A stretch of 64,000 nt of DNA, taken from contig JAHDYR010000067.1 in NCBI GenBank assembly GCA_019828565.1, positions 106,722-170,721 of the forward strand. The letters are read 5' to 3'. The stretch is from Carpediemonas membranifera BICM (lineage: Eukaryota > Protista > Fornicata). This document shows positions 1-64,000 of this stretch, one piece after another (the stretch's first letter is position 1; each line of letters begins with the position of its first letter). The position numbers were made by a program, and so were the translations under genes. Under the pieces are notes generated by a model. That model had not been told where the DNA came from. It saw only the letters and a list, made by a program, of their open reading frames with translations, and searched no databases.

Positions 1-902
1 GCATGAACTGACGCATTAAGAGAAGCGGGTCAGCATTTATCTCGGGCGCCGGGGCAGCCCTGTGTTAGTTGTTTGGTTGGCAACAAGAGGAAGAGTGCCG
101 GTGACCATATAAGGAAACTACTTTATCGATCGAGGCTCGCTTAGTTGACGTCTCCACTTGACTCTACCAGATCCCCGAGCATCCTGTGATAGTGCCGTCA
201 CATGCTCCGGTGTCAAGTCCATTCATCGGATTTCAAAGCCAGACCTGCAGCTCCATGGGTCGCCTGCCACGCTCCAGAAGTTTATCATTGCGGGACCACG
301 ACATGCTATGGAACAGGGTTGGTTCTCTTTGCGCCCTTCAGAAGCAATAATGAACGCCGGCACAAGGACGAGCCGCGCAGCTTACGATCATGCCAAATAA
401 AGACCATATAACAAAAAATTCCTCGGTCGAGACAAGCAGAGCTGACTTATCCAATTTATGATTGCTCACGTAAAGGTTGAGATTGGCTGACTCCCCAATG
501 CTGTGGTTGGACAGACAAAATAGAAGGCAGACGCAACATTGGGCCGAGAATAGGGAAGTACTGGCCGTGTAAGCTAGTTTCATGCCGATCTCATCTCACA
601 CCTCAGCTCTGTTGTCACCCACTTTTTTTCACGAAAATTCTAGAGTCGAGCAAGTCTCGATAGAAAAGAGTCCGCTGAATCGTTAACTAGAGTACGCTTT
701 GAGGGCTCTAAGCACCCTCATAGCCGAAGTACGGTAACGGCTGTATAATCTGATCGTTAGTGGGGCATTTGTCGACAAACCTGCAATGTTGTCTCAATCC
801 ACGATCAAATAGCTTCAATAACCAACATCAAGAGCCCAGAAGCTCATTAAACCACTTTGAAAGGTCAAATAGACCATATTCTCCGATCTAAAAGTTACTG
901 TT

Positions 903-1451
903 TTACATTGCCATCTTGTGTCTGGGTGTAAGCGGAGACACCTGGTTTTGGTGGCATTCATCGACAAACTTGGTGAAGCTGTGGCCCTCAAATACCTCAC
1001 CGCCGGACTTGCCGAGGATCTGCGCCTGCCGCTCCTTCTGGTCTTTGTCAATCATGCTATTGGCTAGCGTGCGAGCCAGAGAGGGGCTGCAAGCTGGGTT
1101 TGCTGGGTTAAACGCAGATCTTGGTGGCAGAGTCCGAGTGCGCTGCTGGCTCCCTGTGGGTGACATGGTTTCGGAGAAGGTCTTGGAAAACCCGACGTCG
1201 ATGGCAGTAACAGGGGTGCGAGGCATTCTACCGATCGTAGGGGAATCAGTAGTCATGTGGTTGAACTGCTCAGGCATCTTGGCCTTCTTCTCAAGGTGAA
1301 TTGAGATGTCCTGAGGCTTGTGGCGGACATCACGAGGCAAGGAGGACGCCAAGGGGGAACCTACCGTGCCATACACACCGTTTTCAATGCGAATATGCTC
1401 ATTCCAGTGCCCTGCCTCTTGAGCGGGTGTCAGATGATCGTCAAAGTCCAT
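903..1451 (-). CDS. hypothetical protein
   Basis: 182-aa ATG-started ORF in gene-dense region; no recognisable motif. Confidence 0.4.
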   Translation of the reverse strand: MDFDDHLTPAQEAGHWNEHIRIENGVYGTVGSPLASSLPRDVRHKPQDISIHLEKKAKMPEQFNHMTTDSPTIGRMPRTPVTAIDVGFSKTFSETMSPTGSQQRTRTLPPRSAFNPANPACSPSLARTLANSMIDKDQKERQAQILGKSGGEVFEGHSFTKFVDECHQNQVSPLTPRHKMAM

Positions 1452-1627
1452 TATCTATATTGTTGCCTCGAAACCCGAGTTTCGCCGCAGTCGAAATGAA
1501 GGACTCGGCATCAACCAACGCAATGGCAGCAGTCCATTCACCGCGCATGCCTTCGCCGACCTAATGCATAGTTTATTCCTACTTCTGGTGGTCTACCAGT
1601 TCTAAGATCCGCGCCATTCAACACCAA

Positions 1628-2359
1628 TCAGTATGGCGATGAAATGTAGGATGGTGACACGAAGTTGACCGTGGCATCTGAATACTGGCGCCGCCTACTA
1701 GCTGTCGGTGTCTCACTGAGCAATTGATACTGCTCCTTCTTGGTGCTCTTCTTGCGACCCTGGCATATCAACACCAACACGACGCACACACACAGGAGGG
1801 GAAGGACAGCAATCAGCGCCATGACCGTCGGGATGGGATATGCGGCAGTGACAATGGCCACGACGGCACCGAGGATGACCCACCAGAGACGGATGCCACG
1901 GCCGGAGGGGCCAGAGGGGTTTCCAAAGTTGAAAGGATCGGAACACCCACCGGCCTCGCCAGACGCGTCGAGGACGCAGGCAATGTACTTTCCCGCGCCC
2001 ATGGTGCCGACTGGGATGTAATAGAAGCCAGCGTTATCCTTCACCGTCTTCAGCGTGGTTACTGACAGGCTGACAGTGTTCTGAACATACAGGGAGAAGG
2101 GCTTCTGAGCGGTGCAGTATGATATGGCGGCTGTGAACCTATCCCAGGCGAAATACACCTCATCAGCACTTGGGATGTACTGCATTCCAGTCTTTGGGTC
2201 TGTTTTCCACACATTGATGCGGTCTCCGGGGACAGTGACGTTGAAAGTCGCTGTGGTGCAATCAAGGCTCTTGTGCAGAGCGCTGCTGGTATCAGCACAT
2301 GCAACAAGAGCTGTGAATAGCAGCAGCATGGCTACTATGCTTGTGCAGTGAACGTTCAT
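1628..2359 (-). CDS. membrane protein with signal peptide, Cys-containing ectodomain and C-terminal TM segment(s)
   Basis: Hydrophobic N-terminus (IVAMLLLFTALVAC), hydrophobic LWWVILGAVVAIV...LLCVCVVLVLIC followed by basic GRKKSTKK stop-transfer. Confidence 0.65.
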   Translation of the reverse strand: MNVHCTSIVAMLLLFTALVACADTSSALHKSLDCTTATFNVTVPGDRINVWKTDPKTGMQYIPSADEVYFAWDRFTAAISYCTAQKPFSLYVQNTVSLSVTTLKTVKDNAGFYYIPVGTMGAGKYIACVLDASGEAGGCSDPFNFGNPSGPSGRGIRLWWVILGAVVAIVTAAYPIPTVMALIAVLPLLCVCVVLVLICQGRKKSTKKEQYQLLSETPTASRRRQYSDATVNFVSPSYISSPY

Positions 2360-2462
2360 ATTGTACTGGCCTCCTGGCCTCGTGTCGACTCAAGATCGAC
2401 TCACTCGGCCAGACAACGCTCAATGACATCATTTACGTCACAAACTGATATACACACCCTTC

Positions 2463-4043
2463 TCACGTAAACAGAGGCCATATGAGGTCCTTGAGCAGCA
2501 GTCCGAGTGAGAAAAGGAAGCAGCCAGTCCCAACAACGATGACGAGGATGGGAAAGACTGTGTAGCTGTACCAGGAGCCGTAGGGCGTCTGCACAGCCTT
2601 CCTGGCTGACCCATCAACTGCTAGATGGGGTTGCATCGCCACGAGCTTCTTGACCCTGAACCGACTTCTGAGTTGAATGAGTGCAGGCGAGAAGAACATC
2701 AGCATGAAGGCGGCCAGACCCCCGAACTGGACGACAAGAGTTGCCTTCCTCACGATGGCTGCAGCGATGAGCGGCGGTAAAACTGCGCACAGTCGGGCGG
2801 CCAGCCTGAGGGTCTTCGAGTGTCGACCAAGGAAGGTGCCGGGCCCCCTGAGCTTCATCGGGAGAGACTGGGCGAGGTTGTTACCGAAGGTCACACCGTT
2901 GAGCGGGAACGCTGACAGTAGATCAATAGGTGGGAACATGATTACGAGATATGATATGATTACCGCGTACCAGACCCGGCGACCGCTCTCAGCGGTGTAA
3001 TTCATCCATTGCAGGGTGAGAACATCGGCTACATCTGAGCCAAAGTACAGAGTGGCGAATATACCGAGTGTGATGTAAAGGGTGCAGGTTGTGAGAATGG
3101 CACCAAAGAACACGCGGCGGGCATCACTCTTCCGCTTGAGCATGGAAAGCAGGGGCGTGGTGCTGTGGTGGAACAGCTGTGAGAACGTCGAGGTCGAGAA
3201 GACTTGGCCGATTCCATGCCAGTCGAATATCGGCGGGCGACGGTCGATGTATGGGAATGCATCCCTCGACCCCTCGCTGAACGGGTGGCGGGCAATAGCA
3301 GCTGCCAGAGTGACGAGCATGACAGCTATTGCGAAGAACCTGAATAGCGTGAGCGAGACCTGGACGATTGCTTGTTCCTTCATCTCAGAACATGACAGAG
3401 GAATGACCACAAGTGCAAAGACTGCGAGGAAGAGCCAGTAAGCACCCTTGCACTTCCAGCTCTCGTGTTCCGAGTACATGTCGCATTCTCCTGCCGTTGT
3501 GACCCAGGGAATGGGGATGGCCAGTGCCATGCTCGACGCAAAGATGCCAGCGTACGTCCATAGCGCAGAGAACATGTAAAGCATGAGGCACACCTCGTAG
3601 AACCTCTGCCCGATGACGCCGTAGAAGATCTTCATCAGTTCATTACCCTCGTAGCATGTTTCAATCGAGAAGGGAATCCGAGCCGATGTCCCAAGGTCCG
3701 TGTCACCAAGAACTGGGCTGACAGGCGACATTGCTGGTGAGGAGAGGAGCGTGAGGCTCTCGTCACCGAAGACGCTCTCGCTCTCGTCTCTCCTGTGCTT
3801 CCGAACCTCGACAGCTCGTGTCAATTCAGATGCACGGCCACTGGATTCCACCTGCCACATTGCAGTTACAGCGGCGATGACACTAACGCTCAATATGAAT
3901 ATGATACTCAGCCCAATGCCGCCGTGGGCCATGGCAGCAGGAATTTCAAGGCATCCAACGCCTAGTATGTAGTTAATCGTGAAAGCATACGTTGCAATGG
4001 CACTTGGTGCCGTAGATTTGAATGTTCTGAAGTTAAAGGCCAT
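2463..4043 (-). CDS. amino acid transporter (Aa_trans/AAAP family, TMEM104-like)
   Basis: 526 aa, ~11 hydrophobic segments, N-terminal NYILGVGCLEIP motif, FSQLFHHS and SAFPL motifs. Confidence 0.85.
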   Translation of the reverse strand: MAFNFRTFKSTAPSAIATYAFTINYILGVGCLEIPAAMAHGGIGLSIIFILSVSVIAAVTAMWQVESSGRASELTRAVEVRKHRRDESESVFGDESLTLLSSPAMSPVSPVLGDTDLGTSARIPFSIETCYEGNELMKIFYGVIGQRFYEVCLMLYMFSALWTYAGIFASSMALAIPIPWVTTAGECDMYSEHESWKCKGAYWLFLAVFALVVIPLSCSEMKEQAIVQVSLTLFRFFAIAVMLVTLAAAIARHPFSEGSRDAFPYIDRRPPIFDWHGIGQVFSTSTFSQLFHHSTTPLLSMLKRKSDARRVFFGAILTTCTLYITLGIFATLYFGSDVADVLTLQWMNYTAESGRRVWYAVIISYLVIMFPPIDLLSAFPLNGVTFGNNLAQSLPMKLRGPGTFLGRHSKTLRLAARLCAVLPPLIAAAIVRKATLVVQFGGLAAFMLMFFSPALIQLRSRFRVKKLVAMQPHLAVDGSARKAVQTPYGSWYSYTVFPILVIVVGTGCFLFSLGLLLKDLIWPLFT

Positions 4044-4400
4044 GAATATCGCCTCCGCTTTGTGGGTTCACGGTTTTGCTTGCGGACCCAAAGATTGGCT
4101 GAATCTATTTCGACCTACACTCGATCTAGCAGACCAATTGAGACCATCACCCGGTGCTGGTTGGGTACATCCCAGGTTGACCGGCGTGAATATTGAGTTT
4201 CTAAAGCTATGACAATCAGATCATGAAGGAATCACGATAGATTCGAACGAGATTACCCGTCAGGCGCCGCTGAATAATCACTTTGTCTGAAACGGCAGTA
4301 GTTTCGCCAGATAGCCTCCTTCCATACGAGAGGTGTGCGTTCTAGCCAATCACAACGAAGGAATGCATTTACGCTGAAACTACCGTATGACATAACAACA

Positions 4401-7400
4401 TCACCGCCGGGTCAGCGTGACTCTGAGCTGGCGGGAAGACTGGAAGCGCTTGAGCCATGCCGCGTCATCCCCTACTCTAGAAAGGTCTGCAGCGCGTGGC
4501 GAGGCAGCACTAACAGGCCGGGTTTGCTCTGGCACCCTCAGCGTGGCAGCGGGGTTGGAGATAGGCTGAGGCATGATCACAGCTGCGGGTATCTTGATCG
4601 GAGCGAGTACAACACCGACACTGGCCGCCAGCCGCTCAGTCCAGGCGAGACGCTCGGCAAGACTGTGGCGCTCAAGATGATACTGCTCAATCCTCGCAGC
4701 AACCTTCGCACCGAGCCTATAGGTCTCCTCACCCTCAATCTCAGCTAGTACATTGGTCTCCCCCAGCAAGTGAGCTCGGGTGGACGCTAGTTGTTTGACT
4801 TCTGACTTGGCCCAACGCTCTTCTGACTTGATGAAGACGGCTACACGTGTCTCTGCATCCTTAGCTGCCTTCTCTTGCAGCTTTGTCATGTGTCGCTTTT
4901 GTCGGCTGATATTGGTGGCGATAATCTCTAAATCTCGGTGCCCCTTCTCAATCTTCTTCGAGATATCGTGACATTCAGCGGTCACCATCTGCCACTCTTC
5001 GTTGGCAGCCCCTAGAGCGTCCTGTTGCCGTTCCATCTTCGCTTTCATATCCTGTTGTTGACGCCGCAGCTCATCTCTCATGCTCTCAGCTTCCTCGTCG
5101 ATGCCGGCGAGCTCAGCCTTACGGGCTGCGATCTTCTGCTCAACCCTCACCAACTCCGCTTGTTTCGACTCTGTAACGCGTTGGGCTGCCTCGTACGCCC
5201 TTCGTTCGGCTGTCTCTACCTCCTGCTTGGCCCTGGCGATGTCCTCATCCATCTCTCTGAGAGTACTTCTCTTGGCGCTGATCTCGGCGTCTAGGCTGCT
5301 CTTAATCCGCTCATACTCCTTCGTCAGACGGGCCTTCTGGGTCTCAGCCGCGGCAGCTCTCGTCTCGAGCTCAGCGTTAGCCTGGCGGAGCTCCTCCTCG
5401 GTGGAGTCTAGCTCCTGTCGCGCAGTCGCCAGGTCATTGTTGAGACCTCTCACGCTCGACATCAGCGTATCTCTCTGCTGGGCGACTTGCTCTCGTTGAC
5501 GATCGAGGGTCTCCTGCATCTCCGACTGTGCCCTGGAAAGCTCATCTTGCTGGGCCTCCAGGCTGGCGTTGACTGTTGCAAGTTCGAGGCGGCTGGATGC
5601 TACCTGCGCGGTGACCTCGGTCAGCTCGTGTTCGACAGTCTCGAGCTCAGCCTTGCGCTTCTGGGCAAGCTCAGCTTCGCGAAGCACAGAGCTGAGCTCC
5701 TTGCGCTTGGATTCAATCTCGTCGGTCAAGCCGTTCAGCGTGCGCTCGTGCTCGACCTTGGAAGATGTCTGCGACTCGCGGTTGCGAGAGATCGATGCCT
5801 TGAGGTCATCCAGCTCCGCCTTGTGCTCAGCGACTGCGCTGTCGAGTCTGTCGAGTTCGGAGCTGCGCTCAGCCTCGCGTGCAGCCACGGAAGAGTTGAG
5901 GGATGAAAGCTCGAGCTTGCTGGCGGTGACCTGCGCGGTGACCTCGGTTAACTCGGCCTCGACGCTGTCGAGCTTGGCCTTGCGCTCCTTGGCGAGGTCA
6001 GCCTCCTTCTGAAGTGATGCGAGCTCCTTGCGCTTGGTCTCGATCTCAGCTTTCAGGCCGCTGAGTGCAGCCTGCTGCTCGGTCTGTGACTCGCGGCTGC
6101 GAGTGATGGATGTCTTGAGATCTTCAAGCTCGGCCTTCTTACCCGCAACCTCGGCGTCAAGCTTCTGAAGATCGGAGCTGCGCTCGCTTTCCTTCACGGC
6201 GAGGGATGAGCCGATTGAAGAAAGCTCGCGTCTACTTGAAGTGAGTTGCGCGGTGACCTCGGTCAGCTCGTGTTCGACAGTCTCGAGCTCAGCCTTGCGC
6301 TTCTGGGCAAGCTCAGCTTCGCGAAGCACAGAGCTGAGCTCCTTGCGCTTGGATTCAATCTCGTCGGTCAAGCCGTTCAGCGTGCGCTCGTGCTCGACCT
6401 TGGAAGATGTCTGCGACTCGCGGTTGCGAGAGATCGATGCCTTGAGGTCATCCAGCTCCGCCTTGTGCTCAGCGACTGCGCTGTCGAGTCTGTCGAGTTC
6501 GGAGCTGCGCTCAGCCTCGCGTGCAGCCACGGAAGAGTTGAGGGATGAAAGCTCGAGCTTGCTGGCGGTGACCTGCGCGGTGACCTCGGTTAACTCGGCC
6601 TCGACGCTGTCGAGCTTGGCCTTGCGCTCCTTGGCGAGGTCAGCCTCCTTCTGAAGTGATGCGAGCTCCTTGCGCTTGGTCTCGATCTCAGCTTTCAGGC
6701 CGCTGAGTGCAGCCTGCTGCTCGGTCTGTGACTCGCGGCTGCGAGTGATGGATGTCTTGAGATCTTCAAGCTCGGCCTTCTTACCCGCAACCTCGGCGTC
6801 AAGCTTCTGAAGATCGGAGCTGCGCTCGCTTTCCTTCACGGCGAGGGATGAGCCGATTGAAGAAAGCTCGCGTCTACTTGAAGTGAGTTGCGCGGTGACC
6901 TCGGTCAGCTCGTGTTCGACAGTCTCGAGCTCAGCCTTGCGCTTCTGGGCAAGCTCAGCTTCGCGAAGCACAGAGCTGAGCTCCTTGCGCTTGGATTCAA
7001 TCTCGTCGGTCAAGCCGTTCAGCGTGCGCTCGTGCTCGACCTTGGAAGATGTCTGCGACTCGCGGTTGCGAGAGATCGATGCCTTGAGGTCATCCAGCTC
7101 CGCCTTGCGCTCAGCGACTGCGCTGTCGAGTCTGTCGAGTTCGGAGCTGCGCTCAGCCTCGCGTGCAGCCACGGAAGAGTTGAGGGATGAAAGCTCGAGC
7201 TTGCTGGCGGTGACCTGCGCGGTGACCTCGGTTAACTCGGCCTCGACGCTGTCGAGCTTGGCCTTGCGCTCCTTGGCGAGGTCAGCCTCCTTCTGAAGTG
7301 ATGCGAGCTCCTTGCGCTTGGTCTCGATCTCAGCTTTCAGGCCGCTGAGTGCAGCCTGCTGCTCGGTCTGTGACTCGCGGCTGCGAGTGATGGATGTCTT

Positions 7401-8111
7401 GAGATCTTCAAGCTCGGCCTTCTTACCCGTAACCTCGGCGTCCAGCGTCCCGTCCTCACCATTGCTCGTCGTCTCCTTCAGCTCGTCCTTCGACGCACGG
7501 GTCGTGTCTGGCGAGAAGCTCAGGCGGCGTCGTCCACGGCTGGTAAGCTCATCGAGCTCATCTTCGATCGAGTCAAAGTCTACAGCATCCACCAAGCCGT
7601 CAATACCGGGCAAATCGAGCTCGGCCGGGGGTTGTTTCTTCCCACCGACTTCGAGGCTTTGTGTCATCCGCATACTCCTCTCGAGAAGAGGCTCGGCATC
7701 GGTCTTGGGCAGAGGAGTACGCATGCCGTCTCTGGTGCTCTTGAGCATCTCTTTCTTCGCCTTTTCCTGCTTGTACCGATCCTTGAAGATCTTGTCGCAG
7801 GGGTGCTCCCACGTACTCTCCTGTGTCTCGAAGTTGAAGTAAAACACGTTGCTGTCGTTCGACTGGCATGGCTTCCAGTTCTCTGGGAGTGGCGTTTTGA
7901 GCGCATCGCGGGCAATATAGTACAAATCTTCGTCTTCTTCTGGAATACCGAGATATGTGGCATATTCCTTGATCTCCTCCTCGGTGGGCTCATAATTTGG
8001 ATCAACCACCTCTTCTAGCACCTGAACAGAGTCGTCATTCATTTGGCTATCGAGATCTCGGACACGAGTTTTTGCCGTATTCTGCGGCTTTTTGCGATGG
8101 TCATGGGCCAC
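4401..8111 (-). CDS. CEP164: CEP164-like centriolar protein (N-terminal WW domain + long coiled coil); start codon uncertain
   Basis: VLEEVVDPNYEPTEEEIKEYATYLGI...PLPENWKPC...FYFNFETQESTWEHPCD matches the CEP164 N-terminal/WW module; remainder is heptad coiled coil. Confidence 0.8.
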   Translation of the reverse strand: MAHDHRKKPQNTAKTRVRDLDSQMNDDSVQVLEEVVDPNYEPTEEEIKEYATYLGIPEEDEDLYYIARDALKTPLPENWKPCQSNDSNVFYFNFETQESTWEHPCDKIFKDRYKQEKAKKEMLKSTRDGMRTPLPKTDAEPLLERSMRMTQSLEVGGKKQPPAELDLPGIDGLVDAVDFDSIEDELDELTSRGRRRLSFSPDTTRASKDELKETTSNGEDGTLDAEVTGKKAELEDLKTSITRSRESQTEQQAALSGLKAEIETKRKELASLQKEADLAKERKAKLDSVEAELTEVTAQVTASKLELSSLNSSVAAREAERSSELDRLDSAVAERKAELDDLKASISRNRESQTSSKVEHERTLNGLTDEIESKRKELSSVLREAELAQKRKAELETVEHELTEVTAQLTSSRRELSSIGSSLAVKESERSSDLQKLDAEVAGKKAELEDLKTSITRSRESQTEQQAALSGLKAEIETKRKELASLQKEADLAKERKAKLDSVEAELTEVTAQVTASKLELSSLNSSVAAREAERSSELDRLDSAVAEHKAELDDLKASISRNRESQTSSKVEHERTLNGLTDEIESKRKELSSVLREAELAQKRKAELETVEHELTEVTAQLTSSRRELSSIGSSLAVKESERSSDLQKLDAEVAGKKAELEDLKTSITRSRESQTEQQAALSGLKAEIETKRKELASLQKEADLAKERKAKLDSVEAELTEVTAQVTASKLELSSLNSSVAAREAERSSELDRLDSAVAEHKAELDDLKASISRNRESQTSSKVEHERTLNGLTDEIESKRKELSSVLREAELAQKRKAELETVEHELTEVTAQVASSRLELATVNASLEAQQDELSRAQSEMQETLDRQREQVAQQRDTLMSSVRGLNNDLATARQELDSTEEELRQANAELETRAAAAETQKARLTKEYERIKSSLDAEISAKRSTLREMDEDIARAKQEVETAERRAYEAAQRVTESKQAELVRVEQKIAARKAELAGIDEEAESMRDELRRQQQDMKAKMERQQDALGAANEEWQMVTAECHDISKKIEKGHRDLEIIATNISRQKRHMTKLQEKAAKDAETRVAVFIKSEERWAKSEVKQLASTRAHLLGETNVLAEIEGEETYRLGAKVAARIEQYHLERHSLAERLAWTERLAASVGVVLAPIKIPAAVIMPQPISNPAATLRVPEQTRPVSAASPRAADLSRVGDDAAWLKRFQSSRQLRVTLTRR
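5605..7442. repeat. intragenic tandem repeat, 642-bp (214-aa) unit, ~2.9 copies, near identical
   Basis: Anchor TGCGCGGTGACCTCGGTCAGCTCG recurs at 5605, 6247, 6889. Confidence 0.95.
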
Positions 8112-8345
8112 GCGCGCTGGGTCTGGAGACGGAATCTACTCAGGTAGTGGCCATGCTGACCGACTGTCTATTAGTATTGCTGACTCCAGGCTGAATTGGG
8201 ACAAATTGTGCAGGAAGGGTCGAATAATGGATAGCTCTCTGTCTGTCTGTTACGGCACCAATACGCACCAGCACGTCCAACTTGCGGAGGTACTGTATGA
8301 TTGTATGACCGCCGCATTTTTAGAACAGAAACGCCAAATTTCTCA

Positions 8346-9272
8346 ATGCTGGGGGAAGCAGGCCCGTTCAGGTTTCTTAGAAGGAAGAAGCATGTGAAGG
8401 ATATCCTGAATGATCTAGAAACTGCGGCTGCGCGTGTCAGGCAGCGGCAACTCCGGTTTCTTGGCATCGCACACCGTTTCTTCATGGTCACTTCGCTAGC
8501 ACTGATGGCAATCACTGTCATCGTTAGCTTTGTCCTATTTATGCATTTCCCTTTCCACAGGATGCCTGAAGAGCTTACTACCGGCCATATTGTCGGCATC
8601 TTTATCCTATTCACTCTCACAGCTGTTGTAGCCTCATTCGTGGTCCTTTTCCGCGTGTACATCAAGCTACGTACCGGTATATCTAATTACTTCGATCTCA
8701 AGATCCAGGACTACAACGACCGTATGCAGGCGACTGTCAACAAGCTTAAGGAGACAAGCAGCTTCTACGAAACTCTGCAGCTCATCAAGCAGTACGCGCC
8801 TGATGAGTTTAGCGAGCTCCCCGCCAACATCAAGATGATCGTCACCTCCCCCTCTGCCCCCTCTCCGACGGAGGACGTCGAGCCCCTGATGAGGGTCGCA
8901 CCCCCGCCAGACACGCCTATAGTTGGCCACGGTGTCGTGGGTAAGAAGGGTCTATTCCTACGCATGATGGACGCCGTGGTGTCTTCTGTGGTTTCTGACT
9001 CTCCCGAGAGTCGTATGGCCCTCATATGCGGCCGTTGCCACTCACACAACGGCCTGGTGCCAATGGAAGATTTTGTCAACGGCGAGATCACGTACAGATG
9101 TCCAGTATGTCATGCGCTCAATACGACCAACGGCGGGACAGCAGTTCACGAGGTTGACTCCTTTGCTGATGACGACCTTGCCGACGAGGAGGTTCTCTCG
9201 ATCATGACTGATACGACCAGGGGCGCTCTCAGCGACACTAGCAGACTCACACCTACCTCGCCATTTACATGA
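8346..9272 (+). CDS. LNPK: Lunapark (ER three-way junction protein)
   Basis: Two TM segments, coiled coil, ETLQLIKQY, C-terminal ALICGRCHSHNGL...YRCPVCHALN zinc ribbon; first ATG at 8346. Confidence 0.85.
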   Translation: MLGEAGPFRFLRRKKHVKDILNDLETAAARVRQRQLRFLGIAHRFFMVTSLALMAITVIVSFVLFMHFPFHRMPEELTTGHIVGIFILFTLTAVVASFVVLFRVYIKLRTGISNYFDLKIQDYNDRMQATVNKLKETSSFYETLQLIKQYAPDEFSELPANIKMIVTSPSAPSPTEDVEPLMRVAPPPDTPIVGHGVVGKKGLFLRMMDAVVSSVVSDSPESRMALICGRCHSHNGLVPMEDFVNGEITYRCPVCHALNTTNGGTAVHEVDSFADDDLADEEVLSIMTDTTRGALSDTSRLTPTSPFT

Positions 9273-9346
9273 GAATGCGGGTCATGTATATTTTCTCGGA
9301 TGATCGATAAACTTTTCTTCGATGATGATGGAAGCAGGGTGGTCGC

Positions 9347-9817
9347 TCACGATCTAAACTTGGCTATGAGGTCAAATGTTGACTGCACAGTGCTCTCAAA
9401 CAAGCTCTGAGATGGCATGGGTGTCAATGCTGTCTGTGTCTCAGCCCCTGCTCTTGCGGGGGACACATACTCAGAGTCGGGTGACTGTACAGAATATGGC
9501 CGGAACGGGTCTGGCGTTCGGCCAGTACTTGGTACCGCCCTCGGAGACTCCTGTGGCGATGCCGACGGAGAAGGATCCGGTGTGGCCGCTAGAGGCTCGG
9601 GTGATGGAACCGAGTCCGTCGATGGAGACTCCGCCCATGCTCTAGAGGTGCGGAGAGAGTGGTCATATATACTAGATGTTGAACACAAAGAGGCGTTAGT
9701 GCGCCTGGAAACGGAGTAGGATGACATTGGAGAAATAATCGGAGATGCAGCAAGCTGCTCACTCTTTTGCGCATACTTCGAGAGAAGCCTGCTGATTTGG
9801 TCTTCAATTTTGCTCAT
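9347..9817 (-). CDS. hypothetical Ser/Pro-rich protein
   Basis: 156-aa ATG ORF filling intergenic gap. Confidence 0.5.
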   Translation of the reverse strand: MSKIEDQISRLLSKYAQKSEQLAASPIISPMSSYSVSRRTNASLCSTSSIYDHSLRTSRAWAESPSTDSVPSPEPLAATPDPSPSASPQESPRAVPSTGRTPDPFRPYSVQSPDSEYVSPARAGAETQTALTPMPSQSLFESTVQSTFDLIAKFRS

Positions 9818-9919
9818 GCTGTCTCGATTGCCCCTAAGGCGCCGTGGTAGTCCGCCACAGAAGTTCTTTAATCAGTTGATTACTACACCATCGGAATCAC
9901 CTAATCGCGGTCCGCAGCT

Positions 9920-10678
9920 TTACTTCTCCTCCAAGATCTTCAGGATGCTTGGTGTGGCGCGAGGGGTCGACCAGACATGCTCGGCCGTCCCCGCGCTCAG
10001 CGTCGTACACGGGTCAGAAGACGTCAGCGGCGTGTCGAGCGGCTTATTGCTGCACTTCCAGTGTGTCACGCGTTTCTGATAGAACCCGGCGAGGGACGAC
10101 GGAATGGGGCCATGGACCGAGTCGGTCAGCATGAGGCGGTTCACGCGGTCAGTGAAGCCCGGGACCTCCTTGGCCGCGCGCAGCATGCAGACGCCGCCGT
10201 AGCTATGGGCAATGATGTCGACTGTGATCTCCGTGTCGAGCGGCTCGATGAGCTCGGTCCAATACTGCGCGGTGTGGTGATGCGGGTGCGAGGTGGCGTT
10301 CGGGTTCGGCACAATGACGGGTATGCCACGCTCATGCGCCCAACGCACTATGGGCAGCATAGAACCGTCATCCAAGCTGTTGTTGATGATGACTGAGCGC
10401 GCCCATTGCCCGAGGGTGACGAGGCCGGTACCTTGATGGAGAATGAGCACGCGGCTGAACTTCTTTGTCGAGAAGGAGCTAGATACGAGCACCGTGCATT
10501 CTGAGGCCGTGTTCTCTCCCACGGTCCGCTCCTCCATGCCGAGGGTGCACATCGCCTCGATTGTGTGCTGCTTCACGTATACCGCGAGTTCCTCGTATGC
10601 ATCCTCTGTTGTAAATGCGAATGGCTCACCTGTGTCCTTGTGCGCGAGCTTTCCGTCTTTAAAGCTGTATTCGATCAT
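9920..10678 (-). CDS. Arb2/FAM172A-family alpha/beta-hydrolase-fold protein
   Basis: LHQGTGLVTLGQWARSVIINNSLDDGSMLP, NPN, IIAHSYGG, LTDSVH, SAGTAEH motifs. Confidence 0.85.
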   Translation of the reverse strand: MIEYSFKDGKLAHKDTGEPFAFTTEDAYEELAVYVKQHTIEAMCTLGMEERTVGENTASECTVLVSSSFSTKKFSRVLILHQGTGLVTLGQWARSVIINNSLDDGSMLPIVRWAHERGIPVIVPNPNATSHPHHHTAQYWTELIEPLDTEITVDIIAHSYGGVCMLRAAKEVPGFTDRVNRLMLTDSVHGPIPSSLAGFYQKRVTHWKCSNKPLDTPLTSSDPCTTLSAGTAEHVWSTPRATPSILKILEEK

Positions 10679-10753
10679 TCGTTGTACAGTCAAGTTGGGT
10701 CGCGACCTACTGGTTGGATGATAGCACTGGCAAGCTCAATCAATCCTTTACAC

Positions 10754-12423
10754 TCACCCTCTGCGTCTGCGCGGCAAGGGCTTCTTCTTGACATACGGCT
10801 TCTTGGCGTCGGCCTCGTGCTGCCAGGCGGCGCGCTCCTTGTTGAAGCTGGAGCGCAGGCGCTTGAAGTCATCCTTGACGGCGTCGTGCTGCTCGACGGT
10901 CATGGGCCACGGAAGGCGGTCGGCCCACTCGCCGGCGGGCGTGCGGCCGAAGTCGGCGAAGATCTGGCGCAGGCCCGAGGCCATCGCCGTGATGGGGTCG
11001 TACCAGGGGGGCAGCGGGACGTCGTGGGGGAAGTCGTAGCGGCACGTCAGCTGCTGCGAGGTCCACTTGCCGGGGCCGTCGGCGAATAGCACGATCTCTT
11101 CGGCCGCGGTCAGGTGCAGAACGGCGGTGCCGTCCTTGGTCGGCAGCACGAATAGGTTGCAGTTGGGCGTGTGCGAGTGGTTGATCCACTTTATCGGGCC
11201 GGCGTGGTGGGTCAGGTCGACCCCGAAGCTGGCGAGCCTGTGCGTGCTCTTGTTGACGACCTCGCGGCCCCAGAGCACGAAGCGGCTGGGGCGGGTGGCC
11301 AGCTCGTCGTGGGGGACGCGCGGGCTTCGGAACACGGCGAGGCTGGCGCCCTTCGCGATCGTCGGGCAGCGCCGACTGGTGATGGTCAGGCTGAAGCCGA
11401 GCTCCTCGTCGCCGTTGCCGAGCACCGTGCGCGCCGCGTTGACGCTGCATGCGATGCCGAGGCGCTTGGTCATGTCGGCGGTAGCCTCGCGGGCCCGGAT
11501 GCAGTGCGTGCAGCAGTAGTCGCAGCGGCAGGACGGGGCGATGCCGTGGACGCCGTGGTTCGAGGCGCAGCTGGCGTGGACGGCACGTCCGCACAGCATG
11601 CGGCAGGGGACCATGTCGTCGCCGTCGGCCTGCTCGCCGCACACGTGACACGGCGGGGCGACGAGGGGGCAGTCGAGCTCTGAGTCGGCGTCGGTCTCGA
11701 TGAAGCCGGCGCGGGTCTCGAGGGGCGGCAGGTCGTGGCGGCGGTACCGGCGCCCGATGGTCTTCCCGGTCTTGGCCGCCTGGGCTTGGCGGAGCGGGTA
11801 CATCAGGTCTTCAGCCGCGTCGGCGCTCAGCTTGTGCCTCTTTTTGAGATGCCTTTTCAAAATGCTCATGTCGGCCGTTTGCAACTCGCATCCGTCGACT
11901 GGGCAGTTGGTCTTCGGGCCGTGCTGCTGTATTCTGTGTTCCCCGAGATTTGCGCATGCTTTCTCGCACTCTTCACACCAAAAGCGCTTCTTGAGCGCCT
12001 CGTTCTCCTCAAGGCGCTCAGGGTGGACGGTGGCGATGTGGCCGTCGAGTTTGGCGAAGACCTTCTTGCAGTCAGGGCACCATTTCTTCGGGTGCGTCTC
12101 CTTATTGCACTTATCGTTGTGGGCGGCGATGTAATGCTTCTCCACATCGCCCTTGCTTGTCCCAGTGTAGCTGTGTTAGCGTTGTGGTGACGAACGAACT
12201 CGCATTCTTCGCAGACGCAGGTCTTGTGCTGCTGGCGCATGTGAGCGATCATCAGATCCTCGGTATCGAAGCCATGGCCGCACATATTCGCCTTGCATGG
12301 GATTCGGCGGTGAAAGTCTTCGATGTGGACGTGAAGCTCGCCATTCTTGCTGAATCGCTCGCCGCACTCGCTGCCATCGTCCAATTTGCACCTACAAATG
12401 CGTTTCTGGCGTGTTTCAGCCAT
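10754..12423 (-). CDS. C2H2 zinc-finger + PHD-like + SET-domain protein (2 exons; intron 12171-12199)
   Basis: Removing the 29-nt intron GTTCGT...GCTAACACAG restores a C2H2 finger CEECDYTGTSKGDVEKHYIAAH; CHVC..CRMLC..VHASC..CDYC PHD-like; SET motifs WINHSHTPNC and QLTCRY. Confidence 0.8.
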
Positions 12424-12810
12424 ATCCAGAAGAATTGGAGCTCAACGGCCTTCTTCCTCTGTAGGGATTTCTCCGGACATCGCAGAATCAGGACCGAATC
12501 AGGGATAATGCCGCGTCGATGGCCCAAACCAACCCTATAAACGTGCTTCCAATGCTTACTAGGCCTATTCTCAGAGCAGGCTGTCCCACCCCACCATCTC
12601 AACGCCGAGATTCAAAGCTGGTCTGCTTTAAACTGCGCAACGACCAGACAACCACACAACACAAAACCGACATCCTATCCTTTTGTCGTCGGCAAGGCTT
12701 GGGCATAGCAACACGCGCCTTCTGCCCCACCATCGTGCTGATGACTTTAACACGACAGACGCCTGCCAAGGCACACGTGATGGAAATGAGAAGCATATGC
12801 ACAATACAGT

Positions 12811-13962
12811 TTAGAACAGCGCAACCAGGGCCACAAGCAGGAGGAAGGCGGCGACATGGATGGCGGTAGCAGAGTCCACCGACCCTGTGGTGACCGAGAC
12901 TACAGAGATGGACGAAGAGCTGGCAGAAGCGGTGTAAGAGAGGTCAACGTTAGTCCAGTCAGTCGAATCGATCTCAGAGTTGATGTCGTTCAGGCCAGCC
13001 GTGCCAGAGGCATCGCCATAGTTGGTAACGGCAACGCTGACACCGTTCGCAGAGGAAGAGTCGATGGTGGGGGTGGCGCCGTCCGCGTCAACGACAACGG
13101 CGCTGATAACCTCCACGGCGATGCTAGCCCACGGAGAGCCTGTGGACACCGCCCAATCCTTGCAGAGGGCGACGACGGTGTCCGTGGCCAGATCAGTAAT
13201 GCCGGAGATAACAAGCTCCGTGGTGGTGGTGGCAGCCTTGTCGTGATCAACGATGCAGGAGGCTGGGGGGTCGACCTCGCACAAGGTGTAGAGGTAGTCG
13301 AGATAGGAGCTTGCCTTATCGTTCACAAGGTCATCAACCTTGCCCACGAAGTCAGTGATGCAGCAACCCCAGGAGTCGATGATGTCGCTGAATGCATCGC
13401 AACTTCCCTCTGCCTTGATGGTGTCGACCGCGTCATAAAGGTCATCGAGGGAGAGAGCCTCTGTGCACCTGGGTAAGCGATGGAATGGGGACACACCATT
13501 CATTGTTCTCGTTCTTCCAGCAAACGAACTCAGCGAGCTCGACGGCGGCGGCGATGTTAACGTTCTCGCCAAGGATGAACGAGAGGGCGCAGCTGTCAAG
13601 AAGCTCGACGATGGCCTCGATGATCTCGATCAGACCCCTGTCATGGCTGTGTGAGCGAAGTCGGGATGGTCTGTTTGAGCGTTTCTATTGTGTCGCCACA
13701 AATTACGGAACCAAGAAACATACCAAATCTCAGAACGAATGTCGTCAGTGAACTTACCACTGATGAGGTTGTAGAGGTGGCGATACGACGAAGAATAGGT
13801 TACGCTAACGTCGACAAATGAAGCAATCGCGGTAACGCAGCTAATAACGCCGTCGGCCTCAGCCTCAGCGGCCTTCTGAGAGCGCATAATCTCGTATCCG
13901 TTCAAAGGATCGCAAAGAACGGCAGAGAGCACGAGGAGAAGAAGGATTACAGCCTTAAACAT
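12811..13962 (-). CDS. secreted/GPI- or TM-anchored Cys-containing surface protein (3 exons; introns 13647-13723, 13469-13496)
   Basis: Signal peptide MFKAVILLLLVLSAVLC; GT-AG introns join three ORF pieces in frame; Ser/Thr-rich stalk and hydrophobic C-terminus. Confidence 0.75.
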
Positions 13963-14337
13963 GTTGTGGCTGAGAAAAAAATTTGAAGATCCATTGACCA
14001 TCCGAGATTCCCATATCATCGCGTATCCTCAAGTAAGACCGACCAATAATCAACAGCTGACGTCACATTCATCAGAATTGCTGCTCTCAGGGCTGTTCGG
14101 ATACAGATGTGGTCAATGGGGAAATAGATTCGGTGACAATCAACGTCAAAGAATCTCATGTCCTCGCTTCCAAAGCAGACAAGCTTCCAACGGCAAACTT
14201 GCACAAAGCCACGCCAGGAAGCGACGACTCGCCTGCGACACGATTGAAGGCCAGCAACGATCTGTCGTCATAAACAATACGGACACAAAGAGAAGTATTT
14301 ACATTCCCATATTCATCATACGTATACACAAGTTGGC

Positions 14338-16821
14338 CTACATGGCGTCAGGCTCCATTCCAACATTTTCAACGTCCTCGTCGCCCGAGAAACCGAGCTC
14401 CTCAATGGAAGAAGCTGACTCGGGCCTGGAGATCTTCATGCCGACCTCGTCTTCACCGATGATCTCTTCGATTGATGACGCCGACGACATGCGAGCGATG
14501 CGGAAGTCTTCTTCCCCCACGATCTCTTCAATGGACGACGCCGAGTCAGGTCGGCTGATCTGTGGGTGAAGGTAGTCAGCCTCGTCCTCGGCGTCGGCAT
14601 CTTCATCCTCGTCCTCAGCTTCACTGGGGGTGTTGGAGTCGGTGTCCTCGTCGTCGGATGCTTCAACGTCATCATCGATGTCAGCCTCAACAGCTTCAGC
14701 ATCCTCCTCAGCAGACTCGTCGGCACTCTCTTCGTCGGACTCCTCGTCTGCGGATTCTTCCTCCTCTTCCTCTTCAGCATCTTCCACCTCTTCATCCGAC
14801 TGTTGTGTGACTTCAGGCTCCTCGGGCTCCATTGGTGATTCGGGTTCCTGAGGCTCCATTGGGGGCTCGGCTTCGTCATGGGCCCTTGCTTCAGACTCAA
14901 TCACGACGTCGCCCTCGACAACAGCCTCAGGCTCGACGACCACGGCCTCCGCCTCGGCAGCAACTGGCTCAGGCTCCACAGCCTTCTCCCGGGTCCATGT
15001 CCCAGGACTGTGCATGGGCGCGCCCTTCTTCACCGCGGGCAGGGCACCGGGGTAATGCCGCCTCTTCTCCAGCAGCGCCAGTCCCCGCCTGTGCTGGATT
15101 TCCGCCTTCTTCCTAGCCATGATGTCCTCTCTCACCCCGGCCTGGGTCAGGGGCCCTCTGGCGTTCGACAGGCCCTTGACCTCCTGGGACGCCTTGGCCG
15201 TGAACTTCTCCATCTGTTGAACCCTGGCTGCCCGCTTCCTTGCCTCTAACTTGCTGACCTCGGCTGTGAACTTCTTCGCATGGGTCTGAATCTCACTGAC
15301 CTTGATCGGTTCAAAGGCCTGCCGCCGCTCAGCAAGCATCGCCTGCTCCTTTTCCATGGCCGGAATGACGACCTTACGGACGTACCGCCCCTCCATCTTC
15401 CGGTAGAGTGGCGTCGGGATCTTAGGGCCCTTGACCAGGTTGAGACGCCGTTCCCGGTCAACCTTGGCGGCCTCCCGCTTGGCCCGCATCGCCTCCAGCC
15501 TGTCCCTGCGTTCCTGTTCCATTCTCTGCTTTCTCTCCTCGTCGCGTCGCTTGGATTCCTCCACGGCAAGCCGCTCCTCTTCCCGTATCTTGTCCTCGAG
15601 CAGCTTACGGCGGTTAGCGGCCTTCATGCGTTGCTTCCGGGCCTCAGCCAATGTCCGTTTGAACCTGGCTTCGCTCTCTGGGTCGCTGCTCAGTGACGTG
15701 CGAGTGGGGCTTCCGTAGACCTTGCCAGAGCCACTCAAGCTCTTGCTGCTCTCCCGGGAGAGCTTGGATGGCGGCGTCCCCCTCATACGCCCAGGCCTAC
15801 TCTGTACAGACCCCGAAGTTGAGGGTGAAGGGCTGGGTCGATTGTACTTGCTGCTCTTGTGTGTCATGGCGGGCAGTGCGGCGGGGGGCGTCTGTACTGG
15901 GGCAGGCATGTCATCCAGGGCACGCGGGGCCTCTGAGATTGGCCGGGTGACCTTGGGCTGAGTTGGCCGGGTTGGCTTGGCAGTCTTCTTGGGGCGGGAC
16001 CGCCACGTCCTCTGGATGGTGCGGGCTGCACTCTCTTCGTCAGCAGCGGGAACAGTCTCCTGTGACTCCTGTGGTTCGGGCTGGGCGGGTGTCTGACTAC
16101 GACTGCGCCACCCCTTCTGTATCGTCTTCGCGGCCTCGTCCCTCGCCTCCCGCTCAACTTTCCGGGACTGGCTGCGGCGCCACTGCGACTGAATGGTCTT
16201 TGCAGCACCGTTCTCGTCTACATCAGGCTCCACCACCTCTCGCTCCGGCTCAGGCTTTAACTCGACCCTCGAGGTCGGCCTGCTCCGCCAGCTGCGTTGA
16301 ATCGAACGGGCTGCGTCATCTTCCTTGGACTTCTGCTTCTTCTGAGCGTCTGTACGCCGCCAGGTATGCTGAATCTTCTTGGCGGCCTCGTTCTCCTTCT
16401 CGGCCATCTTCTTCCTCTCGTCGGTCCGCCTCCAGCTCCGTTGGATCGATCTTGCCGCCTGGTCCTCTTGAGCAGCTTGTTTCTTACGGCTGTCGTTCCG
16501 TTTCCAAGACTTCTGGATGGTTCGGGCGGCTGCGTCCTCACGTTTCGCCATGGTCCGCTTGGCAGCGAAATTTCGATAAGAGCGTTGGATGGTAACTGCC
16601 GCTTGTGCTTCTTCGCATGATGGCTCAACAGCCTGTGGTTCGTTCTGGTCAGTTTCAGCGGCTGGAGCCTCGTTGTTGTCATGACCTTCAGTGTTTTCTG
16701 TAGACGAGGGCTCCTGGGGTGCTTCTCCAGGATTTGGCGCTACATCGCCCTTATGGAGATCGTCTGTCGATATACGGGCGCCGCTAAATCGCAGCACCCT
16801 GTTCTCATCATCTTCTCCCAT
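14338..16821 (-). CDS. multi-IQ-motif (calmodulin-binding) coiled-coil protein with acidic C-terminus
   Basis: Repeated AAxxIQxxWR motifs, central charged coiled coil, E/D-rich tail with SSIEE repeats. Confidence 0.75.
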   Translation of the reverse strand: MGEDDENRVLRFSGARISTDDLHKGDVAPNPGEAPQEPSSTENTEGHDNNEAPAAETDQNEPQAVEPSCEEAQAAVTIQRSYRNFAAKRTMAKREDAAARTIQKSWKRNDSRKKQAAQEDQAARSIQRSWRRTDERKKMAEKENEAAKKIQHTWRRTDAQKKQKSKEDDAARSIQRSWRSRPTSRVELKPEPEREVVEPDVDENGAAKTIQSQWRRSQSRKVEREARDEAAKTIQKGWRSRSQTPAQPEPQESQETVPAADEESAARTIQRTWRSRPKKTAKPTRPTQPKVTRPISEAPRALDDMPAPVQTPPAALPAMTHKSSKYNRPSPSPSTSGSVQSRPGRMRGTPPSKLSRESSKSLSGSGKVYGSPTRTSLSSDPESEARFKRTLAEARKQRMKAANRRKLLEDKIREEERLAVEESKRRDEERKQRMEQERRDRLEAMRAKREAAKVDRERRLNLVKGPKIPTPLYRKMEGRYVRKVVIPAMEKEQAMLAERRQAFEPIKVSEIQTHAKKFTAEVSKLEARKRAARVQQMEKFTAKASQEVKGLSNARGPLTQAGVREDIMARKKAEIQHRRGLALLEKRRHYPGALPAVKKGAPMHSPGTWTREKAVEPEPVAAEAEAVVVEPEAVVEGDVVIESEARAHDEAEPPMEPQEPESPMEPEEPEVTQQSDEEVEDAEEEEEEESADEESDEESADESAEEDAEAVEADIDDDVEASDDEDTDSNTPSEAEDEDEDADAEDEADYLHPQISRPDSASSIEEIVGEEDFRIARMSSASSIEEIIGEDEVGMKISRPESASSIEELGFSGDEDVENVGMEPDAM

Positions 16822-16954
16822 TTGTACTCAAAACTGCCGGCTCATGCAAGAAAAATATCACAAGCTCGGGCCAGCCCATGGCAGGGCCCGCTGCTGGTGT
16901 CGTGCCCTGTATTGTGTCTCTTTTCCGCTGATTTATTTGATGCGATCATTAGGC

Positions 16955-18529
16955 ATGGTTCTGCTCCTTTGTCCACCGACAGCTGACTATGAAGGTCCCA
17001 AGTACTATGGATCGGTCTCTTTGAAGCGTATAGAACGCCTTACTATGCGCGATCGTGTCGATGAATGCCTCAACGGCGCGGACGAGCTGAAGAGCCCCGG
17101 CTCCCCGGCACCTGCTGTAGAGGACGATCTCCTCTTCTCCTCTGGCCACACCACCGACTACTACGAGCTTCTTGGTCTTGGTATGATCCGTCACCGCGCC
17201 TCTTCCGACGACATCCGCCGAGCCTACAAGAAAGCCTCTCTTCTCTTCCACCCCGACAAGTCGGACCACCCCAACGCCATCCAGAGGTTCAAGGCCATCA
17301 CCAAGGCCTATGAGATCCTGTCTAACCCCGAGAAGCGTCTTGCCTTCGACTCTACTGACGATGTGGATGACTCAGTGCCTGACCGAGTGAGTGCCCACGC
17401 CTTCTACGCCACGCTGCGGCCGGTGTTTGCCAGGAATGCCAGGTGGAGTGTTGTGCAGCCCGTGCCTGATCTTGGTCACGAGAACACTGCCATCGATGAG
17501 GTCCTAGCATTCTATGCTTTCTGGGACGGTTTCAAGACATGGCGTGATTTCAGTGCCGACTGTGAATACGACCTGGACGAAGCCCACAACCGAGACGAGA
17601 AGCGCTGGATGATGCAGCAAAACCGGCGGGAGCAAAAGGCCAAGGTGAAGGCTGAGAAGGAGCGGATTGAGAAGCTGATCAACTTGGCCAAGACCAATGA
17701 CCCCAGATTGGCAGCGTACAAGGAGCAGAAGGAACGCGAGAGAGAGGAGCAGGAGGCCGCCCGCGTGGCTGAGGAACAGAGGCGGAAGAAGTCCGAGGAG
17801 CGGCGGGCAAGACTCCGGGCTGAGGCAAAGGAGCGCGAGCGGGAGGCTAAGGAACGCAGGTTTAGGACGGCCCTGACTGCGCTGGAGGGAAAGAACGACG
17901 GAAGCGCCGAGATGGGGTATCTGCTCAAGAGCCTTACCATTGAGGATGTCGACAAGGCTGAGGTTCTCATGGACGAAAAGAGTCTGGCTGCCGAGCTCTC
18001 AGAGATTAATCAAAAGATTGAAGCTCAAAAAGCTGCATTCGAAGCCAAGGTCGCCCAGTCGCACGTCGAAGAGGAGTGGACTGACGAGCAGGACCGGATG
18101 CTCGCCGTCATGGTGAAGAAGGTCAACGAGCTCGTCCCCAAGCGATGGGGGAAGATCAGCAACGCAGTGGGGCGGACAGAGAAGGACTGCATCAAGCGGG
18201 TCAAACAGCTCGGACACAGGAAGCTCACACAACTCAGGGGCAACACCACTGCGAATAAGACCACCGTCATTGCTTCCAAGCCCGTTGAGACCGAGCCTGA
18301 AACTCCGCAGGATAAGGCGGAGGACGACGGGTGGACCAAAAAGGAGCAGAAGGCCTTCGAGAAGGGTCTGCGGGCGTACCCAGAGGCGCAGTGTCGGGCG
18401 GACGGCATTATGCCCTCTATGCGCTGGGAACTCATCGCTGGATTCGTGCCTGATAAGGATGCAGAGGAGTGCAAGCAACGTTTTATTTGGTGCAAGGAGC
18501 AGGTGGCCAAGAAGAAGGCCTCTACATAA
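16955..18529 (+). CDS. DNAJC2: zuotin/DNAJC2 (MPP11) ribosome-associated J-protein
   Basis: J domain with HPDK, zuotin homology region (FARNARWS..PDLG..FYAFW..FKTWRDF), two C-terminal SANT/Myb repeats; likely start ATG 16955. Confidence 0.92.
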   Translation: MVLLLCPPTADYEGPKYYGSVSLKRIERLTMRDRVDECLNGADELKSPGSPAPAVEDDLLFSSGHTTDYYELLGLGMIRHRASSDDIRRAYKKASLLFHPDKSDHPNAIQRFKAITKAYEILSNPEKRLAFDSTDDVDDSVPDRVSAHAFYATLRPVFARNARWSVVQPVPDLGHENTAIDEVLAFYAFWDGFKTWRDFSADCEYDLDEAHNRDEKRWMMQQNRREQKAKVKAEKERIEKLINLAKTNDPRLAAYKEQKEREREEQEAARVAEEQRRKKSEERRARLRAEAKEREREAKERRFRTALTALEGKNDGSAEMGYLLKSLTIEDVDKAEVLMDEKSLAAELSEINQKIEAQKAAFEAKVAQSHVEEEWTDEQDRMLAVMVKKVNELVPKRWGKISNAVGRTEKDCIKRVKQLGHRKLTQLRGNTTANKTTVIASKPVETEPETPQDKAEDDGWTKKEQKAFEKGLRAYPEAQCRADGIMPSMRWELIAGFVPDKDAEECKQRFIWCKEQVAKKKAST

Positions 18530-18779
18530 ACGGTGTCGCTGATCCGGGAGGGTGCTTGCGTGCAGTGCTTTCTGCGCTGACTTAGGTTTGACCATTCTTG
18601 ACCGAGAGAATCAAGGTGATCAAAGGTTATAGAGGCTACCCTGAGCGTCTAAGGGCGCTATACAGTCACAAGCAAGGTCTGATTGGGGGAAATCTCGGCA
18701 GGATCTGGCAGATATTTGTTGTCCTGACCCTTGTTGACGGGACCCCTCTGACGATCAACGACCGTTGTTACCTGCAAAG

Positions 18780-21425
18780 ATGGTGTCTCCGCAGAACTCA
18801 CCAGGAATGAGACGCCGTTCACCAGTAGTTTCGCAGAACCGGGAGATCGACGAATCCACGGAGCAGGCGGATGCGTTGAATCAAAGTGCACATGGCGCCT
18901 GTGGACGTGGCGAACAAACTGATGCCATCGTTGATGCTTTGAATCAAGAAGCTCACGATCTCTACCAGCGTGGCGAGTTTACTGACGCTTTGGTGGTGTG
19001 CGAACGCTCACTCTCCATCGATCCCACACAGAGTGTCGCCCATAACACTCTCGGCAATGTATACAGGGCGCTGGGGCAACACCAGCTCGCCATCAAGTCC
19101 TACGAGGCGGCCGTCCATGCCGAGCCGGACGCAGCCACGGCATTTACCAATCTTGCGAATCTCTACCTTGATCAGGGTGAACTCAAGCAATCAGAGCAAG
19201 TGCACCTGTTGGCACTGGAGCGTGACAGCGCCTCAATGCCGTCTCTCATGAGTCTGGCGTTCATATACCGTCAAATGCACGAGTACGTCAAGGCCGCCGA
19301 CGTCTGTCACCGCGCATTCAACGTCGGCGACTCCCGCGGCAGCACGCTCGACCCTTTGGTAACACTAGGCCTCATATTTTGCGAGATGGGTGACCCCAGC
19401 AAGGCCATCCCCGTGTACAAGCGGGTTATTAGCACCTACCCCGACCGCCAGGAGGGCTACATCGGGCTGTCTCACGCCCTGCAGCAGACCGGCACCGGGG
19501 CCCAGGCCTATGCGACGTTCCTCCACTTTATCAACAAGTTCCCCGAGGCCGTCACCGCGCCCGTCCGGGACAGAGCCGGGTGTCTCTGTCTCCACGAGCA
19601 CAGGTTCGCAGAGGCCATAGAGCACCTTAAGCTGGCCATCGAGCTCGACCCGACCTACGCCCCCGCTGTCAATAACCTGGGGACGGCGTACAGAGCACTG
19701 GGAAACCTCCCCGACGCGGTCTCGGCCTACCTTCAGGCCATTAGCCTCGACCCCAACTACGCCGACCCCTACAGCAACCTGGCCAATGTCCTTAAGCACG
19801 GGGGCGACTACCGTAAGGCGCTACAGTACTACACCAAGGCCCTCCAGCTCAACCCGTCCTTCTTTGACGCCCACATGAACGTCGGACACCTCTACAAGGA
19901 CCATTCCCGGTTTGAGGACGCTATTGGCCACTACACTAGGGCCCTAGAGATCGACTCCGACTCCAGCGACGCGCTGATCTCGCTCTTTTACGCCGAGATG
20001 TGCGTCGGGAAGTGGGACTTCTTTCAGACCAGACTCCTTGGTCTCAAGGCGTCAGTTGGCGACCAGCTCCGTCGGGTGTCGGGCAACCGCATGGCCCCAC
20101 TCCCCTCTGCCCAGCCGTTCCATGCTCTGGCAATGCCCCTGGATGACACCCAGGTGAGAGAGATCAGTAGGGCGTACGGCCTCAGGTGTCAGGCGGGGGT
20201 CGACGCGATGGGCCTGGCGAGGTTCTCATTCGATCATTTGATGCAGCCTGGCCAAGTGAGGATCGGGTATGTTTCCTCCGACTTCGGGGACCATCCGTTG
20301 TCTCATCTCATGGCATCGGTGTTCTCCATGCATGACAGGGAGCGTGTTTCCGTATACTGTTACGCCCTCAGCAAGCACGACGGGTCCGTCTACCGCGACA
20401 AGGTCGAAGCTGACTCCGACGTATTCCGTGACTTGTCTGCTATGACTGACGTCGAGGCCGCCCGCACCATCCACGGGGACAGCATCCATGTCCTCGTCAA
20501 TCTCAACGGGTACACCCGCGGCACCAGGAACGAGATCTGCGCCATGCGGCCTGCTCCAGTGATTGCCAGCATGCTCGGCTTCCCCTCCACTACGGGCGCG
20601 CCCTTCATTGACTATCTCGTGACGGACAGGGTGGCATCACCACCCGACCTGGGCTATCTCTACAGCGAGAACCTCGTATTCTTGCCGCAGTCGTACTTTG
20701 TGACAGATCACAGACAGGCCCACGCCGACCTCTTCACCGACGAGGAGCTTCAGGGCGCGTGTGAGCGTCGGGGCGAGGCCAGGGCCGAGATGCGGCGGGT
20801 GTACGGCATCCCCGTCGACGCATTTGTCTTCGCCTGCTTCAACCAGGTGTACAAGTTCGACCCCGCCTCCTTCACTCGTTGGGTCCGAATCGTCATGGCC
20901 AACGAGCGCCGTAACGCCGTACTGGTCCTGCTCCGCTTCCCACCGGAGGCAGAGGCCCGCCTCAGGGCATTCGCGATGAGCCTGGGCCTGGAAGCCGAGC
21001 GTCTGGTCTTCCTCGACACGGCGCCCAAGGCCGAGCACATAAGACGGGGCCTCATAGTCGACGTCTTCCTCGACACGTGGCACTGCAACGGGCACACCAC
21101 CGTCGCTGACATCCTCTGGGCGGGTGTTCCCGTCGTGACGATGCCGGCCAACACCATGGCCTCGAGGGTTGCCACATCTATGCTGGAGTTCATGGGTATG
21201 GGCGAACTCGTTGCCACGTCACCCGAGAAGTTTGTGGAGATCGCCAACCACCTCTGCCGCGACAGTGCGTACTACACCAGCATCCGCAGTCATCTTACGG
21301 CCGCCCGCCTCGGCCCCGGTCTGTTTGACACGGCGGGCTGGGTGAGGGCGTGGGAGCGGGCGGCCGACCTTATGGTGCAGCAATGGAGGCTGGGCGGACG
21401 GCCGGTGACATTTGAGGTCGAGTAA
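18780..21425 (+). CDS. OGT: O-GlcNAc transferase (GT41, TPR repeats)
   Basis: TPR array, QPFHAL, RIGYVSSDFGDHPLSHL, VNLNGYTRG, FNQVYK, FLDTWHCNGHTT..DILWAGVP. Confidence 0.93.
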   Translation: MVSPQNSPGMRRRSPVVSQNREIDESTEQADALNQSAHGACGRGEQTDAIVDALNQEAHDLYQRGEFTDALVVCERSLSIDPTQSVAHNTLGNVYRALGQHQLAIKSYEAAVHAEPDAATAFTNLANLYLDQGELKQSEQVHLLALERDSASMPSLMSLAFIYRQMHEYVKAADVCHRAFNVGDSRGSTLDPLVTLGLIFCEMGDPSKAIPVYKRVISTYPDRQEGYIGLSHALQQTGTGAQAYATFLHFINKFPEAVTAPVRDRAGCLCLHEHRFAEAIEHLKLAIELDPTYAPAVNNLGTAYRALGNLPDAVSAYLQAISLDPNYADPYSNLANVLKHGGDYRKALQYYTKALQLNPSFFDAHMNVGHLYKDHSRFEDAIGHYTRALEIDSDSSDALISLFYAEMCVGKWDFFQTRLLGLKASVGDQLRRVSGNRMAPLPSAQPFHALAMPLDDTQVREISRAYGLRCQAGVDAMGLARFSFDHLMQPGQVRIGYVSSDFGDHPLSHLMASVFSMHDRERVSVYCYALSKHDGSVYRDKVEADSDVFRDLSAMTDVEAARTIHGDSIHVLVNLNGYTRGTRNEICAMRPAPVIASMLGFPSTTGAPFIDYLVTDRVASPPDLGYLYSENLVFLPQSYFVTDHRQAHADLFTDEELQGACERRGEARAEMRRVYGIPVDAFVFACFNQVYKFDPASFTRWVRIVMANERRNAVLVLLRFPPEAEARLRAFAMSLGLEAERLVFLDTAPKAEHIRRGLIVDVFLDTWHCNGHTTVADILWAGVPVVTMPANTMASRVATSMLEFMGMGELVATSPEKFVEIANHLCRDSAYYTSIRSHLTAARLGPGLFDTAGWVRAWERAADLMVQQWRLGGRPVTFEVE

Positions 21426-22051
21426 CATGGTGTTGATATGATATCGCTAGCTGAAGATATGGGAACGGTATTTTATCTCTAAATTACGAAAATTACGAAA
21501 TTCAGTTGATTGAAGACAGATATGAGCACCCGTCTCGAAGCACAGTCGACCCGTGTGAATCACGGCATGGACTCAACTGTTGTCTGGCTGACCAAGGAAC
21601 AATACTGCGAGTGGGACACCGATTCGGTGAAGAACTCGACATCGATGTAGAAGACAGGAGAGCACACCTGCATAATTGATCACAGTGTCATGCAGCTGGC
21701 TGCATCGGCGACTCGAGCCACAGTCGACCATGGCCAGTCTCACTTCCAACCCGACTGCTGCTGGCTGCCATCATCATCCGGGCAGAGTTCAGATCAGAGC
21801 AGTAGTCTGGGTGACAACATCCAGGTCTGTCAAGGTTCAGGTTTTCGTGCTGTTGATTGTGATCGGAAGAATGGCGGAAATGAACTGGGAATACCGCCAC
21901 TGCGCGCGCAGGCATGTGTACTGGACATAAATGCGATGAATCGACTTGTTTGAAGGGGATTGGCGTCAGATAAAGGAGTAAAATCGGTGTTACAACCGCT
22001 AGTGTTAGGATGTCAGGAGCAGCATAGGCGAAACTGCTCCTAAGCGAAAGA

Positions 22052-22396
22052 ATGAGCTTTGGGAGGCAAGAGCATGAATGCTCCGCACGTGAACATGACG
22101 GAATCATGGACGAAATATCCCGTCAACTCAACATCTTGGGGGTCCGAGTGGCACCGGACGGGCACTTTCCCAACCCAGTCAGAGTGCTGCTCACGACTAG
22201 AACTCGTGAGCATCCGGTCCGGGGGGCGCGCAACCAGGCCCGCGGATTGTATCGGGGGGAGGCGCCGGCCGAGACAGCCCGTCCGCGACGTCCCCGTCGT
22301 GATGACGGGAACCCCGAGCCCCGCGATGATGACGGGAACCCCGAGCCCCGCCGTGATGACGGGAACCCCGAGCTCCGCGATGATGACGGGAACCCC
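22052..22396 (+). pseudogene. 5' half of an RDDDGNPE-repeat protein gene interrupted by the outer LTR element
   Basis: 24-bp repeats stop at LTR start 22397 and resume in frame at 55999. Confidence 0.75.
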
Positions 22397-22506
22397 TGTG
22401 GTCAGTCCTGGACACAAGGGAACCAATAAAGACTTTAGAGAGAATACTGCCATATCCTGCACCAAATGTGCAGGATAATACCTGTTGTGACCTGAGTCAC
22501 ACCACA
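22397..22506 (-). repeat. 3' LTR of outer element
   Basis: Identical to 55889-55998; TG..CA termini; PPT at 22507-22516. Confidence 0.92.
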
Positions 22507-34174: not shown

Positions 34175-34733
34175 TTACTTCTGGTGCTTTTCCTGCTCTC
34201 TCTTCTCCATCACGTCGTCATACTCGGCCCTCGTCAGCCTCACAGTTGTCATCCCGGCATCACGGATGTGCTCAAAGGCCTCAACGGGCAGCTTCGGCAT
34301 CCCGTCCTCGCTGTCGCTGCTGCTGCCCAAGTCTGACTCGCTCTCGTGATAGCGGCGAAGGCGAATGCGTCTGCTGGGCTCCCTGGTCTTCATAGCGTCA
34401 TAGAGCGGAGCGAGCCCACTTCCATTGGCCCCGCTACGGACACCCTCATCGGTATCTCTCTCAGACATATCACACTCAACCTGTTGTGACTGAACAAATG
34501 ACAGGTTGTCGACGAGGCTATCCTCGGCATCGCTGTCTGAACTCTCCTCATCCTCCCACTCTCCTTCCAGCATCTCCAACCCGGCCTCATCGTCAAACTC
34601 GCCCTCCACTGCGGTCTCCGGCATCTCTGCCTCGCCAGCTGTCTCGTCAAACAGCGCCTCATCGTCAGACTCACCCTCCCCTGTGTCGACCCCCATCGGG
34701 ATTACGCTGGTCGTGGAGCTGGACCATCCTCAT
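34175..34733 (-). CDS. acidic protein, copy 4 (extra base in C-run near 34690)
   Basis: Repeat-unit ORF; unit is 1097 bp. Confidence 0.5.
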
Positions 34734-35341
34734 CCTGAGCTTTTTGTAAAGCCACCAGGTCGGCAGAGCTTAAGGTAATCCTGGCGCCCTCATCCTGGCG
34801 CCTCATCCCTGGCGCCGTCATCCCTGGCGTCCTCTCCCTCATAAATCTGAATCATCTTCTTGTCTTGCTCCCGATGTTGTCATTGCTGTTTTCGTGTCCA
34901 CAAGCATTCCAGTCTCATTATAATGTTTATTCAGTACCAAATCATCCTTTAGTGACGGGCATTCTCATCTGCATTGCCGAGAAAAAGAGTTGATGTTGAT
35001 TAGATGGTGACGAATGCATTACCGGACATTTGACGCGCACAACCTGCTTAATACTGCATAAAAGCATCGCTGATCGCTTTCTCTTCTGTTCTTCAACGCC
35101 CAAGGAGCGGCTTCCAGGTCGGCAACGGTTGCCGACCTGGACCCGTGCAGTTTATGCTCGCAACCAAAGTTGGTCACAGTTTCAATGATACGTGTTAACA
35201 ATGCAACATAGACGGGTAAACACTGGTGTGAACTAATATATCCTCGCTAATTCACGTGACGTGAGTGATGTTGCACTTGTGACTATGAACAGACTCCTAG
35301 TTAATAGTACCGATCAAATTACCGAATACTTCATGTCATAT

Positions 35342-37290
35342 TTAGTTCTTACGTCTCCTAATCTTCACCTGGGTCGGCTTTGAGACCTTCCGCAAAGTTG
35401 CATGTCGACCCATCAACTGTATCACGTAGTTGATGTCGAGCCTGGCGCACTCCGCCCTAAAACTCTCCAGCGCTCTACTCTGATCGCCATCGAAGGGACG
35501 CCGCACTGTCAATGCATTGCCCTTCTCGTTACGGTAAATGTGCGTGATCATCTTCTCATCAATGTTGACAAGCATGGTCGGCTTCCCTGTCATCGAAGTC
35601 CACACTCTGATTGCTTCAACGCATGCCCATCTCGTCACTGTCCCGTCACTATTGACGTGCCCAGGAAACAGCTCATCCAGAAGCTCTATCTCTGTCATCT
35701 TTGAGAATACGGCCATGGTCCTTGCGTGGGCGAGGAGCGTCTGGCGGTAAGCTGTCGCCTCATCCTCAGCCTTGAGCTTCTGCGACAAGGGCAATTTGCG
35801 TCTGAACGCAGTAAATGTTCTCAGACCCGACATCATCATCAGGCAGTGAATGATGCAGTTCCCATAACCCAGGGTCGGATACGTAGGCCAACCTGAACTC
35901 GGAAGCCTTGTCGTGATGATCATGTCGAATGCCACAGTTCGGTTGTAGCGGGTTGGGTCAGACCTGGCGTTGACCACTCTTCCGCTCTCCTCGGTTTCAC
36001 CCTCCTCCTCTGCCCCACCCTCCTCGTCTGACTCGGCCTTCTCTTCCTCCTGCTCCTCCTCTGACTTACTCTTGGCCGGAGAGTGCTGTGCGATGATATC
36101 CTTCATCTCAGGCGTAAAGTTGAGGTCTATGGGGTCTGCCAGGTCATTCGGAGCGGTTGCTTGTGCAGACGCTGAGCAAACATCCTCGTCGTCGCCGGAG
36201 TTGCCGCCCTCGAGGTCGCCAAAGTGCAGCTCCTCCATCAACTCATCCGCCACTGGCTCCTCTTCCTCCTCTGACTCGACCTCCTCCACTGGCTCCTCTT
36301 CCTCCTCTGACTCCTCCTCCGAGTCCTCTGGCCTGGCCTTCTCGGGCGTGATGATGAGGGCCTTGCGCTTCACAGACATGGCTGCCTGCGCCTCGTCCGT
36401 ATCGCGTCGGGGACAGGAAGTCCTGGAGACTGTGCCAGACTGTGGCGGGATGGGGCTGCATGGGAGTGATGCATCCATGGACTTGTCAGCGTCATAGGCT
36501 GCCTCTCGCTCAGCCTGCTGCTGCAGAAGGCGTCGATGCAGCGTGATGACTTCCTCACTCTTTGCCGTCAAGCTCTTCCTCAACTGCTTGACTCTCTTCT
36601 TGTATCCTCGAACAATTTTGTGATAGTAATCGATGATAGCGCCAGTACCTGGGGGGAGCAGGGGCGTACCTTCTCCCGCGGGGGTCTCCAACCATTCCAG
36701 GGCGATGATGTACTCTTCGAAGTACGAGCGGCAGGAGTGCTTCATGTAAGCAAGGTCTGCCTCCTTGCTGCGCACCCTGGCAACCATTGCTGTGACATGG
36801 TCGCGCACAAGCGCGTTGGTGGATGTCGCGTTGCGCCACGCCCGAACCTTGACACTCAGCGCCTCTTTTTCGATACGCGCGCCCTCATTCTCCTTGGCAT
36901 ACTCAGCCCTCTTGGAGTTCTTGAAGGCTGTGACAGCGGCCGACTCAAACGCCTTCATCTCCTTCTCCGTGAAGGTTGCCTCGATGTTCTCGTTCGAGGT
37001 CTTATCCTGCACCTGCTGAGACAGCAATGCCTCGAGTTCTGCCTTCTTCTCGCCCTGAATCTCGAAATATGAGCACAGGTGGTTAAAGTTGATCCCTATA
37101 TAAACATTTGCACCAATTACGTACCGTTCTTGACGACTATATCGAAGATATCGTTCTCGTCGAGCAATTTGTCCCGAAGAACGGCACTCTTCGCCTTGTT
37201 TGTCTTCTTCTCCTTGAATTCGGTGATAACGGCCTCAATCACATCATCTGAGGTGCTCTCGATCCACTCGTGAAGGAATTCGAACGTCAT
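35342..37290 (-). CDS. coiled-coil + acidic + C-terminal OTU-like cysteine protease (intron 37096-37124)
   Basis: PTLGYGNCIIHC, W-x-loop (RWACVEAIRVW), IQLMGRHATL; 29-nt GTACGT..ATAG intron joins the 37117-37389 ORF in frame. Confidence 0.72.
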
Positions 37291-38074
37291 TCTTCTCTTC
37301 GTTATATCCCAATAATGGACATATAACAGAGATGAGAAAATTGCCAGTAACCGTAGGCAACGGGGTGTCGGAAACGTTATACCATACAAACGGGGGATAT
37401 AATCGCTCCGAAAACATCCATTATGTGGACTGAATGGCGATATAACGTATGGGGAGTGATCCGACGAGCTTTCGGGCGGTGCAGGCTAAGACACACCAAG
37501 TCTGTGGTGCTATAACGTACCTCGGGACGCACTGTGGAGGCCCCTAGAGTACTCGGTCATGGCATGTCAGACCAAGGGTCCCTCAAATCTGGCCCCATTC
37601 AGGATGCACCCCCTAAATGTTCCGTTGCAAGCGTCTGACGGGCGTTCTCTGGATACCGACCAAGATGGAGGTCACGTGGATGAACGGACGATAATTGCGG
37701 TATTCTGGCCATGCCTGGTACTCTCAAATCATCTGTACTGCTCTGTGCTCCATTTATAGTTCATATCGTTTCGTCCTGATGGACTTTTGGTACTTGATGT
37801 TGTTTAGAGATAATTGTTGCTTTAATGATGCTCTGCGCCCGCATACTGATGTTTCTTAGTGATATGTGCATGCCTGTATCGTTAAAGCCGCCAGTATTCT
37901 TCCTATTCTTCAGTTCGTCATTTCGGTCTCGTTGCGAGCATAAAGTGCGCGAATGCGCGGGTCAGTTCACCCGTTTTCAGCGAAGCTGATGCGACAACAC
38001 AGAGGCAAGCGAATCCTTACACCCCAGACGTCGCCAGGAGGCCGTTGTCTGCCAGGATCTATAAGCAGTGATGA

Positions 38075-38404
38075 GATATACGGATTTCAGACTTTCTGCC
38101 TGCACGACCTCAAATGTTGACTCCCCTCGGCACCGAAAAGGCACCTATATCCATGAATACCCTCTACAGTGATGTATCCACCCGATAAATGGATTTCAAA
38201 TTTGTCGGGTCTCATGATAAATGGATTTCAGACTTTCGTACTGTTGGCCATCTGAGAATTTATGAACGACCTCTAGAATATTTTGAAATGCAAGAACGTG
38301 CCTATGGCACTCTTTTGTACCCCTGAACACGGTTTGACCACTGTTTTGGGCATTTGGAGAGATTCGAATTTTTGTGCATGACGAAAGTCTGAAATCCGTA
38401 TATC
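38075..38404. promoter_or_regulatory. 22-bp perfect inverted repeat pair plus internal GATAAATGGATTTCA direct copies directly upstream of ORF 38406
   Basis: GATATACGGATTTCAGACTTTC at 38075-38096, reverse complement at 38383-38404; function inferred. Confidence 0.5.
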
Positions 38405-38405
38405 G

Positions 38406-39794
38406 ATGGAAGGAAGCCCGCAGGAGATGGAAACAACCATGGAAGCTGTAAAGAATGCTTGGTTGTGCACCATCAGCAAGAAATCTTCCCGGAAAGCGGC
38501 TGCAAACAACCTTTCGCGGTTCGTTCAATTCGTACAACGTGAGCGAGGGAGTACCGAGGACGAAGCGCTCTCCGTGATCCGATCCGAGGAGGTTAGATCG
38601 CTTGTGCCCGGTTTTGCTGCATCATTGAACAAGGCAACCGCTGCTGTCACTCTCAGTGCCGTCAACTCATTCCGAAACTCCGGCAGAGACAATGTCAAGC
38701 CGCTTGGGCAGTTTGAGCCTGTCGCATCGGAAGCTATTGTCCGACTAGTCTTCCCCTACAATGCGCTGGCTCTTATCATCAGCCACACGGGCATGACTGC
38801 CACATCAGCCCGCGATATTGATGTGAGCGAGCTCCAGATTCCCCCGGAACTCTCTGACTGGTTGCTATTCACCGGGGCACCATCTGCGATGTCCGCTGTG
38901 ATGCCTAGCACCTTCTCGCAGGCTCTCAAGTCGGTCGGGCTGAGTGTTAACCAGCTTCGCTATGCGCCCACTGTGCATGTCGATCTCAATCAGCTCAAGA
39001 AGCGGGTGATTGAGACACAAAGACGGACTGGCAGGCCCAGGGATCCGATCAAGGTTCGTAAGGTCATTAAGGACAAGCGCATCAGCCTGACCGATGAGCA
39101 GTTCAGGCATCAGTTGGCGTCCAGTCACTTAACGACCACGCGGCGCCCAACGATCCTCGATCTCAACCCGGAGATCCGAAGCTCTGCTGACCTGGTGCCG
39201 CCGACGCTCGATGACTGGCTTTACAACAAGCTCAGGATTAGGATGGTCCAGCTCCACGACCAGCGTAAGCCCGAGGGGGTCGACACGGGGGAGGGTGAGT
39301 CTGACGATGAGGCGCTGTTTGACGAGACAGCTGGCGAGGCAGAGATGCCGGAGACCGCAGTGGAGGGCGAGTTTGACGATGAGGCCGGGTTGGAGATGCT
39401 GGAAGGAGAGTGGGAGGATGAGGAGAGTTCAGACAGCGATGCCGAGGATAGCCTCGTCGACAACCTGTCATTTCTTCAGTCACAACAGGTTGAGTGTGAT
39501 ATGTCTGAGAGAGATACCGATGAGGGTGTCCGTAGCGGGGCCAATGGAAGTGGGCTCGCTCCGCTCTATGACGCTATGAAGACCAGGGAGCCCAGCAGAC
39601 GCATTCGCCTTCGCCGCTATCACGAGAGCGAGTCAGACTTGGGCAGCAGCAGCGACAGCGAGGACGGGATGCCGAAGCTGCCCGTTGAGGCCTTTGAGCA
39701 CATCCGTGATGCCGGGATGACAACTGTGAGGCTGACGAGGGCCGAGTATGACGACGTGATGGAGAAGAGAGAGCAGGAAAAGCACCAGAAGTAA
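38406..39794 (+). CDS. degenerate tyrosine-recombinase-like N-terminus fused to acidic tail
   Basis: LALIISHTGMTATSARDIDVSEL (box I-like, R->T), GLSVNQLRYA (box II-like), no catalytic Tyr region; last ~185 aa = amplified acidic ORF. Confidence 0.65.
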   Translation: MEGSPQEMETTMEAVKNAWLCTISKKSSRKAAANNLSRFVQFVQRERGSTEDEALSVIRSEEVRSLVPGFAASLNKATAAVTLSAVNSFRNSGRDNVKPLGQFEPVASEAIVRLVFPYNALALIISHTGMTATSARDIDVSELQIPPELSDWLLFTGAPSAMSAVMPSTFSQALKSVGLSVNQLRYAPTVHVDLNQLKKRVIETQRRTGRPRDPIKVRKVIKDKRISLTDEQFRHQLASSHLTTTRRPTILDLNPEIRSSADLVPPTLDDWLYNKLRIRMVQLHDQRKPEGVDTGEGESDDEALFDETAGEAEMPETAVEGEFDDEAGLEMLEGEWEDEESSDSDAEDSLVDNLSFLQSQQVECDMSERDTDEGVRSGANGSGLAPLYDAMKTREPSRRIRLRRYHESESDLGSSSDSEDGMPKLPVEAFEHIRDAGMTTVRLTRAEYDDVMEKREQEKHQK

Positions 39795-41229
39795 ATGGCG
39801 AGTGATTATCAACTGGATGCAGAGGCTGAGCGGCGTAACTAGCCTGCCAGGGTCCGTGTACACAGTATGTGTCTTGGCCAAGCTTGACTTCGTCGGTTGG
39901 CCGAAAAAGCATAAACTGCACGGGTCCAGGTCGGCAACCGTTGCCGACCTGGAAGCCGCTCCTTGGGCGTTGAAGAACAGAAGAGAAAGCGATCAGCGAT
40001 GCTTTTATGCAGTATTAAGCAGGTTGTGCGCGTCAAATGTCCGGTAATGCATTCGTCACCATCTAATCAACATCAACTCTTTTTCTCGGCAATGCAGATG
40101 AGAATGCCCGTCACTAAAGGATGATTTGGTACTGAATAAACATTATAATGAGACTGGAATGCTTGTGGACACGAAAACAGCAATGACAACATCGGGAGCA
40201 AGACAAGAAGATGATTCAGATTTATGAGGGAGAGGACGCCAGGGATGACGGCGCCAGGGATGAGGCGCCAGGATGAGGGCGCCAGGATTACCTTAAGCTC
40301 TGCCGACCTGGTGGCTTTACAAAAAGCTCAGGATGAGGATGGTCCAGCTCCACGACCAGCGTAATCCCGATGGGGGTCGACACGGGGAGGGTGAGTCTGA
40401 CGATGAGGCGCTGTTTGACGAGACAGCTGGCGAGGCAGAGATGCCGGAGACCGCAGTGGAGGGCGAGTTTGACGATGAGGCCGGGTTGGAGATGCTGGAA
40501 GGAGAGTGGGAGGATGAGGAGAGTTCAGACAGCGATGCCGAGGATAGCCTCGTCGACAACCTGTCATTTGTTCAGTCACAACAGGTTGAGTGTGATATGT
40601 CTGAGAGAGATACCGATGAGGGTGTCCGTAGCGGGGCCAATGGAAGTGGGCTCGCTCCGCTCTATGACGCTATGAAGACCAGGGAGCCCAGCAGACGCAT
40701 TCGCCTTCGCCGCTATCACGAGAGCGAGTCAGACTTGGGCAGCAGCAGCGACAGCGAGGACGGGATGCCGAAGCTGCCCGTTGAGGCCTTTGAGCACATC
40801 CGTGATGCCGGGATGACAACTGTGAGGCTGACGAGGGCCGAGTATGACGACGTGATGGAGAAGAGAGAGCAGGAAAAGCACCAGAAGTAAATGGCGAGTG
40901 ATTATCAACTGGATGCAGAGGCTGAGCGGCGTAACTAGCCTGCCAGGGTCCGTGTACACAGTATGTGTCTTGGCTAAGCTTGACTTCGTCGGTTGGCCGA
41001 AAAAGCATAAACTGCACGGGTCCAGGTCGGCAACCGTTGCCGACCTGGAAGCCGCTCCTTGGGCGTTGAAGAACAGAAGAGAAAGCGATCAGCGATGCTT
41101 TTATGCAGTATTAAGCAGGTTGTGCGCGTCAAATGTCCGGTAATGCATTCGTCACCATCTAATCAACATCAACTCTTTTTCTCGGCAATGCAGAGGAGAA
41201 TGCCCGTCACTAAAGGATGATTTGGTACT
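39221..41229. repeat. block C: inverted-orientation copies of the 1096-bp unit
   Basis: Reverse complement of block B units. Confidence 0.92.
40333..40890 (+). CDS. 185-aa acidic protein, copy 5
   Basis: Repeat-unit ORF. Confidence 0.6.
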   Translation: MRMVQLHDQRNPDGGRHGEGESDDEALFDETAGEAEMPETAVEGEFDDEAGLEMLEGEWEDEESSDSDAEDSLVDNLSFVQSQQVECDMSERDTDEGVRSGANGSGLAPLYDAMKTREPSRRIRLRRYHESESDLGSSSDSEDGMPKLPVEAFEHIRDAGMTTVRLTRAEYDDVMEKREQEKHQK

Positions 41230-41514
41230 AACAGGCTTTAATAAGCATGTCAAGCCTGTGATCACGATAACAGCCTTCAATAACTACATCAAGGCAATAC
41301 ATCAAGAAGATTGTTTAAAGAGACGGCGGGGAGCAAGATGCAGGGAGAGCGGCAGGGAAACGAAGGCATGGGGACAGGAGCCCGAGAAGAGCGCCTGGAG
41401 AACGGTGAGGAAGAACGGCGGGGAAGAGCAGCCGGGCGCATGGTACACACATCTGTCATCATGTGGCATCAACATTGCCACAGTGGTCAACTCAATAACA
41501 AGCAATGTCTTCAT

Positions 41515-42797
41515 TTACTCACTGTTCTGGATCACCAATTCGTACGACGAGTAACAGTCGGGACAGAGCCGAATCTTGGGAATCGACTTGCCACAGATGA
41601 CAATCTTCAGCAGCTCCATCTGTACGCAGTTGGCAGAGTTACAGAACCAGTGCCCGCACTGCCTACAGTGCACGGCTGAGTCGTTGCGTCGGCATGCGTA
41701 ACACTTCTTCTCATTGAGGCAATAGCTACACGTGTATTTCCAGCGACCCTTAGTGGACTCGGCCCAGTTCTTGTTCTTTCCAGTCTTAGGCCGGGGAGGG
41801 ACACAGCGTGAGTTGTCGTGGAAGTTCACTTTGCATTCCTGGCAAGTCACAAACTTTGACGTCACGCGATTGTCGATCCAGTCCAGACTGTGGCAATGGC
41901 CGCAACAGAAACAAAGCAGCCTATTCTGAATGTCGAGAATCGAGAAAGAATCATCACCGACCTCAGACACATCGTCATCGTTGTCCCCTTGGCTGGCCAG
42001 ACGTGCCTCCACGGTGGCGAGCCTCTGATCGACACTCATCGCGACACGGTGAACATCGTGCAGCACAATCGACTCGCGAGGCGCTTGAGGGGAAGCTGGA
42101 GAGGGAACCGAAGTGGGACCGGACGATGAGTGCAGGAAAGGCTCACTTTTCACGCAAAGCTCTTGCTTCACGTGTGTAAGGGCGGGGGTGGCAGGGTTGG
42201 GGATTTCAACTGTTCTGCACTTGCCCACAAATCTCTCCGGGTCATTGATATCGGGCACACAGAGATTAAAGTCTCGGGAGTCGAGATTATCTGGCACAGG
42301 AATATTGAGTCTCGACAGGACGGATCTGATCGCGCTGGTTAGCTCCGAACGGACTGGGCGAGGGAGCTCTTGCAGAGAGCATGGACAACCTTGGGTTTCC
42401 CGTCAGATATGGCCACAGTAACCCCCATCGTCTCAGCCCAATCTCGGACGTTCTTCGCAACAACCCTTCCCATCGAGACGCCAGGTTTCAACTTCAGCTC
42501 ATCGAGGAAGTCCGGTGTTTCGGAGCACGGCTGAAGAAACGACACGATGATGTGGTTGAACGCATTTCCGAGCTTTTTGATGGACAGGCCAGTTGGGTCT
42601 GAGTCAAAGACGTCAAACGCAAACGTGAAGAAGGCCTTAAGCATGCCCATCATGAGAATTGACCGGCAAGTACTCAAAGCGGTTGTGTTCCACTTCGTCA
42701 TCGGTCTCGATCTCTTAGAAACTGCCTTAACTGCATGATCGTCCGCCATGTTCTCATTTACGGCCGCGCGCTTCGTTTCTAGCTCCGTTTCTGTCAT
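41515..42797 (-). CDS. PHD finger + FYVE/ADD-like zinc finger protein (two ORFs joined by a short intron or frameshift near 42340)
   Basis: CFCC..FVTCQECKVNFHDNSRC..WKYTCSYC (C4HC3) followed by CYAC..HCRQCGHWFCNSANC..RLCPDC. Confidence 0.7.
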
Positions 42798-42987
42798 TCC
42801 AGAGTAGATTTTCTACTAAAAATTGGCATTGTTACAACCAATCATTAACATTAATAGAGAAGGAGAATAAAGACTCACCAGCCCGCGGCCAATCGTGACT
42901 CAGGTTCGCATCAGACGTCGACAGAGACGAGTTAAACATGAGGCTGGGCAATTGTCTTCTGAGCTAATCCTTAACCTTTCAAAGAGG

Positions 42988-45510
42988 ATGCTAATACCGA
43001 AGTGGACGCTATTACACGGCACTATTTATGCTCCTCAAGAGGATACTGGCATCAACACCATTCTATGCAGCGTGTACCTTTCCATTGACTCAGATAACGT
43101 CAGCACACATCGGTTTCGTGTTTCCAAAGCTCCCCAACGCCGTGAGTTCGTCCAGGTTGTTCAAGAGTTGCTCAGTGCAGGATATATATGTCGCCAGGAT
43201 GTTTCAAAGCAGCTGTACCCCTCTCCGACTGCCACATCTATCGCTGCGGAGAAGAGGAATCACACGACTTACCCAAGAGCCTACGTGAAGCATACATCCG
43301 CAGTTGACACTCTCGCAGCCGAGAATGAGTGTCTACGGAAGCGTCTGGCCGACACGGAGCGCCTGATTCAACTAACGAACCAGCTCAAGTCCATCACAAA
43401 CGGATACAATGCCGTTAACGACGAGATCCGCATAATGAACTCTCTTGCAGGTAGGCTTAACCTTGATATTGTGTGGATATCTCCTGTTACCTCGAAGATC
43501 AAGTCTCTCGCGTGTAATATCCAGAATATGGAGGAGATAGAATCACTTCTCCAATCTGACACCGCTTGGAGGAGATTTATCCGCAGTCACGTTCCCGCCA
43601 ACATTCAGCACAGGGTAACGGCGAGAAGGTCTGATCAGGCCAATCAGGAATATGAGCTCGACCTCATCACCCATGTCGAAGCTCCTCTTGATGTTGTACG
43701 ATCATCTATTCAGGGCGACTCGGCCCATGCAGAGCACGTTGCAGGAAAAATCGTCGTCTTCTATGACTCAGAGCAGGACCGTGAGACTCACTATAGCATC
43801 ATGAAAGAGCAAGGCCTCACCCCTCGGATGCAGACGAGTACAAGATATACCCATGTATATCATGCATCATTTGATATCATGGAGTATTATCGCCAAGCGG
43901 TTGCATTCCCCGTATCGCTGGAGACGTCACGATCCGGGCGCAAGAGTGCAGCTCGGACATTAAGACGACAGAGTCATTCCGCTGAGACGGGGACGATCCC
44001 ACTCGTGTTAGAGGTGTGGGTCGATGCGTGGAGAGGTCTGACAACCGCTGTTAAGATTCGTTTCCTCGACGACTCCCACAAAGTCTTTCCGTCTGGTGCG
44101 ACTCCTCCTTTCCGGATTCTTGAATACAACGGCCCAGAAAGTCTCATCACTGAGCACTTTGCCTTCATTGAACAATCCATCGAGAGCACACACCGCGAGG
44201 TGCTGGAAGTCAGGAACACGGGTCTCCTCTGCCGAGTAACGCGTGTCTTTATTATCGCAGACCATCCAGCCATGTCCAAGGTTTGCGGGGCACTCATTGG
44301 AGGCAATTACCCCTCGCCATTCAGTTCCGTTCATTCGAAGAACAAGGGCTGGAGTCCCTTTGGTCGCACCCCGCGCTGCACCTTGGCAGATATCCTGCTG
44401 GCGAAGCATAAGTCACAGTTCGACACTGTTATGGACAGAGAGGCCAAATGGGGATCCTTCTATAACCATCAGAAGAAGTGCATCGCTCCCACTTTGTTTG
44501 AGACGTCGACTGCATCGCTGCCCAGAGACTGCGTCTTCTTATTCCCTCCGATCATGCATGTCAGTCATGACTTTGTGTCGTTGATTCATGCCATGTGCCG
44601 CATGTTCAAGCCAGAGCCAATTGACCCAGACAGCGACCCTCGTCAAATTAAGGAGGTGAAGGCAAGGAACGCGATGCTAGCGAATCTGGCGTCGTTTGAG
44701 CCACCCAGCCGTACGACGGGCTGCAACGAGCAAGTCAAGGGGAGAAAGATGATAGCATCGATTGGACTTAAGCTGCATCGTGCGTTCCCGCCACCCGTGC
44801 AGTCATTATTCATACTCGCTGCATACCTCCAGGAGCACTACTATTCCCACGAGGATGTAACTGAGAACATGGTCGTGTGGCATCGCTTGACAGCACTTCT
44901 CGTGCACCTCTTCTCTGTGACCATGTGTCTTAGCACATCTAACACGGTTGCCCCAGACATTCCGATCCGTCAACCATCTGCGACTCCCGATACGGCGCCG
45001 TGTGTTGATACACTTCACGGATTGGCGCGTATTGCCGCGCTGCCGGAGATACAAGCGAAGACTCGGGCCTCCTTTGGTCGAGTCATCGAAGAGTGCTTTG
45101 AACGTGATTTCATTGGGAATCAGGAGAGTCGAGTGCGATTGCGTCAGAACCAGACGGTTCTTGAGAGCACTATTCTGAAGGAGCAGGTTGAGTTGCTGTT
45201 CAGATGCCTTCGTGGAGTGATTTCCTACGGAAGACGCGAAACAGATGTCCCACCCCAGTCACCCCTGAAACTTATGCGCATTCATAAGTGTTGTAAGGAT
45301 GCCAATTGGTGGCTTCGTATCCGGAGTGTGCATTCTAAGACGCTGACAGCGACTGAGTGCCAAAAAGCTGCACATGGTGTTTACGAAGGAAGTCAACGGC
45401 CTATGGCGCACTGTCTTGTCGAAAGCAGACTGTAGCTTTGACTCAGACTGGCTGGATGTTCCCATTCACGAGCAGGGACACACTCTTGATGTTTGCATAT
45501 GCAAGAGATA
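42988..45510 (+). CDS. DDE transposase, CMC (CACTA/Mirage/Chapaev)/Transib-RAG1-like; C-terminus probably extends by frameshift to 45510
   Basis: Putative triad EVWVD / IIADHPA..G..GGNYP / IEECFERDF, plus PPIMH; largest ORF inside the TIRs. Confidence 0.72.
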
Positions 45511-45709
45511 GTAAAGATCGGATTTAGTCTCGCGGTCAATCTCACGTGGCCCAGAGCAGCGTGCTCCTGGAATCAACAGGGCATAAAACACCCTGCGTAT
45601 TCCGGTAGCACACCGTTCTGACTCACGTCCGTCTCTGGTTGTCGTACAGGTCTATTTACGTGTTTGGCGATGGCGCTCCTGACATAAGCTTAATGGCGTG
45701 TCGTGGCTG

Positions 45710-45973
45710 TCAGTATGCTGCAAATGTCTCAGCGAGAAAGGAGTCACCAATCGCGTTCAGCTTACTTGTTTCTCGCCTGATACTGCTCGTAATATCGTTC
45801 AAGCGTGAATCTATGAAGTAATGGGACTGAATGGCCTCTATTGCGTCAATTTCCTGCGTAATCGTTGTTGAATGGTCTAGAATAGATGTTGCAGCTACTT
45901 CCAGCTCATGTTGCATGCTAAATGCTGTGTTTTTGGACAATTGGTCGTGTTCAGGCAGAATTTTTTCGTGCAA
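45710..45973 (-). CDS. small hypothetical coiled-coil protein
   Basis: 87-aa ORF with heptad pattern. Confidence 0.3.
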   Translation of the reverse strand: MHEKILPEHDQLSKNTAFSMQHELEVAATSILDHSTTITQEIDAIEAIQSHYFIDSRLNDITSSIRRETSKLNAIGDSFLAETFAAY

Positions 45974-46584
45974 AGTGCAGGCTAATACCCGTCCTTAAAC
46001 TGTGGGATCAGCCGCTGGGTAAATATACTGAGAAAAAACCATATAGCTGAGTTCACTGTCTTGTGCTGAATACGGTGGCGCCATTTATTTCTCTGAATCG
46101 TCAAGTTTTGTCAGCGTTGACCGCGCAAGACCGGTCGTCCTTACGCGATGTCACCAACACCATCATATTCTTCCCCCTGACATTCTACGTGTCCCCCAGT
46201 CTGGATTCGTGGTCTGCAATATTCACAGAGATATTCGCCTTCTCTTTCGCGAATTTGACTCTGATCAAGTCGAAAAACGAAAAAACGACCATATCTCGAA
46301 ATCTACACGTTGGAATCGGTACCAGAGTGATTTTGCGCATATGTACATCCCGTCAGCAGTCTGCAAAATCACTCTCGTACCGATTCCAACGTGTCGATTT
46401 TGAGATATTGCTCGTTTCATCCTTTTGCCTTAACCTGCGTCGCAAAGAAGTCGAAATCAGTGGTTAGACCGCACTGGACCTCTTGCAGGCTCTCTGCATA
46501 CGCGCTTTAGTATGCAATGAAGGTATTCATTTTCCCGTAAATTGTTTAAATTCAATGAATACTTCATTTTCGGTCCGGAAGAAA

Positions 46585-46658
46585 TAGATAATCTAGGGTT
46601 TTTAGGCCCTAGATTATCTAGAAAAAATCGTAGATTATCTGCCGACTTTCACAGTATG
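46585..46658 (-). repeat. right TIR of giant transposon
   Basis: Ends ...CTTTCACAGTATG followed by AA. Confidence 0.95.
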
Positions 46659-48250
46659 AACGCTCAGCTGACCACTACCACCCGTCCACAGACCTACTGG
46701 TCTGGATCGCGATATATATCAAGTTGTTGGGATCCCTATGTAAGTAAGCGACACCCCTATACTGGCTAACTGCCAAGGCGGTGCAAAATAGAGATGTCGA
46801 ACGACAGCTCAAAGGCTTGTAGACACTCATGTGCTATACAAAACCTACCTGGCCTCTGCGCCTACTCAGAGCATGCAAGATGCTCCGTTGTTCGACACAG
46901 CTCACTGGCCGTCTCCACCGAGGATTAACCTCCTGGTGAGACCGATTGGATGAACTACGAACGTAGTTTCGACGAGTTATAAATGTACATGTAACGTTAA
47001 AGCGCACCGGTGCTGACTGAACATGGGTAACCTACCTTCCGGTACAGGTTGGGTGTTAGGCTGAGTACGCTTGACTCAGGATACTATGAAGTGCTTCTTG
47101 CACTAGTAGATGACTGTCGGCACAGCTTATGTCACAAGCCTGGCTGACATTGCGAAGGCTTGACTGCTGTGACGGCTATTCGGCACTAGAACTGTCCGCT
47201 TCGAGATGAGCGACGACTCATTGGCCACTCGATCGTGTGTCGCATCACTACATGATGCTGTCAATTGACGGTAGCTGGACATTGCTCAGGCGGCTGGGGA
47301 TGTCTCTCGTACTTGCGGGTGGACTCACTCGCTCGGCCGAGGCGGATGGTTAAACATCGGGTGTGTACTGCTTGGGCTAACCCTTGCTCGCGGGCACGGC
47401 TCCTACGTAGCATAAGTATACGCGGTTGATTAGGTCATCCGCTGATGACTGTCGACCTAGGCTGGCTGTCTAGTGTCCGGGACATGGGTAGCAGAGTGCT
47501 CGGGAGACAGACCTGTCTCAGGGGCATACGGAAACTCTGCAACGTTTGCTTAGTGTAAACGACGATACAATCCACGATAAGTGGAGACTCTAGGAAGTGG
47601 GTGAACCACGGGTTGAGATGCATCGACACTACCCTCCATCTGGCTGAGTCTCTAGTTGCTGGCTGACCTGACGGGTCGCAAGTATTGTGCTAAACGCGCT
47701 TGGTTCGTCTCTCGCTGGCGCGAATGAGAGTCATTACGACCTCTCTCGAGTGTCCTGTGACACCGAGTAACATGCAAGGTTGATTGAAGAGGCTGTAGGG
47801 CACTGTCACCCCGACTGGGTGGTGCCTGAAGATCCCACAGATGTGAAAGGAAGGTTAAGTTCGTGAGGCAAGGCGCTGCCAAGCTCTTAGTTCCACTGCT
47901 AGTCAGCAGGCGTCGAAGGTGTATCCGCCCTCCTGTGGCGGAGACTTATGGGTAACCGGTGCGAACACGCACCGTGGGTGGACTTTTAGTCCTGGTATTG
48001 GCCTCGTATGTCAGTACGAGAGGGCTTATCTGGCTTAGTGTTGATACTGCGGACGTCTTCGAGGGTGACTGCTGGGTCTACCGCTCGTCAAGAAGGTTAT
48101 CAGCCTCCTCCATAGCTCTGTCTCCTAGTAGAGATATCATGTGGCGACGTGACGACATGAGTTAGATACGATATGAGTACTCTGCAGCATGACATGACGG
48201 ATGATCTCCGGGTCTGCCCGAAGGTACCATTGATGACTAAGTGTTAGGGT

Positions 48251-48372
48251 TGTTGTGGGTCCTACCCAAAGTTACACAGATTTACGTTATATTTAATAGT
48301 CAAGGAGTTTCTCCTCGACACCCTTGTGTCGAGTCTTCTCCTCAGTAAAAGTTCAACACCCATTGAACCACA
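48251..48372 (+). repeat. 5' LTR of chromovirus
   Basis: TGTTG...CCACA identical to 54074-54195. Confidence 0.96.
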
Positions 48373-48393
48373 GTACTAGTACTACCAAAACAT

Positions 48394-51300
48394 ATGGGTA
48401 CGGAAACTTACAGAAGCCTGAAGAAGAATCCGCCTCTCCTGAAGAAGTCCTCCATGGACGCTCTTTTGGACTTTGCGGATAACCTCCACGATCATCGCGC
48501 CTTAGGCGGCCGCGATGATGTTATTGACCTCATCGAGCCTAGCATAGCAGAGCTAGCAGGCCTTAACGACGACGAAGAGGTTGAAGACACTCCTCTCCTG
48601 CTCTCCGCGAAGCTCCGTAAGAAACGTCGTGTCGCAGCCCAAGATGAACGAGTCCTCAAGCGCCTCGGTGCTGCCCTTCGACCTTCTCGCCTGAGCATGC
48701 GTCTACAGCTCTTCCGAGTCCCCGCCAAGTCCTTCGAGCCTGATGAGGTTGCTCGAGTGAACCGCCGATTCAATCTGCTCTTGAAGCTCGTTCAACCCGA
48801 AGATCCCGAGGACGTCTTGAAGGAGACGTACAGCCGCTGCTTCAAGTTCCCCAACAACAGTCGCATCATGTATCGAGTCAGAGAATCAACGGAGCGCAAG
48901 GATCTCAAGGACGCAATGGCTGATGTCCTCGTCATGTCACGCGACCTCAAGGAGTCCAAGGAGATGATCGCTTCCTTCGGCGCTGCGGGGGTCTCCGACT
49001 CACAGCGTACCAACACCACGCCCTCCCATACACGGCACACGGGGAGCGGTCCGAAGAACCCTCATCGACGCGAGCCTGACCGCACGAACGTAGCCCCCTC
49101 AAAAGGCAAGCCGATCGACAAGCCAAGCACGAGAAGAAGCCATTCGTGTGCTTCAACTGCGGTAAGGTCGGTCACTCCGCTCGCCGATGCCCTGCTCCGA
49201 AGACAACCTGTTCCAAGTGCCAGAAGCCGGGCCACCGAGCTGAATTCTGCCGTTCTGAGGTAAATTCAGCTCGTTGTGTGTTTTCTCTCGGTTCCCGTCA
49301 GAGTGTCCTCCCCTCCGTCAAGGCTAGCATTCTTAAGCAAGTCGTGTCCGTCCTGTTCGACTCGGGCGCTGACTGCGCAACCATTGACCCCAAGCTCTGC
49401 CACGGCAAGGCAGTGAAGTGGATCTCACACGAGAAGACACTTATCGAGACAGTGGGCGGCGTCAGAGAGGCCGATGGTCAGGTATCCTTCCGCCTCGTCT
49501 TAGCGCCCTCGCCATTCACTCCGCGCGGATGCTCTATCACTATTAAGGCCTACGTCCTGTCGACCGCTTTCGATGTATGCCTGGGTTACCCTCAGATGGT
49601 GGAGATCGGCCTTCTCCCTTCGTTGTCTGAGCCTACCAGCGAGCTCGCAGCCAGCGACGAACCACCTACATTCGAGAAGTACGTCGCGCAAGCCAGAGCC
49701 ATGTCCTCTTCCTTTTCTCAGAGGCAGGCCGACATCCTCAAGCGTTACGCCCGGACATTCGTGGACCGTACCGAGCCAAGCCGGCTCGAACCGTATGATT
49801 TGGTCCTCAAGGGCGACAGAGTCGTACACATTCGGCCGTACTATGTTCCCCCGCCGAAAGTCCCGATCATTCAAGAGCACATTAATACGCTCCTGGCAAA
49901 GCGCTACATCGAGGCATGCCAGTCTCAATACGCGAGCCCTACCATCATAGTTCCAAAGAAGGGGGGAAAGACGCGTTTTGTCGTCGACTTCCGCGAGATC
50001 AATCAACTAACGGAACCATTCGACTACCCCATCCCTCGCATAGACGAAGTTCTCACTCAACTGTCCGGAAAGTCTGTGTTCGCTACCCTAGACTTGTCAG
50101 CAGGATACCATCAGATCCCTCTTACTGAACGGTGCCGTCACCTAACCGCCTTCCGTACTGTTTTTGGTCAATACCAATATACACGGATGCCCTTCGGCTT
50201 ACGTAACGCCGGAGCGTACTTCCAGAGGGCGATGGAAGACGGGTTCAAGGGTCTGGTGGGCTCCGCCTGTGTCATATACATTGATGACATCATCGTCATG
50301 GGTGCGGATGAGGACGAGTACCTGGGAAACCTCGAAAAAGTCATGCAACGCGTTGACAAGCTTAACCTTCAGCTCGGCCGAGATAAGTGCCAGTTCGGTC
50401 GGCAAGAGGTCGAGTTCCTCGGGTGGATCATATCCCAAGGCAGCGTGAAGATCTCACCCCAGCGGACCGAAGATATCGCGAACCTCAAGCTGTCTTCATC
50501 CACGAAGGGCATGCAGGGTCTCAACGGATTCCTCAACTATTTCCGCGATTACATACCCAACTTCGCGGTCCGAGCTAAGCCTCTGCTAGACGCCATGTCC
50601 GGTCGGCAGACCCCCTCGAGACGTTCTTCAGAAGTCGCTGGACGATCTGAAACAAGCTTTATGTTCGGCCGACGCTCTAGCCATGTTCGACGCGACTAAG
50701 CCTCACACTGTCATGACTGACGCATCCGATGTCGGGTACGGAGCAGTCTTACTCCAAGAGGGCCGACCAGTTTGCTATATGTCGCGTGCGTTCAACGACG
50801 TCCAGTCACGCTGGTGTACCGGTGAGAAAGAAGCCTACGCTATCGTGGCAGCGTTACAACGATGGCGCAAGTTCCTGTGCTGGGAGAGCTTTACTATTCT
50901 CACGGATCACCGGAACCTACTCTATATGTACCGGTCCACCAACGCCAAGGTCCGCCGGTGGGCTGATTCGATCGCCGATTTAGATTTCACCCTACAGCAC
51001 ATCGCCGGTCTGGACAACGGTGGAGCCGACGGTCTCTCGAGAGTATTCTCCATGCAACAGGCGTCGAGGGATCAGGTATCCCGCGCTCATCTCACAGCAG
51101 GAGCTCATCTGTCTCGCCGGATGACAACCGAGCAACTTAGGGCCGACGGTTTGTCTGTCTCCCGTCAAGTCGTAGACGACGTGATTACCGCGTGTCCAGA
51201 GTGCCAAGTCTTGGCCCGCCCTCCTGTTGATACGCCCGACGGCCTGCATACAGCTGTAGACCTCCCGTTCCGGCGTGTGGCCATTGACACCATGGGTCCG

Positions 51301-52330
51301 CTACCGACGGTCAACGGCCTGTCCTACGTGACAGTAATGATCGACATGTGCTCCCGCTGGACAGAGCTAGTCCCGGTCAACAGCACCTCAGCCAAAGACG
51401 CAGCCAACGCATTGGTCAACACCTGGATTCTACGATACGGATGCCCCGAAGTCGTCCAATCGGATGGGGGCTCAGAGTTCAAAAACGCTCTGTTCAAACG
51501 CCTCTCCGAAGAGATGGGGTTCGACGTCCACATAACGACAGCATACCATCCCCAGAGCAACGGTGTCGTCGAACGCGCGAACAAGGAGGTCGAACGCATC
51601 CTCAGAGCCAGGAAGCTGGAGTTAAGGAATAACGATTGGGTAGCACACCTACCAGTCGCCCAATTCTTGGTCAACTCAATGCCCAGGATCCCGACCCGGT
51701 TGACTCCGGCCGAGATCATGTTTGGCGCCAATTTATCAATACCGTCATCGATCTATATCACGGATGCCGCCTCGGCTGGTCCGCCACAGTCGAAGCTAGC
51801 CGCAGCCGATGCCGCCATCCAACTCGCCAAAGCAAGGATTAGAGCCATGCGCGAAGACGCTCTCGCAAAGGCAACCTCATCGAGAAGCGAGATATTGAGC
51901 CGTTTCGTGCTGGTCAAATACTACCCAAGACCACCGAGCAAGCTAGCCCCGGGCTGGCGCGGCCCCATGAGGCGTGTCGCAGCCGTCAAACGTGATGGTG
52001 TTGTCGTCGCATATGAGGTCCAAGACCTCAGTCAGTCAGCGGACGGTCCAACTATCAAGGTAGACGCGGCACGTGTGCGAAGATTTGACCCAGGCAAGCT
52101 CTCGGAGCAACAGATCTATGACCTCGCAGCCGCTTCCGTCGATGAGTGGCATGTCGAGCGCATCTCACGCTCTAGAGGCTCGGGCCCCAAGTCAAGGCGC
52201 GAGTACCTCGTACACTGGGTCGGATTCGAGGGATTCAGAGGCTTCATTCGAACCTTATTCGCACGTCAAAGATTTGGAAGCCCTCGATACATATTTGAAG
52301 TCTGACCAAGCCAAGCGTGACGGTCTGTAA
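48394..52330 (+). CDS. Gag-Pol polyprotein (three single-base frameshifts near 49124, 50613, 52231)
   Basis: CCHC knuckles CFNCGKVGHSARRC, protease FDSGA, RT LDLSAGYHQI / MPFGL / YIDD, RNase H TDAS, integrase H..H..C..C, D..D..E, GWRGP, chromodomain EYLVHWVGF..SFEP. Confidence 0.93.
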
Positions 52331-52372
52331 AACTTCTCAACATCGAAGCTATATCCTCGAGGAACAAACGAT

Positions 52373-53266
52373 TTATTCAGAGCTAGATTCCTCGTCTTCC
52401 GTCTCCTCCGTGTCCGTCAGCTCGACCAACCAAGTCGGGTCAGCGTGGCGCTCAAGGGCGTTCTCAGCCAAGTACTCTCGCACACACCGGACAAGGCAGA
52501 GATCAGCGTTGAGGGACACGATGCTGAGTCCCGAGTATCCGTCATACTGCAGGATCAACACAAAAGACCCGGGACCACAAGTCGTCTTCAGATACTCGTG
52601 ACGGACTACGCACGTGACAGTGTAGTAGCGGTCCGGATCAGAGACCTGAAGCGGCTCCCAGTGAGCCTCATCGGCAATGGCGGGCAGGTAGCCGTCGTGG
52701 CACAAGCGGCTGACCAGGGTTGCCCAGAAGTCGTTGGGAGCCGGGATGCGCCTGCTGATGCCGTAGACAGCGACACGGAAGTAGTCCGGTGCGAGGACGA
52801 GGACCAACAGGCGGTTAAGATATCCGCGCGCTGTAGTGTCCGACTTGACCCCGCCGGCAGTCCGCACAGCCGCCACGAGAGCTGCAGAGTAGTGACCATT
52901 ACCGGGTGAAGACCCACCCAGCGTGATGTCGCGGCCCCGGATCGCGGCCGACACGATGTCGCCATCGGTCAAGCGCTTCCTGCCGAGCTTGAGGTGGGCC
53001 CTCACACCGGCAAGCGCGACCTGGCAGTGAGCCACGAGAGCCAAGACCTGCTGGGTCAGCTTCACGTCCTGCACTACGGCTGCGTCGTTCAGACGACCTT
53101 GCTCAATAGCGTCAAAGATTCGCTGGAGCGGCAGCTCGATGGAGTTGGTGTAACCTTCCAGGCGTCGGGCAACCTCGGCCTTGATGTCGTGGGGCATCAG
53201 AGTCGTCATCGTCAGGGTGCGAGTGATGCGTTCTGAGGCTTGCACGCGGTGACTATATAACCTCAC
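52373..53266 (-). CDS. extra antisense ORF of the chromovirus, unknown function
   Basis: Intact 297-codon frame between pol and 3' LTR, not overlapping pol. Confidence 0.65.
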   Translation of the reverse strand: MRLYSHRVQASERITRTLTMTTLMPHDIKAEVARRLEGYTNSIELPLQRIFDAIEQGRLNDAAVVQDVKLTQQVLALVAHCQVALAGVRAHLKLGRKRLTDGDIVSAAIRGRDITLGGSSPGNGHYSAALVAAVRTAGGVKSDTTARGYLNRLLVLVLAPDYFRVAVYGISRRIPAPNDFWATLVSRLCHDGYLPAIADEAHWEPLQVSDPDRYYTVTCVVRHEYLKTTCGPGSFVLILQYDGYSGLSIVSLNADLCLVRCVREYLAENALERHADPTWLVELTDTEETEDEESSSE

Positions 53267-54063
53267 GGTTGATGTTTGTTACTTACAGATTGTCGGTGAC
53301 CATGCGCTTGCGTCCACGATACTTCTGAGCGCGAAGGGAACGACAAACGGACGTATGGGCAACAATAAGTGGCCTAGCCAGATCGTCATCACCAAGTTCG
53401 GTGATTTTTGGCACGAATTTCCTTCAGAACGGCCTCTACGGCTGTGTTGTCCGACATCAAATGAGTTGACGGCGACATATCCTGCACATTTCTCGGAAAC
53501 GGTCGAAGGAACAACTAACAAGGTCATCTTAGTCTTCAAGCATGCATTTATTGTCGGTAATAAGGCATTAGGAGCTTCCTAGTGCTCCTTCCGGTCAGTT
53601 TGATGTTGTTATTCAAGTACAGTTGGACGCAGAAAATTAGAAGCCTCAGAACTCCTCAACGGAGCCGAATTGGAGCTTCTAAGTACGTTTTTCGGCGTCT
53701 GTGTGATTATGAGCGATAAGGGCTCAGCATTGGCAGTGTTTGCTAGAGCAATCGTTCTTGGCCTTCGAATTACATGGAATGGCATATAACACGTATAAGG
53801 TTTGTGAAGACGGCCTAGGAAGGCCGTGGAGGGGCAGTGGTAAGCCTTTCCGTCACGTTTCACCATTTTTGAAACAGAGCTCACATAGCGGTACCGCAGT
53901 TAGATCATGATACCATCATTTTGATTTCGTTCAGCTAGATGCGAAAGCACTCAGGCCATGGGGTTGCCAGCCCTATGAGTCACCGTTGGCGGTCGGGTGG
54001 CACCGTCCAGGCCTTTGGTGAAATGCTGACGTCAAGTCTCTCTGTCATGCCTATACCAGGCAT

Positions 54064-54073
54064 GGAGGGGCAG
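54064..54073 (+). other. polypurine tract of chromovirus
   Basis: GGAGGGGCAG abutting 3' LTR. Confidence 0.88.
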
Positions 54074-54195
54074 TGTTGTGGGTCCTACCCAAAGTTACAC
54101 AGATTTACGTTATATTTAATAGTCAAGGAGTTTCTCCTCGACACCCTTGTGTCGAGTCTTCTCCTCAGTAAAAGTTCAACACCCATTGAACCACA
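54074..54195 (+). repeat. 3' LTR of chromovirus
   Basis: Identical to 5' LTR. Confidence 0.96.
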
Positions 54196-55888
54196 GGGTG
54201 CCAGAGGCTGCTCGCCTCTATTGGCCTGAAGGTGTTGTACTGAGAGGATGGGCGCATCGCTGGAGGACGGGCCGACATGTGTTCGAGCTGCAACATGCTC
54301 GCGATACCCGTGAGTTGCTCGTCACGGGATGAGGTGATAATACGACCATACTAGACTGGTCGTGGTTTCGGTACAAGTCTCACAGAGGAAGGGACCCGTG
54401 AAACTACTATCTAAACTCGTTGAAGAGCTGCTATGCGCGGTAACGCTGCCCCTCCGCGGCTCTGAAGTACTTTGTGTTGTCGCCGCGTTGTTGTCTGATG
54501 ACTGTTGGTCTCGTGTCTACTAAATTGACTTCAAGCAAGGATGCCGGTCATGATAAGTGGAAGCTAAGTAATTACCTTACCTGAGTTTGGCGGGTAGCAC
54601 AGCTAGCCTTGACAAAAGTGCGAGCCATTGTTGCTCAAATGGAGATGCTCGCGCCATGGGGTGAACGATGGCAAGCGCGATACAGTTGACAGCAGATGGG
54701 GTGTCTGCCCAGGCTGTCGCGTACTGAGGATGTGGATGAGCAGCGGTCGAGCTTATCGTTGCTCTATGACGCTGGTTGCCCCTGACAGGGAATTGCGGAG
54801 ACGGTGGCGTGCTAGCTCTATTGGTTCATGCCGTGTTGCTGTACGTGGAAGGGACCTGCAAGCTGGCGAGTTCGCACATGTTCGGGGATAACTGGAGAGC
54901 AAACCTTGAAGCTGCTCAATACGGGTGCTGTTTCAGCACTGTGTGGATAGAAGGATATAACTGGCCGTCTAGGACCCACTGCTAGCAGTTACGTGCTCCA
55001 CATGCTCTGCTGAGCATTTGTTAGGAAGGTATACATGGCCTCATGTAGACATATAAATAGTGTGGATCGCTCCCACGACTGTAGGAACCGAGCTTGGTGT
55101 CCCCAGATGGGTCGTTACCTCTTTCGGTTTTTCATCGTCGATGATGGTAGTTGCCTGTCTGGCTTGGGCCATTGGCCCTGTGCCACGCTTGCTCATGGTC
55201 TGCTGGATGACCCGAATGATGTATGACTTGCTCTGGGCGCATGTGGCCAAGCTGCTACTTGCTACTCTCTAGGTAGCTCTGGATGATGGTTGGGGACGAT
55301 GATTCTGGAGGTCTACGTTGGTCAAAGTCGTGCGTGGGTCTGTCAGTGAGTCTACTGGGGTCACTGCCCCTTCTTGGCTTCTTCTCGCACTGTCTCGGGG
55401 TGTTCGATTTGGCTGGACGTGGAAGTGGCTGGCTCCTCGGCGTGGTTTTGGTTTGTTTTGCCTTTTGGCGGCTTTGGTGGTGCTTATTCCTGGTGCTATC
55501 TGCACTGTATCGGCTTGTGCTTGGCCTGGCCACTGGTCTCGTTGCTGGTCTCGGTCGATTGTCCTGAAGGAGCTTGATTGGCGCTCCAGAGCTGGTATTG
55601 CGGTGCTGTATCGTTTGTTGGAGCTTATTGAAGCTTGGTTACTGGTATTGGCCTGTTGTTTGCTTGTATGCTATAGTGCATTGGTGGAAGTTGATGGTCT
55701 TGTTGAACTAAACGCTCTAGACTTGTTGTTGCTTGCGAATTTCAGTTGAACTGTCGACACCGCGGAGACATTTGCATTGCGCTAACGGAAGAAATTGGTT
55801 CTGGTGAAAATGTCAATTGATGTTGCTTATATTGATTCTCCTGCGCCAGGACCGTTGAGCTCATCTCCTCCGGAAGAAATGATATCAT

Positions 55889-55998
55889 TGTGGTCAGTCC
55901 TGGACACAAGGGAACCAATAAAGACTTTAGAGAGAATACTGCCATATCCTGCACCAAATGTGCAGGATAATACCTGTTGTGACCTGAGTCACACCACA
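55889..55998 (-). repeat. 5' LTR of outer element
   Basis: Identical to 22397-22506. Confidence 0.92.
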
Positions 55999-56471
55999 AC
56001 GGGAACCCCGAGCTCCGCGATGATGACGGGAACCCCGAGCTCCGCGATGATGACGGGAACCCCGAGCTCCGCCGTGATGACGGGAACCCCGAGCTCCGCG
56101 ATGATGATGGCAACCCCGAGCTCCGCGATGATGACGGGAACCCCGAGCTCCGCCATGCCGCTGTGAACGGTTTCCACAGGCCTCAAGATGAGGTGGATCT
56201 CCGTCGCATGCCAGAACAACGCGTTCCCGAGCAGAATATGGAAGAAAATATGGCAGAAAACGGCATGCAACACGAGGATGACAGCTATGTGACCTGGAGA
56301 GACTTCCGTGCTTTCCAGGATGAGGTTCGTGGCCAATTTGCTGAGGTTCATGGCCAATTTGCTGAGGTTCATGGCCAATTTGCTGAGGTTCGTGGCGACA
56401 TTCGCCAGCTCAACGCCACAATCGAAGAGCTGCCTGGCAGGATTCTCGCCATGATCCACAATCGGGATTAA
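55999..56471 (+). pseudogene. 3' half of RDDDGNPE-repeat gene, with FAEVHGQ heptad repeats
   Basis: 24-bp repeats continue to ~56153, frame runs to stop at 56471; 21-bp repeats near 56321-56394. Confidence 0.75.
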
Positions 56472-57574
56472 TCATAAGAGTAAACTTCTGTACATAGTCG
56501 TTGTCTTTGCAAGCACGAGTTCTGTGGCACATCCGTGCATTTTGTGATTTTCCATTAATCACGTAAATTACTGGCTTATGCCGACAGCCCTGCCGGGAGG
56601 AGCTCCAGCGAGTTGAACAGTCCCAGCTTGGCGCACCTCTTGTCATACACCAACAGGGTAGCGGACATGAGGGCATCAGCCATGGTAAGGGCGATCATGC
56701 GGGCAGGTGTGGGTTCGTGAGAACAAAGCTTTACAAAGAATAGAGCTCGACACCCATGTGTCGAGCTGGACGACTCAAGACTATTAAATAATCTATTGAT
56801 GAACCAACACTTCCCTCCCATGCTCCGGTAGAGCATCAAAAAACTCAACACTATTATGAAGGGTGTGCTAGGTGCTTGGTCCGGGTGAATTGCCCAGATA
56901 CAAGCTCCAGTAACCGTCGCTTCCATGGGGACTCGCCATGGAGCCGGAGTTGGCAATGGACTAAGCCCTATTGCCTGAACCGTTGTGAGCTCGGGACTTT
57001 CGAGTTCACCGGATACCCGTTGACCAAACTGGCTATAGAAACCCTGAGTCTTATGCCCGGCGTGATGTCAAGTCACGTTTCTGAGATATGCTTACCTCAC
57101 TACCAAATCTAAATTACCTAATATTATCTGATCAAATCTTGCGTGGTACCACTGTATTAGCGCGCTATGTTATGGGTATCCTTACCTGGGGTCCTGCCCC
57201 TCTTGAAAGTCTTTGAAACATACCCGACGATTCTGAAAGGGTCAAATGGCGCACTTTTAGGTGCCATCGATGTCCCCATGTCAATTCTTACCAGAGGTTG
57301 GTTACATTCCGCCTAATCTTACACGGCGTTCAAAAAACGGGTTAAGAGGCTCCAATTCCTTCTCGTTCGCGAGATATGGCACTTTTTCGTTTTGCACCGC
57401 CGGAAACACTTTTTGGATCCCGAAAACGCGGCTATATTGAATAACAACATCAGTTCCACCATGTAAACAACTCTATGTTCCACTTCTGAACAGCATTGTT
57501 GCGTAACCATTGCGTTTCATCGATTTCGCATTTTTTGCTTTCTGGAAAGTCGACTTTCTAGACGATCACAGCTC

Positions 57575-58219
57575 ATGGGGGATTTCGACGCCGCTGTGGA
57601 AACTATTCTAAATCGTCTTACGACTAACACTTCGAGAATGCAATTTTGCCGTCTCCTCCGTCGCCATATCTCTGAAACTGGTTCCTACCTCGAGCTGTTC
57701 ACCCCTTACCAGCCGCGACGTGCTCCTAGGCGCCAAAACGTCCCTAATGTCCCAGAGGAACTTGCTGGCGCCGTAACCAGTTCTGCATCTGACAGCGAGA
57801 GCGTTAACGCCGTCGACCTACGCTACCTTCCGGCTTCTCCTGACCCAACCGACAATGAGTCTGACTCCGAGTCGGACGACACCCCGCCATCCCTCTCTGG
57901 CTACGTGGAACTCGTCACCCGGCAGGCAGTCAGCTACTACTGGAACTCTCCCCGGACTGAGTTACTGCTGCTCACCGACAACCGGCTGCACTCTTACACC
58001 CGCGCTTCCGCTGCAGTGCACTCGCATGACGCCGGCGCTGATCTCTGCCGTGACGCTATCGTACTCCAGGCGATGTCGGCTTACCTCTCCATACGTCGCG
58101 ATTCGACTGATGCTGCCATCGTTTCAGCCTACCTCACTGCTGTTCGAGACAACATACTGTCCAGGGTTCAGGAATTTCCCTTATTGGGTAGGGGAATTTC
58201 CTCGGGGGAAAGCCCCTAG
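57575..58219 (+). pseudogene. hypothetical gene truncated by insertion of the second giant transposon at 58153
   Basis: Last ~22 codons read through the CATACTGT terminus. Confidence 0.5.
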
Positions 58220-58652
58220 CATTTCGACTCGGTAAGAAAAAAAATAAATCAACAACGAGCTGTATTCATAATCTATAAATGAGGTTGAATACATGCCTAC
58301 ACATGAGGACTACTCATGCGTAGTTTTGAGCTTTAAATCCTGCTAGAAAAAAGTAACATAGGGACAATTATTCCTTGGGAGTTCAGACTCAAAAATCGGG
58401 CTGGGGGAGGAAATGGTCCATAAGTACGCCTTATGGGTCGCTTCCTCCTCTCTGCCCTTTTTATTGACTTCTGATTTGCCAGATTTGACACATGTTCGAG
58501 GTGAGTCTTAGATTACTCAAAATGGCCTCCTGATTCAGCAGATAGACTCAAAATTTCACAATTCGTACTCAAAACCAATTTCAACAGACGTCTGTTGCAA
58601 AATCTGCCAAAAACGCACTTTAAAGTCATTTTTGCAACAGACGTCTGTGGAA

Positions 58653-59905
58653 ATGGTCTTTAAGCTCTCCGCTGCCGATTTGACGCAACTACACAAGACT
58701 AACTACAGTAATACGTACATTGCCGACATTAGCGGGGTCAAAACTGTCGTCAAGGTCGATAACTGTATGACACTTCGCCTGACACACGAAAATACGATAC
58801 TTCAGGCAATGAAAAGCCCATTTATTGTTACAATCGTCGATGTGGGCTTTGTTGACAGCGATCAAGCGTTTGCCACTCGCTTTGTTGACCATATGTCGTG
58901 GCGAGACGTTCTGGCACTACCAGTACCGGATCAATGTCGCTACTTGCGGCACTTACTGTTAGCTCTCAGCCATGTGCATGAGAATGGATTCATCCACGGC
59001 GACATCAAGCCCGACAACTACCTTTTCAACCGAGAAGACGGTGGATTACTCATTGACTTCGGCTCTGCCATCAAAATAGAGGCTCCTACTGGGATTAACA
59101 GGTATATGGGACAAGACATGAGAGGGACACCTGGTTTTATCCCCCCGAGCTTCGTGCCGACGAACTCAGTCGGAAATCGAAGCATTGTACAGTAGCTATG
59201 CGGGAACCACAGAATTTGAACCCCTTCCAGGCTTCCAGGAACACCACAACCAGAAACACCAACATGCACACAGTTGATGCGGCATACGACATCTTTTCCT
59301 GCGGCGTTATCGTCCTCATGATGGCATTGCGACTGGATAAGTCTCCATTTCGATCTGTGAGAGTGGATGGTGGCAAGCCAAGTAACCCAGACGAGCATAT
59401 TGGCGCTCTATATAACATGGCGTACTTCTACGGCCGCGAAATCACGATACACAGCAAGAAGAAGAATGCAGCCCGTGGTTTGATGATCAATCCGACTCTC
59501 TGCACGAGAGGAAGCCCTCCGACACAGTATAGGAGCCTTTATGACCTTGCAATGGGGATGCTCAGCTATAATCCGGAGGATAGACCAACAGCTTTGATGT
59601 GCGCTGAACATCTCAACGATATCGCCGCCCTAGCAGCAACGTTCGCATCAACACCACTGATGATCAACGACCAGGTGACAATCTCTCAGGAAACGCTCGC
59701 TGCCGCCAAACTCACCGTTGAAGCACTTCGAGAAACCCGATTTGCTGGCCGATGCATTGCATGTGGCATGCCGGTTCACGATAATCGAACAATAACTTGC
59801 AAGACACACCACCAAGATTACAGAAGCATCATGAACCCCCACACAAAGAGAAGAGGACGAGTTTGGAGGGTTCATCGTGATCTATCATTGATTATTGATA
59901 TGTAA
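58653..59905 (+). CDS. Ser/Thr protein kinase, Cdc7/CMGC-like motifs (frameshift in C-run 59141-59146)
   Basis: TVVK, HEN, HGDIKPDNYLFN, DFG, RGTPGFIPP(E after +1 C), YDIFSCGVI, PEDRPTA; C-terminal CxxC..C..H. Confidence 0.85.
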
Positions 59906-60345
59906 CCGCCCAGTATCGAATCACCTCACTACCATGGGATGATCGCATTCACCTTCAAAGAAAGAGATGAGGCCGCATACTCGACCAGATATAAAGGAGA
60001 TATGCTGCAGCCTTGAAAAGAAAGAAAGAAAGAAAGAAATTTATGGTGCTTGGATTCTGACCCCCGGACTGAGCTTGTTTCCCGTGCTGCAGCCTTGCGC
60101 TGGCTTTATAGACAATACCCAGTTGTTTACACTAAAACCGAAAAATCAGTCCTCGAATCGAACTGGAGTGGGGTGGCTGTGATACAGTGTTCGTTCCTGT
60201 AGTACCCAGGCAGAAGACCCGACCGGACGATATGGCCTGGAACTCTACCGGCAAAAAGCAGCTGGCGGCCGCTGAGGGAATATGTGGAAGGCGCTTCCAG
60301 AATGATCTTTACACTACTTTCTTTGCTTCTATCTTGTACTTACTG

Positions 60346-62027
60346 TTAATCACTCTCATCATCTTTTTGTCTACTTGTGGATGACGGAGCGCCTTCCTGT
60401 ATTTGCGCTTTTCTTTTGATACCCTCTGGGAGACTGACAAGTTCCGCATGGTCGTCCTGGAGCAGAATAAAGTGGGTAATGCCATGTCTGGAACAGAACA
60501 CCTGGAAATTCTCACAACGATCAGCAGCTGAGTCGCCAGAAGGGTACAAACCCCAAAACTGGTGACCATGTGTGAACAATATCACTGTAGAATTATTACC
60601 GTTGTTGCACACCATGATGACATTACGCATGTAGATCATGGAAAACTCTCGCACAGCATCATCGGTAAGCCAGCCCATCTTGGAAAACAGTTCTGCCTTA
60701 GCGGAATCCTCCGTCAGAGCCGTCCGCTTCACCCGGCTTTCCACCAGCTCGGCACGCAAAGCCATGGCTGCCTCAAGATCTGTTCTGTGGGTCAGGGGTG
60801 GTCATATCCCGGAAATGGCCGTCCCTAATCATGCAACAGCAGTGCGCAACACAGCTGCCATCACGGTGTGTCGAGTATTTCCTCCATGACTTCAACCCAT
60901 TCACAATTTCCTCAACGAAGGACTGTGGCTGACCGCTGGTGCCGATTGGAATCTCTTTCTTCTCAATCATATTGTTGATGTGAGACTCAATGGCCACAGA
61001 TGACTCGTGTTCAGACTTGATCAAGAGCAGAGAGCGAAAGTCGACGATCTTAGCAGTGGAATCGAAGTTCGGGTACGCAGGCCGGTAAACCTTGTTAAGC
61101 AAAGGATAACAACGCGGCGGGAGTCTTGCGTCTTCCTCCGATACGATCTTCGCTTTTGCACAACCGTCAGGTCTTGCGATAATGACTCTTCGCTTCATGT
61201 ACGAGAGCTTGGACATCCAGAACCAGAATTGCGCGATCTCATGGAGGTGATCTGGCTGAGTCATGATTCTGATGAGCCACGTGGCGTCATGGGCGGCAAG
61301 TTCGACGGCGGGTAGCTCATCTGGTGTCAAAAGCACCACACACCGTTGCATTGTGAACTTGAACTTGCCAGAATACAACTGAAAGATCGGCCGTGGGTCA
61401 CGGGCGGAAGACTGGCAGGCGGCAATATACACACCCATGATTCGGGCGAACTTGCAGACATGACTCTCATAATTCTTCAGAATTGCCTCGATGAAGTCGA
61501 AGGCAGTTGTCCAGATGGCTGGTATCGTGCGGGCATCGACCACAAACCGACCATCAGAGTCCGAGTGACCAGTGATAATGAAAAAAAGTCTCATAGTCAC
61601 CATACAGCTTGCCGAATTCCTTGATTTTCGCCTCAAAATCGTCCTCGTTCTCGAACTGGGCCGTCTCGATAACCGTATACTCGCTATGCATTGCCGCAAA
61701 GATCTGACGAATGCGTTCTGCGTGCCCTCCAATGGAGACAGATTCATCAATCGAAAACTGCCTGCTATCTCCAGCAACGAACCCATAGGTTGGCTCGAAC
61801 ACGATGAGGACACGTGTATTCTTCAGCGCCAGTGCAGTACGGGTGCACTTGTGACGTCGGGATGGCGAGGGAAAACCGACGTTGCGTGTTTCGCTACTGA
61901 TGTCCCCACAGACACATTCAAACAGCTTTGATCCATCCAGATATCGATTTCTCCACCCCATTGCATTGAAAAATGTCTGATCGTCGTTCATGACGCCAAT
62001 GCCAAATTGAGGGTGAGAAAATGGCAT
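60346..62027 (-). CDS. caspase-like (clan CD) protease fused to OTU-like protease (frameshifts near 61584 and 60796)
   Basis: RVLIVFE..HAERIRQIF..FFIITGHS..YIAACQS; then RDGSCVAHC..GWLTDDAVREF..ILLQDDHAELV. Confidence 0.68.
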
Positions 62028-62088
62028 CGCACTTTAAAGCAGCTTTATGTGAGAAATGTATTGCATATAATTCTGCATTCAGAAGACG

Positions 62089-62971
62089 ATGGCTAGAACA
62101 AAGCAAACGGCTCGCCGGCCTACGCAAGGTGGAAAGGCGCCTCGCAAGCAGTTAGCAGCGATAGCTGCGCGGAGAGCAAATACTTCGTCGTACCGCACCT
62201 ACAAGCCGTTGTCTCAGGCCGCGTTGGAGAATTGCACGGCAGTCCTGCAAAAGGCTGATGCTGATATCCAAGAAACTATTCTGTCGTGCATCAAAGAAGA
62301 CGGAGGCGCACAACTTCAAGCAGATGGTCAAGAATTCAACACGAGCTGGTTTCCGACTTGCATTCAACACTGAGTCCGAGTCTGTCCACATGAACCCATC
62401 GAGGAAGGACGAGGTGGCAGCGCGGGCAGAAGCTGCTTACCAATCAGCGCTGCATGCCTTCCGCAGCGTTGACCCTGAGACTGCTGCGACAGAAGATATG
62501 AAGACACTGCTTGACACCTTAGCGGTTGCTCTTGACGCAACGCCAGATGTGCCACATGCTCGCCTGGATCCTGAAGAACAGCGTCGGTTCCTGAAGCTGA
62601 AGGATACGAAGAAATTCTCCAAGTACTGCCTTCCTCGCAGTGACGAGAAGTTTTTCTCGACCAATCTTCGCGCTGCCTTGCGCGAACACCTGGCGAAGGT
62701 GTTTCCAAACCTCCCTTGGAACAAGATTGTCTCCTGCTTCTCCCCTGAAGCGATCAATGCTGATTTCTTTATCCTGTCCACGAGCAATGCCACCTACGAC
62801 GAAGCTTGCCTGACAATGCCGTCTGATGAGAGAAAGAAGCTTCGCAACCATCTTTCCATGACTGAAGAACGGCAGATTGCTCGTCAAGAGATGGAGGTTG
62901 GGATTTACCAGTTTTTAAAGAGAGCTCGGTATGTTCTCTACGGTGTAAAAGATGCAATTGTTGACCATTGA
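62089..62971 (+). CDS. divergent histone H3-derived protein (K9R, K27R), apparent frameshift near 62226
   Basis: MARTKQTARRPTQGGKAPRKQLAAIAARR; removing one G gives YKPLSQAALRIARQSCKRLMLISKKLFCR, aligning gap-free to H3 [29 protein letters not shown]. Confidence 0.78.
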
Positions 62972-62987
62972 CTCGATCAGCGCGCCT

Positions 62988-63804
62988 CTAAACCCCACTA
63001 TTCGAAGGCGTCTCTGCGGGCTGAAGAGACATAAAGGTTAAAAACAGTTTAAGGAACTCGTCCAACGTCTTCGCATTGTGCGTCATGGCCACCTTGTCCT
63101 TCTTCGTCAACCTCGATTTGGTACCCTTTCTCTTCACAGTCGTCTTCTTCTTCTTAGAAGGCTCCCAGCTCCCCATTGGCGCATGCTTTTTCTTAGCTTC
63201 TTCTGCTCTAATCTGTACTTCTCCTCCTCCGTCATGTCTGCTTCCTTTTTTTCTTTTGCCTTCGCCTTCTTCTTCGACTTCATTACATCTAACTTCTTCG
63301 CCTTCTCTGCATCCTCCTGGACCACGCGAGAAATTGAGTGCTTCACGTCCTTCGGTACATCACGATTCCTCGCATGCTTAACCACGACAAAGACATTATC
63401 GTCAGTGCCGCCACCTTCAAGGATGACCTTGTCCTTTGGGATCTTGCTGGTGGCAACCAAGAAGCAGATCGGCTTCTTATCCACCTTGAATAGGGCAAAC
63501 CTGCAGTTGCCAGCAGCCGAATGATGGCAAAAGCTTGTTGACGCATGCTTCATCAGGAGTCATGAGGGTGCAGCTGTGACGATAGCTGAATCCGAGAAGG
63601 CTGATCGCTAAGAACACCCTTGGCAATCCCGAGCACTTCTCCCTCATCAACATCGCCAGCCGTGACCAAACCATACATCATGTCATCGCCCTTTGACACC
63701 ATGCATGTGCTGCACTTCAGAGAAATGAGCGATTGGCCGTCAAGCTCGACAATTTGGTCATCATCGAAAGGCAAGGCGTCTATCTTCATCGCGGCTTCGC
63801 CCAT
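62988..63804 (-). CDS. divergent SET-domain protein with Lys-rich tail (frameshifts; 5' end may lie further upstream)
   Basis: YGLVTAGDVDEGEVLGIAKG, SFCHHSAAGNC, FLVATSKIPK; in-frame upstream WNCQLC may be the end of a PHD finger. Confidence 0.62.
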
Positions 63805-64000
63805 GTCCGCCCAATTTGCATAGACACGACGCGCAAGCTCTTCCGGAAAGCAATCGCAGCAAAGTTGACAGTTCCACTTTCTTGCTGCATTCTACGCAGT
63901 TTATACCAGCAGTTTATACGCAGCAATGACACAGCACCAAGAGCGTGGCACACAACCCTTCAATGACCCATGTAAGGTTGGGTGGGTCTTATGTCAGGCT

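Follow-up and report, generated by a model that had tools for sequence, protein, structure and literature searches.

A likely RAG1/Transib-like transposon with putative chromatin-editing cargo in Carpediemonas membranifera

Position 58153 of the window (the whole 64,000-nucleotide stretch analysed, from contig JAHDYR010000067.1) is almost certainly the left end of a cut-and-paste DNA transposon of subfamily E in Carpediemonas membranifera. Taken as a whole, the element is likely a 16.7-kb transposon of an undescribed RAG1/Transib-like lineage carrying chromatin-editing cargo. The evidence comes from a nearly identical sibling copy on another contig, from a family of related elements with common termini, and from the transposase and cargo genes themselves.

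The left end of the element and its sibling copy

The first-pass annotation had placed a terminus, CAA|CATACTGT, at 58153, and it was located at 58150-58160. The 8-mer CATACTGT occurs ten times in the window, and seven of these copies lie within an internal 1.1-kb repeat of another member, element 1. We rejected the 8-mer alone as the mark of a terminus in view of these internal repeats and of chance-like matches at L005 12212 and L006 16864. The terminus at 58153 is real, because homology to a sibling copy on contig JAHDYR010000069.1 starts exactly there (99.06% identity over 5878 columns) and the flanks of the two copies are unrelated. The features of element 1 and of the left end of the E element are as follows.

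23921..46658, plus strand: element 1, subfamily A; 22.7 kb, 74-nt TIR, AA/AA TSD, with SET, OTU, chromo-like and PHD aboard
42988..45435, plus strand: P0003, the transposase of element 1 and family reference (homologue searches, alignment, model)
57575..58152, plus strand: ORF broken by the insertion, reading on into the TIR to 58219
58151..58152, no strand: left flank AA, candidate 2-bp TSD, left copy only; the 2-bp rule comes from four complete relatives
58153..58160, plus strand: invariant 8-bp terminus CATACTGT, left end of subfamily E, where sibling homology begins
58153..58216, plus strand: left TIR, 75 nt in the sibling; box 3 is gone in the window copy via an 11-nt deletion/inversion
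58171..58179, plus strand: palindromic box 1, GGAATTTCC, centre +23 (motif count, offset comparison)
58193..58201, plus strand: palindromic box 2, GGAATTTCC, centre +45 (motif count, offset comparison)
58290..58504, plus strand: subterminal block also present at the left end in subfamily A (82%) and subfamily B (83%), by sequence homology

The TIR sub-repeats had been described as unlike those of element 1, and GGAATTTCC indeed occurs only at 58171 and 58193 in the whole window. The E boxes at +23 and +45 take the offsets of the AGATAATCT boxes of element 1 (chance about 0.004 per position), and the third box, lost in the window copy, is present at +70 in the sibling. Moreover, the proposed subterminal homology of about 270 bp to element 1 was about right: 58290-58504 aligns with 24058-24277 at 82% over 221 columns, and weaker similarity reaches about 58240-58530. 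This block is a probable promoter or regulatory region. A search for a homologue of the interrupted ORF at 57575 found none.

The sibling measures 16,733 bp, and its TIR of 75 nt has one mismatch and ends ACAGTATG. It encodes a PHD gene and, about 1 kb inward from the right end, a transposase with 30-40% identity to that of element 1 (individual pieces are 30-51% identical to P0003). Both the right TIR ending ACAGTATG and the transposase homologue that had been expected downstream were found in the 99%-identical sibling. The right end of the window copy is predicted near 74,860. The sibling has no TSD, its flanks being CT and GG; the retroelement in its left flank does not continue on the right side, and the flanks are not contiguous. 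A flank swap between the two E copies was considered as the cause of the missing TSD and rejected, since the right flank is GG and not AA. For the 464-aa ORF next to the E transposase, a Kelch/RAG2-like identity found no support. The E TIR was absent from JGI metagenomes, and the ORFs of the window copy had no counterpart among recorded proteins.

The window copy differs from the sibling by 26 indels and 8 substitutions, and 22 of the 26 indels lie in homopolymer runs. The two E copies are a recent duplication, with about 0.1% substitutions between them. The two copies do not share the sites of their gene breaks, and the assembly was built from R9.4 nanopore reads. Therefore, the breaks in the window genes, nearly all of them homopolymer indels, are probably assembly errors. 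It might be argued that the window copy has genuinely decayed into a relic and is not a recent copy with polishing errors, as all of its cargo genes are frame-broken and its TIR has lost box 3; given the excess and position of the indels, the differing break sites and the underlying reads, we regard this as unlikely.

Termini and subfamilies across the family

The earlier proposal of a diversified family with modular cargo was borne out: subfamilies A, B, C, D, E, G and H are present in this genome, and a further element lies in assembly GCA_002919055.1. The genome holds at least seven transposase/TIR subfamilies, with elements of 11-23 kb and many cargo genes, and the family is apparently undescribed. 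The termini are CATACTG..CAGTATG in every member. A 2-bp TSD flanks four of the five complete elements (AA, GA, CC, GC), the E sibling being the exception; AA is therefore not a fixed target flank, as had been assumed. In the L014 element, deletion of the element together with one GC copy restores an interrupted RNase H frame.

Subfamily-specific palindromes lie at +23, +44/45 and +68-70 in four subfamilies, and subfamilies C, G and H depart from the +23/+44 odd-palindrome rule. Sister transposases share TIR boxes (A with B, C with H, both with support 100) in a transposase tree that comes from a quick search only. The transposase and a PHD gene form a core in six subfamilies, to which swappable SET, OTU, caspase-like, kinase, GNAT-like, chromo-like and H3-tail modules are added.

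From DDE chemistry, the transposase would cut at the shared CATACTG(T) end, and it may choose its own subfamily through the palindromic boxes, which are about two helical turns apart, in the manner of an RSS heptamer with a spaced binding site. The evolution of end recognition in RAG1-like enzymes becomes testable in this family, whose transposase/TIR pairs form a natural series that combines a single cleavage motif with several binding boxes.

The transposase and its relation to known systems

Every ungapped family row retains D346, D425 and E701/702/705, which constitute a putative DDE catalytic triad. Foldseek gave RAG1 (0.91) and HzTransib (0.77) as the top-probability matches, on a model with pLDDT 42, E about 2e-3 and TM about 0.2. 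Pfam and PDB sequence searches with the transposase returned no match, and the Plavaka Pfam domain was not matched in 17 family members. Relatives of the transposase are rare: only 19 were found among 1.84 billion representatives, and none in viral contigs (IMG/VR), metagenome contigs or BFVD.

The CMCT clade comprises EnSpm/CACTA, Mirage, Chapaev, Transib, Plavaka, ESTA as well as Lanisha (PMC12730594). The present family resembles it in its 5'-CA..TG-3' termini, a TSD within 2-5 bp, the DDE-like triad and the RAG1/Transib-like fold matches on a weak model. However, the C(2)C motif after the second Asp is reduced to one Cys or none (6 rows have Cys and 5 have Ser at position 1, and 1 row has Cys at position 2). 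The H(3-4)H motif before the catalytic Glu is likewise not conserved, with at most one His, and an MH(2)SH motif lies earlier; moreover, CMCT families gave no Pfam match. The transposase thus fits CMCT by its termini and TSD, with degenerate zinc motifs, and its chemistry is probably RAG1/CMCT-like.

PlavakaB of fungi also has termini that begin with CAT (CATCA versus CATAC here), a possible 2-bp TSD and epigenetic-enzyme cargo (TET/JBP). In contrast, the CATCA..TGATG termini and the Plavaka domain were not found in the present family, the cargo is histone-directed rather than DNA-modifying, and the host is a metamonad. Transib and RAG1 (ProtoRAG) give the best structural matches and share a short invariant end with spaced binding boxes. 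RAG2 contains a PHD, and the PHD gene in most elements here is reminiscent of it. Transib makes a 5-bp TSD, whereas the TSD here is 2 bp; the present elements further differ in their symmetric TIRs with subfamily-specific palindromes, in showing no Kelch domain, and in their length of 11-23 kb with many cargo genes.

Kinase, OTU, SET and histone-like genes, TIRs and such a size are common in large DNA viruses, and the same combination here could suggest an endogenous DNA virus or a Polinton-like element. However, no capsid, packaging ATPase or polymerase B match was obtained among the scanned ORFs, and the transposase lacks relatives in IMG/VR and BFVD. Moreover, Polintons make TSDs of about 6 bp, as opposed to 2 bp here. 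A viral or Polinton origin is already largely refuted and is extremely improbable.

Cargo genes and their possible role

The window holds the following cargo genes of the E element.

58653..59905, plus strand: Ser/Thr protein kinase whose C-terminal tail is Cys-rich; frame broken near 59140, 418-aa ORF open in the sibling
60346..62027, minus strand: fusion gene of a caspase-like (motif only) and an OTU-like part; frame breaks near 61580 and 60793, open 559-aa ORF in the sibling
62089..62971, plus strand: ORF whose first part (about 62089-62178) mimics the N-terminal tail of histone H3, then an unrecognised domain; frame breaks in both copies
63038..63890, minus strand: SET-domain gene, degenerate, with breaks of 1 nt at several points; 281-aa ORF open in the sibling

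The first-pass annotation had named kinase, caspase-OTU, H3-like and SET cargo, different from that of element 1. The kinase was confirmed (Pfam E 5e-17). For the caspase-OTU gene, the OTU part is backed by an OTUD3 profile match (E 3.9e-5), with D, G and C of the D-G-x-C loop invariant across three homologues. The caspase-like part shows invariant GH and A-x-C motifs behind hydrophobic strands, and neither sequence nor fold searches gave it a significant match; the single-sequence model of the fusion has pLDDT 34. The H3 likeness holds for the N-terminal tail, residues 1-30 (at most about 50), which retains K4, K14, K18 and K27 and has K9 and S10 substituted. A full histone H3 was rejected, as the match is confined to the tail, no histone fold was detected and the downstream pieces have no histone match. 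The SET assignment stands as a weak Pfam match (E 0.09-0.11) to a degenerate domain without the canonical C-terminal Tyr motif, which homologues in subfamilies C and D (E 1e-11 and 2e-4) retain. The cargo differs from that of element 1 only in part, because SET, OTU and PHD occur in both.

The cargo may serve to edit or decoy host chromatin marks, with the effect that the element stays expressed or accessible. In this scheme the decoy would be the H3 tail, OTU would be a deubiquitinase, and PHD and SET would be readers or a pseudo-writer. On balance, we lean slightly towards such an anti-silencing role. A passive, Pack-type capture of host DNA without any role for the element would agree with the variation of cargo by subfamily, the broken frames in many copies and a broken fragment of the B kinase within E. 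This fragment is 82% identical to the B kinase and indicates cargo exchange. However, the modules recur at 23-32% identity over deep transposase branches and in the second assembly, with long open frames. Putative catalytic residues are kept in these persisting modules, and we therefore infer selection. Moreover, neither the H3-downstream nor the caspase-OTU ORF returned any homologue when searched, and no close host-gene source emerged. Passive capture is accordingly improbable.

Selection could also act outside silencing, on the cell cycle, replication, host signalling, or an addiction or anti-competitor system. The E kinase, which is 32% identical to that of subfamily B, has Cdc7 as its best PDB match (E 3.7e-9), and caspase-like and OTU proteases are not chromatin-specific. 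C. membranifera has lost ORC/Cdc6 (PMC8516963). However, Cdc7 is barely ahead of ROCK1 (8e-9), and histones are the common theme of the H3-tail, PHD, SET, chromo-like and GNAT-like modules. We thus consider a function apart from silencing rather unlikely, and the anti-silencing role is the one we favour.

Chromatin-enzyme cargo has precedents on other transposons (PMC12730594). The SET-carrying HarbingerS/MuDR of Phytophthora and the VANDAL anti-silencing elements, cited there, are DNA transposons with chromatin regulators whose action against silencing is presumed or shown. Their transposases are unrelated to the present one and they bear mainly one regulator each, as against the multi-module kit here (H3-tail mimic, OTU, kinase, caspase-like). 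A literature search for a transposon-encoded histone H3-tail decoy found none. Transposons with a single chromatin enzyme are known, whereas the literature searched yielded no family in which nearly every examined member bears a multi-gene, histone-directed kit of different composition, with an H3-tail mimic among the modules. The family points to active chromatin-level conflict in this protist.

More tentatively, the family might represent a new RAG1-like lineage at the superfamily level. Such a lineage would have lost the CMCT zinc motifs, swapped its TIR palindromes together with the DNA-binding region of the transposase under a constant 8-bp cleavage signal, and assembled a multi-enzyme chromatin kit with an H3-tail decoy; the Cdc7-like kinase might have a bearing on replication as well, the host being without ORC. 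The host was already noted for its loss of kinetochore parts.

The window E element and its sibling

The window corresponds to about 106,722-170,721 of JAHDYR010000067.1. The subfamily E transposon whose left part lies in the window opens with CATACTGT at 58153, directly preceded by CAA. This 8-mer occurs 10 times in the window (1.45 expected); seven of the sites fall within the 1.1-kb internal repeat of element 1, the subfamily A transposon, and the other three are both ends of element 1 (23921 and 46658) and 58153. GGAATTTCC boxes, palindromes in the TIR, follow at 58171 and 58193. They are odd palindromes centred +23 and +45 from the element end, with element 1 counterparts at +23 and +44 and a background rate of 0.4% of positions. 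The homology of the subterminal sequence reported by the first-pass annotation was borne out, with 82% identity between 58290-58504 and the left end of element 1 over 221 columns; the identity of this block to the left end of a B-type element is 83%.

A profile search of 1.84 billion representatives with the element 1 transposase (P0003, the family reference) returned 19 matches, several from C. membranifera, and one of them, P0027, sits in a second E copy on JAHDYR010000069.1. This sibling is 99.06% identical to the window copy over 5878 columns, beginning at exactly 58153, which confirms the proposed element end. It is 16,733 bp long and supplies the anticipated right TIR and homologous transposase; its TIR spans 75 nt with one mismatch and carries three boxes (+23, +45 and +70). 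If the two copies are collinear, the right end of the window copy would lie near 74,860.

Gene order in the sibling E element
First half: kinase, caspase-like/OTU, H3-tail ORF, SET, B-type kinase fragment
Second half: unknown ORFs, PHD gene, 464-aa ORF, transposase, right TIR

The sibling transposase is split into pieces that share ~30% identity with P0003 over the N-terminal half and ~40% over the core. Between the two E copies there are 8 substitutions and 26 indels, and homopolymer runs account for 22 of the indels. The frames of the kinase (418 aa), the caspase-like/OTU protein (559 aa) and the SET protein (281 aa) are open in the sibling but broken in the window. The genome assembly combines R9.4 nanopore and Illumina reads (PMC8516963). 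We infer that the copies arose by recent duplication and that the frame breaks are residual nanopore errors. Pieces of frame-broken genes were searched separately, or via the naturally open sibling ORFs, with no frame-corrected joins.

Several further features were observed inside family elements. The beta-rich 464-aa ORF (sibling locus L009, 8355-9746), located between the PHD gene and the transposase, had no match in family searches, and its homologue lies directly upstream of the G transposase. A short unannotated reading frame (window 45734-45901; L009 6492-6869; ~40% over 56 aa) recurs in A, B, D and E. Long imperfect hairpins (L009 13161-13296; window 46291-46408 and 58578-58654) recurrently sit a few hundred bases inside element ends and between genes.

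Ends, target sites and modules of the family

At least seven subfamilies occur in C. membranifera. The elements of A, B, C, D, E, G and H start with CATACTGT, and L014, a relative from assembly GCA_002919055.1, with CATACTGC. As first described, E has TIR sub-repeats of its own, distinct from those of element 1; arrangements in C, G, H and L014 are unlike those of A, B, D and E.

TIR boxes by subfamily
A and B: AGATWATCT
D: TTGACTT-N-AAGTCAA
E: GGAAWTTCC

A quick tree of 15 proteins and one E piece (P0018 and P0031 excluded as mis-modelled) recovered the sister pairs A+B and C+H (support 100 each), with D and E joining A+B (support 97). Sister subfamilies have TIR sequence in common, which fits transposase/TIR co-evolution, as judged from two pairs.

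Target-site duplications (TSDs) of complete elements
Element 1: AA/AA
L005: GA/GA
L013: CC/CC
L014: GC/GC

Because complete elements show AA, GA, CC and GC, the family TSD is 2 bp and variable in sequence, and the AA flank of the first-pass annotation is not a fixed feature; the presence of AA beside both elements in the window reflects either chance (1 in 16) or a slight preference. Taking out the L014 element with one GC restores an interrupted retrotransposon RNase H frame. The sibling E is flanked by CT/GG, and the retroelement interrupted on its left does not resume in the right flank, consistent with adjacent deletion, recombination or mis-assembly.

Modules by subfamily (only parts of B, D, G and H covered)
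PHD: A, B, C, D, E, L014
SET: A, C, D, E, L014
OTU: A, C, E, G, L014
Caspase-like: C, E, L014
Kinase: B, E
H3 tail: E only
GNAT-like (judged by eye): C
Chromo-like (judged by eye): A, D

Seven subfamilies plus L014 document the diversified modular family originally proposed, and that reading of the 58153 element is correct in outline. Some members are inserted within others. The E element has spread recently, and cargo in the family has been retained long-term and exchanged; passive capture of this cargo appears improbable.

Within element 1, a 1,096-bp unit is repeated in tandem and inverted (window 28009-35158 and 39216-41229). In each unit, CATACTGT precedes an odd palindrome centred at +23, like true ends, and there is also a 29-nt perfect hairpin; the unit may be a remnant or a miniature member of the family. 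At window 45362-45508 the element 1 transposase departs from the family frame near residue 794; since the copy P0005 continues in frame, the end of P0003 as annotated probably results from a frameshift. An ORF common to A, B and G (window 38382-39791; L003 14483-15718; L008 near 4295) resembles a tyrosine recombinase N-terminus by eye, without support from a Pfam search. L014 2171-13799 is a complete, apparently intact 11.6-kb relative encoding transposase, OTU, caspase-like, SET and PHD proteins, and is the family's best candidate for biochemistry.

Cargo of the E element

The cargo had been listed as kinase, caspase-OTU, H3-like and SET, differing from that of element 1. The kinase, caspase-like module and H3 tail do differ, but SET, OTU and PHD are common to both. 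The kinase (Pfam E 1e-22 in the sibling; top PDB match Cdc7, by a marginal lead) and the OTU (invariant D-G-x-C; profile match to OTUD3, E 3.9e-5) are supported, as is the sibling PHD gene (Pfam E 4e-5). The caspase call retains invariant His and Cys in four homologues of 23-27% identity, but drew no support from database searches. The H3 ORF matches H3 residues 1-30 with no histone fold found; against a reference other than the host's own H3, K9 and S10 are replaced, K4, K14 and K18 are kept, and K27 is kept in the sibling's frame. The SET match is weak, and the terminal Tyr motif present in the C and D homologues is missing; the E-type SET may therefore be a pseudo-enzyme.

Predicted mechanism and relation to known transposons

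The linked transposase conserves the acidic triad, and an endogenous virus is a highly implausible alternative. Foldseek matches of a transposase model (pLDDT 42) to RAG1 (probability 0.91) and Transib (0.77) suggest RAG1/Transib-type cut-and-paste chemistry. The transposase would cut at the common 8-mer end and may select its own subfamily through boxes spaced 21-22 bp. The cargo may counter host chromatin silencing; its selection for other functions is unlikely, although less so than passive capture. Countering silencing remains our preferred reading.

In elements of the CMCT clade the ends are CA..TG, the TSD measures 2-5 bp, and both a C(2)C and an H(3-4)H motif are present (PMC12730594). 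The ends and TSD of the present family fit, whereas both zinc motifs are degenerate in its transposases and no family member matches a transposase Pfam family; therefore, the family probably works like a CMCT/RAG1-type element, yet is not placed as a member. Transposons already known to carry chromatin enzymes include Plavaka and further TET/JBP elements, HarbingerS/MuDR elements with SET, and VANDAL (PMC12730594). The string "transpos" is absent from the C. membranifera genome paper (PMC8516963), and a literature search, with most subscription papers and Repbase outside its reach, found neither a description of the family nor a transposon-borne H3-tail mimic. The family appears to be an undescribed, putatively RAG1-like transposon lineage with unusually broad cargo that is probably directed at histones.

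Other mobile DNA was also observed. Window 48251-54196 holds an LTR retrotransposon of the Ty3/gypsy type; its 123-bp LTRs are identical, and it has an additional antisense ORF (52373-53266). At window 22300-22506 and 55889-56171, a 27-bp tandem repeat adjoins an identical 110-bp segment, the order of the two being reversed between the sites; this is perhaps another mobile element. At L002 16183-21075, a Dam-like methyltransferase gene adjoins a reverse transcriptase, the same theme as in a preprint (10.64898/2026.05.21.726589).

Follow-up and report, generated by a model that had tools for sequence, protein, structure and literature searches.

A candidate caspase-fold protease joined to an OTU-like domain on a transposon-like element of Carpediemonas membranifera, divergent from a histone H3-tail mimic

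Transposon-encoded OTU and Ulp1 domains, the SET accessory genes of Plavaka elements, and the anti-silencing protein VANC are already known. Ginger1 transposases and Helitrons carry OTU domains, and Mutator carries Ulp1 (PMC2836005). Like the gene described here, these are examples of ubiquitin-like-protein proteases on eukaryotic DNA transposons, but in the available portion of that paper it is the transposase or Rep/Hel protein that carries the protease as a fusion, unlike the protease reported here, and the word "caspase" occurs 0 times in the paper. Red-algal Plavaka/EnSpm elements have accessory genes, PAG1-3, that include a SET domain and are proposed to act on chromatin (bioRxiv 10.1101/2025.02.11.637652), and fungal TET/JBP genes are chromatin accessory genes of Plavaka/EnSpm (CMCT) elements (PMC12730594). 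Plavaka/EnSpm elements resemble the elements studied here in their CA..TG ends, 2-5-bp target duplications, and several accessory genes including SET. However, the cargo in the accessible sections of these sources is a DNA methylase-SET fusion, a ParB-2OG oxygenase, or TET, with no protease or H3-tail mimic described there. VANC of VANDAL elements counters silencing through sequence-specific loss of DNA methylation (PMC5735166). It is a precedent for transposon-encoded anti-silencing, although the proteins are unrelated to those reported here. The accessible text of the red-algal preprint names VANDAL elements as the sole transposons with a known ability to modify their own sequence. A literature search at the level of titles and abstract openings found neither a protein that combines a caspase fold with an OTU domain nor a transposon-encoded H3-tail mimic beside a protease.

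The locus described here lies in a 64,000-nucleotide stretch of contig JAHDYR010000067.1 from Carpediemonas membranifera BICM (the window). One coding path on the minus strand, from 62027 to 60346, contains a His/Cys dyad and an OTU-type Cys box in a single stop-free frame (Table 1). The reading that we favor, by somewhat more than even chances, is that this is a transposon cargo gene in which a predicted zinc module, a predicted caspase-fold protease, and a predicted OTU deubiquitinase are joined in one chain that would probably act in chromatin anti-silencing.

Table 1. Features of the protease-OTU locus and its surroundings (positions in the window)
Feature	Position	Strand	Description
Whole gene	60346..62027	-	Putative zinc module, clan-CD-like protease, and OTU-like domain; ~559 codons across two +1 breaks
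CxC...HxC module (C38, C40, H59, C61)	61845..61916	-	Columns nearly invariant in 12-sequence alignment
Caspase-hemoglobinase (clan CD)-like domain	61100..61814	-	His154 at 61567-61565, Cys204 at 61417-61415
Break 1	61581..61587	-	+1 shift at T7 run directly upstream of His strand
Protease/OTU junction	60890..61100	-	Protease family region ends, then short in-frame link; frame B open, other two frames with stops
OTU-like domain	60420..60890	-	DGSC box (Cys 60853), Trp motif GW (60672), DHAE (His 60450, Glu two residues on)
Break 2	60775..60801	-	+1 shift within OTU-like domain, probably at C4 run 60798-60795
Spacer	62028..62088	.	61 bp, AT-rich, separates divergent ATGs
H3-tail mimic gene	62089..62971	+	H3 tail on unrelated body; one +1 break
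SET-like cargo gene	62988..63891	-	In pieces, Cys-rich front, PF00856 only at E 0.087
Ser/Thr kinase cargo gene	58653..59905	+	One homopolymer break; best PDB match Cdc7 (E 8e-10), narrowly before S6K1
Element 2 left end	58153..58504	+	Starts AA|CATACTGT; 220-bp segment with 82% identity to matching segment of element 1, same 137-bp offset
Element 1	23921-46658		22.7 kb, complete; 74-bp inverted ends start CATACTGT, AA on both flanks
OTU-like paralog, unbroken	35342..35920	-	End of 630-codon ORF in related element 1

The gene starts at an ATG at 62027 and stops at 60348-60346, which matches exactly the coordinates of the original prediction, made from the same DNA. It passes through three frames, designated A (62027 to ~61589), B (to ~60796), and C (to 60346). 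The A-B-C path has zero in-frame stops, and codon log-odds from a model trained on the other ORFs of the window favored it in 13 of 14 segments of 120 nt, the last segment being ambiguous. The IITGHS and IAACQS motifs named in the original prediction are both in frame B, with 50 residues between them. The DGSC box of the OTU-like domain is also in frame B, with no stop between the dyad and the box, and the W and H motifs of that domain are in frame C. With the dyad and the OTU Cys box together in stop-free frame B, the fusion holds whether or not either break is corrected. The codon bias, 11 unbroken homologs, and the unbroken paralog in the window together indicate a single gene.

It is extremely improbable that two separate genes were run together in the assembly, their boundary erased by compensating indels. 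Such an artifact might be suspected because the region is prone to indels and the homologs of the protease stand alone. However, ~60 nt would have to accommodate a stop that is now hidden, a new start, and a coincidence of frame, and frame B has no in-frame ATG from the point where the family match ends to the Cys box. The link between the two domains is only ~20 codons, in frame and coding-biased.

The homologs are continuous across break 1, with frame A matched by 10 of the 11 and frame B by all 11, and the read-through aligns over break 2 to the unbroken paralog at 35342-35920 (E 3e-7, 24% identity, 181 columns). A 16-nt GT-AG intron at break 1 was considered and rejected because the homologs retain those residues. 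A gypsy element elsewhere in the window shows this +1 pattern too, within a C run of its pol gene, and one copy of a tandem unit that is >99% identical between copies has an extra C in a homopolymer run. The breaks in the protease-OTU gene thus resemble homopolymer slips. Because the gypsy element is broken even though its LTRs are identical at 123 of 123 bases, the pattern fits poor polishing of repeats, and the two one-base breaks are likely sequencing errors. They could instead be true slippage mutations in a dead element, in which case this copy would make no full protein. All four cargo genes visible in element 2 (the kinase, protease-OTU, H3-tail, and SET-like genes) are broken, and the compact eukaryotic host genes at 1-21.4 kb of the window, ahead of the repeat region, have long open frames. 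However, decay of this kind appears quite unlikely, given that the A-B-C path is free of in-frame stops, that the breaks are at homopolymer runs, and that a gypsy element with identical LTRs is broken in the same way.

The front part of the protein belongs to a family of stand-alone proteins. A HMMER scan of 1.84 billion representatives, in a library that keeps one protein per 50% cluster, gave 7 matches, 6 of them true homologs with E values of 2e-36 to 7e-11; the remaining one, P0030, was dropped as a chance match to a repeat protein. Inclusion of cluster members yielded 11 distinct homologs of 257-350 amino acids that are 22-33% identical along ~270 residues and end approximately where the OTU part starts. 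Two of the clusters are hypothetical proteins of C. membranifera, with 10 GenBank accessions (e.g., KAG9390148.1 and KAG9396835.1), and the other four are without named annotation. The multi-copy C. membranifera proteins and the four unnamed relatives share the invariant residues of the front domain but differ from it in having no OTU part. Neither domain nor the family was matched in Pfam, NCBIfam, PADLOC, PHROG, or PDB sequences. Word-indexed homolog searches returned no match, and pattern scans of viral, prokaryotic, and metagenome contigs and of plasmids returned no relatives.

Proteases of clan CD have an alpha/beta sandwich fold, a strict P1 specificity, and a His-Cys dyad in which the His comes first and each residue follows a hydrophobic strand. 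In PF00656, PF20347, and legumain, as in the front domain here, the Cys follows the His by ~50 residues, and each ends a hydrophobic strand. All 12 of the aligned sequences share G153, H154, R195, C204, A240, and W250. The His/Cys spacing motif, which was defined post hoc, arose in 49 of 20000 shuffles. The family profile aligned with DUF6642 (PF20347) at a probability of 55% and E 1.2e-4 over 126 columns, with His and Cys in register. It also aligned with 50 bacterial PF00656 domains at E 0.005, again with the dyad in register, and 0 of 100 column shuffles scored as high. A trimmed version of the family reached only E 0.02 against DUF6642, and 3 of 100 shuffles were higher. There was no match between the family profile and CHAT (52 of 100 shuffles as high) and no alignment to an OTU control. 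The single sequence did not score above shuffles against C14, CHAT, or DUF6642 profiles, and the outcome of its glocal alignment depends on gap penalties. DUF6642 was also the best named match to frame B in the language-model Atlas (0.88), which is a lead only. The single-sequence AlphaFold model had a pLDDT of 33 and was without a Foldseek match; its strand-helix order fits clan CD at low confidence. The dyad, invariant in the family and in register with both DUF6642 and C14, bears out the clan-CD-type assignment of the original prediction, and on these sequence comparisons the front domain very probably has a clan-CD fold.

The front domain also differs from the described clan CD families. 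It scores below every cut-off of those families; neither the read-through nor any of the 7 homolog-search matches reached the PF00656 gathering score, and it is therefore not a member of the caspase/metacaspase family. It has its own CxC...HxC module and R/W/EPxxGF motifs, and it is set apart by the OTU-like fusion and by its carriage on a eukaryotic transposon. The CxC...HxC module, which was absent from the original prediction, is likely to bind zinc. DUF6642 has an invariant HG and an invariant C, and weak in-register matches to caspase, legumain, and PF00656. Its own five best PDB matches are one caspase and four legumains, all below threshold. From sequence it looks like an unrecognized clan-CD protease family.

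OTU domains are marked by a DG[NS]C Cys box, by a Trp motif, and by a C-terminal His with a polar or acidic residue two positions on. The rear domain has the corresponding motifs, and its C, W, and H are common to the paralog in element 1. In the Atlas, 19% of the members of the top cluster of that paralog carry PF02338 (0.91, with recognition just below the tool threshold). A profile of the two sequences matched a 25-sequence OTU profile at E 0.004 through the Cys box only (20 columns), above 150 of 150 shuffles; the OTU profile represents 25 of 33 loci, of which six were omitted by choice and two because of short frames. A custom OTU HMM run in HMMER failed to recognize the rear domain, as 529 of 2000 shuffles scored just as high. 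Nor did the domain reach the PF02338 gathering score. Its AlphaFold model had a pLDDT of 45, with a Wolbachia OTU at Foldseek rank 5 (E 0.058), a weak lead, and a wide structural search with this poor model gave no OTU among the 50 matches listed. The evidence is weaker than that for the front domain, but the DGSC/W/H motifs, the paralog alignment, and the Cys-box profile match agree with the earlier assignment of the domain as OTU-like, which is probably correct.

The fusion described in the original prediction stands for this locus, where the dyad and the OTU Cys box are in one stop-free frame, but it is not a trait of the family, in which 0 of 11 homologs have the OTU part. Because all 11 homologs lack that part, the fusion is to date seen only here. 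Comparison of the sequences suggests that two cargo genes that stand alone elsewhere were recently joined in frame. One possibility is that the joint is incidental, a small deletion having joined neighboring cargo genes in one element family, so that the domains would work independently and the joint would have no function. The anatomy would be the same as in the explanation that we favor and only the meaning of the joint would differ. The 11 of 11 stand-alone homologs, which end at about the start of the OTU part, are in keeping with this, as are the paralog of the OTU-like domain in element 1, which stands behind a different front region, and the shortness of the junction. With 0 of 11 homologs fused, nothing points to selection on the joint. 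However, the junction is stop-free, in frame, and coding-biased, and the gene has kept both catalytic sets, the His/Cys dyad and the OTU residues. Furthermore, relatives with the fusion may have escaped the search, as the library has a single representative for each 50% cluster. We regard a meaningless joint as unlikely.

The neighbor of the protease-OTU gene was originally described as an H3-like gene. Its N-terminal tail does match H3, but the resemblance is limited to the first ~30-40 residues (E 4e-7 to 9e-5 for the match over residues 1-40), and no histone fold was found beyond the tail in either frame. It is therefore an H3-tail mimic rather than a histone. An H3 alpha-N-like stretch that was considered in its second frame was unsupported. 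Scored against the H3 sequences that it matched, not against the H3 of the host, the mimic (62089-62190) keeps K4, K14, and K18 and has K9R, S10P, K23I, K27R, and S28A. Both ARKS silencing sites are gone as a result of K9R/S10P and K27R/S28A. The head-to-head layout that had been proposed, with 61 bp from ATG to ATG, agrees with the measured spacer. It is plausible, from the spacing, that the spacer is a bidirectional promoter, and the protease-OTU gene may be coexpressed with the H3-tail mimic. A host head-to-head gene pair in the window is also close, at ~20-220 bp depending on the start codon.

The protease-OTU gene sits between the left end of element 2 and the kinase, H3-tail, and SET-like genes, which upholds the earlier description of it as transposon cargo. 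Element 2 is represented in the window by its left end and 5.8 kb, its right end lying beyond the window, and no transposase was seen in those 5.8 kb. Elements of the CMCT clade (EnSpm/CACTA, Plavaka, and Transib) have 5'-CA..TG-3' ends and a 2-5-bp target duplication, according to the accessible part of PMC12730594. Element 1 has both features in its CA..TG inverted ends and AA flanks. The DDE transposases of the clade have C(2)C and H(3-4)H motifs. The ORF of element 1 at 42871-45435 looks by eye like a transposase whose C(2)C is degenerate, and it has no Pfam or PDB match. The element that carries the protease-OTU gene is likely a large, CACTA/Plavaka-like, CA..TG-ended, cut-and-paste transposon. 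Other ORFs of element 1 are OTU-like (35342-37234), SET-like and PHD-like by eye (26881-27565 and 41515-42402, respectively), and HEPN-like (26168-26671; PF18731, E 0.004).

Several other features of the repeat region deserve mention. Element 1 contains, at 27770-35158 and 39216-41312, an array of ~1.1-kb units that lie in both orientations, measure 1096 bp, and are 95-99.7% identical, and each unit contains the acidic 3' part of the ORF at 38382-39794. This arrangement is reminiscent of VANDAL and Plavaka elements and their tandem arrays. There are imperfect palindromes near the element ends, at 58578-58654, just upstream of the kinase ATG, and at 46274-46426. The Cdc7-like kinase at 58653-59905 is notable as a transposon-borne gene. 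The gypsy retrotransposon (48251-54196) has identical 123-bp LTRs and a GGGT target duplication. The end of its integrase is chromodomain-like, and an additional antisense ORF (52373-53278) belongs to no known family. A segment of 27-bp repeats in two distant copies (22294-22506 and 55889-56157) is probably another small mobile element. A 250-codon ORF at 57467-58219, with no Pfam match, enters the left end of element 2 and was likely truncated by its insertion.

The mechanism that we propose for the joined protein is tentative, at somewhat less than even chances, and its substrates are conjectural. The OTU part would deubiquitinate histones or proteins of the element. The clan-CD part would cleave an unstructured, basic substrate, for which the tail of H3 or that of the mimic is the most plausible candidate. 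Lacking K9 and K27, the mimic would be a decoy for the readers and writers of the H3 tail. This action on chromatin would protect the element from silencing. A stronger version, which we consider somewhat unlikely, is a chromatin eraser with two blades, built from a new clan-CD family with a zinc module and an OTU enzyme, in which the protease either clips host H3 tails or frees the decoy tail while the OTU part removes ubiquitin. The accessible part of a review of histone clipping names cathepsin L, MMP-2/9, and trypsin as the proteases and no clan-CD enzyme.

The protein might alternatively serve transposition or protein turnover rather than chromatin, through maturation or stabilization of a transposase or adjustment of DNA-repair factors. 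Such a role has been proposed for the OTU and Ulp1 domains of Ginger1 and Mutator transposases (PMC2836005, in the portion available), and nothing on substrates at this locus favors histones. However, the protease here is without a transposase fusion and has an H3-tail mimic and a SET-like gene as its neighbors, and SET-, PHD-, and OTU-like ORFs occur in element 1. These considerations make a role confined to transposition or turnover very unlikely.

Transposon counters to host silencing are understood in few cases, such as VANC. The cargo gene described here, with a proposed function in chromatin anti-silencing, offers concrete parts for extending these cases. These are a clan-CD-like, unannotated family that is expanded in a free-living metamonad, an OTU-like partner, and a copy of the H3 tail with arginine replacing two silencing lysines. 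If the protease cuts H3-type tails, histone clipping would be tied to transposon anti-silencing and a new sequence-specific protease would be gained. If the two-bladed eraser is true, the transposon would encode an anti-silencing system that works by histone clipping, and the protease would be a clan-CD histone protease.

Follow-up and report, generated by a model that had tools for sequence, protein, structure and literature searches.

Genetic context of the H3-derived gene

Examination of the window, that is, the whole stretch of 64,000 nucleotides analysed here from contig JAHDYR010000067.1 of Carpediemonas membranifera BICM, revealed near its right-hand end a reading frame that opens at 62089 with a methionine followed by a histone H3 tail (ORF list and translation). 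The gene lies to the right of a transposon end, together with kinase, OTU-like and SET-like genes (Table 1). Translations follow the standard code; the window is eukaryotic DNA, and its host genes, between 1 and 21.5 kb, are long and free of introns.

Table 1. Features of the H3-derived gene, of its carrier element and of the sister element. Null fractions of the H3-like blocks are optimistic, the block borders having been chosen after the alignment was seen and the null windows overlapping.
Feature	Position	Strand	Evidence
Sister element, complete, 22.7 kb, no H3 tail found inside	23921..46658		inverted repeats of 74 nt, termini CA..TG, flanking AA left and right
Putative transposase of the sister element	42871..45432		motif resemblance only
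Left end of the element carrying the H3-derived gene, starting CATACTG after AA	58153..58515	+	homologous to the left end at 23921
Ser/Thr kinase gene of the carrier element, one frameshift	58653..59905	+	Pfam Pkinase E 5e-17
Putative OTU-like protease gene, divergent from the H3-derived gene, frameshift near 60780	60346..61744	-	Cys/His motifs
Initiation codon, then the N-terminal tail of H3 (1-27, with one residue inserted)	62089..62175	+	phmmer, alignment to H3
Zone of the one-base frame break	62173..62408	+	P0018 frame changes, tail-frame stop at 62371-62373
H3 39-50-like block, tail frame (Y41, P43, A47, E50)	62194..62229	+	4/12 identical, null fraction 0.011
H3 51-72-like block (alphaN end and alpha1), +1 frame	62231..62296	+	7/22 identical, null fraction 0.007
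Block like H3 73-101 (L1 with the N-terminal half of alpha2), +1 frame	62300..62386	+	7/29 identical, null fraction 0.002; hhalign path
C-terminal part, about 194 residues, predicted helical, weak late alpha2/L2 echo after an 11-residue insertion	62387..62971	+	open frame, codon model
SET-like gene in pieces, with a Cys-rich region ahead of it, running towards the H3-derived gene	63134..63891	-	Pfam SET E 0.087 (below the Pfam cut-off)

The inverted repeats of the sister element are 97% complementary, and the AA on its two sides forms a 2-bp target duplication, although two bases can match by chance. Only the left end of the carrier lies within the window, its right end falling beyond. The left ends at 58153 and 23921 share their first bases and agree at 82% over 221 nt, which places the H3-derived gene inside a sister element running off the window. 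The carrier is likely a giant DNA transposon. The ends of the element fit the CMCT clade as the relevant passages of PMC12730594 define it, and giant Plavaka elements with an accessory SET gene have been described in parts of 10.1101/2025.02.11.637652. An earlier note on this DNA had proposed a transposon-encoded derivative of H3, and both the descent from H3 and a setting in a likely DNA transposon are supported. No transposase of the carrier element was found inside the window; in the sister element, the ORF listed in Table 1 is a putative DDE transposase, which it resembles in C(2)C and H(3-4)H motifs, and gave no Pfam or PDB sequence match. The sister element further holds SET-like (27565-26881, minus strand, motif-only), HEPN-like (26671-26168, E 0.004), OTU-like (37234-35345) and PHD/FYVE-like (42402-41518) genes, and a tandem unit of 1096 bp that is repeated about eight times, in two orientations.

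The kinase of the carrier element has Cdc7 as its best PDB match (E 7e-10), by a small margin over the next family (3e-9); the host is reported to lack several replication-initiation proteins. The SET and OTU flanks named in the earlier note are weakly supported. The SET-like gene stays below the Pfam cut-off and reaches only E 0.33 with SETD8, and the gene labelled OTU-like, after its Cys and His motifs, has no Pfam match; its Cys and His regions resemble those of the sister element's counterpart, with 0 and 1 of 1000 shuffles as good. A search for relatives of the OTU-like ORF yielded 873 candidates, none of which passed. Single shifts break each of the kinase, OTU-like and SET-like neighbours, whereas all of seven host genes between 1 and 21.5 kb have long frames that stay open.

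Elsewhere in the window lies a Gypsy-type LTR element (48251-54196) whose 123-nt repeats are identical. It matches a chromodomain weakly (E 0.057), carries an additional ORF on the antisense strand (52376-53278), and its RT and RNase H are separated by a frame shift. A GC-rich gene coding for a zinc finger and a SET domain (SET E 0.02) is found among the host genes at 10757-12441, in two overlapping frames, and a region of 27-nt tandem repeats occurs twice, at 22246-22506 and 55889-56198, 33.6 kb apart.

The H3 tail

The H3 tail at 62089-62175 is real. A phmmer search of PDB with the ORF returned an H3 match at E about 1e-7, and 22 of 27 tail positions equal those of H3 when one inserted residue is allowed near position 11-12. 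Residues 1-8 match H3 perfectly, the tail sits at the very N-terminus of the protein, and the ARTK and KAPRK motifs are both present. The tail features described in the earlier note are present in the window copy. In full, K4, K14 and K18 are retained, the substitutions are K9R, S10P, T22A, K23I and K27R, and S28 and K36 are missing from the tail and linker region, which leaves both ARKS motifs without their Lys and Ser. The R9 codon (CGG, 62116-62118) is two base changes away from a Lys codon and the R27 codon (AGA, 62173-62175) one.

Sibling copy and frame break

The tail frame (A) ends at its stop at 62371-62373, and only the +1 frame (B), open from 62165 over 268 codons, continues to 62971, so that one net frame change is needed. 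An intron in place of the break was rejected, there being no spare sequence between the aligned H3 blocks.

The best of 189 tail matches, which is also the sole relative of frame B among the 1.84 billion representatives searched, is P0018 (KAG9389682.1), a Carpediemonas membranifera protein named 'histone H3/CENP-A' and located on a contig other than that of the window's host genes. Of nine window proteins searched, three have exact database entries, on a contig of 905,863 bp, and P0018 is on one of 727,793 bp. It is a separate copy of the window gene, likely from the same species. The annotated protein of 127 residues crosses four frame changes, reading frame A (residues 1-28), B (31-54), A (55-69), B (to 105) and then A again; inside every frame segment its residues are 100% identical to those of the window gene, and the first 28 residues are identical. 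The two copies differ by four indels, at about 62174, 62250, 62293 and 62407, and by almost no substitutions, as would fit long-read error; part of PMC8516963 states that the genome from which the record comes was assembled from nanopore reads and polished. The name of the entry looks automatic, and the entry is likely a frame-shifted transposon gene; the legend of Supplementary Fig. 7 in the same paper (PMC8516963) mentions 'other divergent H3 variants'. Two copies of the gene are known, neither of them with an intact frame. An exact look-up of four readings of the window gene in the protein database found no entry, metagenome and viral contigs searched for related loci gave 338 and 58 pattern matches of which none was confirmed, and protein searches aimed at the window gene returned no relative outside Carpediemonas membranifera.

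The one-base correction proposed in the earlier note was right as to the need for it, and less so as to its site, 62221. In the full codon model this site falls 8.7 bits below 62293, the best single switch and also one of the indel sites of P0018, while H3 similarity is best with a switch at 62230, which also recovers E50 and which would have to be common to both copies. A codon model restricted to synonymous choices gave no location for the break, and the codon test has an error of its own: tried on 340 stretches of 23 codons each, it let a shifted frame beat the true one in 2-4% of them. By judgement, we give a break at about 62293 an even chance and one at about 62230 a little less than that; position 27 is Arg with either.

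Remnants of the histone fold

Beyond the tail, three H3-like blocks follow in register (Table 1). The block resembling H3 39-50 comes after a linker that has no K36 and falls short of the H3 linker by 4-5 residues. The next block contains the alphaN and alpha1 matches listed in the earlier note, which are indeed present in the +1 frame; off-frame null windows scoring as high made up 0.007 with band 1 and 0.026 with band 5, fractions to be read as optimistic. Only a break near 62230 would make this block coding; over the block, codon statistics favour the tail frame by about 8-9 bits. The third block is in frame under every reading, and its continuation of H3 in register through position 101 speaks against the claim that about 170 unrelated residues follow alpha1. 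Neither it nor the H3 39-50 block depends on the choice between 62293 and 62230.

Farther downstream the resemblance fades. Late alpha2 and L2 (H3 102-117) align only with an insertion of 11 residues (null fraction 0.08), alignment through alpha3 carries no signal (null fraction 0.66), and a continuous alpha2, L2 and alpha3 with H3-H3 interface residues was not found in the anchored alignment. When the alignment was global, anchored at the tail and free to place the break, 12 comparisons were made, and in each of them 0-6 of 400 controls did as well; a local alignment that allowed for frameshifts gave a marginal result, with 8-22 of 250 and 2-8 of 150 controls as good. Without a positional prior, the fold signal beyond the tail is not significant. 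Unanchored hhalign of the fold scored 14.5, a value equalled by 7 of 60 shuffles; the histone profile PF00125 found no match at E up to 10 in either reading, in a search whose HMMER filters drop weak matches; and our own H3-fold HMM, run without filters, gave no signal in six of six readings. The hhalign path, the anchored alignment and the block tests led us to abandon the view that H3 descent ends with the tail. H3 ancestry is faint, and appears to extend through mid-alpha2, farther than the earlier note had traced it.

Identity in the fold region amounts to 18/63 (about 29%) or 12/63 (19%) according to the frame reading, against 22/27 in the tail (Fisher p 5e-6 or less), a difference that argues for selection on the tail. 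The gene probably derives from a whole H3 gene of which the tail was kept and the fold relaxed. It does not correspond to CenH3/CENP-A, for which we used the definition in the Supplementary Fig. 7 legend of PMC8516963 (an intact fold with a long L1 and a tail that diverges): its tail is canonical-like, there is one extra residue at the alpha1/L1 border, and the fold is incomplete.

Over the C-terminal part the codon model yields +70 bits, a coding-like value, and among the 1.84 billion representatives this part has no known relative except P0018. The proposal that its terminal helix may correspond to alpha2 found no support: a profile score of 11.7 was reached by 17 of 60 shuffles, and early alpha2 is found at 62300-62386 instead. 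Single-sequence structure models of the gene product are of low confidence (mean pLDDT 47 and 45). A structure search with such a model retrieved generic helical bundles (best Z 8.7) and no histone among the best 50 matches listed; another had no match at E 0.001 and, again, no histone among the matches listed. An atlas search with the 268-residue frame gave no usable match, and the gene product has a weak match to Pfam PAF (E 0.053).

Replacements at positions 9 and 27

Changes in the tail touch three of its six lysines and two of its 21 other residues (Fisher p 0.056), and the chance that five changes among 27 positions would hit both K9 and K27 is 0.028, a post hoc figure; a targeting of K9 and K27 is suggestive only. 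P0018 carries R9, P10 and I23 as the window copy does, but has an indel at codon 27-28 and reads Lys at 27; across the copies, then, R9 recurs, and K27R is found in one of two.

In a set of 35 distinct tails from 58 loci on virus contigs (unreadable tails and duplicates excluded), positions 9, 22, 23, 27 and 28 vary, K9 being kept in 28 and K27 in 26 of the 35. Since K9 and K27 vary there too, these sites are labile in the H3 of selfish elements generally, and the changes need not have been selected for anti-silencing. R9 and R27 occur together in 9 of the 120 listed tail matches (of 189), as counted by pattern match in a set biased towards R9. The host's canonical H3 was not among the best 120 of 189 tail matches listed, and some of the tail differences may be host-wide. 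P0020, P0023, P0024, P0026, P0091 and P0092 are H3 proteins that are complete and carry Arg at 9 as well as at 27; P0026 is 89% identical to the H3 L001 from a giant-virus bin.

In Trichomonas, a metamonad relative, silent transposon genes are marked by H3K9me3 and H3K27me3, according to sections of PMC11875748, which agrees with the role of K9/K27 methylation in transposon silencing that the earlier note had taken as established. Parts of two further reports state that E(z) is absent from all metamonads studied (10.1101/2021.07.16.452543) and that histone marks often occur without their usual writers (10.1101/2021.11.30.470311).

Possible role of the gene product

We tentatively favour, at somewhat less than even odds, the reading that the gene product is a transposon-made protein displaying an H3 tail, which would help to keep the chromatin of the element open, and is not a nucleosomal histone. 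A whole H3 gene would have been captured by the transposon, and pairing with H4 and the H3-H3 interface would then have been lost. With the start Met removed, Ala1 would be free; the tail would accept only activating marks, at K4, K14 and K18, and would recruit either the SET-like protein encoded by the element or the machinery of K4 methylation and acetylation, while the C-terminal scaffold would tether it to the element. Tail display is preferred because late alpha2, L2 and alpha3 are not recognisable and a nucleosomal variant would need this second half of the fold; the conservation of the tail far above the fold and the three in-register blocks also speak for it, as do the place of the tail at the very N-terminus, the loss of Lys and Ser from both ARKS motifs, the SET cargo known from giant CMCT transposons, the single shifts in the neighbouring genes beside open host frames, and the like layout of L057. 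The living family would have an intact frame and the break would be an assembly error, as the two copies, identical within segments yet separated by four indels, and the nanopore-built genome suggest. Several points weigh against this explanation: neither of the two known copies is intact, and a shared break near 62230 could be real and mark a dead subfamily; the annotated protein of the sibling reads K27; the altered tail sites vary in virus-contig H3 too; and E(z) was not found in the metamonads studied. A wider scenario seems rather unlikely to us, namely a metamonad giant-transposon family in which a captured H3 became a tail-display anti-silencing protein without both ARKS sites, shipped with SET-like, OTU-like and kinase genes as a chromatin toolkit.

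The gene might instead be cargo, dead or idle: an H3 gene that was captured and has no present function, in a subfamily that is decaying and whose copies share a genuine break. This is unlikely, if a contender to be taken seriously. Such decay would account for two copies of which neither is intact, for neighbour genes that are broken as well, for a best H3 reading that requires a break in both copies, and for the lack of relatives outside Carpediemonas membranifera in protein searches; it agrees poorly with a +1 frame open over 268 codons with coding-like statistics, with a tail far better conserved than the fold, and with copies that differ by indels and almost no substitutions. The window gene could also encode a soluble decoy or sink, its tail titrating host readers or erasers that act on the H3 N-terminus in its unmodified or K4-methylated form, or competing at K9/K27 methyltransferases, and so lowering silencing genome-wide. 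A free N-terminal tail with perfect residues 1-8 and the loss of the fold would suit a soluble mimic, and tail fusions do exist in giant-virus bins, as L057 shows. We nevertheless regard this as distinctly improbable. In the EZHIP test reported in part of 10.1101/585729, Met or Ile at the target site lowered H3K27 methylation and Arg or Lys did not; S10P and the inserted residue also disturb the context of K9; and E(z) was not found in metamonads, as passages of 10.1101/2021.07.16.452543 have it. With Arg a poor inhibitor, where Met or Ile would be expected of a protein that blocks writers, and with E(z) not found in the metamonads studied, the decoy for K9/K27 methyltransferases suggested in the earlier note is weak.

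More doubtful still is the silencing-resistant H3 variant that the same note had put forward, which would pair with H4 and enter nucleosomes on the element. Given a break near 62230, it can draw on an H3 similarity that starts at the tail and keeps its register up to about V101, and it can further draw on the complete H3 genes with R9 and R27 in public data; set against it are an identity of about 29% (19% in the other reading) in a normally near-invariant fold, the 11-residue insertion needed inside alpha2, an alpha3 without signal, the want of a PF00125 match and about 190 extra residues. Finally, K27R could be an artefact of a break within codon 27-28, in which case the family would have K27 and only K9R would be real. 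P0018, which changes frame at 27 and reads Lys, points that way; yet a switch at about 62174, although it gives K27, scores 14 bits lower under the full codon model and forfeits the Y41/P43/A47/E50 block, and the smallest edit explaining P0018 is one lost base with a change silent in the tail frame, as far as translations allow this to be deduced. An artefactual K27R is very improbable, and by judgement there is scarcely any chance that the break lies at about 62174.

Comparison with known systems

With canonical H3 and K27-altered variants the window gene shares the tail (22/27) and in-register remnants of alphaN, alpha1, L1 and early alpha2. It differs from canonical H3 in a fold identity of about 29% at best, in having no late alpha2 or alpha3, in its about 190 extra residues and in being, likely, transposon-borne. 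The carrier and its complete sister element together resemble CMCT (EnSpm/Plavaka-like) transposons in CA..TG ends, 2-bp target duplication, length of about 20 kb and accessory SET-like gene (PMC12730594, 10.1101/2025.02.11.637652); in the relevant passages of these two papers no histone-derived cargo is named, whereas the cargo in the window comprises a histone tail, a kinase and an OTU-like protein. Other transposon systems with chromatin cargo offered for comparison are HarbingerS with its SET gene, the TET/JBP transposons, and VANDAL elements with their VANC anti-silencers. Chromatin enzymes and anti-silencers are familiar transposon cargo, and histones and tail mimics occur in viruses.

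Single H3 genes of giant viruses, described in parts of PMC9145170, likewise place H3, whole or as a tail, on selfish elements, and K9 or K27 is frequently altered in them, but most of them keep the full fold, and among the 35 distinct virus-contig tails none that is clearly aligned carries both R9 and R27. The sole automatic call of Arg at both sites in this set turned out, by eye, to be a tail without an ARK motif. The layout of the window gene recurs in L057, where an H3 tail with Ile at 27 is fused to an unrelated protein. This locus (L057:3001-3438), from a giant-virus bin, joins the tail to an unrelated acidic/basic protein of 120 residues and adjoins a gene that is helicase-like by its motifs. 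Other IMG/VR H3 genes are altered at position 27 as well, in oncohistone-like or other ways (bins as assigned): besides the Ile of L057:3001-3438, Met is found in L004:3001- and L015:3001-, and Ser, Thr or Leu in L010, L025 and L031. Met and Ile at H3 position 27 are residues that inhibit PRC2.

EZHIP (K27M-like) and PAF15 offer a further parallel, each being a mimic with an H3-like stretch on a non-histone protein. EZHIP, however, inhibits via Met; the window protein bears Arg instead, its tail spans 27 residues, and it truly descends from H3. Transposons with chromatin cargo, H3 genes in viruses and tail mimics are all kinds already known; searches of open-access literature did not turn up a transposon-borne H3 derivative with a tail edited at both silencing sites. 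If functional, the gene would represent a new anti-silencing design, and it would provide a probe of K9/K27 silencing in a lineage without detected E(z).
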